In this document: positions 1-64,000 of the stretch, piece after piece | How positions within the stretch are numbered: the stretch's first letter is position 1 | How the letters are laid out: each line of letters starts with the position of its first letter | From: an uncultured Desulfosarcina sp. | GTDB taxonomy: Bacteria > Desulfobacterota > Desulfobacteria > Desulfobacterales > Desulfosarcinaceae | DNA: 64,000 nt | Assembly: GCA_963674945.2 (NCBI GenBank) | Contig: CAXXWQ010000004.1 | Span: forward strand, 384,001 to 448,000 | Reading direction: 5' to 3' | Translations under genes and position numbers: made by a program | Notes under the pieces: generated by a model | Seen by the model: the letters and a program-made list of their open reading frames with translations, nothing else | The model's database searches: none | Told to the model about the DNA's origin: nothing

Positions 1-663
1 AGTATATCCTTGATGCTGACCGGTGATCTGAATGTCGCCGTCGTGCCTTGGATCGTCCAGTATAAGATCAAAGATCCATATAATTATCTCTTCAAAGTCA
101 AGGATGCCAACGGGTTGTTGCGCGACCTTTCGGAATCCAGCATGCGTCTCGTGGTGGGTGACCGCAGTATTAACGAGGTGATCACCAAACGGGACGAAAT
201 TGCCGTCGAGGCGCTACGGGTGCTGCAAGAGGAACTGGACAAAGCCGAAACCGGCATCAACGTCGTCACCGTGGAGATGAAAAAGACCAACGTGCCCACG
301 CCTGTTCAGCCCTCTTTCAACGAGGTCAACCAGGCCACCCAGGAAAAAGAGAAAATGATCTACCAGGCACGGGAAGACTACAACAAAGCCATTCCTGCTG
401 CTAGAGGAGAAGCGGAGAGGACCATCAAGGCGGCCGAAGGATATGCCCTGGATCGTATCAACCGTGCCAAGGGTGATGCGGCTCGGTTTAAAGATCTGTA
501 CGGTGAATATGTCAAAGCCAAGGATGTGACCAAACGGCGTCTCTATCTGGAATCCTTGAAGGAGCTGCTTCCCAAGATCAATCGCAAATTTATCGTGGAT
601 GCCGAGCAGAAGAACGTCCTGCCCCTCTTGAACCTTGGAAACAACAGTGGTGAGTCCAAATGA
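1..663 (+). CDS. hflK: FtsH modulator HflK (5'-truncated by window edge)
   Basis: Frame open from base 1. SPFH motifs MLTGDLNV..VQYKI, EAERTIKAAEGYA..RINRAKGDA, VTKRRLYLE. Stop overlaps hflC start. Confidence 0.93.
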   Translation, partial: SISLMLTGDLNVAVVPWIVQYKIKDPYNYLFKVKDANGLLRDLSESSMRLVVGDRSINEVITKRDEIAVEALRVLQEELDKAETGINVVTVEMKKTNVPTPVQPSFNEVNQATQEKEKMIYQAREDYNKAIPAARGEAERTIKAAEGYALDRINRAKGDAARFKDLYGEYVKAKDVTKRRLYLESLKELLPKINRKFIVDAEQKNVLPLLNLGNNSGESK

Positions 664-1625
664 AACCAAAAATATTACTGGCAATCGCCGGCGTACTCGT
701 ATTGATCCTGTTTATTTGTGCCTACACGGTGGATGAGACCGAGCAGGTCGTTGTTACCCGATTCGACAGGGTACAGCGGACCGTTACCTCTCCCGGCCTG
801 CACTTCAAACTCCCCATCATCGAAAAAGCCCTGGTCTATCCCAACAACCTTCAGGAGTGGGACGGCGATCCAGGCCAGATCCCGACGAGGGACAAGACCT
901 ACATCTGGGTCAACACCTTCGCACGCTGGAAGATCGTGGAACCGGTGGTGTTTTTCAAAACGGTGGGATACGTGAGTCGAGCCCAGCAACGGCTGGACGA
1001 GATCATCGACCCCACGGTTCGGAACTTCATCACTTCCAATCGACTGATTGAAGCCGTGCGGAATTCCAACCGGGAACTGGACACCTTCGAAGACTTCGGA
1101 GACAACACCGAAGATGATCCCAATATCGCCAAAGAGGATAAACCGGCAAGGTTCTCACAGGTATACGTGGGCCGGGACAAGATCGACACGGGAATATTAG
1201 AACAGGCAAAACCGAAGCTTGCCAAATTCGGCATCGAATTGGCGGATGTCAAGATCAAACGCGTCAATTACGTGGAAGAGGTCAGGAAATCCGTCTACGA
1301 TCGAATGATCGCGGAGAGGAAACAGATCGCACAAAAGTTCAGGTCCGAGGGAAAGGGAGAAGCACAAAAGATTTTGGGCGAAAAGGAAAGGGAACTAAAG
1401 CGAATTGAGTCGGAGGCCTATCGTACCGCCCAGGAGATCAAGGGAAAGGCAGATGCGGAGTCCACCCGTCTGTATGCAGAGGCCTTCGGTCTCGACCCGG
1501 ATTTCTACTCCTTTACCAAGACACTGGAAGTGTACAATAATGCCCTTAGTGAAAACAGTTCCATCATTTTGTCAACAGACTCGGAGATCTTCAAATACAT
1601 GAAGGGTTACGAGGGAAACCGTTAA
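660..1625 (+). CDS. hflC: FtsH modulator HflC
   Basis: N-terminal TM, YTVDETEQVVVTRF, PGLHFKLP, RMIAER..IAQKFRSEG, DPDFYSF. Directly after hflK. Confidence 0.93.
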   Translation: MKPKILLAIAGVLVLILFICAYTVDETEQVVVTRFDRVQRTVTSPGLHFKLPIIEKALVYPNNLQEWDGDPGQIPTRDKTYIWVNTFARWKIVEPVVFFKTVGYVSRAQQRLDEIIDPTVRNFITSNRLIEAVRNSNRELDTFEDFGDNTEDDPNIAKEDKPARFSQVYVGRDKIDTGILEQAKPKLAKFGIELADVKIKRVNYVEEVRKSVYDRMIAERKQIAQKFRSEGKGEAQKILGEKERELKRIESEAYRTAQEIKGKADAESTRLYAEAFGLDPDFYSFTKTLEVYNNALSENSSIILSTDSEIFKYMKGYEGNR

Positions 1626-1658
1626 CGTCACTCCGATGGAACCGGTGGGAAGATAACA

Positions 1659-1687
1659 AAGCACCGACAAGGCAAATGTCGGTGCTT
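1659..1687. terminator. Hairpin between convergent hflC and bS22-like gene (possibly bidirectional terminator)
   Basis: AAGCACCGACA-aggcaaa-TGTCGGTGCTT perfect 11-bp stem; T-rich tail on minus strand. Confidence 0.6.
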
Positions 1688-1712
1688 ATACATCAGGCAA
1701 AGATCAAAAACA

Positions 1713-1811
1713 TCACTTACCCTTTCTTCTCTGGTGTCGTGTGCGGGCCAGTAGCTTTCGATGCTTATGCTTTCGCATCTTTTTCCTTCTCTTTTTGATG
1801 ACACTACCCAA
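1713..1811 (-). CDS. Small basic AURKAIP1/COX24 (bS22/mS38-like) ribosome-associated protein, 32 aa
   Basis: TTG start at 1811 after SD-like GGGGGTGA gives MGSVIKKRRKKMRKHKHRKLLARTRHQRRKGK, the recognisable bS22 pattern. Confidence 0.85.
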   Translation of the reverse strand: MGSVIKKRRKKMRKHKHRKLLARTRHQRRKGK

Positions 1812-1928
1812 CAGATCACCCCCATTCAAAATAAAGTGGTTCAAGTAAGCCACTTCTTTTATACTATCTGCTTTGACTTGTCCATATTTTTTTGCTACCC
1901 CCATTGTCCCCATGGATAATGTAAGTCA

Positions 1929-2516
1929 TTGATCCCAAATGGGGGTGTATGGTACAGAAATTTTATGAAAATGAAGGTTTACCGCCCCAAATTCAACGAT
2001 GCGCAGATCACCCTCGTCAACCATAGCGTTGCCATGGCAGAGGAGCTTGTCAGCAACTATTATAAAATGTCCGCAAGCCAGTGGCTCCACCCCAAATACG
2101 ACATCAACACCTTGGCCGATCTGACCGAAACGGAAATCATAGACGGTCCATTCGCCCAGGTGATCCGCTACGAAGGAAAACTAAAAAACGGACTGTTGGG
2201 GTCGAGTTCGTATGACTTCTACAAGATCTGTATTCAAGATCATACCATACTGCAAACCCTGGAAAAACATCCGGATATTACCCTTTCCCCGTTTGCGCTG
2301 TATGTGGTTACCCATGAATTGGTACACATCGTTCGATTCAGCCGGTTTCAACAAAATTTCAATGCCAACGATGAAGAAAAATTCGAAGAGGAACATCGCG
2401 TTCACGGAATCACCCACGAGATTCTCGACTCCATGAAAACCCCTGGACTTGATCGTGTTCTCGATTACTATCGCAAATGGAAATCTCCCATAGAAGGACT
2501 CGCCTCTATCCCCTAA
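1929..2516 (+). CDS. Hypothetical protein with HExxH motif (possible zincin-like metalloprotein)
   Basis: 195-aa ORF containing YVVTHELVHIVRF and a downstream Glu-rich helix. True start may be the ATG near 1965. Confidence 0.65.
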   Translation: MIPNGGVWYRNFMKMKVYRPKFNDAQITLVNHSVAMAEELVSNYYKMSASQWLHPKYDINTLADLTETEIIDGPFAQVIRYEGKLKNGLLGSSSYDFYKICIQDHTILQTLEKHPDITLSPFALYVVTHELVHIVRFSRFQQNFNANDEEKFEEEHRVHGITHEILDSMKTPGLDRVLDYYRKWKSPIEGLASIP

Positions 2517-2533
2517 TTTTCAAGCCGATCTTC

Positions 2534-2561
2534 TTGACAAGCCCGAAAGACGACATATATT
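2534..2561 (+). promoter_or_regulatory. sigma70-type promoter for the FmdB-like gene
   Basis: TTGACA (2534-2539), 16-nt spacer, TATATT (2556-2561). Confidence 0.55.
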
Positions 2562-2631
2562 AGTCCATTCAATTCGAGTAACACCTCAATTTTATATAAT
2601 TTTTGCACTTAGTTAGAGGAGTTTTGCAACC

Positions 2632-2904
2632 ATGCCCATCTACGAATACCAGTGCACCGCATGCGGAGAGATCGAAGAGGCAATTCAAAAGTTTTCAGAC
2701 CCGCCGTTGACCTCCTGCAAGCGCTGCTCGGGCAAATTAACCAAAATGATTTCCCAAAGCAGCTTTCACCTGAAAGGGACAGGGTGGTATGTGACGGACT
2801 ACGCAGGCAAAACAAAAGACTCGGACCCGGAATCGAAACCGGCTTTAAGTGAAACCGAGACCAAAGAAAAGAGTGAATCCAAGGCGGCGAAAAGCGATGA
2901 GTAA
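2632..2904 (+). CDS. FmdB-family zinc ribbon protein
   Basis: MPIYEYQCTACG...CKRCSG...SSFHLKGTGWYVTDY signature; GAGGAG SD upstream. Confidence 0.9.
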   Translation: MPIYEYQCTACGEIEEAIQKFSDPPLTSCKRCSGKLTKMISQSSFHLKGTGWYVTDYAGKTKDSDPESKPALSETETKEKSESKAAKSDE

Positions 2905-3185
2905 CGATTGCAGCCAAGTCGGATACCGTGTTTTTCACCGATGAACACCCGTGGCAAGCTGTTGGAATATTGATGGAACAAAAATTATAGATATCCGCTC
3001 TTTACAAATCATAACACATGATTAAATTGATTGAATCTTTGTTTTTGTCTTCCTTTACAAAACAAATGGAATTGTCATACTTCGTCTGATTGAGGGTTCT
3101 TTCAAAGGCCCTTTTCGAGTAATGTGTGGAATTGTTGTTTTTTCGTTATGTTCGAAACAAGTGGAAAAAAAGGAGAGAAGGAAAA

Positions 3186-3473
3186 ATGAAACTCAGACCA
3201 TTACAGGATCGTATTTTGGTGCAACGCGTCGAAGAAGAAACCAAGACCAAAGGCGGTATTATCATCCCGGATACCGCAAAAGAAAAGCCGGCAGAGGGCG
3301 TGGTCAAGGCCGTTGGTAATGGCAAGGTAGGGGACGATGGCAAGCGTGTGGCACTGGAAATCAAGGTCGACGACCGGATTCTGTTCGGGAAGTACTCAGG
3401 GACAGAAGTGAAGATCGAGGGAGAAGAGTATCTGATCATGAGAGAAGACGACGTGCTCGGCGTCATTGAGTAA
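3186..3473 (+). CDS. groES: Co-chaperonin GroES
   Basis: [12 protein letters not shown]...[15 protein letters not shown]...GKYSGTEVK. Start moved to ATG 3186. Confidence 0.98.
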
Positions 3474-3493
3474 TAATTTTCATCAACTGATAG

Positions 3494-5170
<1,677 letters not shown>

Positions 5171-5202
5171 CCCCATCCCCGCAACGCCTTACCATTAACA
5201 GG

Positions 5203-5241
5203 AAAAGCCCTTGCACCATTTTCGGTGCAAGGGCTTTTTTT
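5203..5241 (+). terminator. Rho-independent terminator of groESL
   Basis: AAAAGCCCTTGCACC-atttt-c-GGTGCAAGGGCTTTT followed by more Ts. Confidence 0.92.
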
Positions 5242-5307
5242 ATCGATGCAGCGCAACTTCCGGGGTCCGTGTTTTCGGGAACAGGCCGAATCTTACACGC
5301 AGAGGAC

Positions 5308-5334
5308 TTAATATTTCCTGCAAAATGCCGATAT
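5308..5334 (+). promoter_or_regulatory. Putative sigma28 (FliA-type) promoter for the LysM gene
   Basis: TTAA-N15-GCCGATAT versus consensus TAAA-N15-GCCGATAA. Confidence 0.5.
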
Positions 5335-5451
5335 GGGATATATTGAATGGTATCGTATCTGCGACCTTGACAACAGATCATCATTCAGGTTACTGGAATT
5401 ATAAAGAAAGTGGCGAACCAAACGAGGATAACAACAAAAATGAGGTATCCC

Positions 5452-6510
5452 ATGATGCAAAGGGCATTTTTTCTTTCTTGTCTATTTTTGATCACGCTCC
5501 TTTTGCCTTCCCTCTCCATCGCAGGTTCGGACCCGATCGAAGTGGTCGAAACCGAGACTGGATTCTATTACACCATCAAAAAGGGGGACACACTTTGGGA
5601 TTTGTCCCAGCACTTTAACAACTCTTCATGGCTATGGCCGGAACTGTGGAAAGAAAACGACCAAATCTCCAATCCCCATTGGATCTTCCCGGGCGAGCGG
5701 ATCCGACTCTATAAGAAATCGGGAGAACAGGTCATCTCAAAAGTTGAACAAAACATCCCCACACCCGTCGCTCCCGTCACCCCCATTGTGCCGCCCGACG
5801 AAGGGAAACGAGACGCCCCTTATTTTCTTTTCACTTCCATCGACAGTGTCGGTTTCATCCGAAAACCGCCGGTTCAGTCCTTGGGAACCGTTTTCGAAGT
5901 ACATGGGCAAAAAGTATTGATCAGCGAGGGAGACCAGATTTACATCCGCCCGTCGGATGATGCCGCCGCGGCCGCCCTCATTCCCGGAAGCCGGCACACT
6001 CTTTTTCGATATCGAAATCCAACGGATGACCGCAAATCGAGTGAGACCATCGGTACCCAGCACTATCTTCTAGGTGTCGTGGAAATCACCGCCAAGCAAC
6101 AAGACCTGGCCATCGCCAAGGTTCTGAAATCATTTCGTGCCATTGAAGTGGGCGATGCGGTGATGCCGTTTGCGCACCGACACGCCAAAATTGAGCTTCG
6201 GCCAAGCACACCCGGAATCGATGGCGCCATCATCAACTCCGAAGACCATACGGTCATCACCGGAGACAATATGCTTGCCTTTATCGACAAGGGCCGCGCG
6301 GACAATATCGAGGTGGGCCAGCTCTATTCCATCTACGGGAACAAAAAATTGGAATTAAAGGAGGAAGGCATTGATGAAAAAATGCTTCCTCCGGTGGATT
6401 TCGGCACCCTTTTTGTGCTTCACACGGAAGAGACGACGTCTACGGTCGTCATCACATATTCTGAAAATAGTATCGAATCCGGGGAGCGATTTCGGACACC
6501 GATCCAGTAA
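5452..6510 (+). CDS. Secreted LysM peptidoglycan-binding protein (TsaP-like architecture)
   Basis: Signal-peptide-like N-terminus; YTIKKGDTLWDLS..W.WPELWKENDQISNPHWIFPG LysM; Pro-rich linker; beta-rich C-terminal domains. Start between 5410 and 5452. Confidence 0.85.
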   Translation: MMQRAFFLSCLFLITLLLPSLSIAGSDPIEVVETETGFYYTIKKGDTLWDLSQHFNNSSWLWPELWKENDQISNPHWIFPGERIRLYKKSGEQVISKVEQNIPTPVAPVTPIVPPDEGKRDAPYFLFTSIDSVGFIRKPPVQSLGTVFEVHGQKVLISEGDQIYIRPSDDAAAAALIPGSRHTLFRYRNPTDDRKSSETIGTQHYLLGVVEITAKQQDLAIAKVLKSFRAIEVGDAVMPFAHRHAKIELRPSTPGIDGAIINSEDHTVITGDNMLAFIDKGRADNIEVGQLYSIYGNKKLELKEEGIDEKMLPPVDFGTLFVLHTEETTSTVVITYSENSIESGERFRTPIQ

Positions 6511-6517
6511 TAGATAA

Positions 6518-6568
6518 AGGCAGGCCGTTGCTTCGTTTTACATTCATCGGCCTGCCTCTTCCTTTTCT
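6518..6568. terminator. Hairpin between convergent LysM and GspE/PilB genes
   Basis: AGGCAGGCCG ... CGGCCTGCCT stem followed by CTTCCTTTT. Confidence 0.5.
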
Positions 6569-6577
6569 CAGGAAATA

Positions 6578-8392
6578 TCAACCAACCTCACCGCCTGCGG
6601 TCACCCGAAGCACTTCCTGGTAGGTCGTAATCCCCGCCAAAAGCTTTTCTACGGCACTCTCCCGCAATGATGCCATGCCTTCACTTCGCGCCATTTCGGC
6701 AAGCTGGGCCAGATCCGCTTCCGCGGTGGTCAACGTTTTGATGGCATCCGAATAGGGAAGCACCTCATGGATGGTGGTCCTTCCCAAATACCCTGTTCCC
6801 CTGCATTTCTGGCACCCTGTGCCATGATACAGGCAAAGGGTGCCGGTCTTGCCGGTGGCAAGGCCCATCGCTTGAAGATCGGCCGCTTCGATGGTGATGG
6901 ATTCCTTGCACGAATTGCATATTTTTCGAACCAACCGCTGGGATAAAATGCCGCGAAGGGTTGCCTGGAGAAGGAACGCGGGCACCCCCAGATCCATCAT
7001 TCGGATGATGGAGGAGGGTGCATCATTCGTATGTAAGGTGGAGAGCACCAGATGGCCTGTCAGCGCGGCTTGGATGGCATTCTCCGCCGTTTCCAAATCC
7101 CGCAACTCTCCCACCATGATGATATCCGGGTCTTGCCTTAAAATATTTCGCATGATGGATCCGAAGGTAATCCCAACCTGGGGACGAACGGCAATCTGAT
7201 TGAAGTCTTCGTGAACCATCTCGATGGGATCTTCGATGGTCGTCACATTGACACGGGTCGTGCTGATCTTCCTGAGGGTGGAATACAATGTCGTGGATTT
7301 CCCACTACCCGTCGGGCCGCACACCAGGACAAGGCCGTGGGGGTGGGATATGATCTGGTTGTACTTTTCCATGTCCACCGACGAGAACCCCAAGGTTTCG
7401 AGATCCTGGAATAAAATATCCGGATCCATGACCCGCATCACGACCTTTTCACCAAACGCCACGGGTATCGTGGAGACACGAATCTCGACCTCCACATCCC
7501 GTTTTCCGGTTTTGATCCGGCCATCCTGGGGGCGACGCTTTTCCGCCATGTCCATTCCCGAGAGGTTCTTGATTCGACTTACGATGGCCGAATGAACATT
7601 TTTCGGTAATTTGTGGACGGTATGCAAAACTCCGTCGATACGCATTCGAACCATGCTCATTTCTCTCTTGGGTTCGATGTGGATATCGCTGGCCTTTTGA
7701 TCAAATGCATAGATGAAGAGATGATTGACGGCATTGACCACATGCTGATCATTGGACGGGAGCTCATCCGCGGAGTGTAGATGGATAAAGCGCTCGAGGT
7801 TTCCCAGGTCCACACTGGGTCCGGAAAACTGGTGTTCGGCCGCGGCGATGGAACGCTTGAAACCGAAGAATTCGCCAATCAGCTTGATGATGTCCGACCG
7901 AGGACTGACCACTGCGTCCACCTGCATCTGGCAGGCCCGGGTGATGTCCTCGAAAATTTCCAGATTGTAAGGATTGGGCGTGGCAACGACAATCCGTCCC
8001 TGCCTGATTTCGATGGGCAGGACCAGATGCTTTTTCGCAAAAGAGATGGGAACGGTAGTGGTAACGACGTTCAGATCCAGCTTCAAGGGATCGATTTTGA
8101 CGAAAGGAACGTTCCAATCTGCGGCAAGTACCTGGTAAATCGTATCCTCATCGAGGGTTTTGGATGGGTCATCTTTTCTTTTTACGCTCAACGATACTAT
8201 TGTCTCGATAAAAAGAAACAACTCGTCTCTTTTTTCGACATGGATCCCCTCTTCCCGCTCCCCTCCCTGTCGTTCGACACGTTTGATCAACTCCGATCGG
8301 TTGGCATATAGATCCCTCGCCTGCTGAAAAGTGATCAAGCCTTCTCGGTCGAGCACCGAAAGAAGGTGTTTTACCGACAATACATCCGTCAC
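6578..8392 (-). CDS. GspE/PulE/PilB-family secretion/pilus assembly ATPase
   Basis: ASDIHIEP, EKRRPQDGR, Walker A GPTGSGKST, LRQDPDIIMVGELRD, His box GHLVLSTLHTN, CxxC...CxxC zinc motif. Confidence 0.93.
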   Translation of the reverse strand: MTDVLSVKHLLSVLDREGLITFQQARDLYANRSELIKRVERQGGEREEGIHVEKRDELFLFIETIVSLSVKRKDDPSKTLDEDTIYQVLAADWNVPFVKIDPLKLDLNVVTTTVPISFAKKHLVLPIEIRQGRIVVATPNPYNLEIFEDITRACQMQVDAVVSPRSDIIKLIGEFFGFKRSIAAAEHQFSGPSVDLGNLERFIHLHSADELPSNDQHVVNAVNHLFIYAFDQKASDIHIEPKREMSMVRMRIDGVLHTVHKLPKNVHSAIVSRIKNLSGMDMAEKRRPQDGRIKTGKRDVEVEIRVSTIPVAFGEKVVMRVMDPDILFQDLETLGFSSVDMEKYNQIISHPHGLVLVCGPTGSGKSTTLYSTLRKISTTRVNVTTIEDPIEMVHEDFNQIAVRPQVGITFGSIMRNILRQDPDIIMVGELRDLETAENAIQAALTGHLVLSTLHTNDAPSSIIRMMDLGVPAFLLQATLRGILSQRLVRKICNSCKESITIEAADLQAMGLATGKTGTLCLYHGTGCQKCRGTGYLGRTTIHEVLPYSDAIKTLTTAEADLAQLAEMARSEGMASLRESAVEKLLAGITTYQEVLRVTAGGEVG

Positions 8393-8410
8393 GCTACAAT
8401 CCCTTTTTGT

Positions 8411-9829
8411 CTAGGTAACTTCTGATTCGGTGCTTTGAAGGTTCCGTATGATATTTTCGATCCACTCCATTGTTCGCGCCACGGAACGGCGGTTGTCCAC
8501 TGAGCCGTTGAATCGGGACAACGGAAGGCCACTCTCACCGATCTTTTGTAGCCTTCTTACATCATCGGGCGTTCCTACCCGGCCGATACCTCTAACGATG
8601 ATTTTCAGGTGCTGCAAAAAAACGGGGATATAGCTTTCCGATCTTATGTGACGGTAGATTCCGGATTGGACGTCACCGTATTCGGCCAGCGCGGAAATTA
8701 AAATCGTATGTGCGGTTTTGCCGGACATTAGGGCGAGAAAAATGAAAATTTCACGCTCCAGGTACAAAAGATGACGAATGGAGGGAAGGGGGTTTCCCGG
8801 AGCGGGGTCATTGAGCAGGGCGATTAACCTGCGGTGAATCGCATGAATCTTTGTAACGAACCGATATTCAACGGAATCGATTCGAAATCGGGCGTAATGA
8901 ACCATATCCTTGTCCAGGCCTTTTCGAACATTTAAGACCTCTTCCGGCGTCATTTCGATATCTACATCGAGTTCCTTGTTATAGGTTCGGAGTAAAATAT
9001 TGGCCAGCATGATGGCGTTTCGATCCGAGACCTCAACCTCTTCGGGATGGCGGGAAAAGTCTGTCAGTAGGAAACGCAGGGCATGTTTGGGCCGATTGAT
9101 ACGGCTGATCAGGTGCTGCATGGCGTTTAGGAAGGGAACGCGATTGGCACGCCCCCTCGCGGCCTTGAAATAGCACCACATCAATTGGAATGCATGGTTT
9201 CCATGTTTGCTCAGCTCATCCAGCATGGGGTCGAATTGGTGACGAATGAAATTTCCCCTGTTGTCTAAAAATTTTTCGATGAGCAGGGTGACCTTTCCCG
9301 TATCGTAGATGGGGATTTTAAAGGAATGGGATACCGCCTGCAGATTATCGTCGTTTCGACGTTCGATCAGTTTTTCGATGGCCACCAATTGTTGTTCCGT
9401 TTCTCGACTCTCCTTGACCAACGTCAGAATCGTAACGAATTCGCTGTACAAGGATCCGATGATGGTGGACTTGCCATTCACATCCACCTGTACGGCATCC
9501 CTTCCCACAGTAAGTGCATCCAACGCATTGGTGTCCACCTTGTTGATTCCGATTCGCAACAAATTCGCCAGATGGGATTGTATTTCCTGGTAGCCGTTTT
9601 TCTTCTTCAAGGCATCGAGGACAAGACTGTAGGTACGAAGCTGTTTTAAGAGGGTATCGGGACCCATCTCTTCGAAATCATGTAAAATCGAAACGACCGC
9701 ATCGTCATGCAGCTGGGGATTTGCCTTCAATGAATCGTGAACGATCTGTAATGCCTGCTCCCGTAGGTGGTTCACATTGGCGCTGTGGGCTTGGTCGATG
9801 TCGGCAGACAAGAATCGACTTGCGTTCAT
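8411..9829 (-). CDS. Hypothetical helical protein, likely co-transcribed with the GspE/PilB gene
   Basis: 472-aa ORF ending 18 bp before the ATPase start; no motif recognised. Confidence 0.75.
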   Translation of the reverse strand: MNASRFLSADIDQAHSANVNHLREQALQIVHDSLKANPQLHDDAVVSILHDFEEMGPDTLLKQLRTYSLVLDALKKKNGYQEIQSHLANLLRIGINKVDTNALDALTVGRDAVQVDVNGKSTIIGSLYSEFVTILTLVKESRETEQQLVAIEKLIERRNDDNLQAVSHSFKIPIYDTGKVTLLIEKFLDNRGNFIRHQFDPMLDELSKHGNHAFQLMWCYFKAARGRANRVPFLNAMQHLISRINRPKHALRFLLTDFSRHPEEVEVSDRNAIMLANILLRTYNKELDVDIEMTPEEVLNVRKGLDKDMVHYARFRIDSVEYRFVTKIHAIHRRLIALLNDPAPGNPLPSIRHLLYLEREIFIFLALMSGKTAHTILISALAEYGDVQSGIYRHIRSESYIPVFLQHLKIIVRGIGRVGTPDDVRRLQKIGESGLPLSRFNGSVDNRRSVARTMEWIENIIRNLQSTESEVT

Positions 9830-9984
9830 TCATGGTCTCCATTTCGGATTACGCCGTTATGTCGTATGCAGGCACGCGAGGATCGACCAAGATCATCGCG
9901 TGCCATACGGGATCCTCATAAGGTTTCGTTTTAGAAAGCCGGTTGACCACAACAAACGGATCAAACGGTCGCCTTCCACTAAGC

Positions 9985-10011
9985 TTATCGGTAATTCTTA
10001 CAGATTCTTTA
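9985..10011 (-). promoter_or_regulatory. Putative sigma28 (FliA-type) promoter for the hypothetical-GspE/PilB unit
   Basis: Minus strand reads TAAAG-N14-ACCGATAA (consensus TAAAG-N14-GCCGATAA). Confidence 0.62.
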
Positions 10012-10154
10012 CGACGGAGCGCGAAAACTGGATGGCAATGGGAATATGGCCTTCTTTCCCCTTACACCGTCAAAAGAACAAGGGGTTCGCCCTGCCGGAG
10101 AGAAAAAAATCCCAACGTTTTTTCTTTGAGGGGAAGATCATGGCCGATATCGTG

Positions 10155-11915
10155 TTACCGGGGCCGTTCAGGGGCTTTTATATCCACACGCAAACCCCGA
10201 AGCCGGTGGATTGCCCCTGCCAATTCCAAAGATCGGGGCAACGCGAGAAAAACAGAGCGTTCGTCCCCTTTGCACAGATCATCGAGCCCTTTTTCCTGAA
10301 TCTGTCTGAACAGGCAAAGAGCCAGTTCGGAAGGAGAAAGCAGGGCATCCGAAAATTTCTTCCTGGCCAAAACCAATGCATAGCCGATGGCGAGGAGCTG
10401 ATGGGGATCGACCAGGGAAGCGAGTTTCGAAAGGTCCAGCAGTTCATCACCGTATTCCAAGACCTTGTCCTGCAGGCGGAGCGGTTTGATTCTCACGGCG
10501 ACGGTCCTTGCCAGGCGCCGTGCATGATACGACGGATCAAAATTATCTGCCAGGACCCGCCGGTTGTCGGCGATGACCATGGACCTATCAGGCCGTTGTG
10601 GTTTGGGCAGATCAAGCGCGGCCAACTGTGCCATCATGGAAACGGGTTGATAATACCGCATTGCGATGACTTGTCCGGCGACGCCGAGGTATTGGGAACT
10701 GCCGCCGACGGCGATGAGAGTACTGACACCGTAACGGTCGGCAAGTTCTTGGACACGGTCGAAAAACGGGGTAATGGTCTCTTCCGGTATCAATTTCCGC
10801 ATATGTTGATCTTTTACAAGGAAGTTGGTGGCCGATGAATCCTCGTCCACCAGCAACAGCTTGGCACCGGCAAGCACGGACTCGACGATGGCGGCAGCCT
10901 GGGAAGTGCTCCCGCTGGCGTTGTCAGTCCAAAATTGGGTTGCATCCGCACCACTGGGCAGCTTATGGATAAAGGAGGATATGTCCAATCCGCGAACGGA
11001 TCTTCCCTCTTCGCAGCATACGAAAGCCGCGGCAGAATGAGTGACGACACGCTCTCGGCCATCCCCCGGAATGTGGGGATAAACCCCCTTGGCCAATGCG
11101 TCGAGGAGAGTGGATTTTCCGTGAAAAGCGCCGCCGATGAGGACGCTGACCCCACGCCGGATGCCCATGCCGCGCACCTGGCCGGCATTTGGCAGTTTTA
11201 CGGTAACGGCCAGGGCTTCGGGTGCCGAAAAGGAAATGGCGCCCTTGTCCATGGGTTGTTGCGATATGCCGGATCTTCTGGGCAGAATGGCACCGTCCCC
11301 CACGAAAGCCACAAGCCCCAGTGCATCCAATCGACCCTGAAGCCAGACCATGTCTTCCACGGTGTCACAGTGGCTCCGAATCTTGGACGCCCGACGGACC
11401 GACGCAAACAGGACATCAACGATCCCGGGTATCTCTTGGTCGAACATATGGGATGCCTGTCTTCCGAGGATCCGATTCTCCCTGGAGCCGGGCAAACTGA
11501 TGCGTATGGCGATGTGAACGAATTTTCGGCCGAAGGCGACAACATTGCGCTGTAGCACCTGGGGCGGCAATTGGAGGGGCTGAAAGGAACCGCTACCCAT
11601 GGCCCCCCTGTTCTGGCGCGCATGTTTTTCGACACCGCGGAAAACGGCCCGCAGCAGGTAATCCGCCGTGGCCATTCTTCGCGGTGCATTTTGCAGACAC
11701 GAAGCGGCCAGGCCAAGTTGAGCATACGAAAATCGAAGATGGCAGACCGATGCGGGATTGGCACCGGGACTGCCCTGGATGTGAATGAACCGAAGCGTAT
11801 ATCTACGGCAAGAAAAAACCCGGTCCAGCAGGCCTCCGTAATCGCCAAACTGTTTTCCCTCGAGGGTCTTGAGCAGGAAAACCAACTCTTTCATGGGGCG
11901 GGATGATGTGGACAT
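10155..11915 (-). CDS. ABC_ATPase (PF09818-like) P-loop ATPase of unknown function
   Basis: IGGAFHGKSTLL, GVYPHIPGDGRE.VVT, TDNASGSTSQAA, LLLVDEDSSATNF. Confidence 0.85.
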   Translation of the reverse strand: MSTSSRPMKELVFLLKTLEGKQFGDYGGLLDRVFSCRRYTLRFIHIQGSPGANPASVCHLRFSYAQLGLAASCLQNAPRRMATADYLLRAVFRGVEKHARQNRGAMGSGSFQPLQLPPQVLQRNVVAFGRKFVHIAIRISLPGSRENRILGRQASHMFDQEIPGIVDVLFASVRRASKIRSHCDTVEDMVWLQGRLDALGLVAFVGDGAILPRRSGISQQPMDKGAISFSAPEALAVTVKLPNAGQVRGMGIRRGVSVLIGGAFHGKSTLLDALAKGVYPHIPGDGRERVVTHSAAAFVCCEEGRSVRGLDISSFIHKLPSGADATQFWTDNASGSTSQAAAIVESVLAGAKLLLVDEDSSATNFLVKDQHMRKLIPEETITPFFDRVQELADRYGVSTLIAVGGSSQYLGVAGQVIAMRYYQPVSMMAQLAALDLPKPQRPDRSMVIADNRRVLADNFDPSYHARRLARTVAVRIKPLRLQDKVLEYGDELLDLSKLASLVDPHQLLAIGYALVLARKKFSDALLSPSELALCLFRQIQEKGLDDLCKGDERSVFLALPRSLELAGAIHRLRGLRVDIKAPERPR

Positions 11916-12183
11916 CGCCTTATCCCTTTATACGAAATTTTTGTCCTCTACACTGTTACCATGTAATGCGACAACCATAACCAATGCAAGAGAAAGAACA
12001 CCACCGGGTGCGGCAACGGCCTACCGTTTGAGATTGCCCTGTTACACCATGGTGGTACCACCCATGGGTCGATTATGGTATTGGTGGATCATCGGAGTCA
12101 ATAACACGATAAAATGTTTGTTTGCCTAATCCCCATCCTTTCTTTTACAATTAATAGATAATCAAATCACAGGAGGAACCTTC

Positions 12184-12636
12184 GTGAAAAAGATCGCTCT
12201 CGTTTTTCTGTTCAGCATGTGCATGGCCGGTACGGCAATTGCCCAGGGTGGACTGGTCAGTGTGAGAAGCAACCACAGTGTGCTGGTCACGGCAAACCGA
12301 CTAGAGAAGGCATTGAAGGAAAGAGAGATCACCGTGTTCGCACGAATCGACCATGCAAAAGGCGCCGATCGCATCGGGCAGCCCCTGGCGCCCACGTTAC
12401 TCGTCATTTTCGGAAGCCCTGCCATGGGTACGCCACTGATCCAGCGCAGCCGAACCATCGGTATCGATTTACCCTTGAAGGCCTTGATCTGGGAAGACCG
12501 TGCCGGACAGGTCTGGTTCACCTACAATACGCCGGATTACCTGACACATCGCCACGGGATCACCGAAATGGGGCCGCTTGTGGAAAAATTGGAACAAGCC
12601 CTGGCCGGCTTCGCCGCCGCAGCCACCCAGCCTTGA
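12184..12636 (+). CDS. Secreted DUF302-domain protein
   Basis: Signal peptide, VFARIDHA.GA, LLVIFGSP.MGTPL, IGIDLPLKALIWED; AGGAGG SD. Confidence 0.88.
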   Translation: MKKIALVFLFSMCMAGTAIAQGGLVSVRSNHSVLVTANRLEKALKEREITVFARIDHAKGADRIGQPLAPTLLVIFGSPAMGTPLIQRSRTIGIDLPLKALIWEDRAGQVWFTYNTPDYLTHRHGITEMGPLVEKLEQALAGFAAAATQP

Positions 12637-12645
12637 TGGTGCAGC

Positions 12646-15633
12646 GTGAACCGAAGCTCTTTTACCAACTATTTGCATCGAATCATCCATCGGCCCGCCT
12701 GGGTATTGGTACCCTGCGGCCTGATCACGCTCTTTTTCATCTGGCAGCTTCCCAAGCTCTCCTTTACCACATCCGTGTACGATCTCATCATCGAAGAGAT
12801 GGATGAATCGATTCGATACGACCAATTTTTGGCCCGGTTCGGCTCCGATGAAATCATACGAATCGTGGTGAAGGCCGACGATATCCTCGACCCGGCCACC
12901 TTTGCCAAGATCACCCAATTGTCCGATGCGGCAGCGCAGATCGACGGGGTGATCCGTGTAATCAGCCTGCCGGAGGTAAAGAAAAGTGTCGATCCGAAAA
13001 ACCAGTGGACAATGACCCAATTCGCATCGATGCTGATACCGGTTGAATTGTTCCACCGCAATCTGATTGCAGAAGATGGCAGAACCACCATCATCACACT
13101 GGTACTGGATGCCAGCACAAACAAGGACGATGCCATTTTCGCCGTCGAAGCGCTTTTTCGAACGACAGGCAAAGACCTGCGCCTCTATCAGACCGGCATG
13201 CCGCTGGTCTCGGAAGCGCTGGCGGCATACACGCGGCAGGACTTTTTCCACCTGACACCCATTACCATGGGGGTTATCGCCCTTCTCTTGACGGTGCTGT
13301 TCAGAAACCCCCAGTGCCTGGTTCTCCCCCTATCCTGTGTTACCCTGGCAATCTGCTGGACCTTCGGCCTGATGGCCACATGCGGTATTTCCGTCTCCAT
13401 GCTCACCATCATCGTTCCGGTCTTCCTGATCGCCGTGGGAACAGCCTATTGCCTGCATATCGCAAGCGAATATCTCCAACATGCAGCAAGCGGTGAATCG
13501 GCCCGTACCGCCGTGTTGACCACCTTCGACCGTCTTGCCTTTCCCGTCACGCTGGCCGTGGCCACCACCATATTCGGACTCGGCTCCCTAATCATCAATC
13601 GCATCGTCGCCATACAGGAATTCGCCATTTTCGCCGGTTTCGGCATGGTCAGCATGCTGATCATCGTTCTCACCTTTTTCCCGGCCATGCTCGCCTGCTT
13701 GCCGGCGCCCAACAGGATGAATACCGGCCAATCCTTCATCGATCGAAGTTGCAACCGATTGATAAAAACGATCGTCAACATAAATCTCAGGTATCGCAAA
13801 GCGACACTGATGGTCATGGGTGCCGTGTCCATCATCTGCGCGTTGGGCATGCTGCGGGTCCGCGTGGAAACCAATCCGGTGGCGTTTTTCAAGAGTGACA
13901 CAGAGGTGAGAAAAAACTTCACCGACTGCCACCGACACATGTCGGGAAGCTTTCCCATCAATGTGGTCATGTCCGCATCCGAGTCCGATTACTTTGAAAA
14001 TCCAGAAAACGTGGCCGCCATCGAAAGATTCCAAACATATCTGGACCGACTGCCCGGTGTGGACAAAACCATCTCTCTAGCCGACTACCTCAAGTTGGTA
14101 AACTACACCGTCAATGGATTCGATTCCCGTTTTTATACGCTCCCGCAAGAGGGTTATGAGCTTAGAATGTTGATGAACAATTTCAAGGTCCTTTTGGGAA
14201 ACGACCTGCTCAAACGATTCCTCAGCGCCGGCTACGACAAGGCCAACATTCTGATGCTGACCCACATTGCCAGTTCACGGCTTTTCCACGATACCCAGCA
14301 GCGGATACATACCCATGCAAAAAATGCCTTTCCCGATGACATTTCCGTGGATGTTACCGGCTTAGGGATTGTCATCGCCGCATCGAGCCACCTATTGACA
14401 TTGGGACAGATCAAGAGCCTTGCCATCTCCCTCGTTCTGATATTTTCCGTGATGGTACTTCTGTTTCTCTCCGGAAAAGTGGGCCTCATCGCAGTGGTTC
14501 CCAACCTGTTTCCCATCGTGGTGAATTTCGGCCTCATGGGTTTTTTGGACATTCCGCTGTCGGTGGCCACCAGCCTGATCGCCAGTGTGGCCATCGGTTT
14601 GGCCGTGGACGACACCATCCATTACCTCGTGCGCTACAACACGGAATTCAAGAAGGACTTGAACAAGGATCGGGCCATGCGGGAGACCCTCATGAGCGTG
14701 GGAAGGCCCATCGTGTTTACCTCGCTGACCATCAGTCTGGGATTTTCCGTTCTGATCTTCTCCCATTTTCAACCCACTGCCATCTTCGGTTTCCTAATGG
14801 TCGTAACCATGGTGTCTGCGCTTCTCGCCGATTTAATGCTGTTGCCGACCCTGATGATGCGCGTGGAATTGGTAACAGCATGGGATCTTCTGAAAATGAT
14901 GCCATCCTCCGGTGGCATTTCGCCGGCCACGGTCCATGAACTGAACCAGCCCCTTAATGCCATCAAGGTCGGGTCCGATTTTCTTACCATGATGGCACGG
15001 CAAGAAAAGCCACCGAGCCCGTCCCATCTGTCCAATGTCGCCCGGGAAATCGGCAATCAGGTCGCTAGGGCATCCCGGATTATCCAGCGATTGAGTGAAA
15101 TCGGACAGACACGGGGATTGGAAAAGGCCCCCCTTCAGGTCATCAAACCCATCAAGGATACACTGGCCGTGTTCGAAAACCAGTTGAAGCTGGAATCCAT
15201 CGGGCTGGATCTTTTCATCCAGCCCGAATTGCCGCCCATACGGGGTCATCGGAATCGTCTGGTTCAGGTTTTATGCAACCTTCTGGAAAATGCCAGAGAG
15301 GCCATCGCAGTCAGGAAGAACGCCGATGAAACGGAAAACAACGGCCATCGGATCACCATCGCGGCAAGAGAACAGAGCGGATCGGTTGTGATCACCGTCC
15401 GCGATACCGGTGCAGGCATTGCCGCCCACCACCTGCACCGCATCTTCGAGCCCTTCTTTACCACCAAATCCGATGGCCAGGGAAAGGGCCTGGGACTTTC
15501 CATCTGCCATGAAATCGTCCGGGACATGGGCGGCCGCATCACCGTGGAAAGCGATCCGGGGAATGAAACAACCGTGACGTTGATTTTTCCGGCCATCGCG
15601 TCAACCTTGCATTCGGGTGGACAAATAAAGTAG
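12646..15633 (+). CDS. MMPL/RND-family transporter fused to C-terminal histidine kinase (HisKA + HATPase_c)
   Basis: Two MMPL repeats (IAVGTAYCLH; IGLAVDDTIH), then H-box HELNQPLNAI, N-box NLLENAREA, G1 [17 protein letters not shown]2 GKGLGLSI in one 995-aa ORF. Confidence 0.88.
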   Translation: MNRSSFTNYLHRIIHRPAWVLVPCGLITLFFIWQLPKLSFTTSVYDLIIEEMDESIRYDQFLARFGSDEIIRIVVKADDILDPATFAKITQLSDAAAQIDGVIRVISLPEVKKSVDPKNQWTMTQFASMLIPVELFHRNLIAEDGRTTIITLVLDASTNKDDAIFAVEALFRTTGKDLRLYQTGMPLVSEALAAYTRQDFFHLTPITMGVIALLLTVLFRNPQCLVLPLSCVTLAICWTFGLMATCGISVSMLTIIVPVFLIAVGTAYCLHIASEYLQHAASGESARTAVLTTFDRLAFPVTLAVATTIFGLGSLIINRIVAIQEFAIFAGFGMVSMLIIVLTFFPAMLACLPAPNRMNTGQSFIDRSCNRLIKTIVNINLRYRKATLMVMGAVSIICALGMLRVRVETNPVAFFKSDTEVRKNFTDCHRHMSGSFPINVVMSASESDYFENPENVAAIERFQTYLDRLPGVDKTISLADYLKLVNYTVNGFDSRFYTLPQEGYELRMLMNNFKVLLGNDLLKRFLSAGYDKANILMLTHIASSRLFHDTQQRIHTHAKNAFPDDISVDVTGLGIVIAASSHLLTLGQIKSLAISLVLIFSVMVLLFLSGKVGLIAVVPNLFPIVVNFGLMGFLDIPLSVATSLIASVAIGLAVDDTIHYLVRYNTEFKKDLNKDRAMRETLMSVGRPIVFTSLTISLGFSVLIFSHFQPTAIFGFLMVVTMVSALLADLMLLPTLMMRVELVTAWDLLKMMPSSGGISPATVHELNQPLNAIKVGSDFLTMMARQEKPPSPSHLSNVAREIGNQVARASRIIQRLSEIGQTRGLEKAPLQVIKPIKDTLAVFENQLKLESIGLDLFIQPELPPIRGHRNRLVQVLCNLLENAREAIAVRKNADETENNGHRITIAAREQSGSVVITVRDTGAGIAAHHLHRIFEPFFTTKSDGQGKGLGLSICHEIVRDMGGRITVESDPGNETTVTLIFPAIASTLHSGGQIK

Positions 15634-15760
15634 AGTGATTTTTATTCACTACGTAACATAGATTGCTGAAATCGAACTTCCAAGGAAGAAGTTCGCGATA
15701 GACAATAAAAGACTTCTTACGAAGCCGACACAATTGCAGGGAAACAGGGAGGGCTGGCAC

Positions 15761-16699
15761 ATGTCCAAGACCTTGTACTGGATTCATGGAGGAAGCTGCG
15801 GTGGAGACACCTGGTCCCTTATGAATTCGGATACTCCCAACCCCATCGAGATGTTCGCGGCATCCGACATCCATCTGCTCTGGCACCAGTCCCTCACCAG
15901 CCTCTCCCCCCAAGGGCTATCAAAACTGAATCGGGACATCCTGTCTGGCCATCAGGACCTGGATATTTTGTGCGTAGAAGGATCCATCATCAGCGGCCCC
16001 GACGGTACGGGCCGATTCGATATGCTGCCGGAAGGCCCCAAGAAGAATTTCATCCATGATCTGGCCATGCGGGCCCGCGTGGTCCTTGCCGTGGGAACCT
16101 GCGCCAGTTTCGGCGGCATCGGTGCCGACAGCGAAATCATGGCAGGTGGCCTTCAGTTCAACAAATGGGAAATGGGTGGGCTGTTGGGGAAAGACTTCGT
16201 TTCCGCCGGCGGTTACCCGGTCATCAATCTGCCCGGATGCCCCTGTCACTGCGATGTCGTGGTGGGCACGCTGTCGGCCATCGCCGACGATGTGCCCGTA
16301 TCACTGGGCCACTACAACACACCGACGGACTGGTACGGCATGATGGTACACCAAGGGTGCACGAGAAACGAATACCACGAGTATCGCGTCGAGGAGAAGC
16401 GTTTCGGCGAACGTGGATGTCTCTTTTTTTACATGGGCTGCCACGGTCCCCTGGCCACCGGCCCTTGCAACAAGGCCCTTTGGAACCGACGTTCCTCCAA
16501 AACACGGGTCGGAGTGCCATGTTTCGGCTGCACGCGTCCGGATTTTCCCCAGCAATACCCCTTTTTCGAGACACGCAACATCGAGGGCATCCCCATAGAG
16601 CTGCCCGACGGGGTGAGCCGCGCCCATTACATGGCCTACAAGGGGATGGCCGCAGCCGCGGCACCCAGGCGGCTGCTGGAAAGGAAAACCAACATCTAA
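15761..16699 (+). CDS. hupU: Group 2 (sensory-type, HupU-like) [NiFe] hydrogenase small subunit
   Basis: No Tat signal. GGSCGGD, VGTCASFGG, NLPGCP, HQGCTR, CLFFYMGC, PCFGC and a HupU-like C-terminal tail (GIPIELPDGV...). Start ATG 15761. Confidence 0.8.
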   Translation: MSKTLYWIHGGSCGGDTWSLMNSDTPNPIEMFAASDIHLLWHQSLTSLSPQGLSKLNRDILSGHQDLDILCVEGSIISGPDGTGRFDMLPEGPKKNFIHDLAMRARVVLAVGTCASFGGIGADSEIMAGGLQFNKWEMGGLLGKDFVSAGGYPVINLPGCPCHCDVVVGTLSAIADDVPVSLGHYNTPTDWYGMMVHQGCTRNEYHEYRVEEKRFGERGCLFFYMGCHGPLATGPCNKALWNRRSSKTRVGVPCFGCTRPDFPQQYPFFETRNIEGIPIELPDGVSRAHYMAYKGMAAAAAPRRLLERKTNI

Positions 16700-16729
16700 C
16701 ATGAAACCGTTTTTACAACAGGATCGTTC

Positions 16730-18226
16730 ATGGCAGCGATAAAGAAGATCATTCCCATCAATCGTGTGGAAGGAGACCTGGAGATCTACCTGGAACTGGA
16801 CCGGGATAATATCGTTCGGACCGCAAAGAGTGTGGGCACGATGTACCGTGGTATCGAAAATCTCATGTCGGGACGCTCTCCGCTGGACAGCCTGGTCATC
16901 ACGCCCCGCATCTGCGGAATTTGCACCACGTCCCATCTGAATGCCGCCGCAATGGCGCTGGATGCGGCCTATGGTGTTACGATCCCCGCCGATGCACAAC
17001 GGCTGCGCAACGTCACATTGATGGTCGAGCAACTGCAAAACGATCTTCGTCACCTCTTCCTGCTGTTCATGCCCGATTTCACACGCCCCCATTACGCCCA
17101 CCATCCTCTTTTTGAATCGGCCCAACATCGATATCTCCCGTTGAAGGGAAAGACCGCCATTGCAACCATTCGAGAGACGCAGAATCTGATCGAAATCATC
17201 GCCATCCTGGGAGGACAATGGCCTCACTCCTCTTTCATGGTTCCCGGTGGTGTGGTCTCCGTTCCCAACCGGAGCGACATTGCACAGTGCCGGCAAATCT
17301 TGACCCGGTTTCGCAGATGGTATGAAAAAAGGATACTCGGTTGCAGTATCGATCGGTGGAAGACGATCCGGAACGAGGAACAGCTACAAGCGTGGCTGGA
17401 CGAAAAAGAACAGCACAAGAACGGGGAACTGGGTTTTCTCACCCGAATCTGTCTCGACAGCAGACTCCACAAGATCGGCCGCAGCCACGACAGATTCATC
17501 AGCGCCGGAGGCCCCGAACTGCCAACCGATGACGGGAATCTAACGCCCCTGTTTCCCGCCGGTGTGGTCTCCATGGAAGGCACCGAGCCCTTGGATCTGG
17601 AAATGATCACCGAAGACGTCAGCCACTCTTTTTTCAAAGATACCGATGGTCATCCCTTCGTCAGCCGAACCATCGCCGATACCCACACGACCGACGAAGA
17701 AAAATACTCCTGGGCCAAAGCCCCTCGATACAAAGGCAAAGCCGCCGAAACCGGCCCCTTGGCCGACCTTCTCATGGCAGACGATCCTCTTTTCGCCTCC
17801 TGGGTACGCTGCCATGGTGCAAGTGTCTTCGTTCGAGAGCTTGCCAGGATGGTACGACCGGCCCTGACCCTTCCCGTAATCGAACAATCCCTGGCCGGGA
17901 TGGACCATGCCGATGCCAGATTTTACACCGACTCTCTTAAACCACTGTCGGCGAAAAGCGTCGGCACCGTTTCGGCCCCGCGGGGTATGCTGGGCCATTG
18001 GTTGGTCATTGAAAACGGAAAAATCGCCAACTACCAGGTGATTACTCCCACGACCTGGAATGGTTCGCCTCGGGACAAGGCGGGTATCTGCGGACCGTGG
18101 GAACAGGCGATCACAGGAACGCGGGTAGATGATCCCGACAACCCGGTAGAGGTGGAACAGATCGTTCGATCCTTCGACCCTTGCATGGTGTGTACCGTTC
18201 ATGCGATTCAAATGTCTTCAAGGTGA
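16730..18226 (+). CDS. hupV: Group 2 (sensory-type, HupV-like) [NiFe] hydrogenase large subunit
   Basis: NRVEGDL, L1 PRICGICTTSH, APRGMLGHW, L2 SFDPCMVCTVH with only 7 residues after the His. Confidence 0.85.
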   Translation: MAAIKKIIPINRVEGDLEIYLELDRDNIVRTAKSVGTMYRGIENLMSGRSPLDSLVITPRICGICTTSHLNAAAMALDAAYGVTIPADAQRLRNVTLMVEQLQNDLRHLFLLFMPDFTRPHYAHHPLFESAQHRYLPLKGKTAIATIRETQNLIEIIAILGGQWPHSSFMVPGGVVSVPNRSDIAQCRQILTRFRRWYEKRILGCSIDRWKTIRNEEQLQAWLDEKEQHKNGELGFLTRICLDSRLHKIGRSHDRFISAGGPELPTDDGNLTPLFPAGVVSMEGTEPLDLEMITEDVSHSFFKDTDGHPFVSRTIADTHTTDEEKYSWAKAPRYKGKAAETGPLADLLMADDPLFASWVRCHGASVFVRELARMVRPALTLPVIEQSLAGMDHADARFYTDSLKPLSAKSVGTVSAPRGMLGHWLVIENGKIANYQVITPTTWNGSPRDKAGICGPWEQAITGTRVDDPDNPVEVEQIVRSFDPCMVCTVHAIQMSSR

Positions 18227-18232
18227 AGTAAC

Positions 18233-19558
18233 ATGGTGCATGCGTCCAACATCCCCATTCAAATCCAGATGCCGATGCGAACCACCTATCGATGGCCCAA
18301 CCGCTGTCGGTATTGCCAGGATCGCGAAAATTGTCCGGTACAGGATTTGGTGATGGAAAACGAGATTCTCAAAGAGGAAATCCGGGTCTCCCGGGAATCT
18401 GCAGAGATTACTGCAAGCCTGGTGGTCAAACAATTCGAAGCCACTGAACGGATTTTGCATCGCTATCAGGTAGCCGAAGAGAAGTACCGCAGCCTGTTCG
18501 ACAGCGGCCCCAACCCGATTTTCGTGCTCGAACCCACCGATCAGCGGATCCTGGACGTCAACCCGGCGGCACTGGCAGCCTATGGATACACCAAGAAAGA
18601 GCTCTTGGGACGAACATTCGGCGAACTGGGGGAATTCGAGATCCCCGAATTCGGACTGAAATCGGAGGTGCCTTCCGACTGGACCGACGGCTGTGTCATC
18701 CACCAGAAAGCCCGGCACGCGAAAAAAGACGGTACTCCCATCTATATCCGGGTGAAAGCCTGCCCCATTACATACCAGGAGCGGGAGGCGCTGATCGTAG
18801 GTGCCACCGACGTCACCGAGGCCATCGAGAGGGATGCCCAGGTCTTTCAATCCAGCAAAATGCGAACCCTCGGAGAGATGTCCGCCGGAATGGCCCACGA
18901 ATTGACCCAACCGCTCAACGCCATCAAAATCGGCAACGACTACCTGCGGCTGAAAATCCAAAAGGGACAGGAGATATCCAGCAGTGAGATCATCAAAATC
19001 TCCACTGCGGTAGCCGAACAGGTGCAGCGCGCCACGGACATCATCAATCGACTGCGCGCTTTTGGTCGAAAGCCCGATTTCAAGAAACAGCCGCTGAATA
19101 TCAACGACATCGTCAAGAATGTGTTGAAAATTATCGGTAACCAGCTATCGCTGGCCAACATCAATTTGATTTACGATCTTTCGGCGGATCTTCCGCCAAT
19201 CATGGCCAACCCGAATCATCTGGAACAGGTTCTGTTCAACCTGGTGACCAACGCCCGCGATGCCATCGGACAGGAGGCCGAAGATGTCGGGGAAGAACGG
19301 CTCCGGGAACTCATCATCGAGACATATACGGAAAAGGAGATGGTGGTGTGTGCCGTGGCGGATACGGGTGCCGGCATTGCCGATGAAAACCGCGATAAAA
19401 TTTTCGAACCTTTTTTTACGACCAAGGAGGTCGGCAAGGGCATGGGATTGGGGCTTGCCATCACCTATGGCATCGTCCGGGACTACGGCGGGAACATCAT
19501 CGTCAAAAGCAAAGTCGGAAAAGGAACACGGTTCGAATTGCGGTTCCCGAAAGCATAA
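18233..19558 (+). CDS. Cytoplasmic PAS-domain sensor histidine kinase
   Basis: PAS ([33 protein letters not shown]), H-box [13 protein letters not shown]1, F and G2 boxes; 6 bp after the large subunit. Confidence 0.92.
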
Positions 19559-19583
19559 CCATATCATTAGGACGATATGCAAT

Positions 19584-19955
19584 ATGACGAAAATTCTCAT
19601 CATCGATGACGAACAACCGTCCCTGCAGATGCTCAAACTCTATCTGGAGGTGTGTGGGCATGAGGTTTTCACGGCCGACAACGAATCCGACGGGATGTCC
19701 CTTTTCGACGTTCATCGCCCGCCCATCGTGCTCACGGATATCAAGATGCCGGGAAAGGACGGCTTTGCCGTGCTGCGGCAGGTCAAGGCCCTTGCACCTG
19801 CAACCCACATCATCGTCATTACCGGCCACGGTGACAGGGACTTGGCAAGGCAAGCCTTTGACTTCGATGCCAGTGCCTTTTTCAATAAGCCGTTGGACAC
19901 AGAGGCCTTGGAAGCCGAAATCAAACGGATCGAAAAGTCCCTGGAAAAAGAGTGA
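19584..19955 (+). CDS. Single-domain response regulator (receiver only)
   Basis: MTKILIIDDE, LTDIKMPGKDG phospho-Asp, ITGHGD, NKP. Start ATG 19584. Confidence 0.9.
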   Translation: MTKILIIDDEQPSLQMLKLYLEVCGHEVFTADNESDGMSLFDVHRPPIVLTDIKMPGKDGFAVLRQVKALAPATHIIVITGHGDRDLARQAFDFDASAFFNKPLDTEALEAEIKRIEKSLEKE

Positions 19956-19988
19956 TTGTCCGGGATTTTTACAAGAGAGAGAAGATGG

Positions 19989-21224
19989 TTATGTTGCGGT
20001 AAAATCGGACATAAAAGACGCCGGATCAATATAATCAAATGAAATGCCGAAATCGGTAAGCGCATTTCCTTGCAGGCCCAGAAAAATGGATGGATGCTTT
20101 TGCCGATGGATGTTGACTTTCGCATTAAATACACGACGGGTATACCCGTGCTTGTCCGAAAGCAGATATCGATTGATCTTGTAATGATCTCCCTTTCCCC
20201 TTTCTCCTGTGAGGTAGCATCGGATGTCTGAGATGTTGTCTCCGCCCAAGATGAGGTCGTTCAAACGGGACAATCGTTGCTGGGAACGTCCGATGAAATC
20301 GATGGTATCGACACCGATCCAGTCACCGGCATCGGAATCATACATGGAGGTATGGAAATCACCCATCAGAATCTGTCCTTCGCGCGCACTTTCACTCATC
20401 CGCGCGAGTTCGATGGTGACATCGCCCACAATGTAGCTGAATGTCGTTGGATTCAGCCCCTCGGACTGATAGAATTCGTAATGCCCCCCCACATGAAAGC
20501 AGGTACGTAACAACGGTGCCGTGTTCTTGCGTACCTTTTTCCGAGCGATCGCATTTTCCGCTAAAACCAGATGCATGAAGTGGTACAGATCCACGTTGGA
20601 ATGGATGCCACGATCCCGATTCCAGATGTAAAATCCGTCGCCGGTGTTGGTTCGAGCGAATCGAATCTCGACATCCAGATCCATAAGTTTGCTGTAGGCA
20701 GTATTGACGGAATAGGACAAGCTGTTGAGCTGCGTTACTTGTTCCAAGGGTGAATAGTGTGAAAATCCGACGATATCGAACAATGCCACCGCACGATCTT
20801 CCACCAGCGTGATGCTGTATCGCTTCACCAAAGAATCGATGGTCTCTTCCGGGAGCCCTTCTCCGGGTGTAAATGGCAAATCGATATGCAATGGGCTGGC
20901 ATGCAACAATCTTGCCGCATGCTCCAATTTCTCACCGGAGATCTTTTTGGGGCCGGATACGATCTTTTGAAGGAACGTTTTAAGACCGCTTTCGCCATCA
21001 CCGGATGAAAGCTTTGTGTCGGTGATAACTTCTCCGATGGCATAATGGGGAATGACGAGAAGATCCATTCCTTTGTAGCAAGGAGCCCACACGAGGATGA
21101 TATTTCGCCCGAGTGCCCAAAGGTCATACAGGAGATCATCCATGTGAAAGAGGTCGGCCTGGGCCACCCCATTTCCCGTCTCCTTTGCCTGAAACAATTG
21201 GGTCCATGATAATCGTTTCATCAT
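19989..21224 (-). CDS. Divergent class III nucleotidyl cyclase-like protein
   Basis: AVALFDIVGFS, TGDGFYI, LRTCFHVG, IVGDVTIELARM..A..GQIL follow the class III cyclase motif order. ATG 21224 overlaps the pqiC stop (ATGA). Confidence 0.62.
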   Translation of the reverse strand: MMKRLSWTQLFQAKETGNGVAQADLFHMDDLLYDLWALGRNIILVWAPCYKGMDLLVIPHYAIGEVITDTKLSSGDGESGLKTFLQKIVSGPKKISGEKLEHAARLLHASPLHIDLPFTPGEGLPEETIDSLVKRYSITLVEDRAVALFDIVGFSHYSPLEQVTQLNSLSYSVNTAYSKLMDLDVEIRFARTNTGDGFYIWNRDRGIHSNVDLYHFMHLVLAENAIARKKVRKNTAPLLRTCFHVGGHYEFYQSEGLNPTTFSYIVGDVTIELARMSESAREGQILMGDFHTSMYDSDAGDWIGVDTIDFIGRSQQRLSRLNDLILGGDNISDIRCYLTGERGKGDHYKINRYLLSDKHGYTRRVFNAKVNIHRQKHPSIFLGLQGNALTDFGISFDYIDPASFMSDFTAT

Positions 21225-21835
21225 TCTTCCTGAAAATTGTGAATGGCGCTTGCCATCTGGCGGCACAATTCGGCAAGAACCTCGCTGTGGGCCTCAGCCA
21301 GAGATTCGAACCCCTTGTCCGCCATGGGTACAGAAAGGATTGTCTGCCGTGGCCCGATGGCAATGCTTTTGTCGTCACGGAACAAGGACCAGACGGCGCT
21401 GAGCGACACCGTCTGGTCGGCATTTGCAATCAAGGAACCAATCTGGAGCGAAAGGGAGAAATCCGGTTTGCAGCCGATTGGCCATGGAACGTTCACGAAC
21501 TGGAAACGGGGCAATAACGTATTCAGGTTCTCTTCAATCAGTTGCTGCACCAATCGGTCCAAATAATTGGCCCACCGATGATAGGGAGAAATCTCCAGCC
21601 GATAGGCAGAGGTTCTTCTCATCATTTGTGTACGTGCAAGGTATCCCGGCACAACGACACTGCGAATACCGATGACCATGGGTGACAGGTCGCCTTCGGC
21701 AAAGTCGGATTCTGATGATGGTTCGACGGCGCTCAAGGTATAGTAGGAAACAGAAGGTGTGAAAGATCGGCACCCCGAAACGGCAAATATCAGTCCGGTA
21801 ATAAAAATAAGCGATGAGGACCGTATGCGACTCAC
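21221..21835 (-). CDS. pqiC: PqiC-family lipoprotein
   Basis: Lipobox VSGC, YYTL, PGYLAR, HRWA..L; follows pqiB with GTGA overlap. Confidence 0.82.
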   Translation of the reverse strand: MSRIRSSSLIFITGLIFAVSGCRSFTPSVSYYTLSAVEPSSESDFAEGDLSPMVIGIRSVVVPGYLARTQMMRRTSAYRLEISPYHRWANYLDRLVQQLIEENLNTLLPRFQFVNVPWPIGCKPDFSLSLQIGSLIANADQTVSLSAVWSLFRDDKSIAIGPRQTILSVPMADKGFESLAEAHSEVLAELCRQMASAIHNFQEE

Positions 21836-23514
21836 GGTTCTTCTCCTTTTCCGAAAACAATTGCGTCGGGATGCCTCTCCAGATAATCCGCCAAGGCTTC
21901 CACGGCCCGGGCGGTTTCCTGTAGTTCCAGAAGAAGGCGGTTCAGGTTTTCGAAGGCGGGTGCGCCCTGGTCCAACATGGTCGCAGCACTGGATAAGACC
22001 GCTTTCCCTTGCGCCAGTGATTCTTTCGCCTGGTCGAGTACGCCGTTCATCTTTATCAATGTCCCGTCGTTGAAATCCCCGGTGACCTTCTTAAATTCGG
22101 CAAAACTTTGATCGATATTGTGTATGGCACTTTCCAGGGATTCGGAGCCGATCATCGCCGTTACCTGCCGGGCGGCTTCACGGATTTCCCCGATTGTCTC
22201 ATCCAGCGGGAGACGTTCCAGCCGAGCCAGGAACCGTTTGGCCGTGGCAGCGATCTCCTCCACCGTGTTGGGAATCGTGGGCAGTACCGGGTAGGCGTCC
22301 GTTTTCAGGATTTTTTGGTAGGGGGCATCGGGGTAAATGCGCAGACACACGTAACTCTGACCGGTAATCAGGTTTCCCGTGCGCAACTGGGCGCGAAGCC
22401 CTTTTTCCACCAACTCCTCCACCAGCTTAAATCCGGGGACGGCGGATTCTCCGGCGAATTCGATCCGATCCGGTTCGATGGCGATGAGAACCGGAATCCG
22501 AAAGGTCAGAGCGTCCTGATTAAACAATAGCCGGATATTGACCACCTCTCCGATCTTGATGCCATAAAATTCCACTGGCGCCCCCGCCGACAGGCCCCGA
22601 ACGCTCTCTTCGATATAAAGGAGATAGTACACCCGGTAGCTGTAACTTGCGGCATTGGCGGCTTCACGATTGTCGTACAGGGTAAAAATATGGTTGGCAG
22701 ATGGCGCCGGCATCGTTTGTTGTCCGTCTGCCGTAAAAAAAGATATCCCCCCCACAAGCAAACTGGCCAAAGAGGGGGTATCGACACGCACCCCTTCCGC
22801 TGTGATGTTCACGTTCAATCCACTGGTGTTGTAAAACCGGGAATCCCGTTTCACCTGAACGTCGTAGGGCGACTTGACGAAAATTTCCAGAAGAACGCCG
22901 GTTCCGTCTTTGGCCATGTCCACGTCAGTGACGCGCCCCACCTTGACCTGGCGGTAATATACCGGTGAACCGATGTCCAGGGATCCCAATTGTTCGGCCC
23001 TCAGTTTGAACTGACGACCCGGTGTTTCCGGCAGAATGGCCGGCGGTTTTTCCCTTCCCTCGAAGCGATATACAGTTTTGCCCGGATCACCGGGAATCAT
23101 ACCGATATAGGCACCGGTAAGCAAAGTACCAATACCGGAGACCTCTCCCACGGCCACACGCGCCCGAACCACCCAGAACTTTGTATTTTCAGTTAAATGA
23201 ACGGCGACCTCCCTGCTCATGGCCGCCGTCACCAGTACTTGAGAAAGGTCGTCGCTGAGCTGTATGTTATCGACCTTGCCCACGGTGACATCTTTGTACT
23301 TGATTTGGGTTTTTCCGGGAACCAGGCCTTCTGCAGATTTGAATATGATGGTGATGGTAGGCCCGGTTTCCCGAACACTCTTAACGCCCAGCCATATGGC
23401 AACCAAGGCCGCGATAAGCGGAATCAACCACACGATGGAAAAACGCCGCCCACGTTGGATCTCGGGTTCGGGAATTGTTCGGTCTTCAACCGCGTCAACG
23501 GGCAATTGCGTCAT
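21832..23514 (-). CDS. pqiB: PqiB intermembrane transport protein (three MCE/MlaD domains)
   Basis: SIVWLIPLIA, AEGLVPGKT.IKYKDV.VG, LGSLDIGSPVYYR, VRGLSAGAPVEFYG, LERHPDA. Confidence 0.92.
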   Translation of the reverse strand: MTQLPVDAVEDRTIPEPEIQRGRRFSIVWLIPLIAALVAIWLGVKSVRETGPTITIIFKSAEGLVPGKTQIKYKDVTVGKVDNIQLSDDLSQVLVTAAMSREVAVHLTENTKFWVVRARVAVGEVSGIGTLLTGAYIGMIPGDPGKTVYRFEGREKPPAILPETPGRQFKLRAEQLGSLDIGSPVYYRQVKVGRVTDVDMAKDGTGVLLEIFVKSPYDVQVKRDSRFYNTSGLNVNITAEGVRVDTPSLASLLVGGISFFTADGQQTMPAPSANHIFTLYDNREAANAASYSYRVYYLLYIEESVRGLSAGAPVEFYGIKIGEVVNIRLLFNQDALTFRIPVLIAIEPDRIEFAGESAVPGFKLVEELVEKGLRAQLRTGNLITGQSYVCLRIYPDAPYQKILKTDAYPVLPTIPNTVEEIAATAKRFLARLERLPLDETIGEIREAARQVTAMIGSESLESAIHNIDQSFAEFKKVTGDFNDGTLIKMNGVLDQAKESLAQGKAVLSSAATMLDQGAPAFENLNRLLLELQETARAVEALADYLERHPDAIVFGKGEEP

Positions 23515-24142
23515 CACGTCTCTCCCGTGCATCCCAGATCAATCTTGGATCAAAGTTCATGGCGGCAAGCATGGTAAGGACAACCACGGCGGCAAAATAA
23601 ATAATACCGGCGCCCGCTTCGATGGTGGACACATAGCCGAGGCGAACCAGCGCTACCAGCACCGTAACCACAAACACATCCAACATTGACCATCGTCCGA
23701 TCAATTCCGTGATGCGAAACAGCCGTGTCCGCTCTTCGGGCCGCCAATCAGAACGTCTTTGGATCGAAATCAATAATCCCATGAGAACGACTAATTTTGC
23801 AATGGGTACGATGATACTGGCAACGAAAATAATCAATGCGATCCCCCAGGATCCACTGCTCATAAAGTAGCTCACACCGCTAACAATCGTATCTGCCTGG
23901 CTGCTGCCAAAATAGGTGGTAACCGTCACCGGCAATATGTTTGCGGGAACATAGAAGATCAACGCAGCGATTACCAAAGCCCAGGTTCGTTCAATGCTGT
24001 TTGGTTTTCTACAATGGAGAGAAGATCCGCAGCGGGGGCATCGGACCCGCTTCCCGCTTTCGTTGATCGGTGGCCGTTGAACCAGCAGGTTGCACATGTG
24101 ACAATTGAGTAGTCCTGCATCTTTGGCCGTGAAGGATTTCAT
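23495..24142 (-). CDS. pqiA: Paraquat-inducible protein A (C-terminal-half paralog)
   Basis: CHMC..CPRCG, PANILP, IGRWSMLDVFVV, FDPRLIWD. Confidence 0.9.
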   Translation of the reverse strand: MKSFTAKDAGLLNCHMCNLLVQRPPINESGKRVRCPRCGSSLHCRKPNSIERTWALVIAALIFYVPANILPVTVTTYFGSSQADTIVSGVSYFMSSGSWGIALIIFVASIIVPIAKLVVLMGLLISIQRRSDWRPEERTRLFRITELIGRWSMLDVFVVTVLVALVRLGYVSTIEAGAGIIYFAAVVVLTMLAAMNFDPRLIWDARERRDDAIAR

Positions 24143-24756
24143 CGGGCTTTTTCCATCTTCATCCAAATAGTGAACGGATCCAATGAAACATTGACGGCGG
24201 CCACAACAAATACCAAGACAAGAAATGAAAAAAGCGCCGGCCCCGGAACGATGGTGGCCATCTTGGCAAGTTTTACCACCGAAACAAGAATTCCGAGAAA
24301 AAAAATCTCAGGCATGCTCCATTGCCGAAGGGACAGAGCGAAACGAAATACATGACGGGAGGCCGGCAGGCGGCCACCGACCTGTATGGGACAGAGAACA
24401 TAGATCAACGAGCCCAAAAAGAGACCTGGGAAAAGGATGCTGGTGAGCAGAACGAGAAGGGCCAACCCAGGCATGTGTTGTTTGGAAAGGATGATCGTGC
24501 CGGTGATCAAGGCAGTTTCCAGTGTGTTTCCCTGGGACACCAATGAAAGGAACGGGTAGGTGTTGGCAATGAGCAACAGTATTAATCCGGTGATGGCCAA
24601 TGCGAACGTCCGGTTGATGGAACGGGGGAAGCACGCATACAACATGGCGCCGCATCGGACGCATCGGGCTTTGCTTTTGCGGTGCAGGGACTGGTCCTTG
24701 ATGCGATGTAATAAATCACATTCGTGACAGGCGATCAGCGTTTGTGTCGTGGCCAC
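24139..24756 (-). CDS. pqiA: Paraquat-inducible protein A (N-terminal-half paralog)
   Basis: IACHECDLL, CVRCG, IANTYPFL, WSMPEIFFLGILVSVVKL; stop overlaps next ATG. Confidence 0.9.
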   Translation of the reverse strand: MATTQTLIACHECDLLHRIKDQSLHRKSKARCVRCGAMLYACFPRSINRTFALAITGLILLLIANTYPFLSLVSQGNTLETALITGTIILSKQHMPGLALLVLLTSILFPGLFLGSLIYVLCPIQVGGRLPASRHVFRFALSLRQWSMPEIFFLGILVSVVKLAKMATIVPGPALFSFLVLVFVVAAVNVSLDPFTIWMKMEKAR

Positions 24757-25173
24757 GGAGCACCTATGGTTCCTAATCTTGTTTCCTCGAGAAAAGATTT
24801 CTCCTCGAAGGATAGACGTGACAATGGTAATGAAATGGTTAAATTATCGTTAAAATACCACTATTTCCAAAGTCATGCAATGGTTACATAGGTGAAGACG
24901 GGACCGATCAAAATGAACAGTGCCGCCGCCTGGGAGCATCGGCTGCGGCGCGAAAAAGGGAAAAAGGGGGCAACGCCAGTCCGCAAAGCGGATGGATTGG
25001 GTATACGGCCATCGACCGGATTTCCAAAAGAACGACAATGGTTTCATTGCCTGGTTTGATTCCGGATGCGACACATTCGGTTTGAACACGACGAATCGAG
25101 AATTACGGTGGTGTCACTCGGTCTGTGCATTGGGTACAAAGGGGTGTCGAAGCGACGAAACCGGAGGATTGAC

Positions 25174-25208
25174 AAGAAAATTCAAGTCAATGATTCATGC
25201 GACTTGAA
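25174..25208 (-). terminator. Putative intrinsic terminator of the 52-aa ORF
   Basis: TTCAAGTC ... GACTTGAA stem followed by TTTTCTT on the minus strand. Confidence 0.45.
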
Positions 25209-25353
25209 TATCGGGCCTTCCCTTTCGCCGGCGAATCACCTTCACGACTGTGGGTGTCGTTTTTTTCTTTTCATCGTCATTCAGGTCTTGGTCGGCCTGG
25301 GAAAATAGCTGTATTAATTTGGCTTCAATCTTTTTTCGTTTGTTCTCATCCAT
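25195..25353 (-). CDS. Small hypothetical protein (52 aa) below the ORF-track cutoff
   Basis: Hand translation: MDENKRKKIEAKLIQLFSQADQDLNDDEKKKTTPTVVKVIRRRKGRPDIQVA; terminator-like hairpin at its stop. Confidence 0.55.
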   Translation of the reverse strand: MDENKRKKIEAKLIQLFSQADQDLNDDEKKKTTPTVVKVIRRRKGRPDIQVA

Positions 25354-25771
25354 CAGTTCTTGTGCCACTGCTTTCTTCTGTGTTGAAATGTTGCCGTCGT
25401 TTTCGTCTGATGTTCATCGGCATCTCCCGGAGATTCATTAGGTAAACACGGCCTATCGCCTTCGTGGTTACCCACAAACCACCTGCCGTCTAAGGATTTT
25501 TTTCTTACTATCGCTTTATATAAAGGGAAGGTAAAAATCACTTACTGTAGGAGGTACCAAATCTCAACCAATGGGCTTCAATTTGTTGGCCCTCCATAAA
25601 ACAATTTGTTGCTTTTTGCAAGGATAAAATAGACACAATCGATTCCTCGGAAAGAAGTGGGGAAACAGGGACAATTCTGCCACATACGGAAAATTCATTT
25701 TGCTTAAGTTTTCTGTATTTTGCCGGATATTAAAAAATGATCAATACTGCATGTTCACCACTATACGATGA

Positions 25772-26659
25772 ATGGAGAATGGTATGAAAACACTGAAACG
25801 ATTGGCTGTGTTGAGAGGTAATAACGCCTTTTGTTTATTCATGGTCTTGCTTTCCGCAGCATTGCTTCTGTCATTTTACGGCTGCGGTGAAAGCGCCTTT
25901 GAAAGTCTTTCCAGCGATGATACCTTCGAAGCCCAAATGGAGGAAGCCAAGATCGCCTTAGATGACGCGGACTATACCCGGGCCATCGAGATTCTCGAGC
26001 GTCTGGAGAGTCAACACCCCGACAATCTGGAGGTCAAACAATATTTGAGCAATGCCTATGCGGGCCTCGCCGGTCTGGATACGTATGATTTATTGGCAAC
26101 CATCGACGAACTGGACGAAGAGGGGAAAAACGGTAGCATCGACATGATCAGTACCGTTTTGGGAGACGCTGAGGGCAGACTTTCCAAAATCGAAGTCGGT
26201 GAAAAGCTCAGCCTGCTCGATGACGCCATCGAATATATGCAACTCACCCTTCCCTCCGGGGTTCAAGCCGATGTCTTCATCGCCGCTTCATCAACGGACG
26301 ACAGAATCGTTCAACGGGGAATTCTTGCCATGTCCCGTATCGTTTTGCTGATGGCGGATATGGTGTTAGACCAGTTGGGCATCACTGAGGTGGTTATGAC
26401 CGAAGCGGGCATCCGTATTCACTATGCCCACCAGGATCCTGATTTCGACGGTCTCTTCAACAACGAAATCGCTCTGAAGCTGGCAGCGGATATCCAGGCC
26501 ATCGACAACGCCATTTCGGCCCTCGCGCAACTATCGGGGAGCGATAACGATTTGCACGAAGATTTTACCAAGTTCATGAACGATTTGGACCGTGATGGCA
26601 ATTTGGTGATCGACCAATCGGAAATCGAAATGTATCTCATTGACATTCGAAACGGTTAA
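25772..26659 (+). CDS. Acidic lipoprotein with TPR-like helix pair and C-terminal EF-hand-like loop
   Basis: Hydrophobic stretch then FYGC lipobox; AKIALDDADYTRAIEILE..YLSNAYAG TPR-like; DRDGNLVIDQSE Ca-loop-like. Confidence 0.7.
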   Translation: MENGMKTLKRLAVLRGNNAFCLFMVLLSAALLLSFYGCGESAFESLSSDDTFEAQMEEAKIALDDADYTRAIEILERLESQHPDNLEVKQYLSNAYAGLAGLDTYDLLATIDELDEEGKNGSIDMISTVLGDAEGRLSKIEVGEKLSLLDDAIEYMQLTLPSGVQADVFIAASSTDDRIVQRGILAMSRIVLLMADMVLDQLGITEVVMTEAGIRIHYAHQDPDFDGLFNNEIALKLAADIQAIDNAISALAQLSGSDNDLHEDFTKFMNDLDRDGNLVIDQSEIEMYLIDIRNG

Positions 26660-26672
26660 AGGAGAATGGGAA

Positions 26673-27767
26673 ATGAATAAACGCTCGCTGTTTGTACCTA
26701 TCGTTTCCATGGTTCTCCTTCTCCTTTGCTGCCAGGGTGTGGGATTGGCAAAACCCTATCCGCGTTTTTATCAGGGCGTTCGCCCCATGGGCATGGGAGG
26801 AGCCTTTACCGCCGTTGCCGATGATGAAAATTCGCTGTTTTACAACCCTGCCGGACTTTCCAACATTTCGACCATAAACGTGGGAATCTTGAACCCCGTC
26901 GTGGATATCTCCGAAAATAGTATGGAACTGGTCGGCGACGCCGACGATACGGATATGGACGATACCGGCGAGGTGGCCGATCTGCTTCGGCAATACGCCG
27001 GAGAGAATCAGCATTTTCGGACGTCGCTATTTCCGCACGTGGGGTTTAATGTGGCCGACATCGGCATCATGATCGGTGGACTGGCCCAAGCCAACCTGGA
27101 TTCGGAGATCCGGAATCCCGTCTGGCCCGAAGCCCATGTGGATTTTGCCATCGACTACGGATTGGTTGGCGGCGTTGGTGCAAAAATCCCCTTCCAGGAT
27201 CTGAGATTGGGCGCCGCATTGAAAATCATCACACGCGAAAGCCTGCAAGAGGTCTATACCGCAACGGATATCGCAGATGACAATTTCGAGGATAACTTCG
27301 AAGACGACCTATCCACGGATACGGGAATCGCGTTGGATATCGGTACAATCTATACCCTCCCCTTCGTCGAATCCATACAGACGGATGTCGCATTGGCCAT
27401 TCAGAATCTGCCAACCATGGAATTTGGAGACGACATGGACGTAAAGACCCAGGCCAACGCTGGAATCGCTTTGAAAAAGTCCTTCCTCAAATTCAGTCTC
27501 ACAGGTGCCATCGATTACCTGGACCTGACCAACAACATCGGCGAAGAAGACGATTGGACAAAACGTCTTCATATGGGCGTTGAATTCAAACTCCCCTTGA
27601 TTCTTTCCCTTCGGGCGGGACTCAACCAGGGATATGGAACATTGGGAGCTACCGTCGACGTGTGGTTCATCCGTTTGGATTTCGCCACCTATGCCGAAGA
27701 GGTGGGTGCCCATTCCGGTCAGCGTAGTGACAGGCGATACATGGGCCAGCTTAGCATCGGCTGGTAA
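26673..27767 (+). CDS. TraF_2/PorV/FadL-like outer membrane beta-barrel protein
   Basis: Signal peptide, RPMGMGGAFTAVADDENSLFYNPAGL plug motif, LRAGLNQGY, C-terminal W. Confidence 0.78.
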   Translation: MNKRSLFVPIVSMVLLLLCCQGVGLAKPYPRFYQGVRPMGMGGAFTAVADDENSLFYNPAGLSNISTINVGILNPVVDISENSMELVGDADDTDMDDTGEVADLLRQYAGENQHFRTSLFPHVGFNVADIGIMIGGLAQANLDSEIRNPVWPEAHVDFAIDYGLVGGVGAKIPFQDLRLGAALKIITRESLQEVYTATDIADDNFEDNFEDDLSTDTGIALDIGTIYTLPFVESIQTDVALAIQNLPTMEFGDDMDVKTQANAGIALKKSFLKFSLTGAIDYLDLTNNIGEEDDWTKRLHMGVEFKLPLILSLRAGLNQGYGTLGATVDVWFIRLDFATYAEEVGAHSGQRSDRRYMGQLSIGW

Positions 27768-27983
27768 AATATCAGCGGAGCCCTTTTCCCATTGACAGGG
27801 TTACCATTTTTAAGATCTGTTTGTTCCGTGGGGCAAATGAGGGACGATGGAAGAGGGTTGAAAGATTAAGTTTTTTTTCGTCCCTCGTCTCGCGTCCTTC
27901 GTCTTTCCTCTTCAAACCCACCAATTACGGAAAATGAACCATCTTCTTTAAAATGTAAGGGAAAAAAGGGGGCCAATCAGGCC

Positions 27984-28667
27984 TCACCGCCACCACTCCA
28001 CCGAAAAATCGTTGGCGAGTGCAATTCGGTGAAGCTTTTTCGTCGGGTTGACGGCGACCTTCTGGCTGGCCAGGGAAAACATCGGCAGATCGCTGTGGTG
28101 GTCCGAATAGGCGGAAACTTGCCCAAGGGACATGGCGTCCATAACTTTTCGGGTAGCGATCTTTTTGTGTTCGCCATGGCAGTTGTTGCCGGCGATGCGT
28201 CCGGTCAACCGTCCCGATTCGTCCCAGTGTGCCCGCGTGCATACGATCACATCGAAACCGAGTTCCCTGCCCAGTCGATCCACGTAGAAGTCGAAACTGG
28301 CAGAGGATAGTATGAGGTAATCCCTTTTCTTTCGATGCTCTGAAATTCTTTCCAGAGCCTTACCGTTTACTCCGGAAGACAATATTTTTCCCACAAATCG
28401 TCTGGAAAATCGGTCGATGCGTTCTTTTGATGCCCCCTTTGCGATGGCTGTCAAAAATTTCTCTTTTAGCCACGCGTTGTTTCGCAAATTGCATTTATGC
28501 ATCAGCACCGCCCAAGGAAGCCAAAGACAGCGAAGAAAGCGAATCGGGTGGGCACGTAAATAAGCAAGCAAAAACTGAAGATAGGTGTCTTTTGCGCTGA
28601 TGGTGTGATCGAGGTCGAAAATGGCAACATCTTTCGCCTGTGTCATCTTCCCCGTTGCATCCCCCAC
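27984..28667 (-). CDS. HAD-IB family phosphatase
   Basis: IFDLDHTI, LSSAS, NCHGEHK, AYSDHHSDLPM..A..VAVNP. Confidence 0.9.
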   Translation of the reverse strand: MGDATGKMTQAKDVAIFDLDHTISAKDTYLQFLLAYLRAHPIRFLRCLWLPWAVLMHKCNLRNNAWLKEKFLTAIAKGASKERIDRFSRRFVGKILSSGVNGKALERISEHRKKRDYLILSSASFDFYVDRLGRELGFDVIVCTRAHWDESGRLTGRIAGNNCHGEHKKIATRKVMDAMSLGQVSAYSDHHSDLPMFSLASQKVAVNPTKKLHRIALANDFSVEWWR

Positions 28668-28688
28668 GTCCGGTTATTTCCTCTTTTG

Positions 28689-29054
28689 TTATTTGAAAGT
28701 GTAACAGGAATTGATACAAAAATTGGCGAGAAATACAATGCCTGTGGCAAACAATTGTGCAATCTTGTATTCAACCCCGAAATGCTGCCAGGCCAATTGA
28801 AAAATCAAAAGGTTCAGCACCAGCATGGAAAGTGTAATCACCACGTAACGGGCAAATGCCAGCCGATGCGATTGATTCGACCGAAACGTCCAAGTGTATT
28901 GGAGGTAATAGTTCACCATCGTGCCGGTGGTGAACCCCACGAAACTGCCAAAGGGCGGTGGCGCGGAAAACAATTCCACCAGCGCGATCATGACGGCGAA
29001 GTGAACCACAACGGCCGTGCCCCCGGACATAAAGTACTTGGCAAAGACGATCAA
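28689..29054 (-). CDS. GtrA-family membrane protein
   Basis: Four short TM helices, NYYLQYTWTF, AQLFATGIV..NF..N..YTF; TTG start with AGGAG SD. Confidence 0.88.
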   Translation of the reverse strand: MIVFAKYFMSGGTAVVVHFAVMIALVELFSAPPPFGSFVGFTTGTMVNYYLQYTWTFRSNQSHRLAFARYVVITLSMLVLNLLIFQLAWQHFGVEYKIAQLFATGIVFLANFCINSCYTFK

Positions 29055-29074
29055 ATTAAATTCTCCTTATCGCA

Positions 29075-30067
29075 TCAATACCGCAGCGGTTCCACCAACG
29101 TAGCGAGAATGGGAATATCCACGAAAAAAAGGACCGCGATGGTGACGGCAAGTGCCCCAACATAGATCACAAACTTGGTCTCTTTATATAATTTTTCGGG
29201 AGTCTGCGTTGATGAGAAAGGCTTCATGGCGATGGCCAAGTACCAGGTAAACAGCAATGCGAAAAGCGGGAAAGACAATACGAACTCGATGCGATATTTT
29301 ACCAGGAAAATACCGAGAAAAAACACAGAGGAGAGGGCGTAGAAAAAGGAAGAAAGAAGAAGACTTTGTTCCGTATAACTCTTAAATGAGGCGCGATAGC
29401 GGGCTGCGCGTTCGGGATCATTAATGAAACGATATTCGGCGTAACGCTTCATCGCCATAAGAAAGGCACCTCCCATCCAGTAGGCAAGCAGTATACTGGA
29501 AGGAGGCAACTGGGCGGTCACGATGACGGACCATCCGAGCAACAATCGAATCGGGTTGTTGACCGATTCGCTCAGCACATCCAAAAAGTAAATCTCTTTG
29601 GTACGAAAGGGTTTAACATTGTAGATGATTCCCATGACGAGAAGAAGAAAAGAGAACCAAATAAACTCCCTGGTCAAAAAACTAGCAAAAAAGAGCCCCA
29701 GGATGGTCAGCAGAACATATTCGGCAAAGACATACTTTGCCTGAATATTTCCCACCGCCGACGGCCGATGTTTCTTTACCGGATGATGGCGATCAAATTC
29801 GGCATCCAACCATTCATTGATGACGTAATTTGCCGATGCGATAAGGCAAGTACTCACGATACCAATAAGCATGGGAAAGAAGCATTGGACCAGGGAAGCA
29901 TCTGTGAGAACCAGTGCCAGGGCAACGCCCGGAAGCATAAACAGATTTTTGAACCAGTGATCGGGTCTAGCGATTTTAACGTATTCTTGAAAGGCAATTT
30001 TTTCGGAACAATTCGGAACCATCGGAATGTTTTGAGAATGATTCTGCATCGATTGCGCTCCTGTCAA
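29075..30067 (-). CDS. UbiA-family prenyltransferase, decaprenyl-phosphate phosphoribosyltransferase-like
   Basis: RPDHWFKNLF, ASANYVINEWLDAEFDRHHPVKKHRP, KRYAE. Confidence 0.85.
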   Translation of the reverse strand: MTGAQSMQNHSQNIPMVPNCSEKIAFQEYVKIARPDHWFKNLFMLPGVALALVLTDASLVQCFFPMLIGIVSTCLIASANYVINEWLDAEFDRHHPVKKHRPSAVGNIQAKYVFAEYVLLTILGLFFASFLTREFIWFSFLLLVMGIIYNVKPFRTKEIYFLDVLSESVNNPIRLLLGWSVIVTAQLPPSSILLAYWMGGAFLMAMKRYAEYRFINDPERAARYRASFKSYTEQSLLLSSFFYALSSVFFLGIFLVKYRIEFVLSFPLFALLFTWYLAIAMKPFSSTQTPEKLYKETKFVIYVGALAVTIAVLFFVDIPILATLVEPLRY

Positions 30068-30453
30068 AAAGTGAGTGAATTATCGCACAATAAGAATGAA
30101 AGGAATGGCAAGTCCAAAACACATTCAACTGTCTATTGCACAAGATTATCGTCATATTCACATCCAAACAGTCATCCTGCCGGAAGCCGGTAGCGATGAA
30201 TACGGATCGGGTAAAAATGAATCAAATAAAAATCTGTCCTTTCCGGCCTGCACGTCAATCGATAGACACACTGTGAATGCTACCTTGACGGAAAGAATAC
30301 ACATATCGTGCCATCTTTTTACCTACCAGATAACAGGTATTTATCAATACCTTGTGTGAAAAAAATGGCAAGATGGACAATTTTTTTCTCAAAAAATGTG
30401 GTAATGGTGACATTTTTCCTGAATTTCCTTGGTTGATACCGAATGGTTTTAAC

Positions 30454-31260
30454 ATGAACACAGACCCAAACCAATGCAAAGTGTACCTGTGCCAGGTGGG
30501 GCCCTTTTTGTCCTGTGGTGCCTGTTACGGCCTCTACAATGTGCGAGATCCTTCACGAGAAGCACTCACCGCCATGTTGTGACGACGGACGAAATGGTTT
30601 TCTGATGTTCCACGAAGCATGCCGGCATCGATGAATTCAAGGCACAAGTCGAGGCCACGGAGCCTTCTGCGCGGCCGTTTCCAGACTTTCACCATTGTCC
30701 ATTTCTGGGACTGATCGAAGACACGGGCAAGCGGGTGGGATGACTCTTGCATCCATCGGCGAAAGGCAATGGCGGCATAGACTGGTGAGGCCTGAGTTAC
30801 TGCGGTGGGATGGCCTGCCGCACCTATTTTTGTCCCAGTGTAAAAAAATTGCCTTCCCGTTGGCTGTCCGTTGTCCTTCGAAGTGGAAGCCAATGGTATC
30901 TGCACGGTCTCATCGTCACCGAACGACGGCTGCTGGCCGCATTTTTTCAGGAGTTGGAAGATCGAACCGGGCGGCCCCTTACGGACGCCGACTTTCTTCC
31001 CGGTTCCGACGCGGCACGGCGTTTTTCCGATTTTGTGGATCTTAAGCGAACATGGGCGTTTCGTCGCGACGGTGCGCCGGGGATGTGTAATTACTTCTTT
31101 GAGGACGGCCACTACCCAAGGCAACCGGAATTCCGGAAAATTGGCCGTCGGGTCCCATGGAAACGATATTTCGGGAACTCGATTCCCATTTTCTGTCGAA
31201 AACGGCTGCGACCGAAGCACGCAGGCAGATCGAAAAGCTATTCGCTGACATTGTTGAACA
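30454..31260 (+). pseudogene. Degraded Cys-rich hypothetical gene
   Basis: YLCQV..SCGACYGLYN..ML* (TGA 30580), frameshift near 30620, then FHHCPFLG..RVG*LLHP (TGA 30741)..DW*GLSYCGG (TGA 30786) running in frame into MACRTYFCPS (30810). Ends approximate. Confidence 0.7.
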
Positions 31261-31409
31261 GCTCGAAGTTTAGGATGCCGGCGTCAACGCCCACCCGCAA
31301 AGCGGGTGGCTTTGATATTCGGCCATCGGCCGGATATCCAAAAGCACGATAGCGCTTTCATCGTTCGGGTTGGTTCCGGTTGCAAGGCAACCGGTTTGAA
31401 TGCAACGAA

Positions 31410-32726
31410 TCATCGTTCAAAGTGTGCTTTTACGATCTCTTCCAGCGTGGGAGAGCTGTTGTCCCTATAGCTGTATCGCACCCGAACCACGGGTTTTCCC
31501 ACCGAAACCACATCGCCAAGATCGATGGGGGTCGCAGAAAGCACGATATCGCAGGGGCATTGGTTGATGGTTTTTTCAAGATCCTTGATCTGCGTTCGGC
31601 TATATCCCATGGCGGGAATCAGGGTGCCGATGTGGGGATAGGCGGAGAAGGAATCCTTCAATGATCCTGTCAGGTGGGGCCTGGGATCCACGAGAGCGGC
31701 CGCACCGAATCGCCGGGCAGCGATGACACCGGCACCGTAGGCCATCCCACCATGGGTCAATGTGGGTCCATCCTCCACGACGAGGACTCGCTTTCCCTTT
31801 ACCATCTCGGGATCATCCACCATGACGGCGGAATCCGCAAGAATGATGGTGGCATTGGGATTGTGCTTCTCGATTGTCTTCCGGACCAGTTCCACTTTTT
31901 CCGGAAGGGCGCTGTCCACCTTGTTGATCACGGCCACATGGGCCATGAGCATATTGGTCTCGCCGGGATGGTATCGTGTCTCGTGGCCGGCCCGATGGGG
32001 ATCGAACACCACGATATTCAGATCAGGCCGAAAAAATGGCGTATCGTTGTTTCCGCCATCCCAGACGATGACATCGGCCTCTTTTTCCGCTGCTTCCAAG
32101 ATCAATCCGTAGTCGATGCCGGCGTAGACCACCGCTCCCATGTCGATGACCGGCTCGTACTCCTCACGCTCTTCTATGGTACACTGGTGCCGTGTGAGAT
32201 CCGCTTTGGAACTGAACCGCTGCACCACCTGCCGGGTAAGATCACCGTATGGCATGGGATGCCGGACCGAAACCACCTGCTTCCCCATCTTTTGCAGAAT
32301 CTCGATGATTTTGCGGCTGGTCTGGGACTTTCCACAGCCGGTACGAACGGCACAGACGGATATCACCGTCTTCTTGGAGGTGAGCATCGTATACGGGGCG
32401 CCGATAATAATGAAATCGGCACCGGCGGCGGTGGTCAAAGATGCCTTGTGCATCACCTCTTCATGGGAGACGTCGCTGTAGGAAAAAGCCACCAGATCCA
32501 CCTGGTGCTCGCGGATCAACGACACCAGCCGACGATCCGAATAGATTGGAATCCCGTCGGGATATCGGCTCCCGGACAACTGCGGGGGGTAGATACGACC
32601 GTCGATATCGGGAATCTGGGTGGCGGTGAATCCCACCACCCGATACCGTTCGTTGTCTCGAAAGTAGACGTTGAAGTTGTGAAAATCCCTGCCGGCGGCC
32701 CCCATGATGATCACTTTTTCCTTCAT
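31410..32726 (-). CDS. COG2403 P-loop NTPase (arginine synthetase ArcE / cyclic 2,3-diphosphoglycerate synthetase-like)
   Basis: MGAAGRDFHNFN, AVRTGCGKSQT, RHPMPYGDL, CTIEEREEYEP, WDGGNND, VEDGPTLTHGGM. Confidence 0.82.
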   Translation of the reverse strand: MKEKVIIMGAAGRDFHNFNVYFRDNERYRVVGFTATQIPDIDGRIYPPQLSGSRYPDGIPIYSDRRLVSLIREHQVDLVAFSYSDVSHEEVMHKASLTTAAGADFIIIGAPYTMLTSKKTVISVCAVRTGCGKSQTSRKIIEILQKMGKQVVSVRHPMPYGDLTRQVVQRFSSKADLTRHQCTIEEREEYEPVIDMGAVVYAGIDYGLILEAAEKEADVIVWDGGNNDTPFFRPDLNIVVFDPHRAGHETRYHPGETNMLMAHVAVINKVDSALPEKVELVRKTIEKHNPNATIILADSAVMVDDPEMVKGKRVLVVEDGPTLTHGGMAYGAGVIAARRFGAAALVDPRPHLTGSLKDSFSAYPHIGTLIPAMGYSRTQIKDLEKTINQCPCDIVLSATPIDLGDVVSVGKPVVRVRYSYRDNSSPTLEEIVKAHFER

Positions 32727-32841
32727 ACGGTCCCCTCCTTTGGTTTGAAGAAAATAAGTATATCATCATAAAAACCGATTTTCCATTTCCACAAATCACC
32801 GCGGCGAACTTTTCTTTGACTTGGCCATTTCCGGATGGATA

Positions 32842-33918
32842 CTAAGCTGTGGCCAATTCGAATCCGTCCTCCAGCAACCCCATCAGATCGCTGACCGACA
32901 TGATCTTGTCCACGCGAAAGGCATTGGCCCCTGCAAAGGCGAAACCGTTTTTCAATTTTCCCCGTCTGGCCGAAGCCAGGGCCAGACCGATGCAATACGG
33001 GCTGTTTTCCGGATCACAGGTCTTGAGGCAGTGATAGGGGCAACGAAAGGGACGTTTGGCCCCTTTTGCCACATCGGCCAGAAACTGATTCTTCAATGCC
33101 CTTCCGGGAAGTCCCACCGGACTCTGGATCACGGTCAGGTCTTCTGCCTGGGCATCGACATATGCCTGTTTAAAGATCGGATCCGCATCACACTCGTGGG
33201 TGGCGACGAATCGGGTACCCATCTGAACGCCGCTGGCACCCAATTCCAAAAAACGCTTTATATCCTCACCGTCATATACGCCTCCGGCAGCGATGACGGG
33301 AATAGAGACCCCATGCTCGGATTCGACGGATTTCATCTGCTGTACCACATCACGGACCAGGTTTTCCAGGCAGAAGACCGGATCATCCAGTTGACTCGCC
33401 TTGAAACCCAAATGGCCGCCCGCCTTGGGACCTTCCACGACGAAAGCGTCCGGCAGGTACCCGTAGCGCTGATGCCATCTCTTGCAGATCACGGCGGCGG
33501 CCCGGCCGGACGATACGATGGGAACGAGTCGGGTCATGTCTCCTTTCTTCAGGAAACCGGGCAGGTCCAAGGGAAGACCGGCACCGGCAAAAATGATGTC
33601 GATCTTCTCGGCGATGGCGGTTTTTACCAGATCGGCGAAATGGGTAAGCGCCACCATGATATTTACCCCCAGGATACCGTCGGTCCTGGACTTTGCCGTT
33701 CGAATCTCTCTGGAAAGGGAGCGGCAATTGGCTTCCCGGCAGTTGGTGGCGACATCCTTTTCGGTGATGCCGACCATGGCACTGGCGATGACACCGATGC
33801 CTCCGGCGTTGGCCACGGCCGAAGCCAGGCCCGACATGGAGATTCCCACCCCCATCCCCCCTTGGATGATGGGCAGACGGCTGATCAGATGGCCGATCTT
33901 CAATTCAGGTAGTTTCAT
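32842..33918 (-). CDS. Nitronate monooxygenase / FabK-like FMN oxidoreductase
   Basis: PIIQGGMGVGIS, VEGPKAGGHLG, AAGG, GVQMGTRF, SPVGLPGRA, C-terminal CPYHCLKTC...YC. Confidence 0.88.
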   Translation of the reverse strand: MKLPELKIGHLISRLPIIQGGMGVGISMSGLASAVANAGGIGVIASAMVGITEKDVATNCREANCRSLSREIRTAKSRTDGILGVNIMVALTHFADLVKTAIAEKIDIIFAGAGLPLDLPGFLKKGDMTRLVPIVSSGRAAAVICKRWHQRYGYLPDAFVVEGPKAGGHLGFKASQLDDPVFCLENLVRDVVQQMKSVESEHGVSIPVIAAGGVYDGEDIKRFLELGASGVQMGTRFVATHECDADPIFKQAYVDAQAEDLTVIQSPVGLPGRALKNQFLADVAKGAKRPFRCPYHCLKTCDPENSPYCIGLALASARRGKLKNGFAFAGANAFRVDKIMSVSDLMGLLEDGFELATA

Positions 33919-34068
33919 TATTGCACCGTTGAGAAAGAGTAAAAAAACGATTTATCGTATTGTGATAATCGGCATGCGAAACTGTTTCCTTAGCTTGGAC
34001 TTTGCATTTTAGGCAAGACAGAAGGGATGCGTGACAAAAGTTTTACACGATTCGTTCAAATGGCCCGA

Positions 34069-34944
34069 TCACGACTGCGGGGAAACATCCACCATGACGG
34101 AGAGGGTGTGCATACCACCGCCCATGACCACCCCTTTTACCGGGGTGACGTCACCGTAATCTCGGCCCCACGCCAGCGTAATGTGCCGATTCCCGGGAAT
34201 CAGGTTGTTGGTGGGGTCCAGATCCACCCATCCCTGATCCGGGACATAGAGGGAGAGCCAGGCGTGGGAGGCATCGGCGCCCACGAGCTTGGGTTTGCCC
34301 TGGGGCGGCAGGGTCTCCAGGTAGCCACTCACATACCGGGCTGCAAGGCCGATGCTCCGCAGACAACCGATGGCCAGATGAGCAAAATCCTGGCACACGC
34401 CCTTGCGGCTTTCAAGCACCTGCGCGATGCGCGTGTCGATGGTGGTGGCATTCTTGTCATAGGTGAATTCGGAAAAAATTCGTCCCATGAGGTCCAGCGC
34501 ACCTTCCATGATCGACCGGCCCGGAGGAAAGGAAGGCCGTGTGTAGTCGTTGACAGTTCCATCCAAGTCGATCATGGGACTTTCGAAAACGAACTGGTAA
34601 GCGTCGAGGTCGGCCGGACGACTGTGGGTCGCCAATTGTTCGGCGACCTCTTCCCAGGAAGGCGACGAAAGGACATCAACCTGCCCTTCCCCAGGGGTTT
34701 CCACATGGCTTTCGGCGATCATGGTCAGTTCGTCGTGGGGGTGCTGTATCATGAACATCTGTACCGTGTTTCCGAAGAAATCGGTCCTGCAGTTCTCATA
34801 CTGTGGCTCGGGCGAGATGGCCAGATGATGGCGGGTGACCCGCTGGGTATCGGTCGTTCTGGGGGACAGGATCAGCTCGTTCTGGGAGAGAGAGGCCGGT
34901 TCCGAATAGCGGTATACCGTTTTGTGAATAATCCGGTACTTCAT
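34069..34944 (-). CDS. Transglutaminase-like protein (bacterial N-terminal domain + core)
   Basis: MKYRIIHKTVYRY, GVCQDFAH, ARYVSGYL, SHAW, DLDPTN, GRDYGDV. ATG 34944 overlaps upstream stop. Confidence 0.92.
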   Translation of the reverse strand: MKYRIIHKTVYRYSEPASLSQNELILSPRTTDTQRVTRHHLAISPEPQYENCRTDFFGNTVQMFMIQHPHDELTMIAESHVETPGEGQVDVLSSPSWEEVAEQLATHSRPADLDAYQFVFESPMIDLDGTVNDYTRPSFPPGRSIMEGALDLMGRIFSEFTYDKNATTIDTRIAQVLESRKGVCQDFAHLAIGCLRSIGLAARYVSGYLETLPPQGKPKLVGADASHAWLSLYVPDQGWVDLDPTNNLIPGNRHITLAWGRDYGDVTPVKGVVMGGGMHTLSVMVDVSPQS

Positions 34945-37445
34945 GGTGCACCGCCACCTTGAATCGTCGAAAAATGCGGCGTCGTCGGAACCCGGGTAAG
35001 GTAATGCGCCGATACATGCCGGGAGAATCGGGCCAACCGTTTCTCCATGGTTTCGAAAAAGTCGAGCAAAACGGCCCGGCCTTCGCTCTCCGCCTTGCAT
35101 GTCAATTCACGCAAATCCAACAGACGAACGGCGGTGAGCATCTCGAGGGAGAGGCGCTCTTCGGCGGTGGCAAATCTCCGTTCTTCCTGCCGGGGCAGCT
35201 TCTCCACGTGTGCGGCGATGCGATGACACTGAAAGGCGAGGGACTTGGGATTGCTTTCATCCGCCACCAGAAGGTCCATGACCGGGGCAAGCTGAAAGGC
35301 CGTCCGGTAGCGGCTTCGGTAGGTCATGATGCTGTCGGACACCTCCAGCAAGGCCTCTAATGCGCTTCTGGACTGGTCACAGACCCGTGGCAAACCGAAT
35401 CGAAGCAGTTGGATCTGATGGATGGCCCGTTCCACCCGACGCCCCATGTCCATAAACCGCCAACCCAACCCCCGGGTCATACTTTCCATGGCAAGACCGG
35501 AAAAGGCGCTCAATGTAAACAGGGTTTCGTCGAGAAGATCCAATGGATCATTGTCTTCCCTTTCCGCAAACCGGTCCAACCGGTTGACGACCCGCCAACA
35601 GTCCAGTGAGAGGCGATCGCGAACGTTGCGTGCCGCCTCTCGGACCCTTTCGAGTACGGCCGCCACGGTTTCGGTTCGATCCAATGCAAAAAGGGCTTCC
35701 TTCAATTGACCAGACAGGGTACGGAAACGAGGAATCTCAGCGCTATCCTCGGGCATGGTGGAAACAACCCCTTCCGAACGAAGCAGGTTCAGCAGAAATG
35801 GCAATTCGGGAATGTCGATCAGGCGCATCTCACCGGAAAGACGGCGGTAAACACAACGCAAAAGGCGGATCATCCCCTCCGCCCGCTCGAGGTAGCGTCC
35901 CATCCACAACAGGTGGTCAGCCACCCGGCTGGGCAGATCGCTGCCACGCTTGAACCCATCCACGGCCTGAAGGCTGCCCATGAGGCTGAACGGAACCACA
36001 GGCCCATCGGAAAAAACCCATATGTCCTTGCTCTGCTGCAATTCCGGTGCACCGTACAGCAGTGTGGAAACGTCTGCCGCGGTGATGGCCAGACCACCGG
36101 GCATGACGGCGTATCCGTCTTCGATGGCACAGGCAAATACACGCAAGACGGTATATCGGGATTCGACGCGGCCGGACCGCCAGGCCGGAACCACCGACGG
36201 CGCCACCGGTTCAAGCCCCATGAATCCGTGGGGTGCTGCCAAGATTGCTTCCGCCATATTCTCGGAGTTTGGCGTCGCAGACCATCCCATGGCTCCTTGC
36301 ACCGTTAACCGGTCGAGATTGGCCAGCACATGATCGCAATCCGGCTTCGTGCCGCACCACCAACGCGGATGGTTTTCCATGAGCAGATCGCTGTCCAGGA
36401 AATGCCGGCAGAGCCGGGGAAGAAAGACCGACAACACCGGCGTGTCCACCCATCCGCTGCCCACGGGATTGACCATATCCACCCGCCCTTCCCGGCAGGC
36501 CTGAAGGAGGCCGGCCACACCGCCACCGGTCTCCCTGCGTATGGCGAAGGGATCGCTTCCATCGTCCGGAATATGGCGGAAGATCGCCTCCACCGGTTCC
36601 AGACCGGCCAGTTTTTTCAAGAAGACCTTGCCGTTTCGCACCGTGAGGTCCTGCCCTTCCACCAGGGGATACCCCAGATACCGGGAGAGCAGCGCGTGTT
36701 CAAAATAGATACGACTTTCCGGCCCGGGGCTGAGCAGGACGATGCTCGGATCGTCTCTTCCCGGTTCGGACCTTCGGGCGATGTTCTGATGAAAAGCATG
36801 AAAAAAAGGGGCGAGTCTTCGAATCTGGGTCTGGTGATACAGTTCGGAAAAAACCCTGGAGATGACGATACGGTTTTCCAGGACGTACCCGAGGCCGGCC
36901 GGATTGTTTCCATAATCGCGCAGGACGGAAAATCTGCCGTCGACGCCGCGGTACAGGTCGGCGGCGTAGTAGGTCAGATACCTCTTCCCAACAGGGACGA
37001 TGCCATGGCAGGCGCGCAAGAAATTGGGATTGGCATAGATCAGCTCCGGAGGCAGATGCCCCTTTTGAATCAGATTCTGGGGACCGTACACGTCGGCAAG
37101 GATTCGATCGAGCAGACCGGCCCGCTGGATCAGCGCCGTCTCGATTGTCGACCATTCGGCGGCGGTGATGGGCAGGGGCAGCATATCCAGTGCCCAAGGC
37201 GTTCCCCGACCGCCGGCGTCGTCGAAGGGATTGAAGGTGGCGCCATCCTCGTGGCGCATACGTCGGACCCTTTCCTGGCGCCCATCGAGAAGAGCCGATG
37301 TGGTAGAACCAAATGCGGTTGCCAATGGGAGCCAATGGGAACGCGGGCCTTGGCCTCCGAAGGCCTCGTTAAAGGCGTGATCGGGGAAAAAGCCGGCTTC
37401 AAACTGGATCGGTACCCCATTGGCGGCACTATCGGTCATCCCCAC
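34941..37445 (-). CDS. Circularly permuted type 2 ATP-grasp fused to alpha-E (DUF403) domain
   Basis: PAGLGYVLENR, YFEHALLSRYLG..LVEG.DL, VMPGGL, SKDIWV, then SRVAD.L.WMGRYLERAE and GRRVERA. Confidence 0.9.
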   Translation of the reverse strand: MGMTDSAANGVPIQFEAGFFPDHAFNEAFGGQGPRSHWLPLATAFGSTTSALLDGRQERVRRMRHEDGATFNPFDDAGGRGTPWALDMLPLPITAAEWSTIETALIQRAGLLDRILADVYGPQNLIQKGHLPPELIYANPNFLRACHGIVPVGKRYLTYYAADLYRGVDGRFSVLRDYGNNPAGLGYVLENRIVISRVFSELYHQTQIRRLAPFFHAFHQNIARRSEPGRDDPSIVLLSPGPESRIYFEHALLSRYLGYPLVEGQDLTVRNGKVFLKKLAGLEPVEAIFRHIPDDGSDPFAIRRETGGGVAGLLQACREGRVDMVNPVGSGWVDTPVLSVFLPRLCRHFLDSDLLMENHPRWWCGTKPDCDHVLANLDRLTVQGAMGWSATPNSENMAEAILAAPHGFMGLEPVAPSVVPAWRSGRVESRYTVLRVFACAIEDGYAVMPGGLAITAADVSTLLYGAPELQQSKDIWVFSDGPVVPFSLMGSLQAVDGFKRGSDLPSRVADHLLWMGRYLERAEGMIRLLRCVYRRLSGEMRLIDIPELPFLLNLLRSEGVVSTMPEDSAEIPRFRTLSGQLKEALFALDRTETVAAVLERVREAARNVRDRLSLDCWRVVNRLDRFAEREDNDPLDLLDETLFTLSAFSGLAMESMTRGLGWRFMDMGRRVERAIHQIQLLRFGLPRVCDQSRSALEALLEVSDSIMTYRSRYRTAFQLAPVMDLLVADESNPKSLAFQCHRIAAHVEKLPRQEERRFATAEERLSLEMLTAVRLLDLRELTCKAESEGRAVLLDFFETMEKRLARFSRHVSAHYLTRVPTTPHFSTIQGGGAP

Positions 37446-37490
37446 ATCCCTTTGCTCATGGTACGTGTCGAGAAGCGGATCGTACCCCGA

Positions 37491-40400
37491 TCATCGCCGC
37501 AAATCAAGGGTATAGGGAAAGTCGGCGTTGATTTCCAGGGCCGGAATACCGCCGATCTCACCGGGTGTATGGCCACCGGGAACGAATCGGGCGTGGCGCC
37601 TTCCTTCCGCCTCCCAGCCGTTCACCGGAAACGTTTCGTAGTTACGTCCGCCCGGGTGTCCTACGTGGTAGGTGCAACCGCCCACGGCCCGTCTGGACCA
37701 GCGGTCGTATATGTCCATCACCAACGGCGTATGCACACCGATGGTGGGGTGGAGGCAGGAATGTGGCTGCCAGGCACGGTATCGGACACCGGCCACATAT
37801 GTACCATCGACGTCGGTGGGCTGCAGGGGAACCCTTCTTTTGTTGCACAAAACGATGTATCTGCCTTCGGTCATGCCCGATACCTTCACCTGGAGCCGTT
37901 CCACCGAGGAGTCCACGTATCGTGCCGTTCCCCCCGAACTGGGTTCCTCGCCCAGTACGTGCCAGGGTTCCAGCGCATGGCGAAGCTCCATCTCCATCCC
38001 CCGGTAGGCGACCCGCCCGTAGATGGGAAAACGGAACTCGAAATGGGGGTGAAAGAAATCCAACGAAAGAGGGAAACCGGCCTTGTTAAGAACTTCAAGT
38101 ACATCTGCGAAATCCATGTGTACCATTTCCGGCAGCATGAACCGGTCATGCAGCCGAGTGCCCCACCGCACCAGTTTCTGCCGGTATGGGGTCTGCCAGA
38201 ACCAGGTCACGAAAACACGAAGGAGAAGTTGCTGTGCCAGACTCATGCGGGCATGGGGGGGCATTTCAAAGGCGCGTAGCTCAAGCAGCCCCAACCGGCC
38301 GGCACTGCTGTCCGGCGAATAGAGCTTGTCGATGCAAAACTCCGCCCGGTGGGTATTTCCCGTCACATCCACCAGCAGATGACGAAACAACCGGTCCACC
38401 AGCCACGGCGGACACACCCGGTCCGGTCCCGTCTGCCGATCCAGCTCGGCGAAGGCGATCTCCAGTTCGTAGAGACTGTCATGGCGGGCTTCGTCGATAC
38501 GCGGCTGCTGGCTGGTGGGGCCGATGAAGAGTCCTGAAAAGAAAAAACTCAGGGATGGATGGTTGTTCCAGAAGGTGACGAGACTGCGCAGCAGGTCCGG
38601 CCGGCGAAGAAAGGGGCTGTCCGCCGGCGTTGCGCCACCGATGACGATGTGATTGCCGCCGCCAGTACCCGTATGGCGGCCGTCCAGCATGAACTTCTCC
38701 GTCCCCAGGCGGCATTGCCGGGCCGATTCGTACAGGTCCGTGGTGGATTCGACCATCTCTTGCCAACTGCCCATGGGCTGGATATTCACCTCCATCACCC
38801 CGGGATCCGGCGTGATCTTCAGGTATTTCAGTCGTGGATCGAAGGGCGGTGTATACCCTTCGATGATGACGGGAAGCCCCATTGCCGCAGCTGTGGCCTC
38901 GATGGCGGCAACCAGCTCCAGGTATCCGGTAAGGGTCATGATGGGCGGCATGAATACATGGAGACGTCCCTGTCTGGGTTGAACGCAAAGGGCCGTACGC
39001 ACGACCCAGGCGGCCGATTCACCCGCCACCGGTTTCGGCGCGGCAAAGGGTCCGGGTTGGGTACGCACCCCCTCTTGGATTTTTTCTCCTTCGGCGCCCA
39101 ATATGAATCGCTGCTCCCCATGAAGATCGGGCAATGGTCCGCGATCGGCCATGGGATCTAGGGGGTGATCAAAGGGAAAATCGGTTTCCGAAACCCACGG
39201 CAGTGATTCCAGGGGCAGTCGCAAACCGGCCGGACTGTCGCCGGGTAGCAGAAACATGTGTTCGCCCCGAAAAGGCCAGGGCCCGCTTTTCCAGGAACCG
39301 TATTGTAAGGGAAGAACATATCCGACCACCGCTCCCAGGCCTCTTTCGAAAGTGTCGGCCATGCGCCTTCGCGCCTCCGGGTCGGAGAGTTTCGGATCGG
39401 TTGGGCATACATTGACCGGAAGCCGCTGTTCCTTGTGCAGGTAGTAAAAAATATCTTCGTAACTCTCCCGGATGAAACGACGGTGCACATCCAACCGATC
39501 GGCCAGGTGCTCGATGAACCGTTTCGCCTCTCCTGCCCCGAACCCATACGCCACTGCGGTATCGGCGATCCACCGATCATCGTTCCAGACGGGTTTTCCA
39601 TCCTCGCGCCAGTAACACGAAAGCGCCCACCGCGGCAGGGATTCGCCCGGGTACCACTTTCCCTGTCCGTAATGCAAAAGCCCGCCCGGCGACCACCGCT
39701 TTCTCAGCCGTTTGATCAACGTTTCGGACAATTGCCGTTTTTCCTCCCCCAGAGCCTCGGTGTTCCATTGGGCGCCGTCCATGTCGTCGATGGAGACGAA
39801 GGTGGGTTCGCCCCCCATGGTCAGGCGTACGTCCGATTTTTCCAACATCCGGTCCACACGGTCCCCCAAATCCACGATGGCCTGCCATACCGAATCGGGA
39901 TAGGGTTTCGTGGAGCGGGGCTCCTCTCGAATGCGGCGCACTTGCATGGTGTGGGAGAAGTCCACCTTGCATTCGTCCACGGCACCGGTGATGGGAGCCG
40001 CTCGCTGGGGTTCCGGCGAACATGCAAGGGGGATGTGCCCCTCACCGGCAAATAGCCCGGAAGTGGGATCCATGCCCACCCATCCGGCACCGGGCAGGTA
40101 GACCTCGGTCCAGGCATGGAGATCGGTAAAATCCGTTTCGGGCCCCGAAGGGCCGTCCAGGGACTTGATGTCCGGGGCCAGTTGGATGAGGTATCCGGAG
40201 ACGAAGCGCGCGGCCAGCCCGAGATGGCGCAGGATGTTGACCAAGAGCCAGGCCGAGTCCCGGCAACTGCCGCTTTTCAACGAGAGTGTCTTCTCGCAAC
40301 TTTGCACGTTGGGTTCCATGCGGATGAGATACCGAATGTCGTCTTTCAACCGGCGGTTCAAATCCACCAGGAAATCGATGATGTGCTTTTTGCGACGGTC

Positions 40401-40802
40401 GATGCCAGCCATGCAGGCGGCCAGGTGTTCCCCCGCCGGTTCACACGCAAGGTAAGGGGCAAGGTCACCTTCCAGCTTCGGATTGTAGGTGAAAGGAAAG
40501 TTCTCGGCATCGGGTTCCAGGAAAAAGTCGAAGGGGTTGATGATGATCATTTCCGCCACGAGGTCCACGTCGACGATGAATGCGGTGGTCTTTTCCGGAA
40601 ACACCAACCGTCCCAGGTAATTGGAAAAGGGATCCTGCTGCCAATTGATGAAGTGGTCTTTGGGCGTCACCGTCAAGGAATAGCTCAATACGGGTGTTCG
40701 GCAGTGGGGTGCCGGTCTGAGCCGGACGATCTGGGGGGACAGGGACACGGGACGGTCGTACAGGTACGACGTCTTGTGGCGTAAGGCGACGTGGATTCCC
40801 AT
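37491..40802 (-). CDS. Transglutaminase + DUF2126 putative amidoligase fusion
   Basis: GSCRDSAWLL, DLHAWTEVYLPGAGW, LTMGGEPTFVS, TPDPGVMEVN, TGTGGGNH, GNTHRAEFCIDK. Confidence 0.9.
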   Translation of the reverse strand: MGIHVALRHKTSYLYDRPVSLSPQIVRLRPAPHCRTPVLSYSLTVTPKDHFINWQQDPFSNYLGRLVFPEKTTAFIVDVDLVAEMIIINPFDFFLEPDAENFPFTYNPKLEGDLAPYLACEPAGEHLAACMAGIDRRKKHIIDFLVDLNRRLKDDIRYLIRMEPNVQSCEKTLSLKSGSCRDSAWLLVNILRHLGLAARFVSGYLIQLAPDIKSLDGPSGPETDFTDLHAWTEVYLPGAGWVGMDPTSGLFAGEGHIPLACSPEPQRAAPITGAVDECKVDFSHTMQVRRIREEPRSTKPYPDSVWQAIVDLGDRVDRMLEKSDVRLTMGGEPTFVSIDDMDGAQWNTEALGEEKRQLSETLIKRLRKRWSPGGLLHYGQGKWYPGESLPRWALSCYWREDGKPVWNDDRWIADTAVAYGFGAGEAKRFIEHLADRLDVHRRFIRESYEDIFYYLHKEQRLPVNVCPTDPKLSDPEARRRMADTFERGLGAVVGYVLPLQYGSWKSGPWPFRGEHMFLLPGDSPAGLRLPLESLPWVSETDFPFDHPLDPMADRGPLPDLHGEQRFILGAEGEKIQEGVRTQPGPFAAPKPVAGESAAWVVRTALCVQPRQGRLHVFMPPIMTLTGYLELVAAIEATAAAMGLPVIIEGYTPPFDPRLKYLKITPDPGVMEVNIQPMGSWQEMVESTTDLYESARQCRLGTEKFMLDGRHTGTGGGNHIVIGGATPADSPFLRRPDLLRSLVTFWNNHPSLSFFFSGLFIGPTSQQPRIDEARHDSLYELEIAFAELDRQTGPDRVCPPWLVDRLFRHLLVDVTGNTHRAEFCIDKLYSPDSSAGRLGLLELRAFEMPPHARMSLAQQLLLRVFVTWFWQTPYRQKLVRWGTRLHDRFMLPEMVHMDFADVLEVLNKAGFPLSLDFFHPHFEFRFPIYGRVAYRGMEMELRHALEPWHVLGEEPSSGGTARYVDSSVERLQVKVSGMTEGRYIVLCNKRRVPLQPTDVDGTYVAGVRYRAWQPHSCLHPTIGVHTPLVMDIYDRWSRRAVGGCTYHVGHPGGRNYETFPVNGWEAEGRRHARFVPGGHTPGEIGGIPALEINADFPYTLDLRR

Positions 40803-40811
40803 GGGTCTCCT

Positions 40812-41792
40812 TTATTGTTGGCTGGCGGTTGCCGCAAACGCCGGCGCGAGGTTGAAAAAGGTGGTGCCGATATCGGCATCGACCTGGTTGAGGCGGACCT
40901 GCAGATCGTCCAGGTACTCGTGCATGCCCCGTTCGATCACCTCGTCGATGTCCGTGTAGTCCAGATCGGCTTTCAGGCGCCCCAATCGCTTTTCGGCGGC
41001 GTTGGTCACCACATCGGGCGATGTGCCCGAGATGCGGTGCAGGCAGATCATGGCCTTGATGATGCAGTGGTGGATGGCGCGGGGGAACTGACGGTCGAAG
41101 ATCAGAAAGTCGGCCACGTTGCGGGGGGTAATCCGGTGATGCTGCTTTCGAAACATCTCAAAGGCGGATGCCGATTTGAGCACCGCCGTCCATTGGATGT
41201 TGTCCATGGGAGAATTGACCAGGTCGGCCCGCGGCAGAAGCATGAAATACTTGACATCCAGGATGCGTGATGTCTTGTCCGCCCGTTCGATCATCATACC
41301 GATACGGGCAAAATTCCACGCCTCTCCATGGCTCATGGTGCAGTCCATCAAGCCGGTGAAAAGGTGGCTGCGCATCTGAATGATCTTGAAAAACCGGTGT
41401 GGATCGGACAGGGCGAATTCCAGGCTGCCGCCATTGGCCAGTTCCAGGAAAAAATTATTGAGATGCTCCCACATCTCCGATGAGATGATCTCGCGGATGC
41501 TTCGCCCGTTCTCCCTTGCCGCAGCCAGGCAGGAGAGAATGGAGTTGGGATATTTTCGATCGAAGGTTAAAAACCGGATTACCGCATTCTGGTCGGTCAT
41601 ACATTCCGGACATCTTTCGGCGAACAGATCCTGATCCCCGGTGGTCATGATGATGGGATCCCAATGCCGCTCCTCTTCCGACGGCAGGTCCAGCAAAAGA
41701 TTCAGGTTGACATTGATGAAGCGGGCTACGTTCTCCGCCCGCTCGATGTAGCGGCACATCCAATAAATGGAATTTGCGACTCGGCTTAGCAT
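40812..41792 (-). CDS. Alpha-E (DUF403) domain protein
   Basis: MLSRVANSIYWMCRYIERAENVAR, ARENGRSIRE, IERADKTSRILDVKY; AGGAGAAG SD before ATG 41792. Confidence 0.92.
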   Translation of the reverse strand: MLSRVANSIYWMCRYIERAENVARFINVNLNLLLDLPSEEERHWDPIIMTTGDQDLFAERCPECMTDQNAVIRFLTFDRKYPNSILSCLAAARENGRSIREIISSEMWEHLNNFFLELANGGSLEFALSDPHRFFKIIQMRSHLFTGLMDCTMSHGEAWNFARIGMMIERADKTSRILDVKYFMLLPRADLVNSPMDNIQWTAVLKSASAFEMFRKQHHRITPRNVADFLIFDRQFPRAIHHCIIKAMICLHRISGTSPDVVTNAAEKRLGRLKADLDYTDIDEVIERGMHEYLDDLQVRLNQVDADIGTTFFNLAPAFAATASQQ

Positions 41793-41831
41793 TCTATCTT
41801 CTCCTATGATCAAGACGGATTCGAAATGATG

Positions 41832-43262
41832 CTATAATACCCATGTGTCTTTGCTTCCCCCCCCTTGCGACGAGTTGACCACCAGCGATCCCTTGGTGAG
41901 GGCAACGCGGGTGAGTCCGCCGGGCATCACGTAGATCTCCTCGCCAAAGAGGACATAGGGCCGAAGGTCCACGTGTCGCCCCTCGATGCAATCTCCCACG
42001 ATGGTTGGCACGCGGGAGAGGGAGATGGTCGGTTGGGCCATGTAATTGCGTGGCTCGTCCATAATCTTTCTTGCGAATTCATCCCGCTGCGCCTGACTGG
42101 CATGGGGTCCCACCAACATGCCGTACCCGCCCGATTCGTTGGCCGCCTTGACCACCAGTTGATCCAGATGGGAAAGCACGTAGCTGCGGTCCGCATCCTC
42201 CCGACAGATGTAAGTGGGAACGTTGGGCAATATGGGATCTTCGCCGGTGTAGTACGCGATGATCTTCGGCACATAGGCATACACCACCTTGTCGTCGGCA
42301 ATACCGGTACCCGGCGCATTTGCCAGGGCGATGCCTCCCTTTTTGTAGACTTCCATCAGGCCGCGCACACCCAACAGCGAGTCGGGCCGAAAGACCGCCG
42401 GATCGATAAAATCGTCATCGATCCTTCGGTAGAGAACATCGACACGCCTGGGTCCCTTTGTGGTGAGCATGTGAACATATCCATCGGCCACCACCAGGTC
42501 CTGGCCCTCCACCAGTTCCACCCCCATCTGCTGGGAGAGAAACGAGTGCTCGAAATAGGCGCTGTTGTAAATTCCGGGGGTCAGAACGCCGATGGTGGGC
42601 GACGGTCCATGATACGATGGCAGAGATTCGAGGACTTCCAGCAACTTGGTGGGGTAGTCGTCCACCGGTCGCACCCGGGACGCTTCGAAAACCTGTGGAA
42701 AGGTACGTTTGAGGACCTGTCGATTTTCCAACACATAGGAAACGCCCGAAGGGCACCGAAGGTTATCTTCCAGCACGAAAAATCGGCCGTCGCCGTCTCG
42801 CACAAGATCGGTTCCCGTCACGTGGCACCAGATGCCCTTGGGCGGTGTGAAGCCTTCACAGGCCTCCCGGTAGGTACGACTGGAGAGAATCAGATCCTCC
42901 GGAACGACTCTGTCCTTGAGAATCTTTCTGTCATTGTAAACATCCTGGATGAATTCGTTGAGGGCGAAGATGCGCTGTTTCAGGCCGCTTTCAATCTGCT
43001 GCCAGTCTTTGGACGGCACGATGCGGGGAATGATATCGAAAGGGAAAATCTTTTCCGTTCCCTCTTCTCTTCCATACACGTTGAAGGTGATACCCATCTT
43101 GAGCAAAAGTGCCTCGGCTGCCTTCTGGCGGAGGGATAGGTCCCCTTCCGGAAGGGAATCGATCTTTTCCACCAAAAGCCGGGCGCCGGGCCGGGGCTCT
43201 CCGTCGGAATCGATCAGTTCATCGTAATATCCCTGTGGGTCGTAATTCCCAAATGCTTCCAT
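41832..43262 (-). CDS. Circularly permuted type 2 ATP-grasp protein
   Basis: VLEDNLRCPSGVSYVLENR, NSAYFEHSFL, DVLYRRIDDDF, ESGGYGM, RHVDLRP, VVNSSQGGGSKDTWV. Confidence 0.93.
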   Translation of the reverse strand: MEAFGNYDPQGYYDELIDSDGEPRPGARLLVEKIDSLPEGDLSLRQKAAEALLLKMGITFNVYGREEGTEKIFPFDIIPRIVPSKDWQQIESGLKQRIFALNEFIQDVYNDRKILKDRVVPEDLILSSRTYREACEGFTPPKGIWCHVTGTDLVRDGDGRFFVLEDNLRCPSGVSYVLENRQVLKRTFPQVFEASRVRPVDDYPTKLLEVLESLPSYHGPSPTIGVLTPGIYNSAYFEHSFLSQQMGVELVEGQDLVVADGYVHMLTTKGPRRVDVLYRRIDDDFIDPAVFRPDSLLGVRGLMEVYKKGGIALANAPGTGIADDKVVYAYVPKIIAYYTGEDPILPNVPTYICREDADRSYVLSHLDQLVVKAANESGGYGMLVGPHASQAQRDEFARKIMDEPRNYMAQPTISLSRVPTIVGDCIEGRHVDLRPYVLFGEEIYVMPGGLTRVALTKGSLVVNSSQGGGSKDTWVL

Positions 43263-43304
43263 TTTATCGGCGCCTCCATGTCATTTCGGATATGAATCCA
43301 AGAC

Positions 43305-43320
43305 TGCAAGTCACATGCCG
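43305..43320 (-). promoter_or_regulatory. sigma54 (-24/-12) promoter of the CP-ATP-grasp operon
   Basis: Minus strand CGGCATGTGACTTGCA has GG-N10-GC with TTGCA, ending 42 nt before the ATG. Confidence 0.7.
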
Positions 43321-43596
43321 CGCCCGCATGACAAAACGCATCGCGATCATTCGCATCAACAGCCATTGGATAATCCGCCAATCGTATGATCGCGTGGACG
43401 ACATGGACAAAATTCGGCAGAAGAGACGATCAGATTCTATTTTATACATTATTGTATGAAATAGAATTATTTATTCCGTTTTTGTAGTTATTTCCTGTGA
43501 CAAACCGCCGGGCAGCAGACAACTTCAAAACAGGTCCGGGAAGACAGATGGAAGGTACCGGCGGATCTTGTGTGTTACGCCTATGCTCAGTATAGG

Positions 43597-44502
43597 TCAC
43601 AGGTACTTATCCCGCAGGACGGCCAAACGGGTCAGGTAGCGCTCTCTGAATTCCAGCCCCTTCTGATTGGAGATGTCGTAGAAAAGGTAGTCGATATAGG
43701 GGCGCACATCGATGCCGTACTTGTTGAACTTCTCATCGTTGGCCTTGTCGACGATCAAAATGGCGTAGTAGTTCATCAGCAGACGAATCTTGGAATCACG
43801 TCGGAGAAGGTAGCTTCGCCCCCCCAGGGTGTTGAGAAAATAACCGGCGTAGTCATACAGCCGCTCGATATTCAAGGGTTTCGTCTCCCCCGGCAGAGGC
43901 TTTCCACAGGCAACGAGTCGGTCATAAAGAACGCCCATGGCAGGTTCGATGACCCGATTTTCGGTCATGATGATGGTTTTTGCCGTGATGAGCTTCTTTT
44001 TGCCGAGGACACGATAAAAATGGGTGACATTTTTCACCAGGCGATGCAGGTCCTTCATTTCGGCGACGTTTATGGGTGGGTCGATCATAAGCATTTCGAT
44101 GCATTCCGTAAAAAACGCCAGGCTGCCTCCCTCCAGGTCCAGTTCGGCCATGAAGGGCTGCTCATCCAGATATGCGAAAAAGGATTCCATCTGCGACGCG
44201 GCCTTGGTGCAGTCGGAAGGAAGGTCATCGGTCCATTGTTCCGATGCCGGCGTGCCGAACACCCTCGGGAAGATATCGTCGCCGGATCGTGTCTGTTGCT
44301 GGCGTTCCAGTTTTTTGCGCATTTCATCGAGTTCGGCCTCCATCTTCTGAATCACCTGGAGGCAGTCGTTCTGGGCCTGCTTCCGCTGCTGGTCCAGCTG
44401 GTTCTGATGCCATTTTTTCACCACCAGGGAGATTCCCAAACCGATAACGACGAGGAGAAAAACAATGGTGACGGTTTTCAGGGGCCGATTGGAAGAATTC
44501 AC
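43597..44502 (-). CDS. Hypothetical protein, N-terminal membrane anchor plus coiled coil
   Basis: 301 aa; one hydrophobic helix, Gln-rich coiled coil, helical domain; AGGAG SD. Confidence 0.75.
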   Translation of the reverse strand: MNSSNRPLKTVTIVFLLVVIGLGISLVVKKWHQNQLDQQRKQAQNDCLQVIQKMEAELDEMRKKLERQQQTRSGDDIFPRVFGTPASEQWTDDLPSDCTKAASQMESFFAYLDEQPFMAELDLEGGSLAFFTECIEMLMIDPPINVAEMKDLHRLVKNVTHFYRVLGKKKLITAKTIIMTENRVIEPAMGVLYDRLVACGKPLPGETKPLNIERLYDYAGYFLNTLGGRSYLLRRDSKIRLLMNYYAILIVDKANDEKFNKYGIDVRPYIDYLFYDISNQKGLEFRERYLTRLAVLRDKYL

Positions 44503-44605
44503 ATCGATCTCCTTATCTTCATTTCAATAACACACATGGTACGGCAAAAGTCCAATATGCACAATACAATTGGAGTGTAATACGCTTTTTATATACTTTC
44601 AACGC

Positions 44606-46156
44606 CTACATGGACCGCAGGGAATCCGGCAACCAGTGGGTGAGAATCAAAAAACCGGCCAGTAAAACGGCGATGGTGGTTTGAAGGATCTGCATCCCCC
44701 GACGCCTGATCCGCCAAGGTGGAAGAAAAAAGGCAACGACGAATCCGTTTGCCGCGAAAAGAGGCGTGAGCAAGACGATGTTGTCTTTTGACCATGTCAC
44801 CATCAGCGCGCAGATGTACAGATATCCCAACCATGCCATGTTGACCGCCTTTAACCGACGTGGACCGCGAATCAGGGCGTGGGCCATCGCAGGTACAAAG
44901 AGGAGCATGGCAAATGGGCCGAATCCGGCGCCACCGTCCCCGGAAAAAATCGGTGTAAAGGGTACCACCCCTCCTTCCTGGTGCAACAGGAATACAACCA
45001 GGACCCGATGGACCTGCACCACCATATTTTTGAGATCCAGTCCGATCAGCCAGTGGATCAGCCGCCCGAAAGGTTCCGTGGGATCAAAGCATATCAGTAG
45101 GTACCGCAGCAAATTGGCAACGGCGCCCAGGATGCCATCTTCGCCGGAAACCGTTGAGGTTCCAAACAGATGGTGTCCGTTGCTCAGATTCCATGCGAAG
45201 ACCGGAATCTGTGCCAATGCAAGTGACAAAAAAATAACGATTGCGAACAAAAAGGGATGGGTCATCATCAACTCGCGCCACATGATCCAACCATGACGGC
45301 GAATCATCATGAGTATCAGCAAGAGGAACATCACCAGGCAAAGGGCGAGACTCAAGGGGTTTACGGAGATGGAAAAGGAAATACAAAGGAGAAAAAAAAG
45401 GAGATCCCCGGCACGGTGTTGCTCCACTAACCGATAGATGAGCACCATGGCATAGGTTACCGCGGATGCCATGATCAATTCAGAATCGGGCCAACGTGCC
45501 AGCATCAACAATCGGGGCATGGCAAGAACCATCAAGGTAATGGTCAGGGCCATGGGCGGCCATGCATAGCGGCGGGCCAGGGCATAGGCGGACAGTCCCG
45601 CTGCCACGTGGGCCATCAAGCCGATTCCCCAGACATGGGGGGATAGGCCGAAGCGCTCTCCATGAAAGAACAGGGCCGCGGTATTGAGTGGCGTGATCGC
45701 CCTGGCTGCATCGCGGTGCAAGATCCCCCCACGCCACCCGCCGGCCACCTCCTTCCAGGCGAACGATGCCGTCGGATGATCCGACGAAATCCAACCGATC
45801 AATATCATCGCGGCCATACATCCCCACGAAACAAAAAGAATCGCCATGGGAAACGGTTCTTTGCGAAAAAACGCCACCACTGAAGAAAGGTGACGTCCAA
45901 TGGGCCGAAATTGTCGAATGCACCAGGTAACGGCGGTCACGATACCTGCCATCTCCAAAAAGCGGGAAGGCCATACAGAACCCAGGAAAAAGGAGAGCTG
46001 GTGAATCAGGGAAATGGTCATGAAGACCATAATGACGGCGCCGGCACCCGCTTCTGCCAGCGTATAACCACTGGAACGCAGCCACACGAAACCGGCAATG
46101 ACGAACAGGACCGTCTCGCCGGACAAGATCGGTGCGAACCCGTTCATCTTTGCCAA
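44606..46156 (-). CDS. Multi-pass membrane protein, possibly GT-C glycosyltransferase-like
   Basis: Many TM segments; AYALARRYAWPPMAL..LAMPRL resembles PMT-type GT-C helices (weak). Confidence 0.6.
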   Translation of the reverse strand: MAKMNGFAPILSGETVLFVIAGFVWLRSSGYTLAEAGAGAVIMVFMTISLIHQLSFFLGSVWPSRFLEMAGIVTAVTWCIRQFRPIGRHLSSVVAFFRKEPFPMAILFVSWGCMAAMILIGWISSDHPTASFAWKEVAGGWRGGILHRDAARAITPLNTAALFFHGERFGLSPHVWGIGLMAHVAAGLSAYALARRYAWPPMALTITLMVLAMPRLLMLARWPDSELIMASAVTYAMVLIYRLVEQHRAGDLLFFLLCISFSISVNPLSLALCLVMFLLLILMMIRRHGWIMWRELMMTHPFLFAIVIFLSLALAQIPVFAWNLSNGHHLFGTSTVSGEDGILGAVANLLRYLLICFDPTEPFGRLIHWLIGLDLKNMVVQVHRVLVVFLLHQEGGVVPFTPIFSGDGGAGFGPFAMLLFVPAMAHALIRGPRRLKAVNMAWLGYLYICALMVTWSKDNIVLLTPLFAANGFVVAFFLPPWRIRRRGMQILQTTIAVLLAGFLILTHWLPDSLRSM

Positions 46157-46192
46157 CCGGCCTCTTTGGCGCCGGGGGGTGAAACGGACGAG

Positions 46193-46540
46193 TTACCCAT
46201 GATATTCTCCGTCGGACTTGGCAGCCTCATCCGCCTTGAGGTGGTCGACGATTTCGATCATGAAGTCTCGCATGTTCCGGGCCAACCGTTCACACTCCGG
46301 GCAGTAGATCTTGCGCAGCATTTTGCCGTGCGCATCGTTTTGATGCCAGTACCATTCGATGTAGGGTGAACCCTTACAAAACTTCTTTCCCGTATACTGG
46401 GCGATGGGACATCCCGTACAGACCAGGACATAGAAAAGGCGGCACGGCGGGCAGTCCAAAACGCCACCATCACTCCCCTTCCCTTCGAGGATCCGGTTCC
46501 ATTTGCGAACGGACGCTTCCATGATGGAGATCTTGTTCAC
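46193..46540 (-). CDS. Small Cys-rich hypothetical protein (putative Fe-S/Zn binding), 115 aa
   Basis: GTG 46540 overlaps the HDAC stop; CPPC..CTGCP..C..H..H..CPEC. Confidence 0.72.
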   Translation of the reverse strand: MNKISIMEASVRKWNRILEGKGSDGGVLDCPPCRLFYVLVCTGCPIAQYTGKKFCKGSPYIEWYWHQNDAHGKMLRKIYCPECERLARNMRDFMIEIVDHLKADEAAKSDGEYHG

Positions 46541-47598
46541 CTGCCCCTCCTTTGCATACCTTTCCAGAATCGGCCGTGAATGTGGGCGCAACGGGTGATG
46601 AGTTGATCGACTTTTGCCAAATCGGCGGTGGCCGCCAGGGCATCCAGGTCGCATCTGGTCTGACCGGTCAGTTCATGGATCATGGCGAATACAGATTCAA
46701 CCAGGGCACCCGGATCGTATCCCCCCTCCAGACAGAAAACCACCCGTCCTTCACAGGCCTCGCCGGCAAGGTCCACGATCAGACGGGTCAAACCGGCAAA
46801 CCCCGCCGGTGTCACCTTCATCCCACCCAAGGGGTCTCCGGTGTGGAGATCGAAACCCGCGGAAACCAGGATCAGCTGCGGCGCGAAGCCATGCGTAACG
46901 GGAGGAAGGAGGCGACGATACAAGGCGATGAAGTCGCCGTCGGTCCATCCCTTTCCCAAAGGCACGTTCAATGTGGTACCCTCCCCCGGCCCCATGCCGG
47001 TTTCGGTGAGGTGACCGGTACCGGGATAATGGGGAAACTGATGGGAAGAGAAGAAAAACACCGATGGATCCCGATCGAAAATATGCTGGGTCCCGTTTCC
47101 GTGGTGCAGGTCCCAGTCGATCACCATTACCCGTTCGACTCCCATTTCTTTTCGTGCCGTCACGGCGCCGATGGCCACATTGTTGAAAATGCAATACCCC
47201 ATGGCCCGACTCCGTTCGGCGTGGTGCCCGGGAGGACGCGCCAGAACAAGGGCATGTGATACCCGACGGGCCAATACCTGTTCTATGGCGGAGATGGTTC
47301 CACCGGCGGCCATCGATGCCACATCGTAGGTTCGATCACAGGCCAGGGTATCTGCACTCAAAGTCGACGACGGAAAGGCAGCCGTTCCTTTCACCTTCTT
47401 CAGATAGGCCGGGCTGTGCACGCCGAGGATCTCATGGTCCGTGGCACGGCGAGGTGCGATGGTTGCAATGTGTCGAGACAGCGTTGCATTTTTCAACAGA
47501 TCATACAGGATACGGAGTCGACGGGGATGCTCCGGATGACCTTCATCGGTAATATGTTCCAGAAAAACAGGATCCCAAACCAGACCGAGACGGGTCAT
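46537..47598 (-). CDS. Histone deacetylase-family (AcuC/AphA-like) Zn hydrolase
   Basis: HPEHPRRL, RPPGHHA..AMGYC.FNN, DWDLHHGNGTQ, SAGFD..DPLG, LEGGY. Confidence 0.93.
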   Translation of the reverse strand: MTRLGLVWDPVFLEHITDEGHPEHPRRLRILYDLLKNATLSRHIATIAPRRATDHEILGVHSPAYLKKVKGTAAFPSSTLSADTLACDRTYDVASMAAGGTISAIEQVLARRVSHALVLARPPGHHAERSRAMGYCIFNNVAIGAVTARKEMGVERVMVIDWDLHHGNGTQHIFDRDPSVFFFSSHQFPHYPGTGHLTETGMGPGEGTTLNVPLGKGWTDGDFIALYRRLLPPVTHGFAPQLILVSAGFDLHTGDPLGGMKVTPAGFAGLTRLIVDLAGEACEGRVVFCLEGGYDPGALVESVFAMIHELTGQTRCDLDALAATADLAKVDQLITRCAHIHGRFWKGMQRRGR

Positions 47599-48524
47599 AT
47601 CTCATCCCCTGGGTGCTGATTTCTGTTTTTCTTCTCGGGGACCGTCAACACCGCACACGGCGACCGGCGCAGGACCGCCTCGGTGGTCGAGCCGGAAAAC
47701 CAGCGCCCCACTTGTCCCGACGGCCGTACCCCCACCACCACCAGGTCTGCAGCCCGACGCAGGATGGAGTCCAGAAGCATCTCCTGGGGTACGCCGGGGG
47801 CCACCGTGACGGAAATGGATGCGGCATGGGGAAAAAGCTGTTTCCCCTGGGCCAGAAGCTCCCCGCTGCGTCGATCCTGCAATGCCTGCTGCACCTGGCC
47901 GTAGGACGCACCTTCGTCCTCACCGACTTCTTGATCCAACGGCCGCTCCAGGGCGAGGATCAGATGAATCCGTTGATCCTTGCACGATTGCAGTTGGGTT
48001 AAAAGCGGTGCCAACCGGCGCCAGCAACCGTGATCGTCACAGCCGATCACCATGGATCGAAAGCCACCGAATGGCTGATCTTTCCCATCAAATCCTGGTT
48101 TGACCACCAGCATGGGACACGGCAGCAACCGTGTGAGCCGTTCCACCACGGTTCCTACGAAAAGCCGCTTGAAACCTGAGACACCGTGACTGGCCGAAAC
48201 CACCAGGCAATGCTTTCGTTTGCGGACGAATTCACTGGTTTGCTCCGCAGGGTCACCGGAACAGACAACCGCCTCCCATTGAACGGGTGATCGGCGCATC
48301 AGTGTCGCCATACGTTCTTGTGCCTCATCCGTAAGCCGTTTCAGGTCGCCGCCCCGCTCGAACATCGCCGTCGGATGCAAGCGGTCCTGGGGCTCGTTCA
48401 CCCCGTGAATCAGGGTAAGAGGGACACCCGCGGTCTTGGACAGGACCATTCCATATTGGACCACCATGGGACTGAATTGGGAAAAATCGACCGTACAGAC
48501 GATGTTTTCGATGGTATGCGGCAT
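47595..48524 (-). CDS. Tandem-domain universal stress protein
   Basis: IVCTVDFS, SHGVSG..LFVGTVVERL.R..PCPMLVV; second domain DLVVVG..SGSTTEAVLRRSPCAVLTV. Start ATG 48524. Confidence 0.88.
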   Translation of the reverse strand: MPHTIENIVCTVDFSQFSPMVVQYGMVLSKTAGVPLTLIHGVNEPQDRLHPTAMFERGGDLKRLTDEAQERMATLMRRSPVQWEAVVCSGDPAEQTSEFVRKRKHCLVVSASHGVSGFKRLFVGTVVERLTRLLPCPMLVVKPGFDGKDQPFGGFRSMVIGCDDHGCWRRLAPLLTQLQSCKDQRIHLILALERPLDQEVGEDEGASYGQVQQALQDRRSGELLAQGKQLFPHAASISVTVAPGVPQEMLLDSILRRAADLVVVGVRPSGQVGRWFSGSTTEAVLRRSPCAVLTVPEKKNRNQHPGDEI

Positions 48525-48837
48525 GGTGACGCGCTCCTCATAAAGGTGCAGTGCCGGTCGGTCAATGGGCGCGCAAATAAACAGAGCGACGAAGGGAATG
48601 GAAAGAAACACAACTTCAGATATTGCACGATACTGTCTGGCATCTTCGACCTGGAAAAGCTCTTTACGATGCATCAGGTACCACTGTAAAAAAAGCCACC
48701 GGGCCTGTCAATTGGTATGTCGCATGCGATTACCAATTGAACTCATCTGTGTTTGCGTCTACTATAGCTATCGTATCTTGGTGAACTATCCCACTTGAAA
48801 AAATAAAATATGCCTTCATGGCGAAAGGAGAGATAGC

Positions 48838-49272
48838 GTGATCAAATCAATCGCCAAAGTGTTCAATTCGGCAACCGAACCGGAACAGATATCCATGGCC
48901 CTTTGCCTATCCATCATCGCGGGCTTTACACCTGGTCTCTCTTTCCACAATCTGATCATCCTTCTTTTGGTGCTGGTGCTGCGGGTGAACCTTATCGGCT
49001 TCGGCATCGGATGGGCACTCTTCTCCTTTGCGGCGTATCTGCTGACCCCTCTGTTTCACCGGATCGGCCTGGTGATCCTCACGGCTCCTTCTCTCACCGC
49101 CTTCTGGACCGAACTCTACAACACCAGCTGGTTTCGTCTGGATCGGCTGAACAACACCGTCGTCATGGGCAGCCTGTTCTTCTCCCTGGCCCTTTTCGTA
49201 CCCTGCCTGCTTTTATTCACTCTGCTCATCCGACGCTTCGCCGTTTCGGGAAAAAAAGGAGGTGCCGCATGA
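48838..49272 (+). CDS. TIGR03546-family membrane protein
   Basis: NSATEPEQIS..AGFTP, LRVN, FHRIG..L, W..LYN, NNTVVMGS. Confidence 0.8.
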   Translation: MIKSIAKVFNSATEPEQISMALCLSIIAGFTPGLSFHNLIILLLVLVLRVNLIGFGIGWALFSFAAYLLTPLFHRIGLVILTAPSLTAFWTELYNTSWFRLDRLNNTVVMGSLFFSLALFVPCLLLFTLLIRRFAVSGKKGGAA

Positions 49273-51020
49273 AGCGCTGGATTCGATTGAAAGGACTCAT
49301 CGCTTTCATCGCCGTTGTCGCAGCCATCGTTCTCCTATGGGTACTGGTGGTGGATACGGTGGTACGGCGCGTCATAGAACAAACCGGGACCCGTGTCGTC
49401 GGCGCCCGGGTAGACCTGGCCGATGCAGACCTGACCCTGTTTCCTACCGGTCTGACGCTGACCGGCCTTGCGGTCACCAACCCCGACAAACCAATGAAAA
49501 ACGCCGTGGAGATCCAGACGATGAAGATGGACCTGGATCCGGCATACCTGATCAAACGAAAGGTGATCGTCAACAACATGATCGTAGCGGGACTCTCCTT
49601 TAATACGGATCGCAGGACCTCCGGTGCGATTCCACGACCCCAAAAGCCAAAAGAAGAGGAAAACGGCAGGGAAACGTCGGAAAACAGCTGTGGCAAGTTC
49701 TCCATGCCCGATCTTTCCCGTACCGATGTGGCGACCATTTTGGCCAAGGAACAGCTCGCGTCCGTGGAGCAGGCCAAGACCCTGCAAGCAGAGATAAAGG
49801 CGGATGAAAAACGCTGGGAAAAGAGACTGACCGAACTGGCCGACAAAAAAAAGCTGGCCGATTATCAAAAACGGGTGGAGAAACTGAAAGGGACCGGTGG
49901 ATCACTGGGCGCCATCCTGGGGGCGGCCGGAGATGTGCAACAACTGCAGGCGGACATACAACGGGACTTGAATCATCTGAAGCAGGCCCAAACTGATTTC
50001 AAGAAGGACCTGAATCGGTATCAAGGAAAAGTTCAGAAGCTTTCCAAGGCGCCCCTTGGCGACATCAACCGGCTCATGGAAAAGTATAGCATCTCGCCCA
50101 AAGGCATGGACAATCTCAGCCAGCTGATTTTCGGCCAGCCGTTGTGCGGATGGATGAAGACCCTTTGGGAAACCTATGAAACGATAAAGCCCTATCTTCC
50201 CGAAACGTCCCCGAAAACAGATGACGCGCCCGAGGTTAAAAAACCGTTGCGGGGCAAGGGAATCGACATCAAATTCCCCGAGGTTCCCCCCATGCCCGAC
50301 TTCCTCATCCGCAATCTGAAAATCAATGCCCTCGTGGCGGCGGGAGACCTGACGGGCAAGGCGGAAAACATCACCTTCGCGCAGCATATCCTGGGCAGTC
50401 CCACGACCTTTGCCTTTTTGGGTAAAGAGATGAAAAACATCGAAGCCTTGAGCCTGATCGGCAGCGCCGACTATGTCAAACCCGATAGACCCAAAAACAG
50501 CGTCCGGCTGTCGCTGCAGGGTCTGGCCGTAAAAGATATCGTGTTGGTCGACCAGGCCGCCTTCCCCTTGACCCTTTCGCGGGCTACCAGCCAGCTGAAG
50601 GCGAATATGGCCACCGAAAAAGACGCCATCCATGGGACCATTACGGCCGACTTCGGCAATGTCACTTTTAACACGGCATCGGACAAGCCGAAATCGCAGA
50701 TTGCCGAGGCCATGGGAGACGCACTTTCCAGGGTAAAACAGTTCTCCGTCCATGCGACCATCGACGGCACCTTCGATGAGTATTCCATCAACGCCGACTC
50801 CAACCTGGACAAGGTGTTGCAATCCGCTTTAGGAAGTCTGGTAAAAAAAGAGGCCGCCAAATTCCAGGCAGCCCTTACCAGACAGATCAACGCCAAATTT
50901 CAAGACCCCCTGACCCAGGCCAAACAGAGCGTGGCCGGCCTGGAAGATATCGAGGCGGAACTTGCCAGGCGGCTCGATCTGGGAGACGACCTGCGAAAGG
51001 GACTGAAGCTGCCCTTCTGA
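49269..51020 (+). CDS. TIGR03545-family (AsmA-like N-terminus) protein
   Basis: MKRWIRLKGL + TM, VVGARVDL, AVTNPDKPMKN, RRTSGA, RGKGIDIKF..PDFL; ATG 49269 overlaps upstream stop. Confidence 0.8.
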   Translation: MKRWIRLKGLIAFIAVVAAIVLLWVLVVDTVVRRVIEQTGTRVVGARVDLADADLTLFPTGLTLTGLAVTNPDKPMKNAVEIQTMKMDLDPAYLIKRKVIVNNMIVAGLSFNTDRRTSGAIPRPQKPKEEENGRETSENSCGKFSMPDLSRTDVATILAKEQLASVEQAKTLQAEIKADEKRWEKRLTELADKKKLADYQKRVEKLKGTGGSLGAILGAAGDVQQLQADIQRDLNHLKQAQTDFKKDLNRYQGKVQKLSKAPLGDINRLMEKYSISPKGMDNLSQLIFGQPLCGWMKTLWETYETIKPYLPETSPKTDDAPEVKKPLRGKGIDIKFPEVPPMPDFLIRNLKINALVAAGDLTGKAENITFAQHILGSPTTFAFLGKEMKNIEALSLIGSADYVKPDRPKNSVRLSLQGLAVKDIVLVDQAAFPLTLSRATSQLKANMATEKDAIHGTITADFGNVTFNTASDKPKSQIAEAMGDALSRVKQFSVHATIDGTFDEYSINADSNLDKVLQSALGSLVKKEAAKFQAALTRQINAKFQDPLTQAKQSVAGLEDIEAELARRLDLGDDLRKGLKLPF

Positions 51021-51036
51021 TCCTGACGTTGGTTGT

Positions 51037-51204
51037 CTATCCGTTGTTCATTTCCGCGTTTTGCGGTTTGGCGCTCTCAACGACTCTGGTCAGAAATTTT
51101 GGTCTGGTGACAAAAATCAGGGCAGGTAATAACGTCAGCGCAGCCAGAGAGGAGTACACCGTGTTACCGATCATCAACGTTCCCACAAACCGGTTTCCGG
51201 CCAG
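51037..51204 (-). pseudogene. 3'-end remnant (56 codons) of a third MMPL paralog
   Basis: Translates LAGNRFVGTLMIGNTVYSSLAALTLLPALIFVTRPKFLTRVVESAKPQNAEMNNG*, closely matching the C-terminus of 57276-60812; nothing upstream. Confidence 0.85.
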
Positions 51205-51248
51205 AAAATTCGATTTGAAATTCGCTCCACTTCAGCTACAGAGCTGAC

Positions 51249-51264
51249 GGCGAGTTCCATGCCA
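51249..51264 (-). promoter_or_regulatory. sigma54-type promoter (copy 1), now pointing at the MMPL remnant
   Basis: Minus strand TGGCATGGAACTCGCC with GG-N10-GC; positionally homologous to 63272-63287. Confidence 0.62.
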
Positions 51265-51281
51265 TGATTTTTTATTTATAT

Positions 51282-51377
51282 ATTCAATATGTTGTGTAGT
51301 TTTTCTTCTCTTACAACCATATGTGGTAGAAAACAATAACCAAATATGTTATATAATATTGTTTTACTAAATATCGT
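51282..51377. promoter_or_regulatory. IHF-like site plus three 12-bp pseudo-palindromic boxes (putative activator UAS), copy 1
   Basis: ATTCAATATGTTG (51282); ACCATATGTGGT (51316), ACCAAATATGTT (51339), ACTAAATATCGT (51366). Confidence 0.6.
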
Positions 51378-51436
51378 GTATTCGTAATGGCATTTAATTA
51401 AAATCGCGCAGCAAGCGATAATACCAAATTTCCCAA

Positions 51437-53014
51437 ATGTTGAATGTGCCCACCAAAGAACAGTTTTTTATTGAAGCGATCCGGCATTTTTGCAGCAGTC
51501 TGGATATTACAACTGCTCTTCGTCGATTGTTCGATTACCTAAGCGTAGTTATGCCGCTGGATTATCTCACCATCGGCGTTATGGAATTAGAGTTAAAACG
51601 CTTCAGACAAATAGCAGAGACCACGGCAAAATACTCGATTTATGTAAATGATAATTATATCGTCCATGATAAAATCATCGAGTTCTCCAGATCCTGGGGA
51701 GAGTATAAACCCACTTTTTTCAACGATGTGGCGGCCGATGATAATCTTAAATATAGCTTGGATGGGCACTCGCCACATTTACGTGAAATGTTCGCCGATA
51801 AAAAAATATCAAGTCTGAATCTAAGGCTGTTGATTGATGGGGCGTGGATTGGGTCCATTAATATGTTAGCTTCTGGAGTGAATCAATATACCCAGGAACA
51901 TGCCGACCTGTTGGAACCATTGCAAGAGCCATTTGCGCTAGTTCTCTCTAATTGCTTACAATTTCAGGAAGTTGTAAGATTACAAGAAGTATTGACGGAA
52001 GACAACCGTCATCTCCGCCAGGAACTGCAGGAGACCTCAAACGAGGTGATCGGAAAGAACCATGGTCTTAAGAATGTCATGGAGATAGCGGCGCAAACCG
52101 CCCCCAGAGAGAATCCGGTACTACTGTTGGGGGAAACCGGTACCGGAAAAGAGGTCATCGCCAATGCCATCCACTATTCATCACCGAGACGAAACAAGCC
52201 GTTTGTCACGGTGAATTGCGGCGCCATTCCCGATAGTCTCATCGACAGCGAATTGTTCGGTCATGAAAAAGGCGCTTTCACCGGCGCGGTCAAGCAAAAG
52301 CGGGGGCGATTCGAGCGGGCCGACCGGGGAACCATCTTTTTGGATGAGATCGGCGAATTGCCGCCGAAGGCGCAGGTTCGCCTGCTGAGAGTGATCCAAA
52401 ACAAGGAGATTGAACGGGTGGGAGGAACGGAAACCCTGCCGGTAGACATCCGGATTATCGCCGCCACCCATAGGGATCTGTCCGTAATGGTGGAAAAAAA
52501 TGAATTCAGGGAAGATCTCTATTATCGGTTGAATGTTCTTCCCATCGTGATTCCGCCATTGCGGCAGCGAAAAATTGACATCCCCGAATTTGTCCGCCAC
52601 TTTCTCGATAAGAAAGCAAAAGAGCTGAAGCTGAAACAGATTCCCAAACTGGCCCCGGGAACGCTGGAGCCCCTGATCGCCTATGGATGGCCCGGCAATG
52701 TCCGGGAACTGGAAAATGTGGTGGAACGTGCGTTGATCCGATATCGCGGCGGATTGCTTTCTCTGGATGATTTTCTCTCTCCACAGGATCAAGCGAAAAA
52801 CAACATCGGACCGGATCCTCTGCAGATACCTCCCTTTGATCAAATGGTAAAAGAGTATATCTTGCAGGCATTGCGACATACGGGCGGAAAAATCAGTGGA
52901 GAAAATGGGGCCGCCACCCTGATGGGGATGCATCCCAACACCTTACGGGGTAAAATGAAAAAGCTGGAACTCCTCTCGCCGAAAAACCGATTGCGATCAA
53001 GAAAAAACCCCTAA
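51437..53014 (+). CDS. sigma54-dependent enhancer-binding protein (GAF-like + AAA+ + Fis HTH; FhlA-like)
   Basis: GETGTGKE, ELFGHEKGAFTGA, FLDEIGEL, FREDLYYRLNV, WPGNVRELEN, GAATLMGMHPNTLRGKMKKL. Confidence 0.95.
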   Translation: MLNVPTKEQFFIEAIRHFCSSLDITTALRRLFDYLSVVMPLDYLTIGVMELELKRFRQIAETTAKYSIYVNDNYIVHDKIIEFSRSWGEYKPTFFNDVAADDNLKYSLDGHSPHLREMFADKKISSLNLRLLIDGAWIGSINMLASGVNQYTQEHADLLEPLQEPFALVLSNCLQFQEVVRLQEVLTEDNRHLRQELQETSNEVIGKNHGLKNVMEIAAQTAPRENPVLLLGETGTGKEVIANAIHYSSPRRNKPFVTVNCGAIPDSLIDSELFGHEKGAFTGAVKQKRGRFERADRGTIFLDEIGELPPKAQVRLLRVIQNKEIERVGGTETLPVDIRIIAATHRDLSVMVEKNEFREDLYYRLNVLPIVIPPLRQRKIDIPEFVRHFLDKKAKELKLKQIPKLAPGTLEPLIAYGWPGNVRELENVVERALIRYRGGLLSLDDFLSPQDQAKNNIGPDPLQIPPFDQMVKEYILQALRHTGGKISGENGAATLMGMHPNTLRGKMKKLELLSPKNRLRSRKNP

Positions 53015-53243
53015 AACACTTTTCCATGCCAACTATGGCCAAACAATCGCATGCAAGAAACTCGTTATCATTCTCTTTTCAAATAGAGGGAAACCCTTTT
53101 TATCAAAAAGTCCTTTTTAATTGGAATAATGAACGAGTTCCTTAGAAGTCTTTTTGCTTTGTGTTACTGAAAGAGTTCCGCAAAAGATTGAACCGGGCCG
53201 ATGCCCGACCTCCTGTAAGGGCGCGTTCGCAAGGTGTCATACA

Positions 53244-56200
53244 TCAACCTGTTTGCAGTAATTTGGCCAGGAATTTCGGCTTGGTGACAAAAATCAGGGC
53301 CGGCAAGAGCGTCAACGCCGCGATAGCGCTGTAGGCCATGGTTCCCACCATCAGTATCCCCATGAGTCGCGAAGCGGCCATGACGGATAACGCCAGCACG
53401 GAAAACCCGGCCGCCACGGAAGCGGCGTTGATGATGATCGCTTTTCCCGTTGAACGAATGGTGTTGAGATAGGCATCTTCAAACGTATCCCCTTGCCTCA
53501 ACTGGGCCTTGAAACGTTCGAGAAAATGGATGGTGTAATCGATGCCGATTCCGAGGGATATCGCCGCCACCATGGCCGTCGCGGTGTGAATCTTCCAGCC
53601 CATCAGCAAAATCATCCCAAAATTGGCCATGATGGTGAACAAAAGCGGAATCAATGAAAAGAGGCCGCCGATGGAGGATCTGAAGATAAAAAAGGTGACG
53701 ATGAAAATAAAGACGATGGCCTGGGCGATACTGGTGATTTGAGATTTTATCACCAGGCTGGTCAGCGCCATGATCTCCATGTTATGCCCGCCAAGGGAGA
53801 TGGATTCGATATACGGATTATCTTCGGGAAATTCTCGCGCCAAGATCTCCTTTATCTCCTCGACATATACCGTATTGAAAGTGGTCAGGGTTTTTCTGGC
53901 CGCTATGGAAAATTGAAACTCCTTGAAATCGGGGCTGACGATTCGGTCGAAACCTTCCCTGTCCGAGTTCTGCGCCTGGTTCAGCGCGACACCGATGACG
54001 CCTCTGTCGGTCAGCCTGGCATCGCCCAGGTTGTCCGTGCGTGTATCCGGGATCTTTCGAAAACCGGGATTCCCGTCATGATAGAAGAGGCTGTATGTTT
54101 TGCGTATCAGGTCCACCGGCCCCATGACGAATCCGGTGGGGCCGACCCAAGCGTCCCCGCGATCCACCTTCGGTTCATGCAACGCAAACAATTGCTGCCG
54201 CAACGCTTCGAGCTTGTGAAGCACGAAGGGCTGTTTGACATCAGCGACGAAAAGATCCTGCAGCTCATTCCAGGAACGGACCATGGGTGTCCCCATGGGC
54301 GTTTGTTTCAGGTCTCGGAGTCTTGCAATCGATTCCCCCGTGCGCTCCCAGTTTTCCTCCGGCTGGCCAAGCCGCCGATTCAGTTCCTTCAATCCGCTGA
54401 TTTGACCGGCGTTATAGCCGCCGAATGCGGCGCTCGCGCCAAGGCTGGCAGTGACGTGCGCGGTTTCCGCCAGTTCCGCCAAACCATCCAGCCCCGAGGC
54501 CGAATCATCATTTTCCGACAACGCGTCGAGATCGGAACCGGCCGATTCGGGGGCCGTCAGGCTTTCCTCCGGCATCTTTTCGGCGACATACTCCTCATTC
54601 AACAGATCGTTCATCAGCGCGATGGCCCGATCCATTTTTCGGTCATCCGGTTCCGCCTGCCTGAACCGTTGCATCATGTCGCCGACGAAGTCATTCATGA
54701 CCGGGTCATCACCAAGGGCCTTGCTGGAGAACAACTGCCGCCAGGCTGCGGCGAAAGCTTCGCTCCGCTGATGAAGTTGATCCTGCACCCATTCGTTTTC
54801 CAGGTTGACCCGGTCCCTGAATGTGAACAGCAGTTTGATTTCACCAACCCCGATCAGGTAACGGTTGATAAAATCGGTGCTCTGTCGAATGGGATGGTCT
54901 TTTTTGAATTCGTCATCCGGGCTTCCTTCGAACTCGAGGTTTTTGATCTTAACGACACATACGACCGCAATCAAAGCAAAAACCACGATTACGGTCTTGG
55001 GGTATTTTTTCACCACCGTTGACCAAAAGACCAGGACGCTTTCCAAAACACCGGAAGGCGCCTCATCCTTTTTTTCATCCGCTGATTTTTTTTGGCGGGG
55101 GAGTTTCCAGTAGCACAGAATCGCCGGGCTGAGGGTCAGCGTCAGCAAAAGTGCCACGACGATGCCAAACGCCGAAAACACGGAATAGTGCCGAATCATC
55201 AACATTGAGGTGGATGACAGGGAGATGAAGCCCGCAAATGTCGTGATGCCCGCCATCACAATGGCCACGCCCACGCCCGCTATGGACCGGCGCAAAATCT
55301 GGCGGCGATCCGTAAGCTTCCGCGCCTCTTCCAGATATCGATTCAATAGATGGATGCCATAGGCGCTGCCAACCGCCAGCAAAACGATGGGAACATTGGA
55401 GGTGGTCGATGTAATGGGGGTACCGGTCATCGCCATGAAACCATACGTCCAGATCACGGACAAAATAACCGTAATTAACGGAATCGCCACACCCTTGACG
55501 CTTTTAAAACTAATCGCCAGCATCAAAAGGATCACGATCAGTCCGATGGGCAGCAACACCCCCATGTCTCTGCTGATGATGCGTAACATGGTGGCGATCA
55601 TCAACGGCGTCCCCGCCACATAGGTCTTACAACCGGCTGTTTCAGCGTATCGGGACAGAATCTCCTGCGTGCGATCATACACTTCCAACAGATCAACAAT
55701 TTTCTCAACATGCGGCAGGTAAAATTCCAGATTTTCGTAGCTTAACGGATCGATCCGCTCCAGGGTGAAGTCCCAAAGCTTGCTGGTAAAAAGATCCCAT
55801 GTCGCAAGGTTGGGATTTAGAAAAAAGTCCCGCTTCTGGGTAACGTTTATAATCTGTCTGAAACGATCTCGTGTGAGTTCTCTGCTCAACAACGCCTCGA
55901 GTTCAGGGTACTGGTCGGTTGCCGGTCCTAAATATTCAATCAGATGCGCCCTCAATTTCTCAGAAACGTTTTTGCAATGCCCGGCGATATATGCATCATC
56001 ATAGACCACACCGTCAATGGTCTTGCCATAGACGTCATAGGGGAAAAAAGAGGTCTTCCCCTGCAGCCGGGCCTTCAGCATTTCTGGATCCAGCGCCGTT
56101 TCCAGTTCCAGATTCGTATAGCGTCGCTTATAATCCCATTTGTTGATCATGGGTACATGAATGGCGGTCGCCTTGCCATCCGTGGAGAGCATATTTCCGC

Positions 56201-56777
56201 GAAACAGCCGGTCTTGCAGGACGTGATCCTGCAAAGGGGGGATGATTTTCAGTAAATCCTCATCCGATTGGGGCAATGCCGCCTCATTCTCTTCGGTGAA
56301 AAAAATACCCGATTCCTCCTTTAGTTTTTTGATAACACTGCCGGTGACGACCGCACCGGTTTCCTTGTCCAGGATGCCGTCCTCCAATCCGGAGACGCTG
56401 TTGATATCATCGATGTCGATCCCTATGGGCAACTCGATCGTCTCTGTTTTTCCGGTCAGTTTGCTGTCGATGGTTTTTCTCGTTTTCAGGGCCTTCATCT
56501 CGTCGACGATACCCTCGATGGCGCGCAGTACGACCGGATTCATGACCCCTTGTTCCCGGGCCTCTATGCCGATAATAAATGTGTCGCGATAACTGTAGTT
56601 CTTTCGGTAATAGTCATTGTTTTTGACCGCCTCTATGTCCGTCGGTATGAATTTCGAGGGATCTGTCTCGATAAAGGACTTGGTATTGAACTGGTAAAGG
56701 AAATAAGCCGTTACAAAAACCACGATCAGAATAATGGTTTTGGGATAACGCGTCGAAATGTCGCCGATAATTCGCAT
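53244..56777 (-). CDS. MMPL/RND-family transporter, paralog A, with enlarged periplasmic domains
   Basis: AVGSAYGIH and GIGIDYTIHF motifs, two TM repeats; ATG 56777 with GGAG SD. Confidence 0.9.
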   Translation of the reverse strand: MRIIGDISTRYPKTIILIVVFVTAYFLYQFNTKSFIETDPSKFIPTDIEAVKNNDYYRKNYSYRDTFIIGIEAREQGVMNPVVLRAIEGIVDEMKALKTRKTIDSKLTGKTETIELPIGIDIDDINSVSGLEDGILDKETGAVVTGSVIKKLKEESGIFFTEENEAALPQSDEDLLKIIPPLQDHVLQDRLFRGNMLSTDGKATAIHVPMINKWDYKRRYTNLELETALDPEMLKARLQGKTSFFPYDVYGKTIDGVVYDDAYIAGHCKNVSEKLRAHLIEYLGPATDQYPELEALLSRELTRDRFRQIINVTQKRDFFLNPNLATWDLFTSKLWDFTLERIDPLSYENLEFYLPHVEKIVDLLEVYDRTQEILSRYAETAGCKTYVAGTPLMIATMLRIISRDMGVLLPIGLIVILLMLAISFKSVKGVAIPLITVILSVIWTYGFMAMTGTPITSTTSNVPIVLLAVGSAYGIHLLNRYLEEARKLTDRRQILRRSIAGVGVAIVMAGITTFAGFISLSSTSMLMIRHYSVFSAFGIVVALLLTLTLSPAILCYWKLPRQKKSADEKKDEAPSGVLESVLVFWSTVVKKYPKTVIVVFALIAVVCVVKIKNLEFEGSPDDEFKKDHPIRQSTDFINRYLIGVGEIKLLFTFRDRVNLENEWVQDQLHQRSEAFAAAWRQLFSSKALGDDPVMNDFVGDMMQRFRQAEPDDRKMDRAIALMNDLLNEEYVAEKMPEESLTAPESAGSDLDALSENDDSASGLDGLAELAETAHVTASLGASAAFGGYNAGQISGLKELNRRLGQPEENWERTGESIARLRDLKQTPMGTPMVRSWNELQDLFVADVKQPFVLHKLEALRQQLFALHEPKVDRGDAWVGPTGFVMGPVDLIRKTYSLFYHDGNPGFRKIPDTRTDNLGDARLTDRGVIGVALNQAQNSDREGFDRIVSPDFKEFQFSIAARKTLTTFNTVYVEEIKEILAREFPEDNPYIESISLGGHNMEIMALTSLVIKSQITSIAQAIVFIFIVTFFIFRSSIGGLFSLIPLLFTIMANFGMILLMGWKIHTATAMVAAISLGIGIDYTIHFLERFKAQLRQGDTFEDAYLNTIRSTGKAIIINAASVAAGFSVLALSVMAASRLMGILMVGTMAYSAIAALTLLPALIFVTKPKFLAKLLQTG

Positions 56778-56909
56778 CGCAAACAAACTCCATTCACAAA
56801 AGGTTATCGTTGCAGCAACGAGTGAGTCGAAATCTGCTCAGCCACGATAAAAATCGCAAAACGATCTTCAGCGGGTTGTCTCAACTCACAACTTCCGTAT
56901 ATCAATGTT

Positions 56910-57061
56910 GATGAACTCGTAAAAAGTCGCTGTTCGGACGGATTCGTAAAAAGCCCGAGATCAAGGCTTGCGAGTCCTTAAGGAATGAGGCGTACTGATC
57001 GTACTCCGCAGTGACGAAGGATGAAGCGTAACGCCGATATCGGACTTTTTACGAATCCGTC
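56910..57061. mobile_element. 152-bp non-autonomous MITE/REP-like element with terminal inverted repeats and 6-bp flanking duplication
   Basis: Left end GATGAACTCGTAAAAAGTC, right end GACTTTTTACGAATCCGTC; internal GACGGATTCGTAAAAAG (56937-56953) is a perfect inverse of 57045-57061; AATGTT at 56904-56909 and 57062-57067. Confidence 0.75.
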
Positions 57062-57275
57062 AATGTTGCGTGTTTCCAGCGAACTTGCCCCAAGGATACA
57101 GGCGATCTGAAAAAATAAAAAAAAAGACTGTTGGCGAAGCGACCTTGATGCTGATCGCTTTTCCTTGTGGAACGAAAGGACAAGGAGAAGAATAGCCGAA
57201 ATTCGATCCTTCGGCAAGGGTTGAGATAAAACAAATCCTGAAACGGACCCCGGATACCCGAAAGCCTTCGATCGT

Positions 57276-60200
57276 CTATGGACGGCCCTGCGGTGTCGGA
57301 GAACTGGAAATTTTCGTCAGAAATCTTGGTTTGGTGGAAAAAATCAGGGCCGGCAACAGCGTCAGCGCAGCCAAGGAGCTGTATATCATGTTGCCGATCA
57401 TCAAGGTTCCGACAAAACGGTTTCCGGCCAGTTCGGATAGAAGCAACACCGCAAAACCGCCGGCCACGGAAGCGGCGTTTATGATAATCCCTTTTCCCGA
57501 AGAACGTATGGTGTTGACATAGGCCAGATGAAAGGCGTCCCCTTGTTTCAACTGGGCCTTGAAGCGCTCCAGAAAATGGATGGTGTAGTCGACGCCGACC
57601 CCGATGGATATGGCCGCCACCGTCACCGTTCCGGAATTAATTTTCCAACCCAGCGCCAAAATCATTCCGAAATTCGCCAGGATGGTGAACACCAGTGGAA
57701 TGGTCGCATAGACGCCGCCGGTAAGGGATCTGAAGATAAAGAAGGTGATGATGAGAACGAAAAGCAGCGCCTGAAGGATGCTTGACGCATGAGAGTCGAC
57801 CAAAAGATCGGTGATTTCCATTATCACCGGACTCTGGCCGCCGATGGAAATCGATTCGATATAGGGATTATCATCGGGAAATTCTCGCGCCAAAATCTCG
57901 TTTATTTTCTCGATATACGCGGCGTTGAATTCTGTCAGCATGCTTCGGATCATGATCGAATACTGGAACTCTTTCAGATCCGGGCTGATCATGCCGCTGA
58001 ACGTATCCCGGTCCGAGTTTTGCGCCTGGTTCAACGCCACCCCGATCACGCCCCTGTCGGTCATTGTGGAATCGCCCAGACGATCCGTACGGGTATCGGG
58101 GATTTTTTTGAAGGCCAGGTCGCCATCATGATAGAATAGGCTGTACATTTTTCGCACGAGATCCACCGGACCGATTGCGAATCCGGTCGGCTTCGTCATG
58201 CCTTCCCCAAGATCCACTTTGGGATCTTCCAGTGCGAATAGTTGTTCCCTTACGTTTTCCAGTCTGCGAAGCACATAGGGCTGTTTGACATCGGCGGCGA
58301 AGAGATCCTGCAGTTCATTCCAAGCACGAACCATGCGCATCCCGCCGGACGTAACTTTCAGACTGCGCAGCTTGACAATGGATTTGCCCGTTTCTTCCCA
58401 GGCGCTTTCCGGCCGTCCCAGCCTTTGCGTTACATCTTTCAACCCATTGACCTGGTCGACGCTGTAACCGCTAAACGCAGCGTTCGGGGCGGGATCGGAT
58501 GTTGACGTCCCGGTGTCCGCCAAACCAGCCAGGCTGTCCGCGCCAGACGATTCCTCAAACAGGGCGTTCAGAGCGGAGGCAGTCGTCTCAGATACCGCAT
58601 CACTTTTATCTTGGATCTCGACCGTATACTCCTCATTGAGCAGATCGTTCATCAGCGCGACGGACCGCTCCATCTTCTCGCCATCGGGCTCCGTTTGCCG
58701 AAATACCTGCATCATTTCGCCGGCAAAGGCAATCAGCGCCGAATCATCCGGGGACATCCTGCCGGATACGACCTCGCTCCAGGCGTTGGCGAAAGCTTCA
58801 CTTCGTTTATGGAGCTGGTCCCGAACCCACTCGTTTTCCAGATTGACGCGATCCCTGAATCTGAACAGCATGTTGATCTCTCCGGTTCCGGTCAGATAAC
58901 GATTGATGAAATTATCGCTCATCCGCATCGGGTGGTCCGGTCTGAAATCCTCAATCAAGCTTCCTTCGAATTGAAGATCTTTTACCTTGGCGGCGGTTAT
59001 CACCGCAATCACGGTAAAACAGGCGATTATGATTTTCGGGTACTTTTTCACCGGAGATGATAAGGCAACGAGTGTTTTTTCCAGGAAACCGTGGGGAGCT
59101 TCGTCGTCTCGATCAGCGACCTTTCGTTTTTTTCGCGGCAACCGCCAGTAGCACAGAATCGCCGGGCTGAGGGTTAGGGTGAGAAAAAGCCCCACGAGGA
59201 TGCCAAAGGCCGAAAACACGGCATAATGTCGAATCATCGTCATCGAAGAGGATGAGAGAGAAATAAATCCCGCGGAAGTGGTCAACCCCGCCATGATAAT
59301 GGCCGCCCCCACCCCCTGTATCGATCTACGCAAGATTTTACGTCGGTCCTCCAATTTTCCAGCGTCTTCATAATATCGGTTCAACAGATGGATGCCGTAA
59401 GCGCTGACAATGGCCAGCAAAACGATCGGGATGTTGGATGTGGTCGGTGAGACCGGCGTGCCGGTAAACGCCATGAAACCGAAGGTCCAGATAATGGACA
59501 GCACCACCGTAACAAACGGGATCACCACACCACTGAAGCTTCTGAAGCTGATTGTGAGCATAAACAGAACCACCAGCAGTCCGATTGGAAGCAGGAGTTT
59601 CAGATCCTTGTCGATGATCTTGAATATCACGGCGATCATCACCGGTTGCCCCGCCACATAGGTGTTTATGCCGGGGATGCTGTTCTTTTCGAGAATTTCC
59701 CGAGTGCGCGCCCACACGTCCAGCAAACTGTAGATTTGTTTGGCGTCCGGCAGTCGAAATTCCAGGTTTTCAAAACTCAAGGGGTCGATCTGCGAAGTCG
59801 TAAAATCGTATAGTTTAACGGTAAAACTATCCGAGGTCAAAAGATCGGGATTCATAAAGAAATCGCGCTCATTGGTGATGTTGATAATCTTAGTAAAACT
59901 CTCCCGTGTAAGCTCTCCGGTCATCAATTCCTTTAGTTTCGGATGTTTGGGATATGCAGGCGAAAGATACGCTTCAAGAAGATCCTTCAATCGCCTTGCG
60001 ATCTTATCTGAATGCCGGGCGATAAAGGCGTCGTCATACACCACACCGTCGATGGTCTTGCCATAGACATTGTAAGGGAAAAAAGAGGTCTTTCCCTGAA
60101 ACCGGGCCTTGAGTAAATCCGGATCCAGGGCCGTCTCCAGCTCCAGGCTGCTGTAACGTCGCTTATAATCCCATTTGTTGATCATGGGAACATGAACGAC

Positions 60201-60812
60201 GGTCGCCTTTCCGTCGGCGGAGAGCATGTTTCCGCGAAACAGCCGGTCGCTCATAACATGATTTTTCAATGCGGGGATGATCTTTCGAAGATCTTCATCC
60301 GATTCGGGCAACAGCGCTTCGTTTTCTTCGGTAAAAGGAACGCCCATTTCCGTTTTCAGTTTTTTAATGACGCTGCCGGTGACCACGGCTCCGGTTTCTT
60401 GGTCCAGGATGCCGTCTTCCAGTCCGGAGATACTGCTGATATCGTCAATATCGAAACCGATGGGCAGCTCAATGGTTTCGGTTTTTCCGGTCAGTTTGCT
60501 CTGGATGGTCTTGTGGGTCTTCAGCGCCTTCAAGGCCATTACCATGCGCTCGATGGCGCGCAGCACAGGCGGGGTCATGATCCCCTGGTCCGCCGCTTCG
60601 ACGCCGACAATCAGCGATTCGCTGTAATCGAAGTTTTTTTGATAGTAATCGTTGGCTTTGACGCTTTTGATGTCCGTCGGGAGGAATTTCGTAATATCCG
60701 GCTCGAGGTAGAGCCGGTTCATAATCTGATGAATGAAGAAAGCCGTCAAGCCTACTGTAATCAGAATTATTGTTTTGGGATAGCAAGTTGCAAATTGACT
60801 TATTTTTCGCAT
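57276..60812 (-). CDS. MMPL/RND-family transporter, paralog B
   Basis: AIVSAYGIH and GVGVDYTIHF; long blocks identical to paralog A (e.g. SKLTGKTETIELPIG, HVPMINKWDYKRRY). Confidence 0.9.
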   Translation of the reverse strand: MRKISQFATCYPKTIILITVGLTAFFIHQIMNRLYLEPDITKFLPTDIKSVKANDYYQKNFDYSESLIVGVEAADQGIMTPPVLRAIERMVMALKALKTHKTIQSKLTGKTETIELPIGFDIDDISSISGLEDGILDQETGAVVTGSVIKKLKTEMGVPFTEENEALLPESDEDLRKIIPALKNHVMSDRLFRGNMLSADGKATVVHVPMINKWDYKRRYSSLELETALDPDLLKARFQGKTSFFPYNVYGKTIDGVVYDDAFIARHSDKIARRLKDLLEAYLSPAYPKHPKLKELMTGELTRESFTKIINITNERDFFMNPDLLTSDSFTVKLYDFTTSQIDPLSFENLEFRLPDAKQIYSLLDVWARTREILEKNSIPGINTYVAGQPVMIAVIFKIIDKDLKLLLPIGLLVVLFMLTISFRSFSGVVIPFVTVVLSIIWTFGFMAFTGTPVSPTTSNIPIVLLAIVSAYGIHLLNRYYEDAGKLEDRRKILRRSIQGVGAAIIMAGLTTSAGFISLSSSSMTMIRHYAVFSAFGILVGLFLTLTLSPAILCYWRLPRKKRKVADRDDEAPHGFLEKTLVALSSPVKKYPKIIIACFTVIAVITAAKVKDLQFEGSLIEDFRPDHPMRMSDNFINRYLTGTGEINMLFRFRDRVNLENEWVRDQLHKRSEAFANAWSEVVSGRMSPDDSALIAFAGEMMQVFRQTEPDGEKMERSVALMNDLLNEEYTVEIQDKSDAVSETTASALNALFEESSGADSLAGLADTGTSTSDPAPNAAFSGYSVDQVNGLKDVTQRLGRPESAWEETGKSIVKLRSLKVTSGGMRMVRAWNELQDLFAADVKQPYVLRRLENVREQLFALEDPKVDLGEGMTKPTGFAIGPVDLVRKMYSLFYHDGDLAFKKIPDTRTDRLGDSTMTDRGVIGVALNQAQNSDRDTFSGMISPDLKEFQYSIMIRSMLTEFNAAYIEKINEILAREFPDDNPYIESISIGGQSPVIMEITDLLVDSHASSILQALLFVLIITFFIFRSLTGGVYATIPLVFTILANFGMILALGWKINSGTVTVAAISIGVGVDYTIHFLERFKAQLKQGDAFHLAYVNTIRSSGKGIIINAASVAGGFAVLLLSELAGNRFVGTLMIGNMIYSSLAALTLLPALIFSTKPRFLTKISSSPTPQGRP

Positions 60813-60830
60813 CGCAGGTAAACTCCGCTC

Positions 60831-62258
60831 TTAAAAAGAATATTTCACTTCAGCTTGTATATCGTTGAAATAGTTATTTAAAATTTCGCTGTATGTCGGA
60901 CCAAAGAAAATTTCCAGACCGTCGGCGACTTTATACTTCAACGTCGCTCTTGCCACAGTTTGAACGGGTTGGCCGTCCTGATCCCAATAGTTTGCGGCCA
61001 TCAGAACCAGATTCAACGCATTGCCGGTTAAAAAATCGATGTTGGCATGGCCCGATATGAAATCGGTTCGTTCCCAAATCTGTTGGAGCAGGAAGTTGGT
61101 TTGGTTGTACGGCGCCTCTTCCTTGAAATCGGTGATGAAATTTTGTCCGGCATACAGATTGATCGTGGAACCGCTCACCGTAAATTCCGCGCCAACCACA
61201 TATTTGCCCCAACTATTTTTAATAAAAGGGTCGTCTCCGTCTTCATCCTCGGTAAACGTATACACCGCGGATAGTTTGGCCAAGGCAACGTCGAAGAGAT
61301 TGTACTGCAGGTCCAGTCCGGGACTACGGATGCGGTTGTATTTTTTCCCAACCAAGGTGTCGCCGGTTCCATCCGCGGCATACACATAAATGTCGGCGAC
61401 GGGATCGGGTCCGTCCACATAGCTGACGGCCCAATCCAGATATCCAATGGTGCCGAACAGGCGAGAGGCCCATTTGCTATCGCCTGGTTTACATTCGCTG
61501 ACCTCTTCTTCTTCGCCCGTGTAGAGATAGTCATAAAACTCCGGGTTGATATTGCTTTCAGCAACGGGGATTGCCATCGCTTCGAAATAGACGCTTCCCA
61601 TGCGTTGGGTTACGAGCAATCCGGTGCTGGCGATCTTGCTGTCTTCATACTCCGTGCTCTTATAGGATCGATCCCAGGCGTTGACCCGATCCGTTGGAAC
61701 TTCCAGGCCTTCCAGGTAACTCCAGGTCACCAGCTGGGTTCCGACTTTCCAGACGCGGCTGTTTTCGAAAATCTCCACAAAGCCTTCAATCATTCGTATA
61801 TCGACCTCATCGGGCCTCTCTTCGGAAATCAAGGTTGCCTCGTGGAGGGAGTGAGCGGTGTTGTAGTCGATGTTAACGGCGGTAAAGAGTCTGGCCCTGT
61901 CCCCCAGATAGCCCTCCAGCTTCACCTGCAGTCGTGTCCCTACGTTGTTATAGCCGCGGATTTCCTGGTCTGCCGGTCGGGCGGGAAGATTCAGATACAT
62001 CTCCTGCCAGAATGCATCGGAGTATTGTTCCTTATTCCAATACCCCAAGGCCTTGAGGTATCCGCCGATATTGACCGATAGCCCCAAAACACTTGCAGTG
62101 TCGCCGCTGCCCGCGCTTTTTCCCTCAGTTGCGCCGGTGTCTGTGGCAGCGGGCGCTTCCGAAAGATCCATCAGATCGTCCATGTCATCGGCAAAAACGT
62201 TTGGTGAAACCAAGCCGAACAGTAATATCGTCGTGATAAAGATCCATCTTTTTTCCAT
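60831..62258 (-). CDS. Outer membrane beta-barrel protein (DUF1302-like context)
   Basis: Signal peptide, acidic linker, alternating beta strands, KVGTQLVTW..E..PTDRVNA.D, C-terminal EVKYSF. Confidence 0.72.
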   Translation of the reverse strand: MEKRWIFITTILLFGLVSPNVFADDMDDLMDLSEAPAATDTGATEGKSAGSGDTASVLGLSVNIGGYLKALGYWNKEQYSDAFWQEMYLNLPARPADQEIRGYNNVGTRLQVKLEGYLGDRARLFTAVNIDYNTAHSLHEATLISEERPDEVDIRMIEGFVEIFENSRVWKVGTQLVTWSYLEGLEVPTDRVNAWDRSYKSTEYEDSKIASTGLLVTQRMGSVYFEAMAIPVAESNINPEFYDYLYTGEEEEVSECKPGDSKWASRLFGTIGYLDWAVSYVDGPDPVADIYVYAADGTGDTLVGKKYNRIRSPGLDLQYNLFDVALAKLSAVYTFTEDEDGDDPFIKNSWGKYVVGAEFTVSGSTINLYAGQNFITDFKEEAPYNQTNFLLQQIWERTDFISGHANIDFLTGNALNLVLMAANYWDQDGQPVQTVARATLKYKVADGLEIFFGPTYSEILNNYFNDIQAEVKYSF

Positions 62259-62283
62259 CTGCAGCAATCCTCGTTTCAACAAA

Positions 62284-63147
62284 TCACCACCACTTTCGCG
62301 TCAAGTAAGAGATATTGAAAATATCGGGGTCAATTTTCCCGGTTTCGTCTTCAACTTTGGTATTGTCCATCTGCATGATGGTCTTGGTGCCTTTCAGTAC
62401 CGTTTTCATCTCCGCTCCGGTGTTCCAGAAAACCCGTTTGCCATCCCGATTTTTCAGAACGACAAAGGAGAAAAGTGTCATTGTCTTGGCGAGCTGTCCG
62501 TTGAGATCGTACATTTCAGATTTGAAGGTGAGACCGGATGAAGGATGAACCCAGTCGATGGTTTTGCTGTAACCGTAATCCTCTTTTTTCTTTTCGCTTT
62601 TAAATTCCGATGCGATTTTCTCAACTTGAATTTGCTTTTCTTTGAACTCTATCGTTTCCGTCCCGAGCCAGGTATAGTGGCTGTCATCAATATCATCGGC
62701 GGAAACATCGCCGTTGGAAAAATCGGATCCCATGAAAGAAGAGCTTTTATCGGAGCCGATCACCCTCTTTGGTTTTCTCAATCCTTTCAGGTAAACCCAC
62801 TGGTCATCCTCTTGATCTCCCGGGTTCTCCGTCATCAAAGCGCTGTTGCCTTTATCATCCGCAGGGGCGAAGAAGTAGCTGATGTTACGGGATAAACGGT
62901 TGTCCGGATCTTTGTAGTTTTCAATGAAAATCGCGGCGCGTGACTTTTTCGTAAAGAGCAGTTTGCCTTGGGCGTCATAGATCTTAAATGCCGTCTCACT
63001 GGTCATCTTTTCAACCACCGGCATTTCATCGATGGCCTTCATGATCTTCCACCCTTTTTCTTGTGGTGTTTCAGCCATTACCGCACCGAAGGGGATGACG
63101 AGCAAGGCCACTACCAATATTCCAACGATTATGATTTCTCGCTTCAT
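62284..63147 (-). CDS. Outer membrane lipoprotein-sorting (LolA-like) protein
   Basis: Signal peptide, FFAPADDKG, DDQWVYL..LRK.KRV..SDKSSSFMGSDFS; GAGGAG SD before ATG 63147. Confidence 0.88.
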   Translation of the reverse strand: MKREIIIVGILVVALLVIPFGAVMAETPQEKGWKIMKAIDEMPVVEKMTSETAFKIYDAQGKLLFTKKSRAAIFIENYKDPDNRLSRNISYFFAPADDKGNSALMTENPGDQEDDQWVYLKGLRKPKRVIGSDKSSSFMGSDFSNGDVSADDIDDSHYTWLGTETIEFKEKQIQVEKIASEFKSEKKKEDYGYSKTIDWVHPSSGLTFKSEMYDLNGQLAKTMTLFSFVVLKNRDGKRVFWNTGAEMKTVLKGTKTIMQMDNTKVEDETGKIDPDIFNISYLTRKWW

Positions 63148-63271
63148 TTCGCTCCTCATTTTCAACATTGTTAGGTCAATTTTACGCGACCCTTGAACAC
63201 ACAGCCCTCTGTTACTTATATCCAGGGGAAAATATAATTTGAAATTTGTCCCGCTTGAGTGTCAGATTTAT

Positions 63272-63287
63272 TGCGGGTTCTGTGCCA
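63272..63287 (-). promoter_or_regulatory. sigma54-type promoter (copy 2) of the LolA-like/OMP/MMPL operon
   Basis: Minus strand TGGCACAGAACCCGCA with GG-N10-GC. Confidence 0.68.
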
Positions 63288-63305
63288 TAATTTTTTATTA
63301 AATAT

Positions 63306-63402
63306 ATTCAGCCGGTTGTATATTTTTTATGCTTTTTAAACCATATTTGGTATAAAACGACAACCAAATATGGTATATTAATTTTATTTTACTAAATATG
63401 GT
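63306..63402. promoter_or_regulatory. IHF-like site plus three 12-bp pseudo-palindromic boxes (putative activator UAS), copy 2
   Basis: ATTCAGCCGGTTG (63306); ACCATATTTGGT (63340), ACCAAATATGGT (63363), ACTAAATATGGT (63391). Confidence 0.62.
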
Positions 63403-63436
63403 TTATTTATAATGACATTTACTCAAAATCACGACG

Positions 63437-63897
63437 GAAAGAGGGGCTTTCACCGGAGCGGTAAAGCGAAAACGGGGGCGATTCGAGCGCGCCGACCAGG
63501 GAACCATCTTTTTGGATGAGACCGGCGAATTACCGCCGAAGGCCCAGGTTCGTCTGCTGAGAGTGATTCAAAACAAGGAGATCGAACGGTTGGGAGGCAC
63601 GGAAACCCTGCCGGTGGACATCCGGATTATCGCCGCCACCCACAGGGATCTATCCGGAATGGTGGAAAAAAATGAATTCAGGGAGGATCTCTATTATCGG
63701 TTGAATGTTCTCCCCATCGTGATTCCGCCACTGCGGCAGCGAAAAATAGACATCCCCGAATTCGTCCGCTATTTTCTCGACAAGAAGCCAAGGAGCTGAA
63801 ACTGAAACAGTTTCCCAAACTGGCCCCGGGAACGCTGGAACCCCTGATTGCCTGTCGATGGCCCGGCAATGTCCGGGAACTGGAAAATGTGGTCGAA
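63437..63897 (+). pseudogene. Fragment of a second sigma54 enhancer-binding protein, paralog of 51437-53014
   Basis: Begins abruptly at ERGAFTGA, lacking the sensor domain and Walker A; near-identical to about 52264-52725; frameshift near 63787; homology ends after RELENVVE, no HTH. Confidence 0.88.
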
Positions 63898-64000
63898 GGC
63901 GCCCTGAAAACAAACAGGGGTTTTTATCCCCTGTTGTCATGGCCGAAACCGGAAATGCGCAAGTAGGCATAATAGTGGTGTGAAAGTGGAAGTTCCACAT

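Follow-up and report, generated by a model that had tools for sequence, protein, structure and literature searches.

An RND-histidine kinase fusion conserved with hydrogen-sensing genes in Desulfobacterales

This study describes a bacterial protein in which an RND body (MMPL/HAE3-like) and a histidine kinase core are joined in one chain of 995 residues, a fusion that is genuine and conserved. The window, a stretch of 64,000 nucleotides from an uncultured Desulfosarcina sp., encodes it at positions 12646..15633 of the + strand, upstream of the genes for a group-2c-like sensory [NiFe] hydrogenase, a PAS histidine kinase and a single-domain receiver. To judge from the loci compared, this context points to hydrogen, and not to lipid or to the adjacent DUF302 protein. 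Kept with H2-sensing and H2-using enzymes in many sulfate reducers, the fusion suggests an undescribed wiring of a membrane protein to hydrogen control, in an order of sulfate reducers that is important in the cycling of carbon and sulfur in sediments.

The gene opens with GTG and runs to its end without an internal stop, as expected from the original prediction of a single 995-residue frame. Pfam recognizes two stretches of MMPL (152 bits) and a HATPase_c domain at residues 868-983, while the HisKA segment (residues 763-818) scores 20.5 bits, below the Pfam cut-off of 26.9. The two-repeat MMPL body that had been read from the translation was recovered by Pfam and also by an AlphaFold model with a fold search, which give a pair of membrane repeats together with two periplasmic domains. 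The joint was said to be direct, and neither HAMP nor PAS was matched by Pfam at E<=0.01. In the model, which was built on an alignment of 36 sequences and has a mean pLDDT of 81.5, the final membrane helix extends to about residue 739 and the H-box helix begins near residue 760, with low confidence at the junction between them.

That an assembly artefact or chance read-through lies behind such a chain is an explanation with practically no chance of being correct. Copies broken by frameshifts (L005) or by an in-frame deletion of residues 639-878 (L108) in two relatives are the observations in its favour. Against it, a whole-length search gave 2439 homologs, the best 120 of which, the window's own protein among them, are 52-100% identical to the fusion, and every one of these 120 carries both MMPL and HATPase_c; this set already refutes the artefact. 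The databases name the homologs either MMPL transporter or sensor kinase and assign the named ones to Desulfosarcina, Desulfobacteraceae and Desulfobacterales. The junction is further bridged by contigs of two sequencing runs: one (X1, which may be the source sample) spans it with 0 differences, and the other, from a second study (X5), with 69 differences in 954 bases, or approximately 93% identity, and 0 gaps. Among 301 genomes sampled from the window's class, with two candidates scored per genome, 28 hold a match that extends through the kinase, and all 28 belong to one order, the Desulfobacterales. In a 301-genome sample of the phylum, nothing outside that order matched across the junction, the only matches being the window and one genome of the same order.

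The RND body (residues 1-741; 12646..14868, + strand) folds like MmpL4/5, MmpL3, HpnN and NPC1, with a best TM-score of 0.79 over the target, and falls below the cut-offs of the corresponding family models, scoring 219.6 bits against 351.9 for HAE3 (TIGR00921) and 108.6 bits against 751.85 for HpnN (TIGR03480). In the available text of one review, the Asp/Tyr segments of TM4 and TM10 are described as carrying protons in MmpL proteins, and mutations in TM10 as abolishing MmpL3 function (PMC6463170). Such Asp/Tyr pairs do not occur in both segments of the fusion. Its TM4 motif, GTAYCLH (13438..13458, + strand), contains an invariant Cys269 and no Asp, and reads Ala-Tyr where MmpL4 reads Asp-Tyr, a substitution that the original prediction had overlooked; TM10 reads Asp-Asp. 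The latter residues, Asp655-Asp656 (14608..14613, + strand), are candidate proton-relay acids found in 117 and 118 rows, respectively, of the alignment of the best 120 of 2439 homologs, and the TM10 acids, His271, His659 and Asp729 are all kept as in stand-alone relatives. It would be tempting to regard the body as transport-dead through loss of the TM4 Asp. This reading was rejected, as the loss at that column is common to all 131 near-full-length relatives, stand-alone ones included: an acid stands at the TM4 column in 0 of 55 stand-alone relatives, and 32 of the 55 have no acid anywhere at 267-269. By these alignments the loss is a trait of the subfamily and not specific to the fusion, so the TM4 change cannot be read as a loss of transport.

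The kinase core, delimited by Pfam, alignment and tree, comprises DHp and CA (14899..15600, + strand), with His764 at 14935-14937, and all of the H, N, G1, F and G2 boxes foreseen from the translation are present. When the window protein is aligned with 119 other homologs (the best 120 of 2439), H764, N882, D920, G922, G924, F937, G946, G948 and G950 are invariant, and the acidic residue that follows the histidine, E765, is kept in 118 of the 120 rows. In its boxes the fusion fits the class I histidine kinases, and kinase activity is predicted. Body and kinase alike show dN/dS of 0.07-0.19 in nine of nine pairs. Within the genome, the kinase closest to the fused core is the PAS kinase at 18233-19558 (42% identity; the next reaches 33%), and the H-box likeness noticed between the two was confirmed by a tree of kinase cores and by identity at 13 of 20 H-box positions, whereas the 51 remaining rows in which an H-box was parsed reach no more than 11. 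At six DHp positions, specificity positions according to the work on EnvZ, the two kinases read NAVGDF and NAIGDY. In the tree, a quick one rooted at its midpoint, the fused cores form one clade (29/29, SH-aLRT 100) nested inside 27 neighbouring PAS-type kinases, and 20 other kinases of this genome lie apart.

Between the two halves, residues 740-763 (14863..14934, + strand) form a VELVTxWD helix followed by Pro753, which is invariant, and by a Gly-rich break ahead of the H-box. The spacing from P734 to H764 is identical in all 120 rows (best 120 of 2439), and conservation is among the highest of the protein at residues 726-750, with a mean column identity of 0.89. Pro753, likewise present in 120 of the best 120 of 2439, interrupts together with the glycines the helix running up to the H-box; in the AlphaFold model, which is least certain at the junction, a short helix (743-755) follows the body, then a break and then the H-box helix. 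Trp-Asp at 746-747 is found in 54 of 59 relatives with cNMP tails and in 0 of 55 without a tail, and the VELVTxWD helix was, by this comparison, inherited from the cNMP-tailed relatives. The conserved junction hints at control of the kinase by the body, and is only suggestive in this respect.

Also found by the whole-length search was a further group of proteins that share the body (39-57% identity) and end in another tail; these sister proteins had been overlooked by the original prediction. In all 17 that were scanned the tail consists of a cNMP-binding and a GGDEF-like domain. The cNMP motif is retained in 16 of 17, GG[D/E]EF in 0 of 17 and RxxD, the c-di-GMP site, in 16 of 17. Across the wider family, 131 near-full-length representatives comprise 59 with a cNMP tail, 11 with cNMP and GGDEF, 55 without a tail, five with other tails and one with a kinase, and the tail is of the cNMP type in four close bodies that come from other classes. 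When 28 kinase-tailed bodies are compared with 17 GGDEF-tailed ones, TM8-12 have mean identities within and between the tail groups of 0.68, 0.70 and 0.65, and a single column, 745, at the junction, separates the two, which places the point of grafting there. On this evidence, a kinase core appears to have replaced a tail of cNMP and dead GGDEF domains on an almost indistinguishable body. A first tree of the bodies required at least three changes of tail and favoured repeated swaps; that account was dropped when an AU test on 31 of 82 rows failed to reject a single clade (p 0.56), the constrained tree being 4.66 log units better. The simplest reading would be one fusion event, in which a single copy of the PAS-kinase core of the operon took the place of the nucleotide-binding tail on the body.

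Downstream of the fusion lie the genes for the small subunit (15761..16699, + strand; the ORF is listed from 15734, and the ATG at 15761 fits relatives of 312 residues) and the large subunit (16730..18226, + strand), identified by profile and motif, of the putative sensory hydrogenase. The L2 motif of the latter, SFDPCMVCTVH, on which the class label rests, is one residue (Met for Leu) off the group 2c consensus, given as SFDxCLVCTVH in the available part of PMC4853749 and matched exactly by 18 of the 20 other sensor-type copies shown. The PAS kinase that represents the donor lineage of the fused core (18233..19558, + strand) is by Pfam a soluble protein of 441 residues with one PAS domain, compared with approximately 560-770 residues in its relatives. 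It is followed by a single-domain receiver with Asp52 (19584..19955, + strand), whose best match elsewhere in the genome reaches only 41% identity; Pfam and the survey of loci support the proposal that it is the likely kinase substrate, and we predict that both kinases share it. This arrangement recurs: among 29 fusion loci, a match to the PAS kinase is present in 26, the receiver in 26, hydrogenase or maturation genes in 26 (within the fetched stretch) and the sensor pair in 22. A scan of promoters and terminators was uninformative, yielding 7 and 13 sites where shuffled sequence gave 5.9 and 9.2.

The tie to genes for hydrogen sensing and uptake, likewise overlooked by the original prediction, extends to whole genomes. 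The group-2c-like sensor large subunit occurs in 25 of 28 fusion genomes and in 20 of 273 others, and an uptake hydrogenase large subunit in 27 of 28 compared with 142 of 301 overall, counts that overstate independence, the fusion genomes being kin. The 45 sensor operons divide into 25 with this PAS kinase and 20 with other (large hybrid) kinases or cyclase-like genes. All 25 genomes of the former kind hold the fusion gene, 24 with a match through the kinase and one with an internal in-frame deletion; among those of the latter kind it occurs in one, elsewhere in the genome, and in one more the body is truncated where the contig stops. The partner PAS kinase is present in 28 of 28 fusion genomes and is also found without the fusion, mostly in other classes. 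The bodies themselves appear tied to the uptake hydrogenase: those with GGDEF tails adjoin uptake or maturation genes in 11 of 17 loci, and in four of four close bodies from other classes the gene lies directly 3' of the uptake large subunit. The uptake and maturation cluster of the window's own genome is distant (C4:3304744-3314669), which means that the fusion has moved together with the sensor block. The idea that the body handles a lipidated hydrogenase was discarded, since no N-terminal Cys was found in the 20 uptake large subunits whose start was visible.

The DUF302 gene (12184..12636, + strand) does lie 9 bp upstream of the fusion. However, as a possible partner its product fares poorly: by Pfam and the loci survey it occurs near the fusion in four of 29 loci, directly adjacent in two, and all four belong to the window's genus or to Desulfosarcina cetonica. 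It is a neighbour in the window's genus and probably stands outside the system. AmeABCD export cassettes typically include a LolA-like partner, according to the accessible part of PMC6394551; tblastn with two LolA-like queries found one in 0 of 45 loci of the body clade; the same search was positive in six of 12 loci of distant relatives, and other MMPL genes of this genome have a LolA-like gene nearby.

Fusions of transporters to kinases are already known for the Amt and SLC5 folds, and the present protein, a complete transporter fold and a kinase in one conserved chain, shares the design of Ks-Amt5 and CbrA; the case of the RND fold is real, conserved and uncharacterised. From what is available of its description, Ks-Amt5 of Candidatus Kuenenia stuttgartiensis similarly joins a whole transporter to DHp-CA without PAS, HAMP or STAC, but it is a trimer of the Amt fold with a known ligand, and binds ammonium without translocating it (PMC5764959). 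The CbrA/CrbS kinases also place transporter and histidine kinase in one chain; as far as the source extends, they differ in having the SLC5 fold with STAC and PAS domains, and CbrA transports while its kinase is unresponsive to the substrate (PMC7096432). With HpnN and AmeD (PMC6394551) and MmpL3/4/5 (PMC6463170), as described in the portions at hand, the fusion has in common a 12-helix RND body, two periplasmic domains and an acidic TM10. It departs from HAE3 exporters in scoring under the HAE3 and HpnN cut-offs and in having no TM4 Asp, no LolA-like partner gene and a cytoplasmic kinase tail. Patched, a eukaryotic protein of RND fold that acts in signalling, works via sterol transport and has no fused kinase; the fusion body gives a weak sequence match to a Patched chain, and the likeness is only an analogy.

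The hydrogenase side also has precedents. Like the group 2b systems HoxBC-HoxJ-HoxA and HupUV-HupT-HupR, as presented in the accessible text of PMC10073562 and PMC5037454, the window combines a sensory [NiFe] hydrogenase, a PAS kinase and a response regulator, but its L2 motif is group-2c-like, it has two kinases, one of them membrane-bound, and its receiver is bare of any DNA-binding domain. It shares with group 2c the L2 motif and sulfate-reducer hosts (PMC5037454 and PMC4853749, in the parts available). HydDB, in the portion accessible, lists group 2c as putative, of undetermined role and linked to a diguanylate cyclase (PMC5037454); the window instead has a PAS kinase and receiver downstream, and its sensor travels with the RND-kinase. 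Literature searches, with subscription papers outside their coverage, found no paper on this hydrogen circuit and, as originally claimed, no characterised bacterial RND-kinase fusion. The terms RND and MMPL are absent from PMC11887813 (main text) and PMC5109826, as far as the accessible text of each extends.

We propose, with confidence somewhat short of even, that the fusion is a second-input kinase sharing the 19584 receiver with the H2-sensor kinase, in a two-kinase, one-receiver circuit linked to hydrogen metabolism in the Desulfobacterales. By analogy to HoxBC-HoxJ, the group-2c-like hydrogenase and the PAS kinase would report cytoplasmic H2, and the fused protein would report some state of the membrane or periplasm that is related to the periplasmic uptake hydrogenase. 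A ligand bound to the RND body, or the passage of protons at the TM10 aspartates, might move the short helix after TM12; the moved helix would shift the balance of kinase and phosphatase at His764, and both kinases would set phosphorylation at Asp52 of the receiver. The near-identical H-box surfaces and the tree of kinase cores support a shared receiver. H2 is not the sole input, because three fusion genomes have no sensor hydrogenase and a periplasmic-binding-protein gene stands beside the fusion in six of 29 loci. A broader version, in which an RND-fold receptor evolved in periplasmic hydrogenase operons, senses either the proton gradient or the condition of the periplasmic hydrogenase, and was wired to varied cytoplasmic modules (cNMP with dead GGDEF, or a kinase derived from the H2-sensor kinase), is more tentative and on balance unlikely to hold in full. 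If true, a single receiver would, in the kinase form, let the cell weigh cytoplasmic H2 against the energisation of its membrane, and the protein would be the first RND receptor kinase, in a defined circuit for group 2c hydrogenases.

The direction of the signal could also be turned around, and an inward course deserves attention because the sister tails are ligand-binding modules and the body is unchanged on fusion. The protein would then be a regulated transporter whose body moves cargo for the function or assembly of the periplasmic hydrogenase and whose tail is the switch, set by cyclic nucleotides in the relatives and here by an H2 phosphorelay that toggles transport via the fused DHp, through phosphorylation, docking of the receiver or pairing with the PAS kinase. 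The equal constraint on TM8-12 with either tail speaks for this arrangement, as do the receptor-like state of the sister tails (cNMP in all 17), the preserved TM10 acids with His271, His659 and Asp729, and the position of GGDEF-tailed bodies beside maturation or uptake genes; a repurposed sensor body might be expected to differ, and only column 745 does. The Pro753/Gly break ahead of the H-box counts against outward coupling. Yet an invariant ATP-binding site would be superfluous for a pure dock, a LolA-like partner is missing from 45 of 45 loci, no cargo is indicated, and a close body is absent from 89 of the 142 genomes with the uptake hydrogenase, so the body is not required for the enzyme. 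We consider this reversed scheme the main rival, though less likely than not.

Doubtful, in our estimation, is a looser arrangement in which the body transports alone and fusion only anchors a duplicate kinase/phosphatase at the membrane, there to act as a buffer for the receiver or to form pairs with the PAS kinase. The same Pro/Gly break and the low confidence of the modelled junction are in keeping with it, and so is CbrA, whose kinase, in the part of the report available, is dispensable for transport and unaffected in its activity by histidine (PMC7096432); a plain tether would drift, however, and here the junction has a fixed length in 120 of the best 120 of 2439 homologs and residues 726-750 are highly conserved. 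Improbable, finally, is the original version, a transceptor for lipids or hydrophobic ligands working with the secreted DUF302 protein and bearing no special link to hydrogen. The fold is nearest to lipid and siderophore exporters and the window has DUF302 just upstream, but the scarcity of DUF302 among the loci and the strong hydrogenase linkage oppose it. Its transceptor component would still be the leading reading, whereas the DUF302 partnership falls away, and a hydrophobic ligand is also compatible with a second-input kinase.

Signalling in either direction would be new for RND proteins, and group 2c hydrogenases gain a set of purifiable parts, namely two kinases, one receiver and a sensor hydrogenase. 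A close relative of the fusion is annotated in a cultured strain of Desulfosarcina variabilis, and the system can therefore be tested.

The large-subunit gene of the uptake [NiFe] hydrogenase, which lies outside the window (C4:3305905-3307554 of genome G000), carries an in-frame TGA at codon 64, where the N-terminal RxCGxC motif has its second Cys, a bridging ligand of the Ni-Fe site. The Cys of the C-terminal DPC motif is retained in this subunit. Among the 20 near-complete copies of the large subunit in the loci covered, 11 share the TGA (L001, L002, L041, L042, L043, L045, L047, L071, L108, L127 and L129), and in each of these an identical 8-bp hairpin follows about 18 bases downstream; the hairpin is absent from the nine near-complete copies with TGC or TGT. 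At L129, both Cys codons of the motif are TGA. The window's genome encodes tRNA-SeC and SelA, and the TGA is a candidate selenocysteine codon at an unusual ligand position. The Sec of known [NiFeSe] enzymes sits at the position equivalent to Cys530 (PMC7324405).

Members of a sister family of the 995-aa RND-histidine kinase fusion (L061-L076, L043 and L127-L132), in which the same RND body is joined to a cNMP-binding domain and a degenerate GGDEF tail, frequently lie within operons for hydrogenase uptake or maturation; a CHASE2 adenylate cyclase gene adjoins some copies. The fusion itself occurs in a second arrangement at L048, L049, L051, L052 and L060, with a Peripla_BP_6 periplasmic binding protein and a related kinase and receiver alongside, the sensor hydrogenase being nearby, elsewhere or missing. 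Two copies of the fusion are broken, one by in-frame loss of residues 639-878 (L108:4883-7165) and the other by two frameshifts (L005:3391-6364), and both may be assembly errors.

The PAS kinase of the window (18233-19558) has 441 residues and one PAS domain, its relatives being approximately 560-770 residues long, with three PAS stretches in the single relative scanned. Contigs of sequencing run X1 match the window's gene without differences. Convergent with the neighbouring receiver gene is a reverse-strand gene for a 425-aa protein (19989-21266), which has no match in Pfam or NCBIfam and whose motifs, inspected by eye, resemble those of a class III nucleotide cyclase.

The remaining genes considered are likewise on the reverse strand. 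Those at 21221-24756 encode a lipoprotein, a protein with three MlaD domains and a pair of short membrane proteins, and together they resemble a PqiABC-type cluster. A further cluster (34069-43262) encodes circularly permuted ATP-grasp, Alpha-E, transglutaminase-like and DUF2126 proteins. At 53244-63168, two MMPL proteins of unusual length, 1180 and 1178 aa, are encoded in tandem behind a LolA-like gene and the gene for a 483-aa protein that has no Pfam match; this is a conventional export cassette that carries large insertions.
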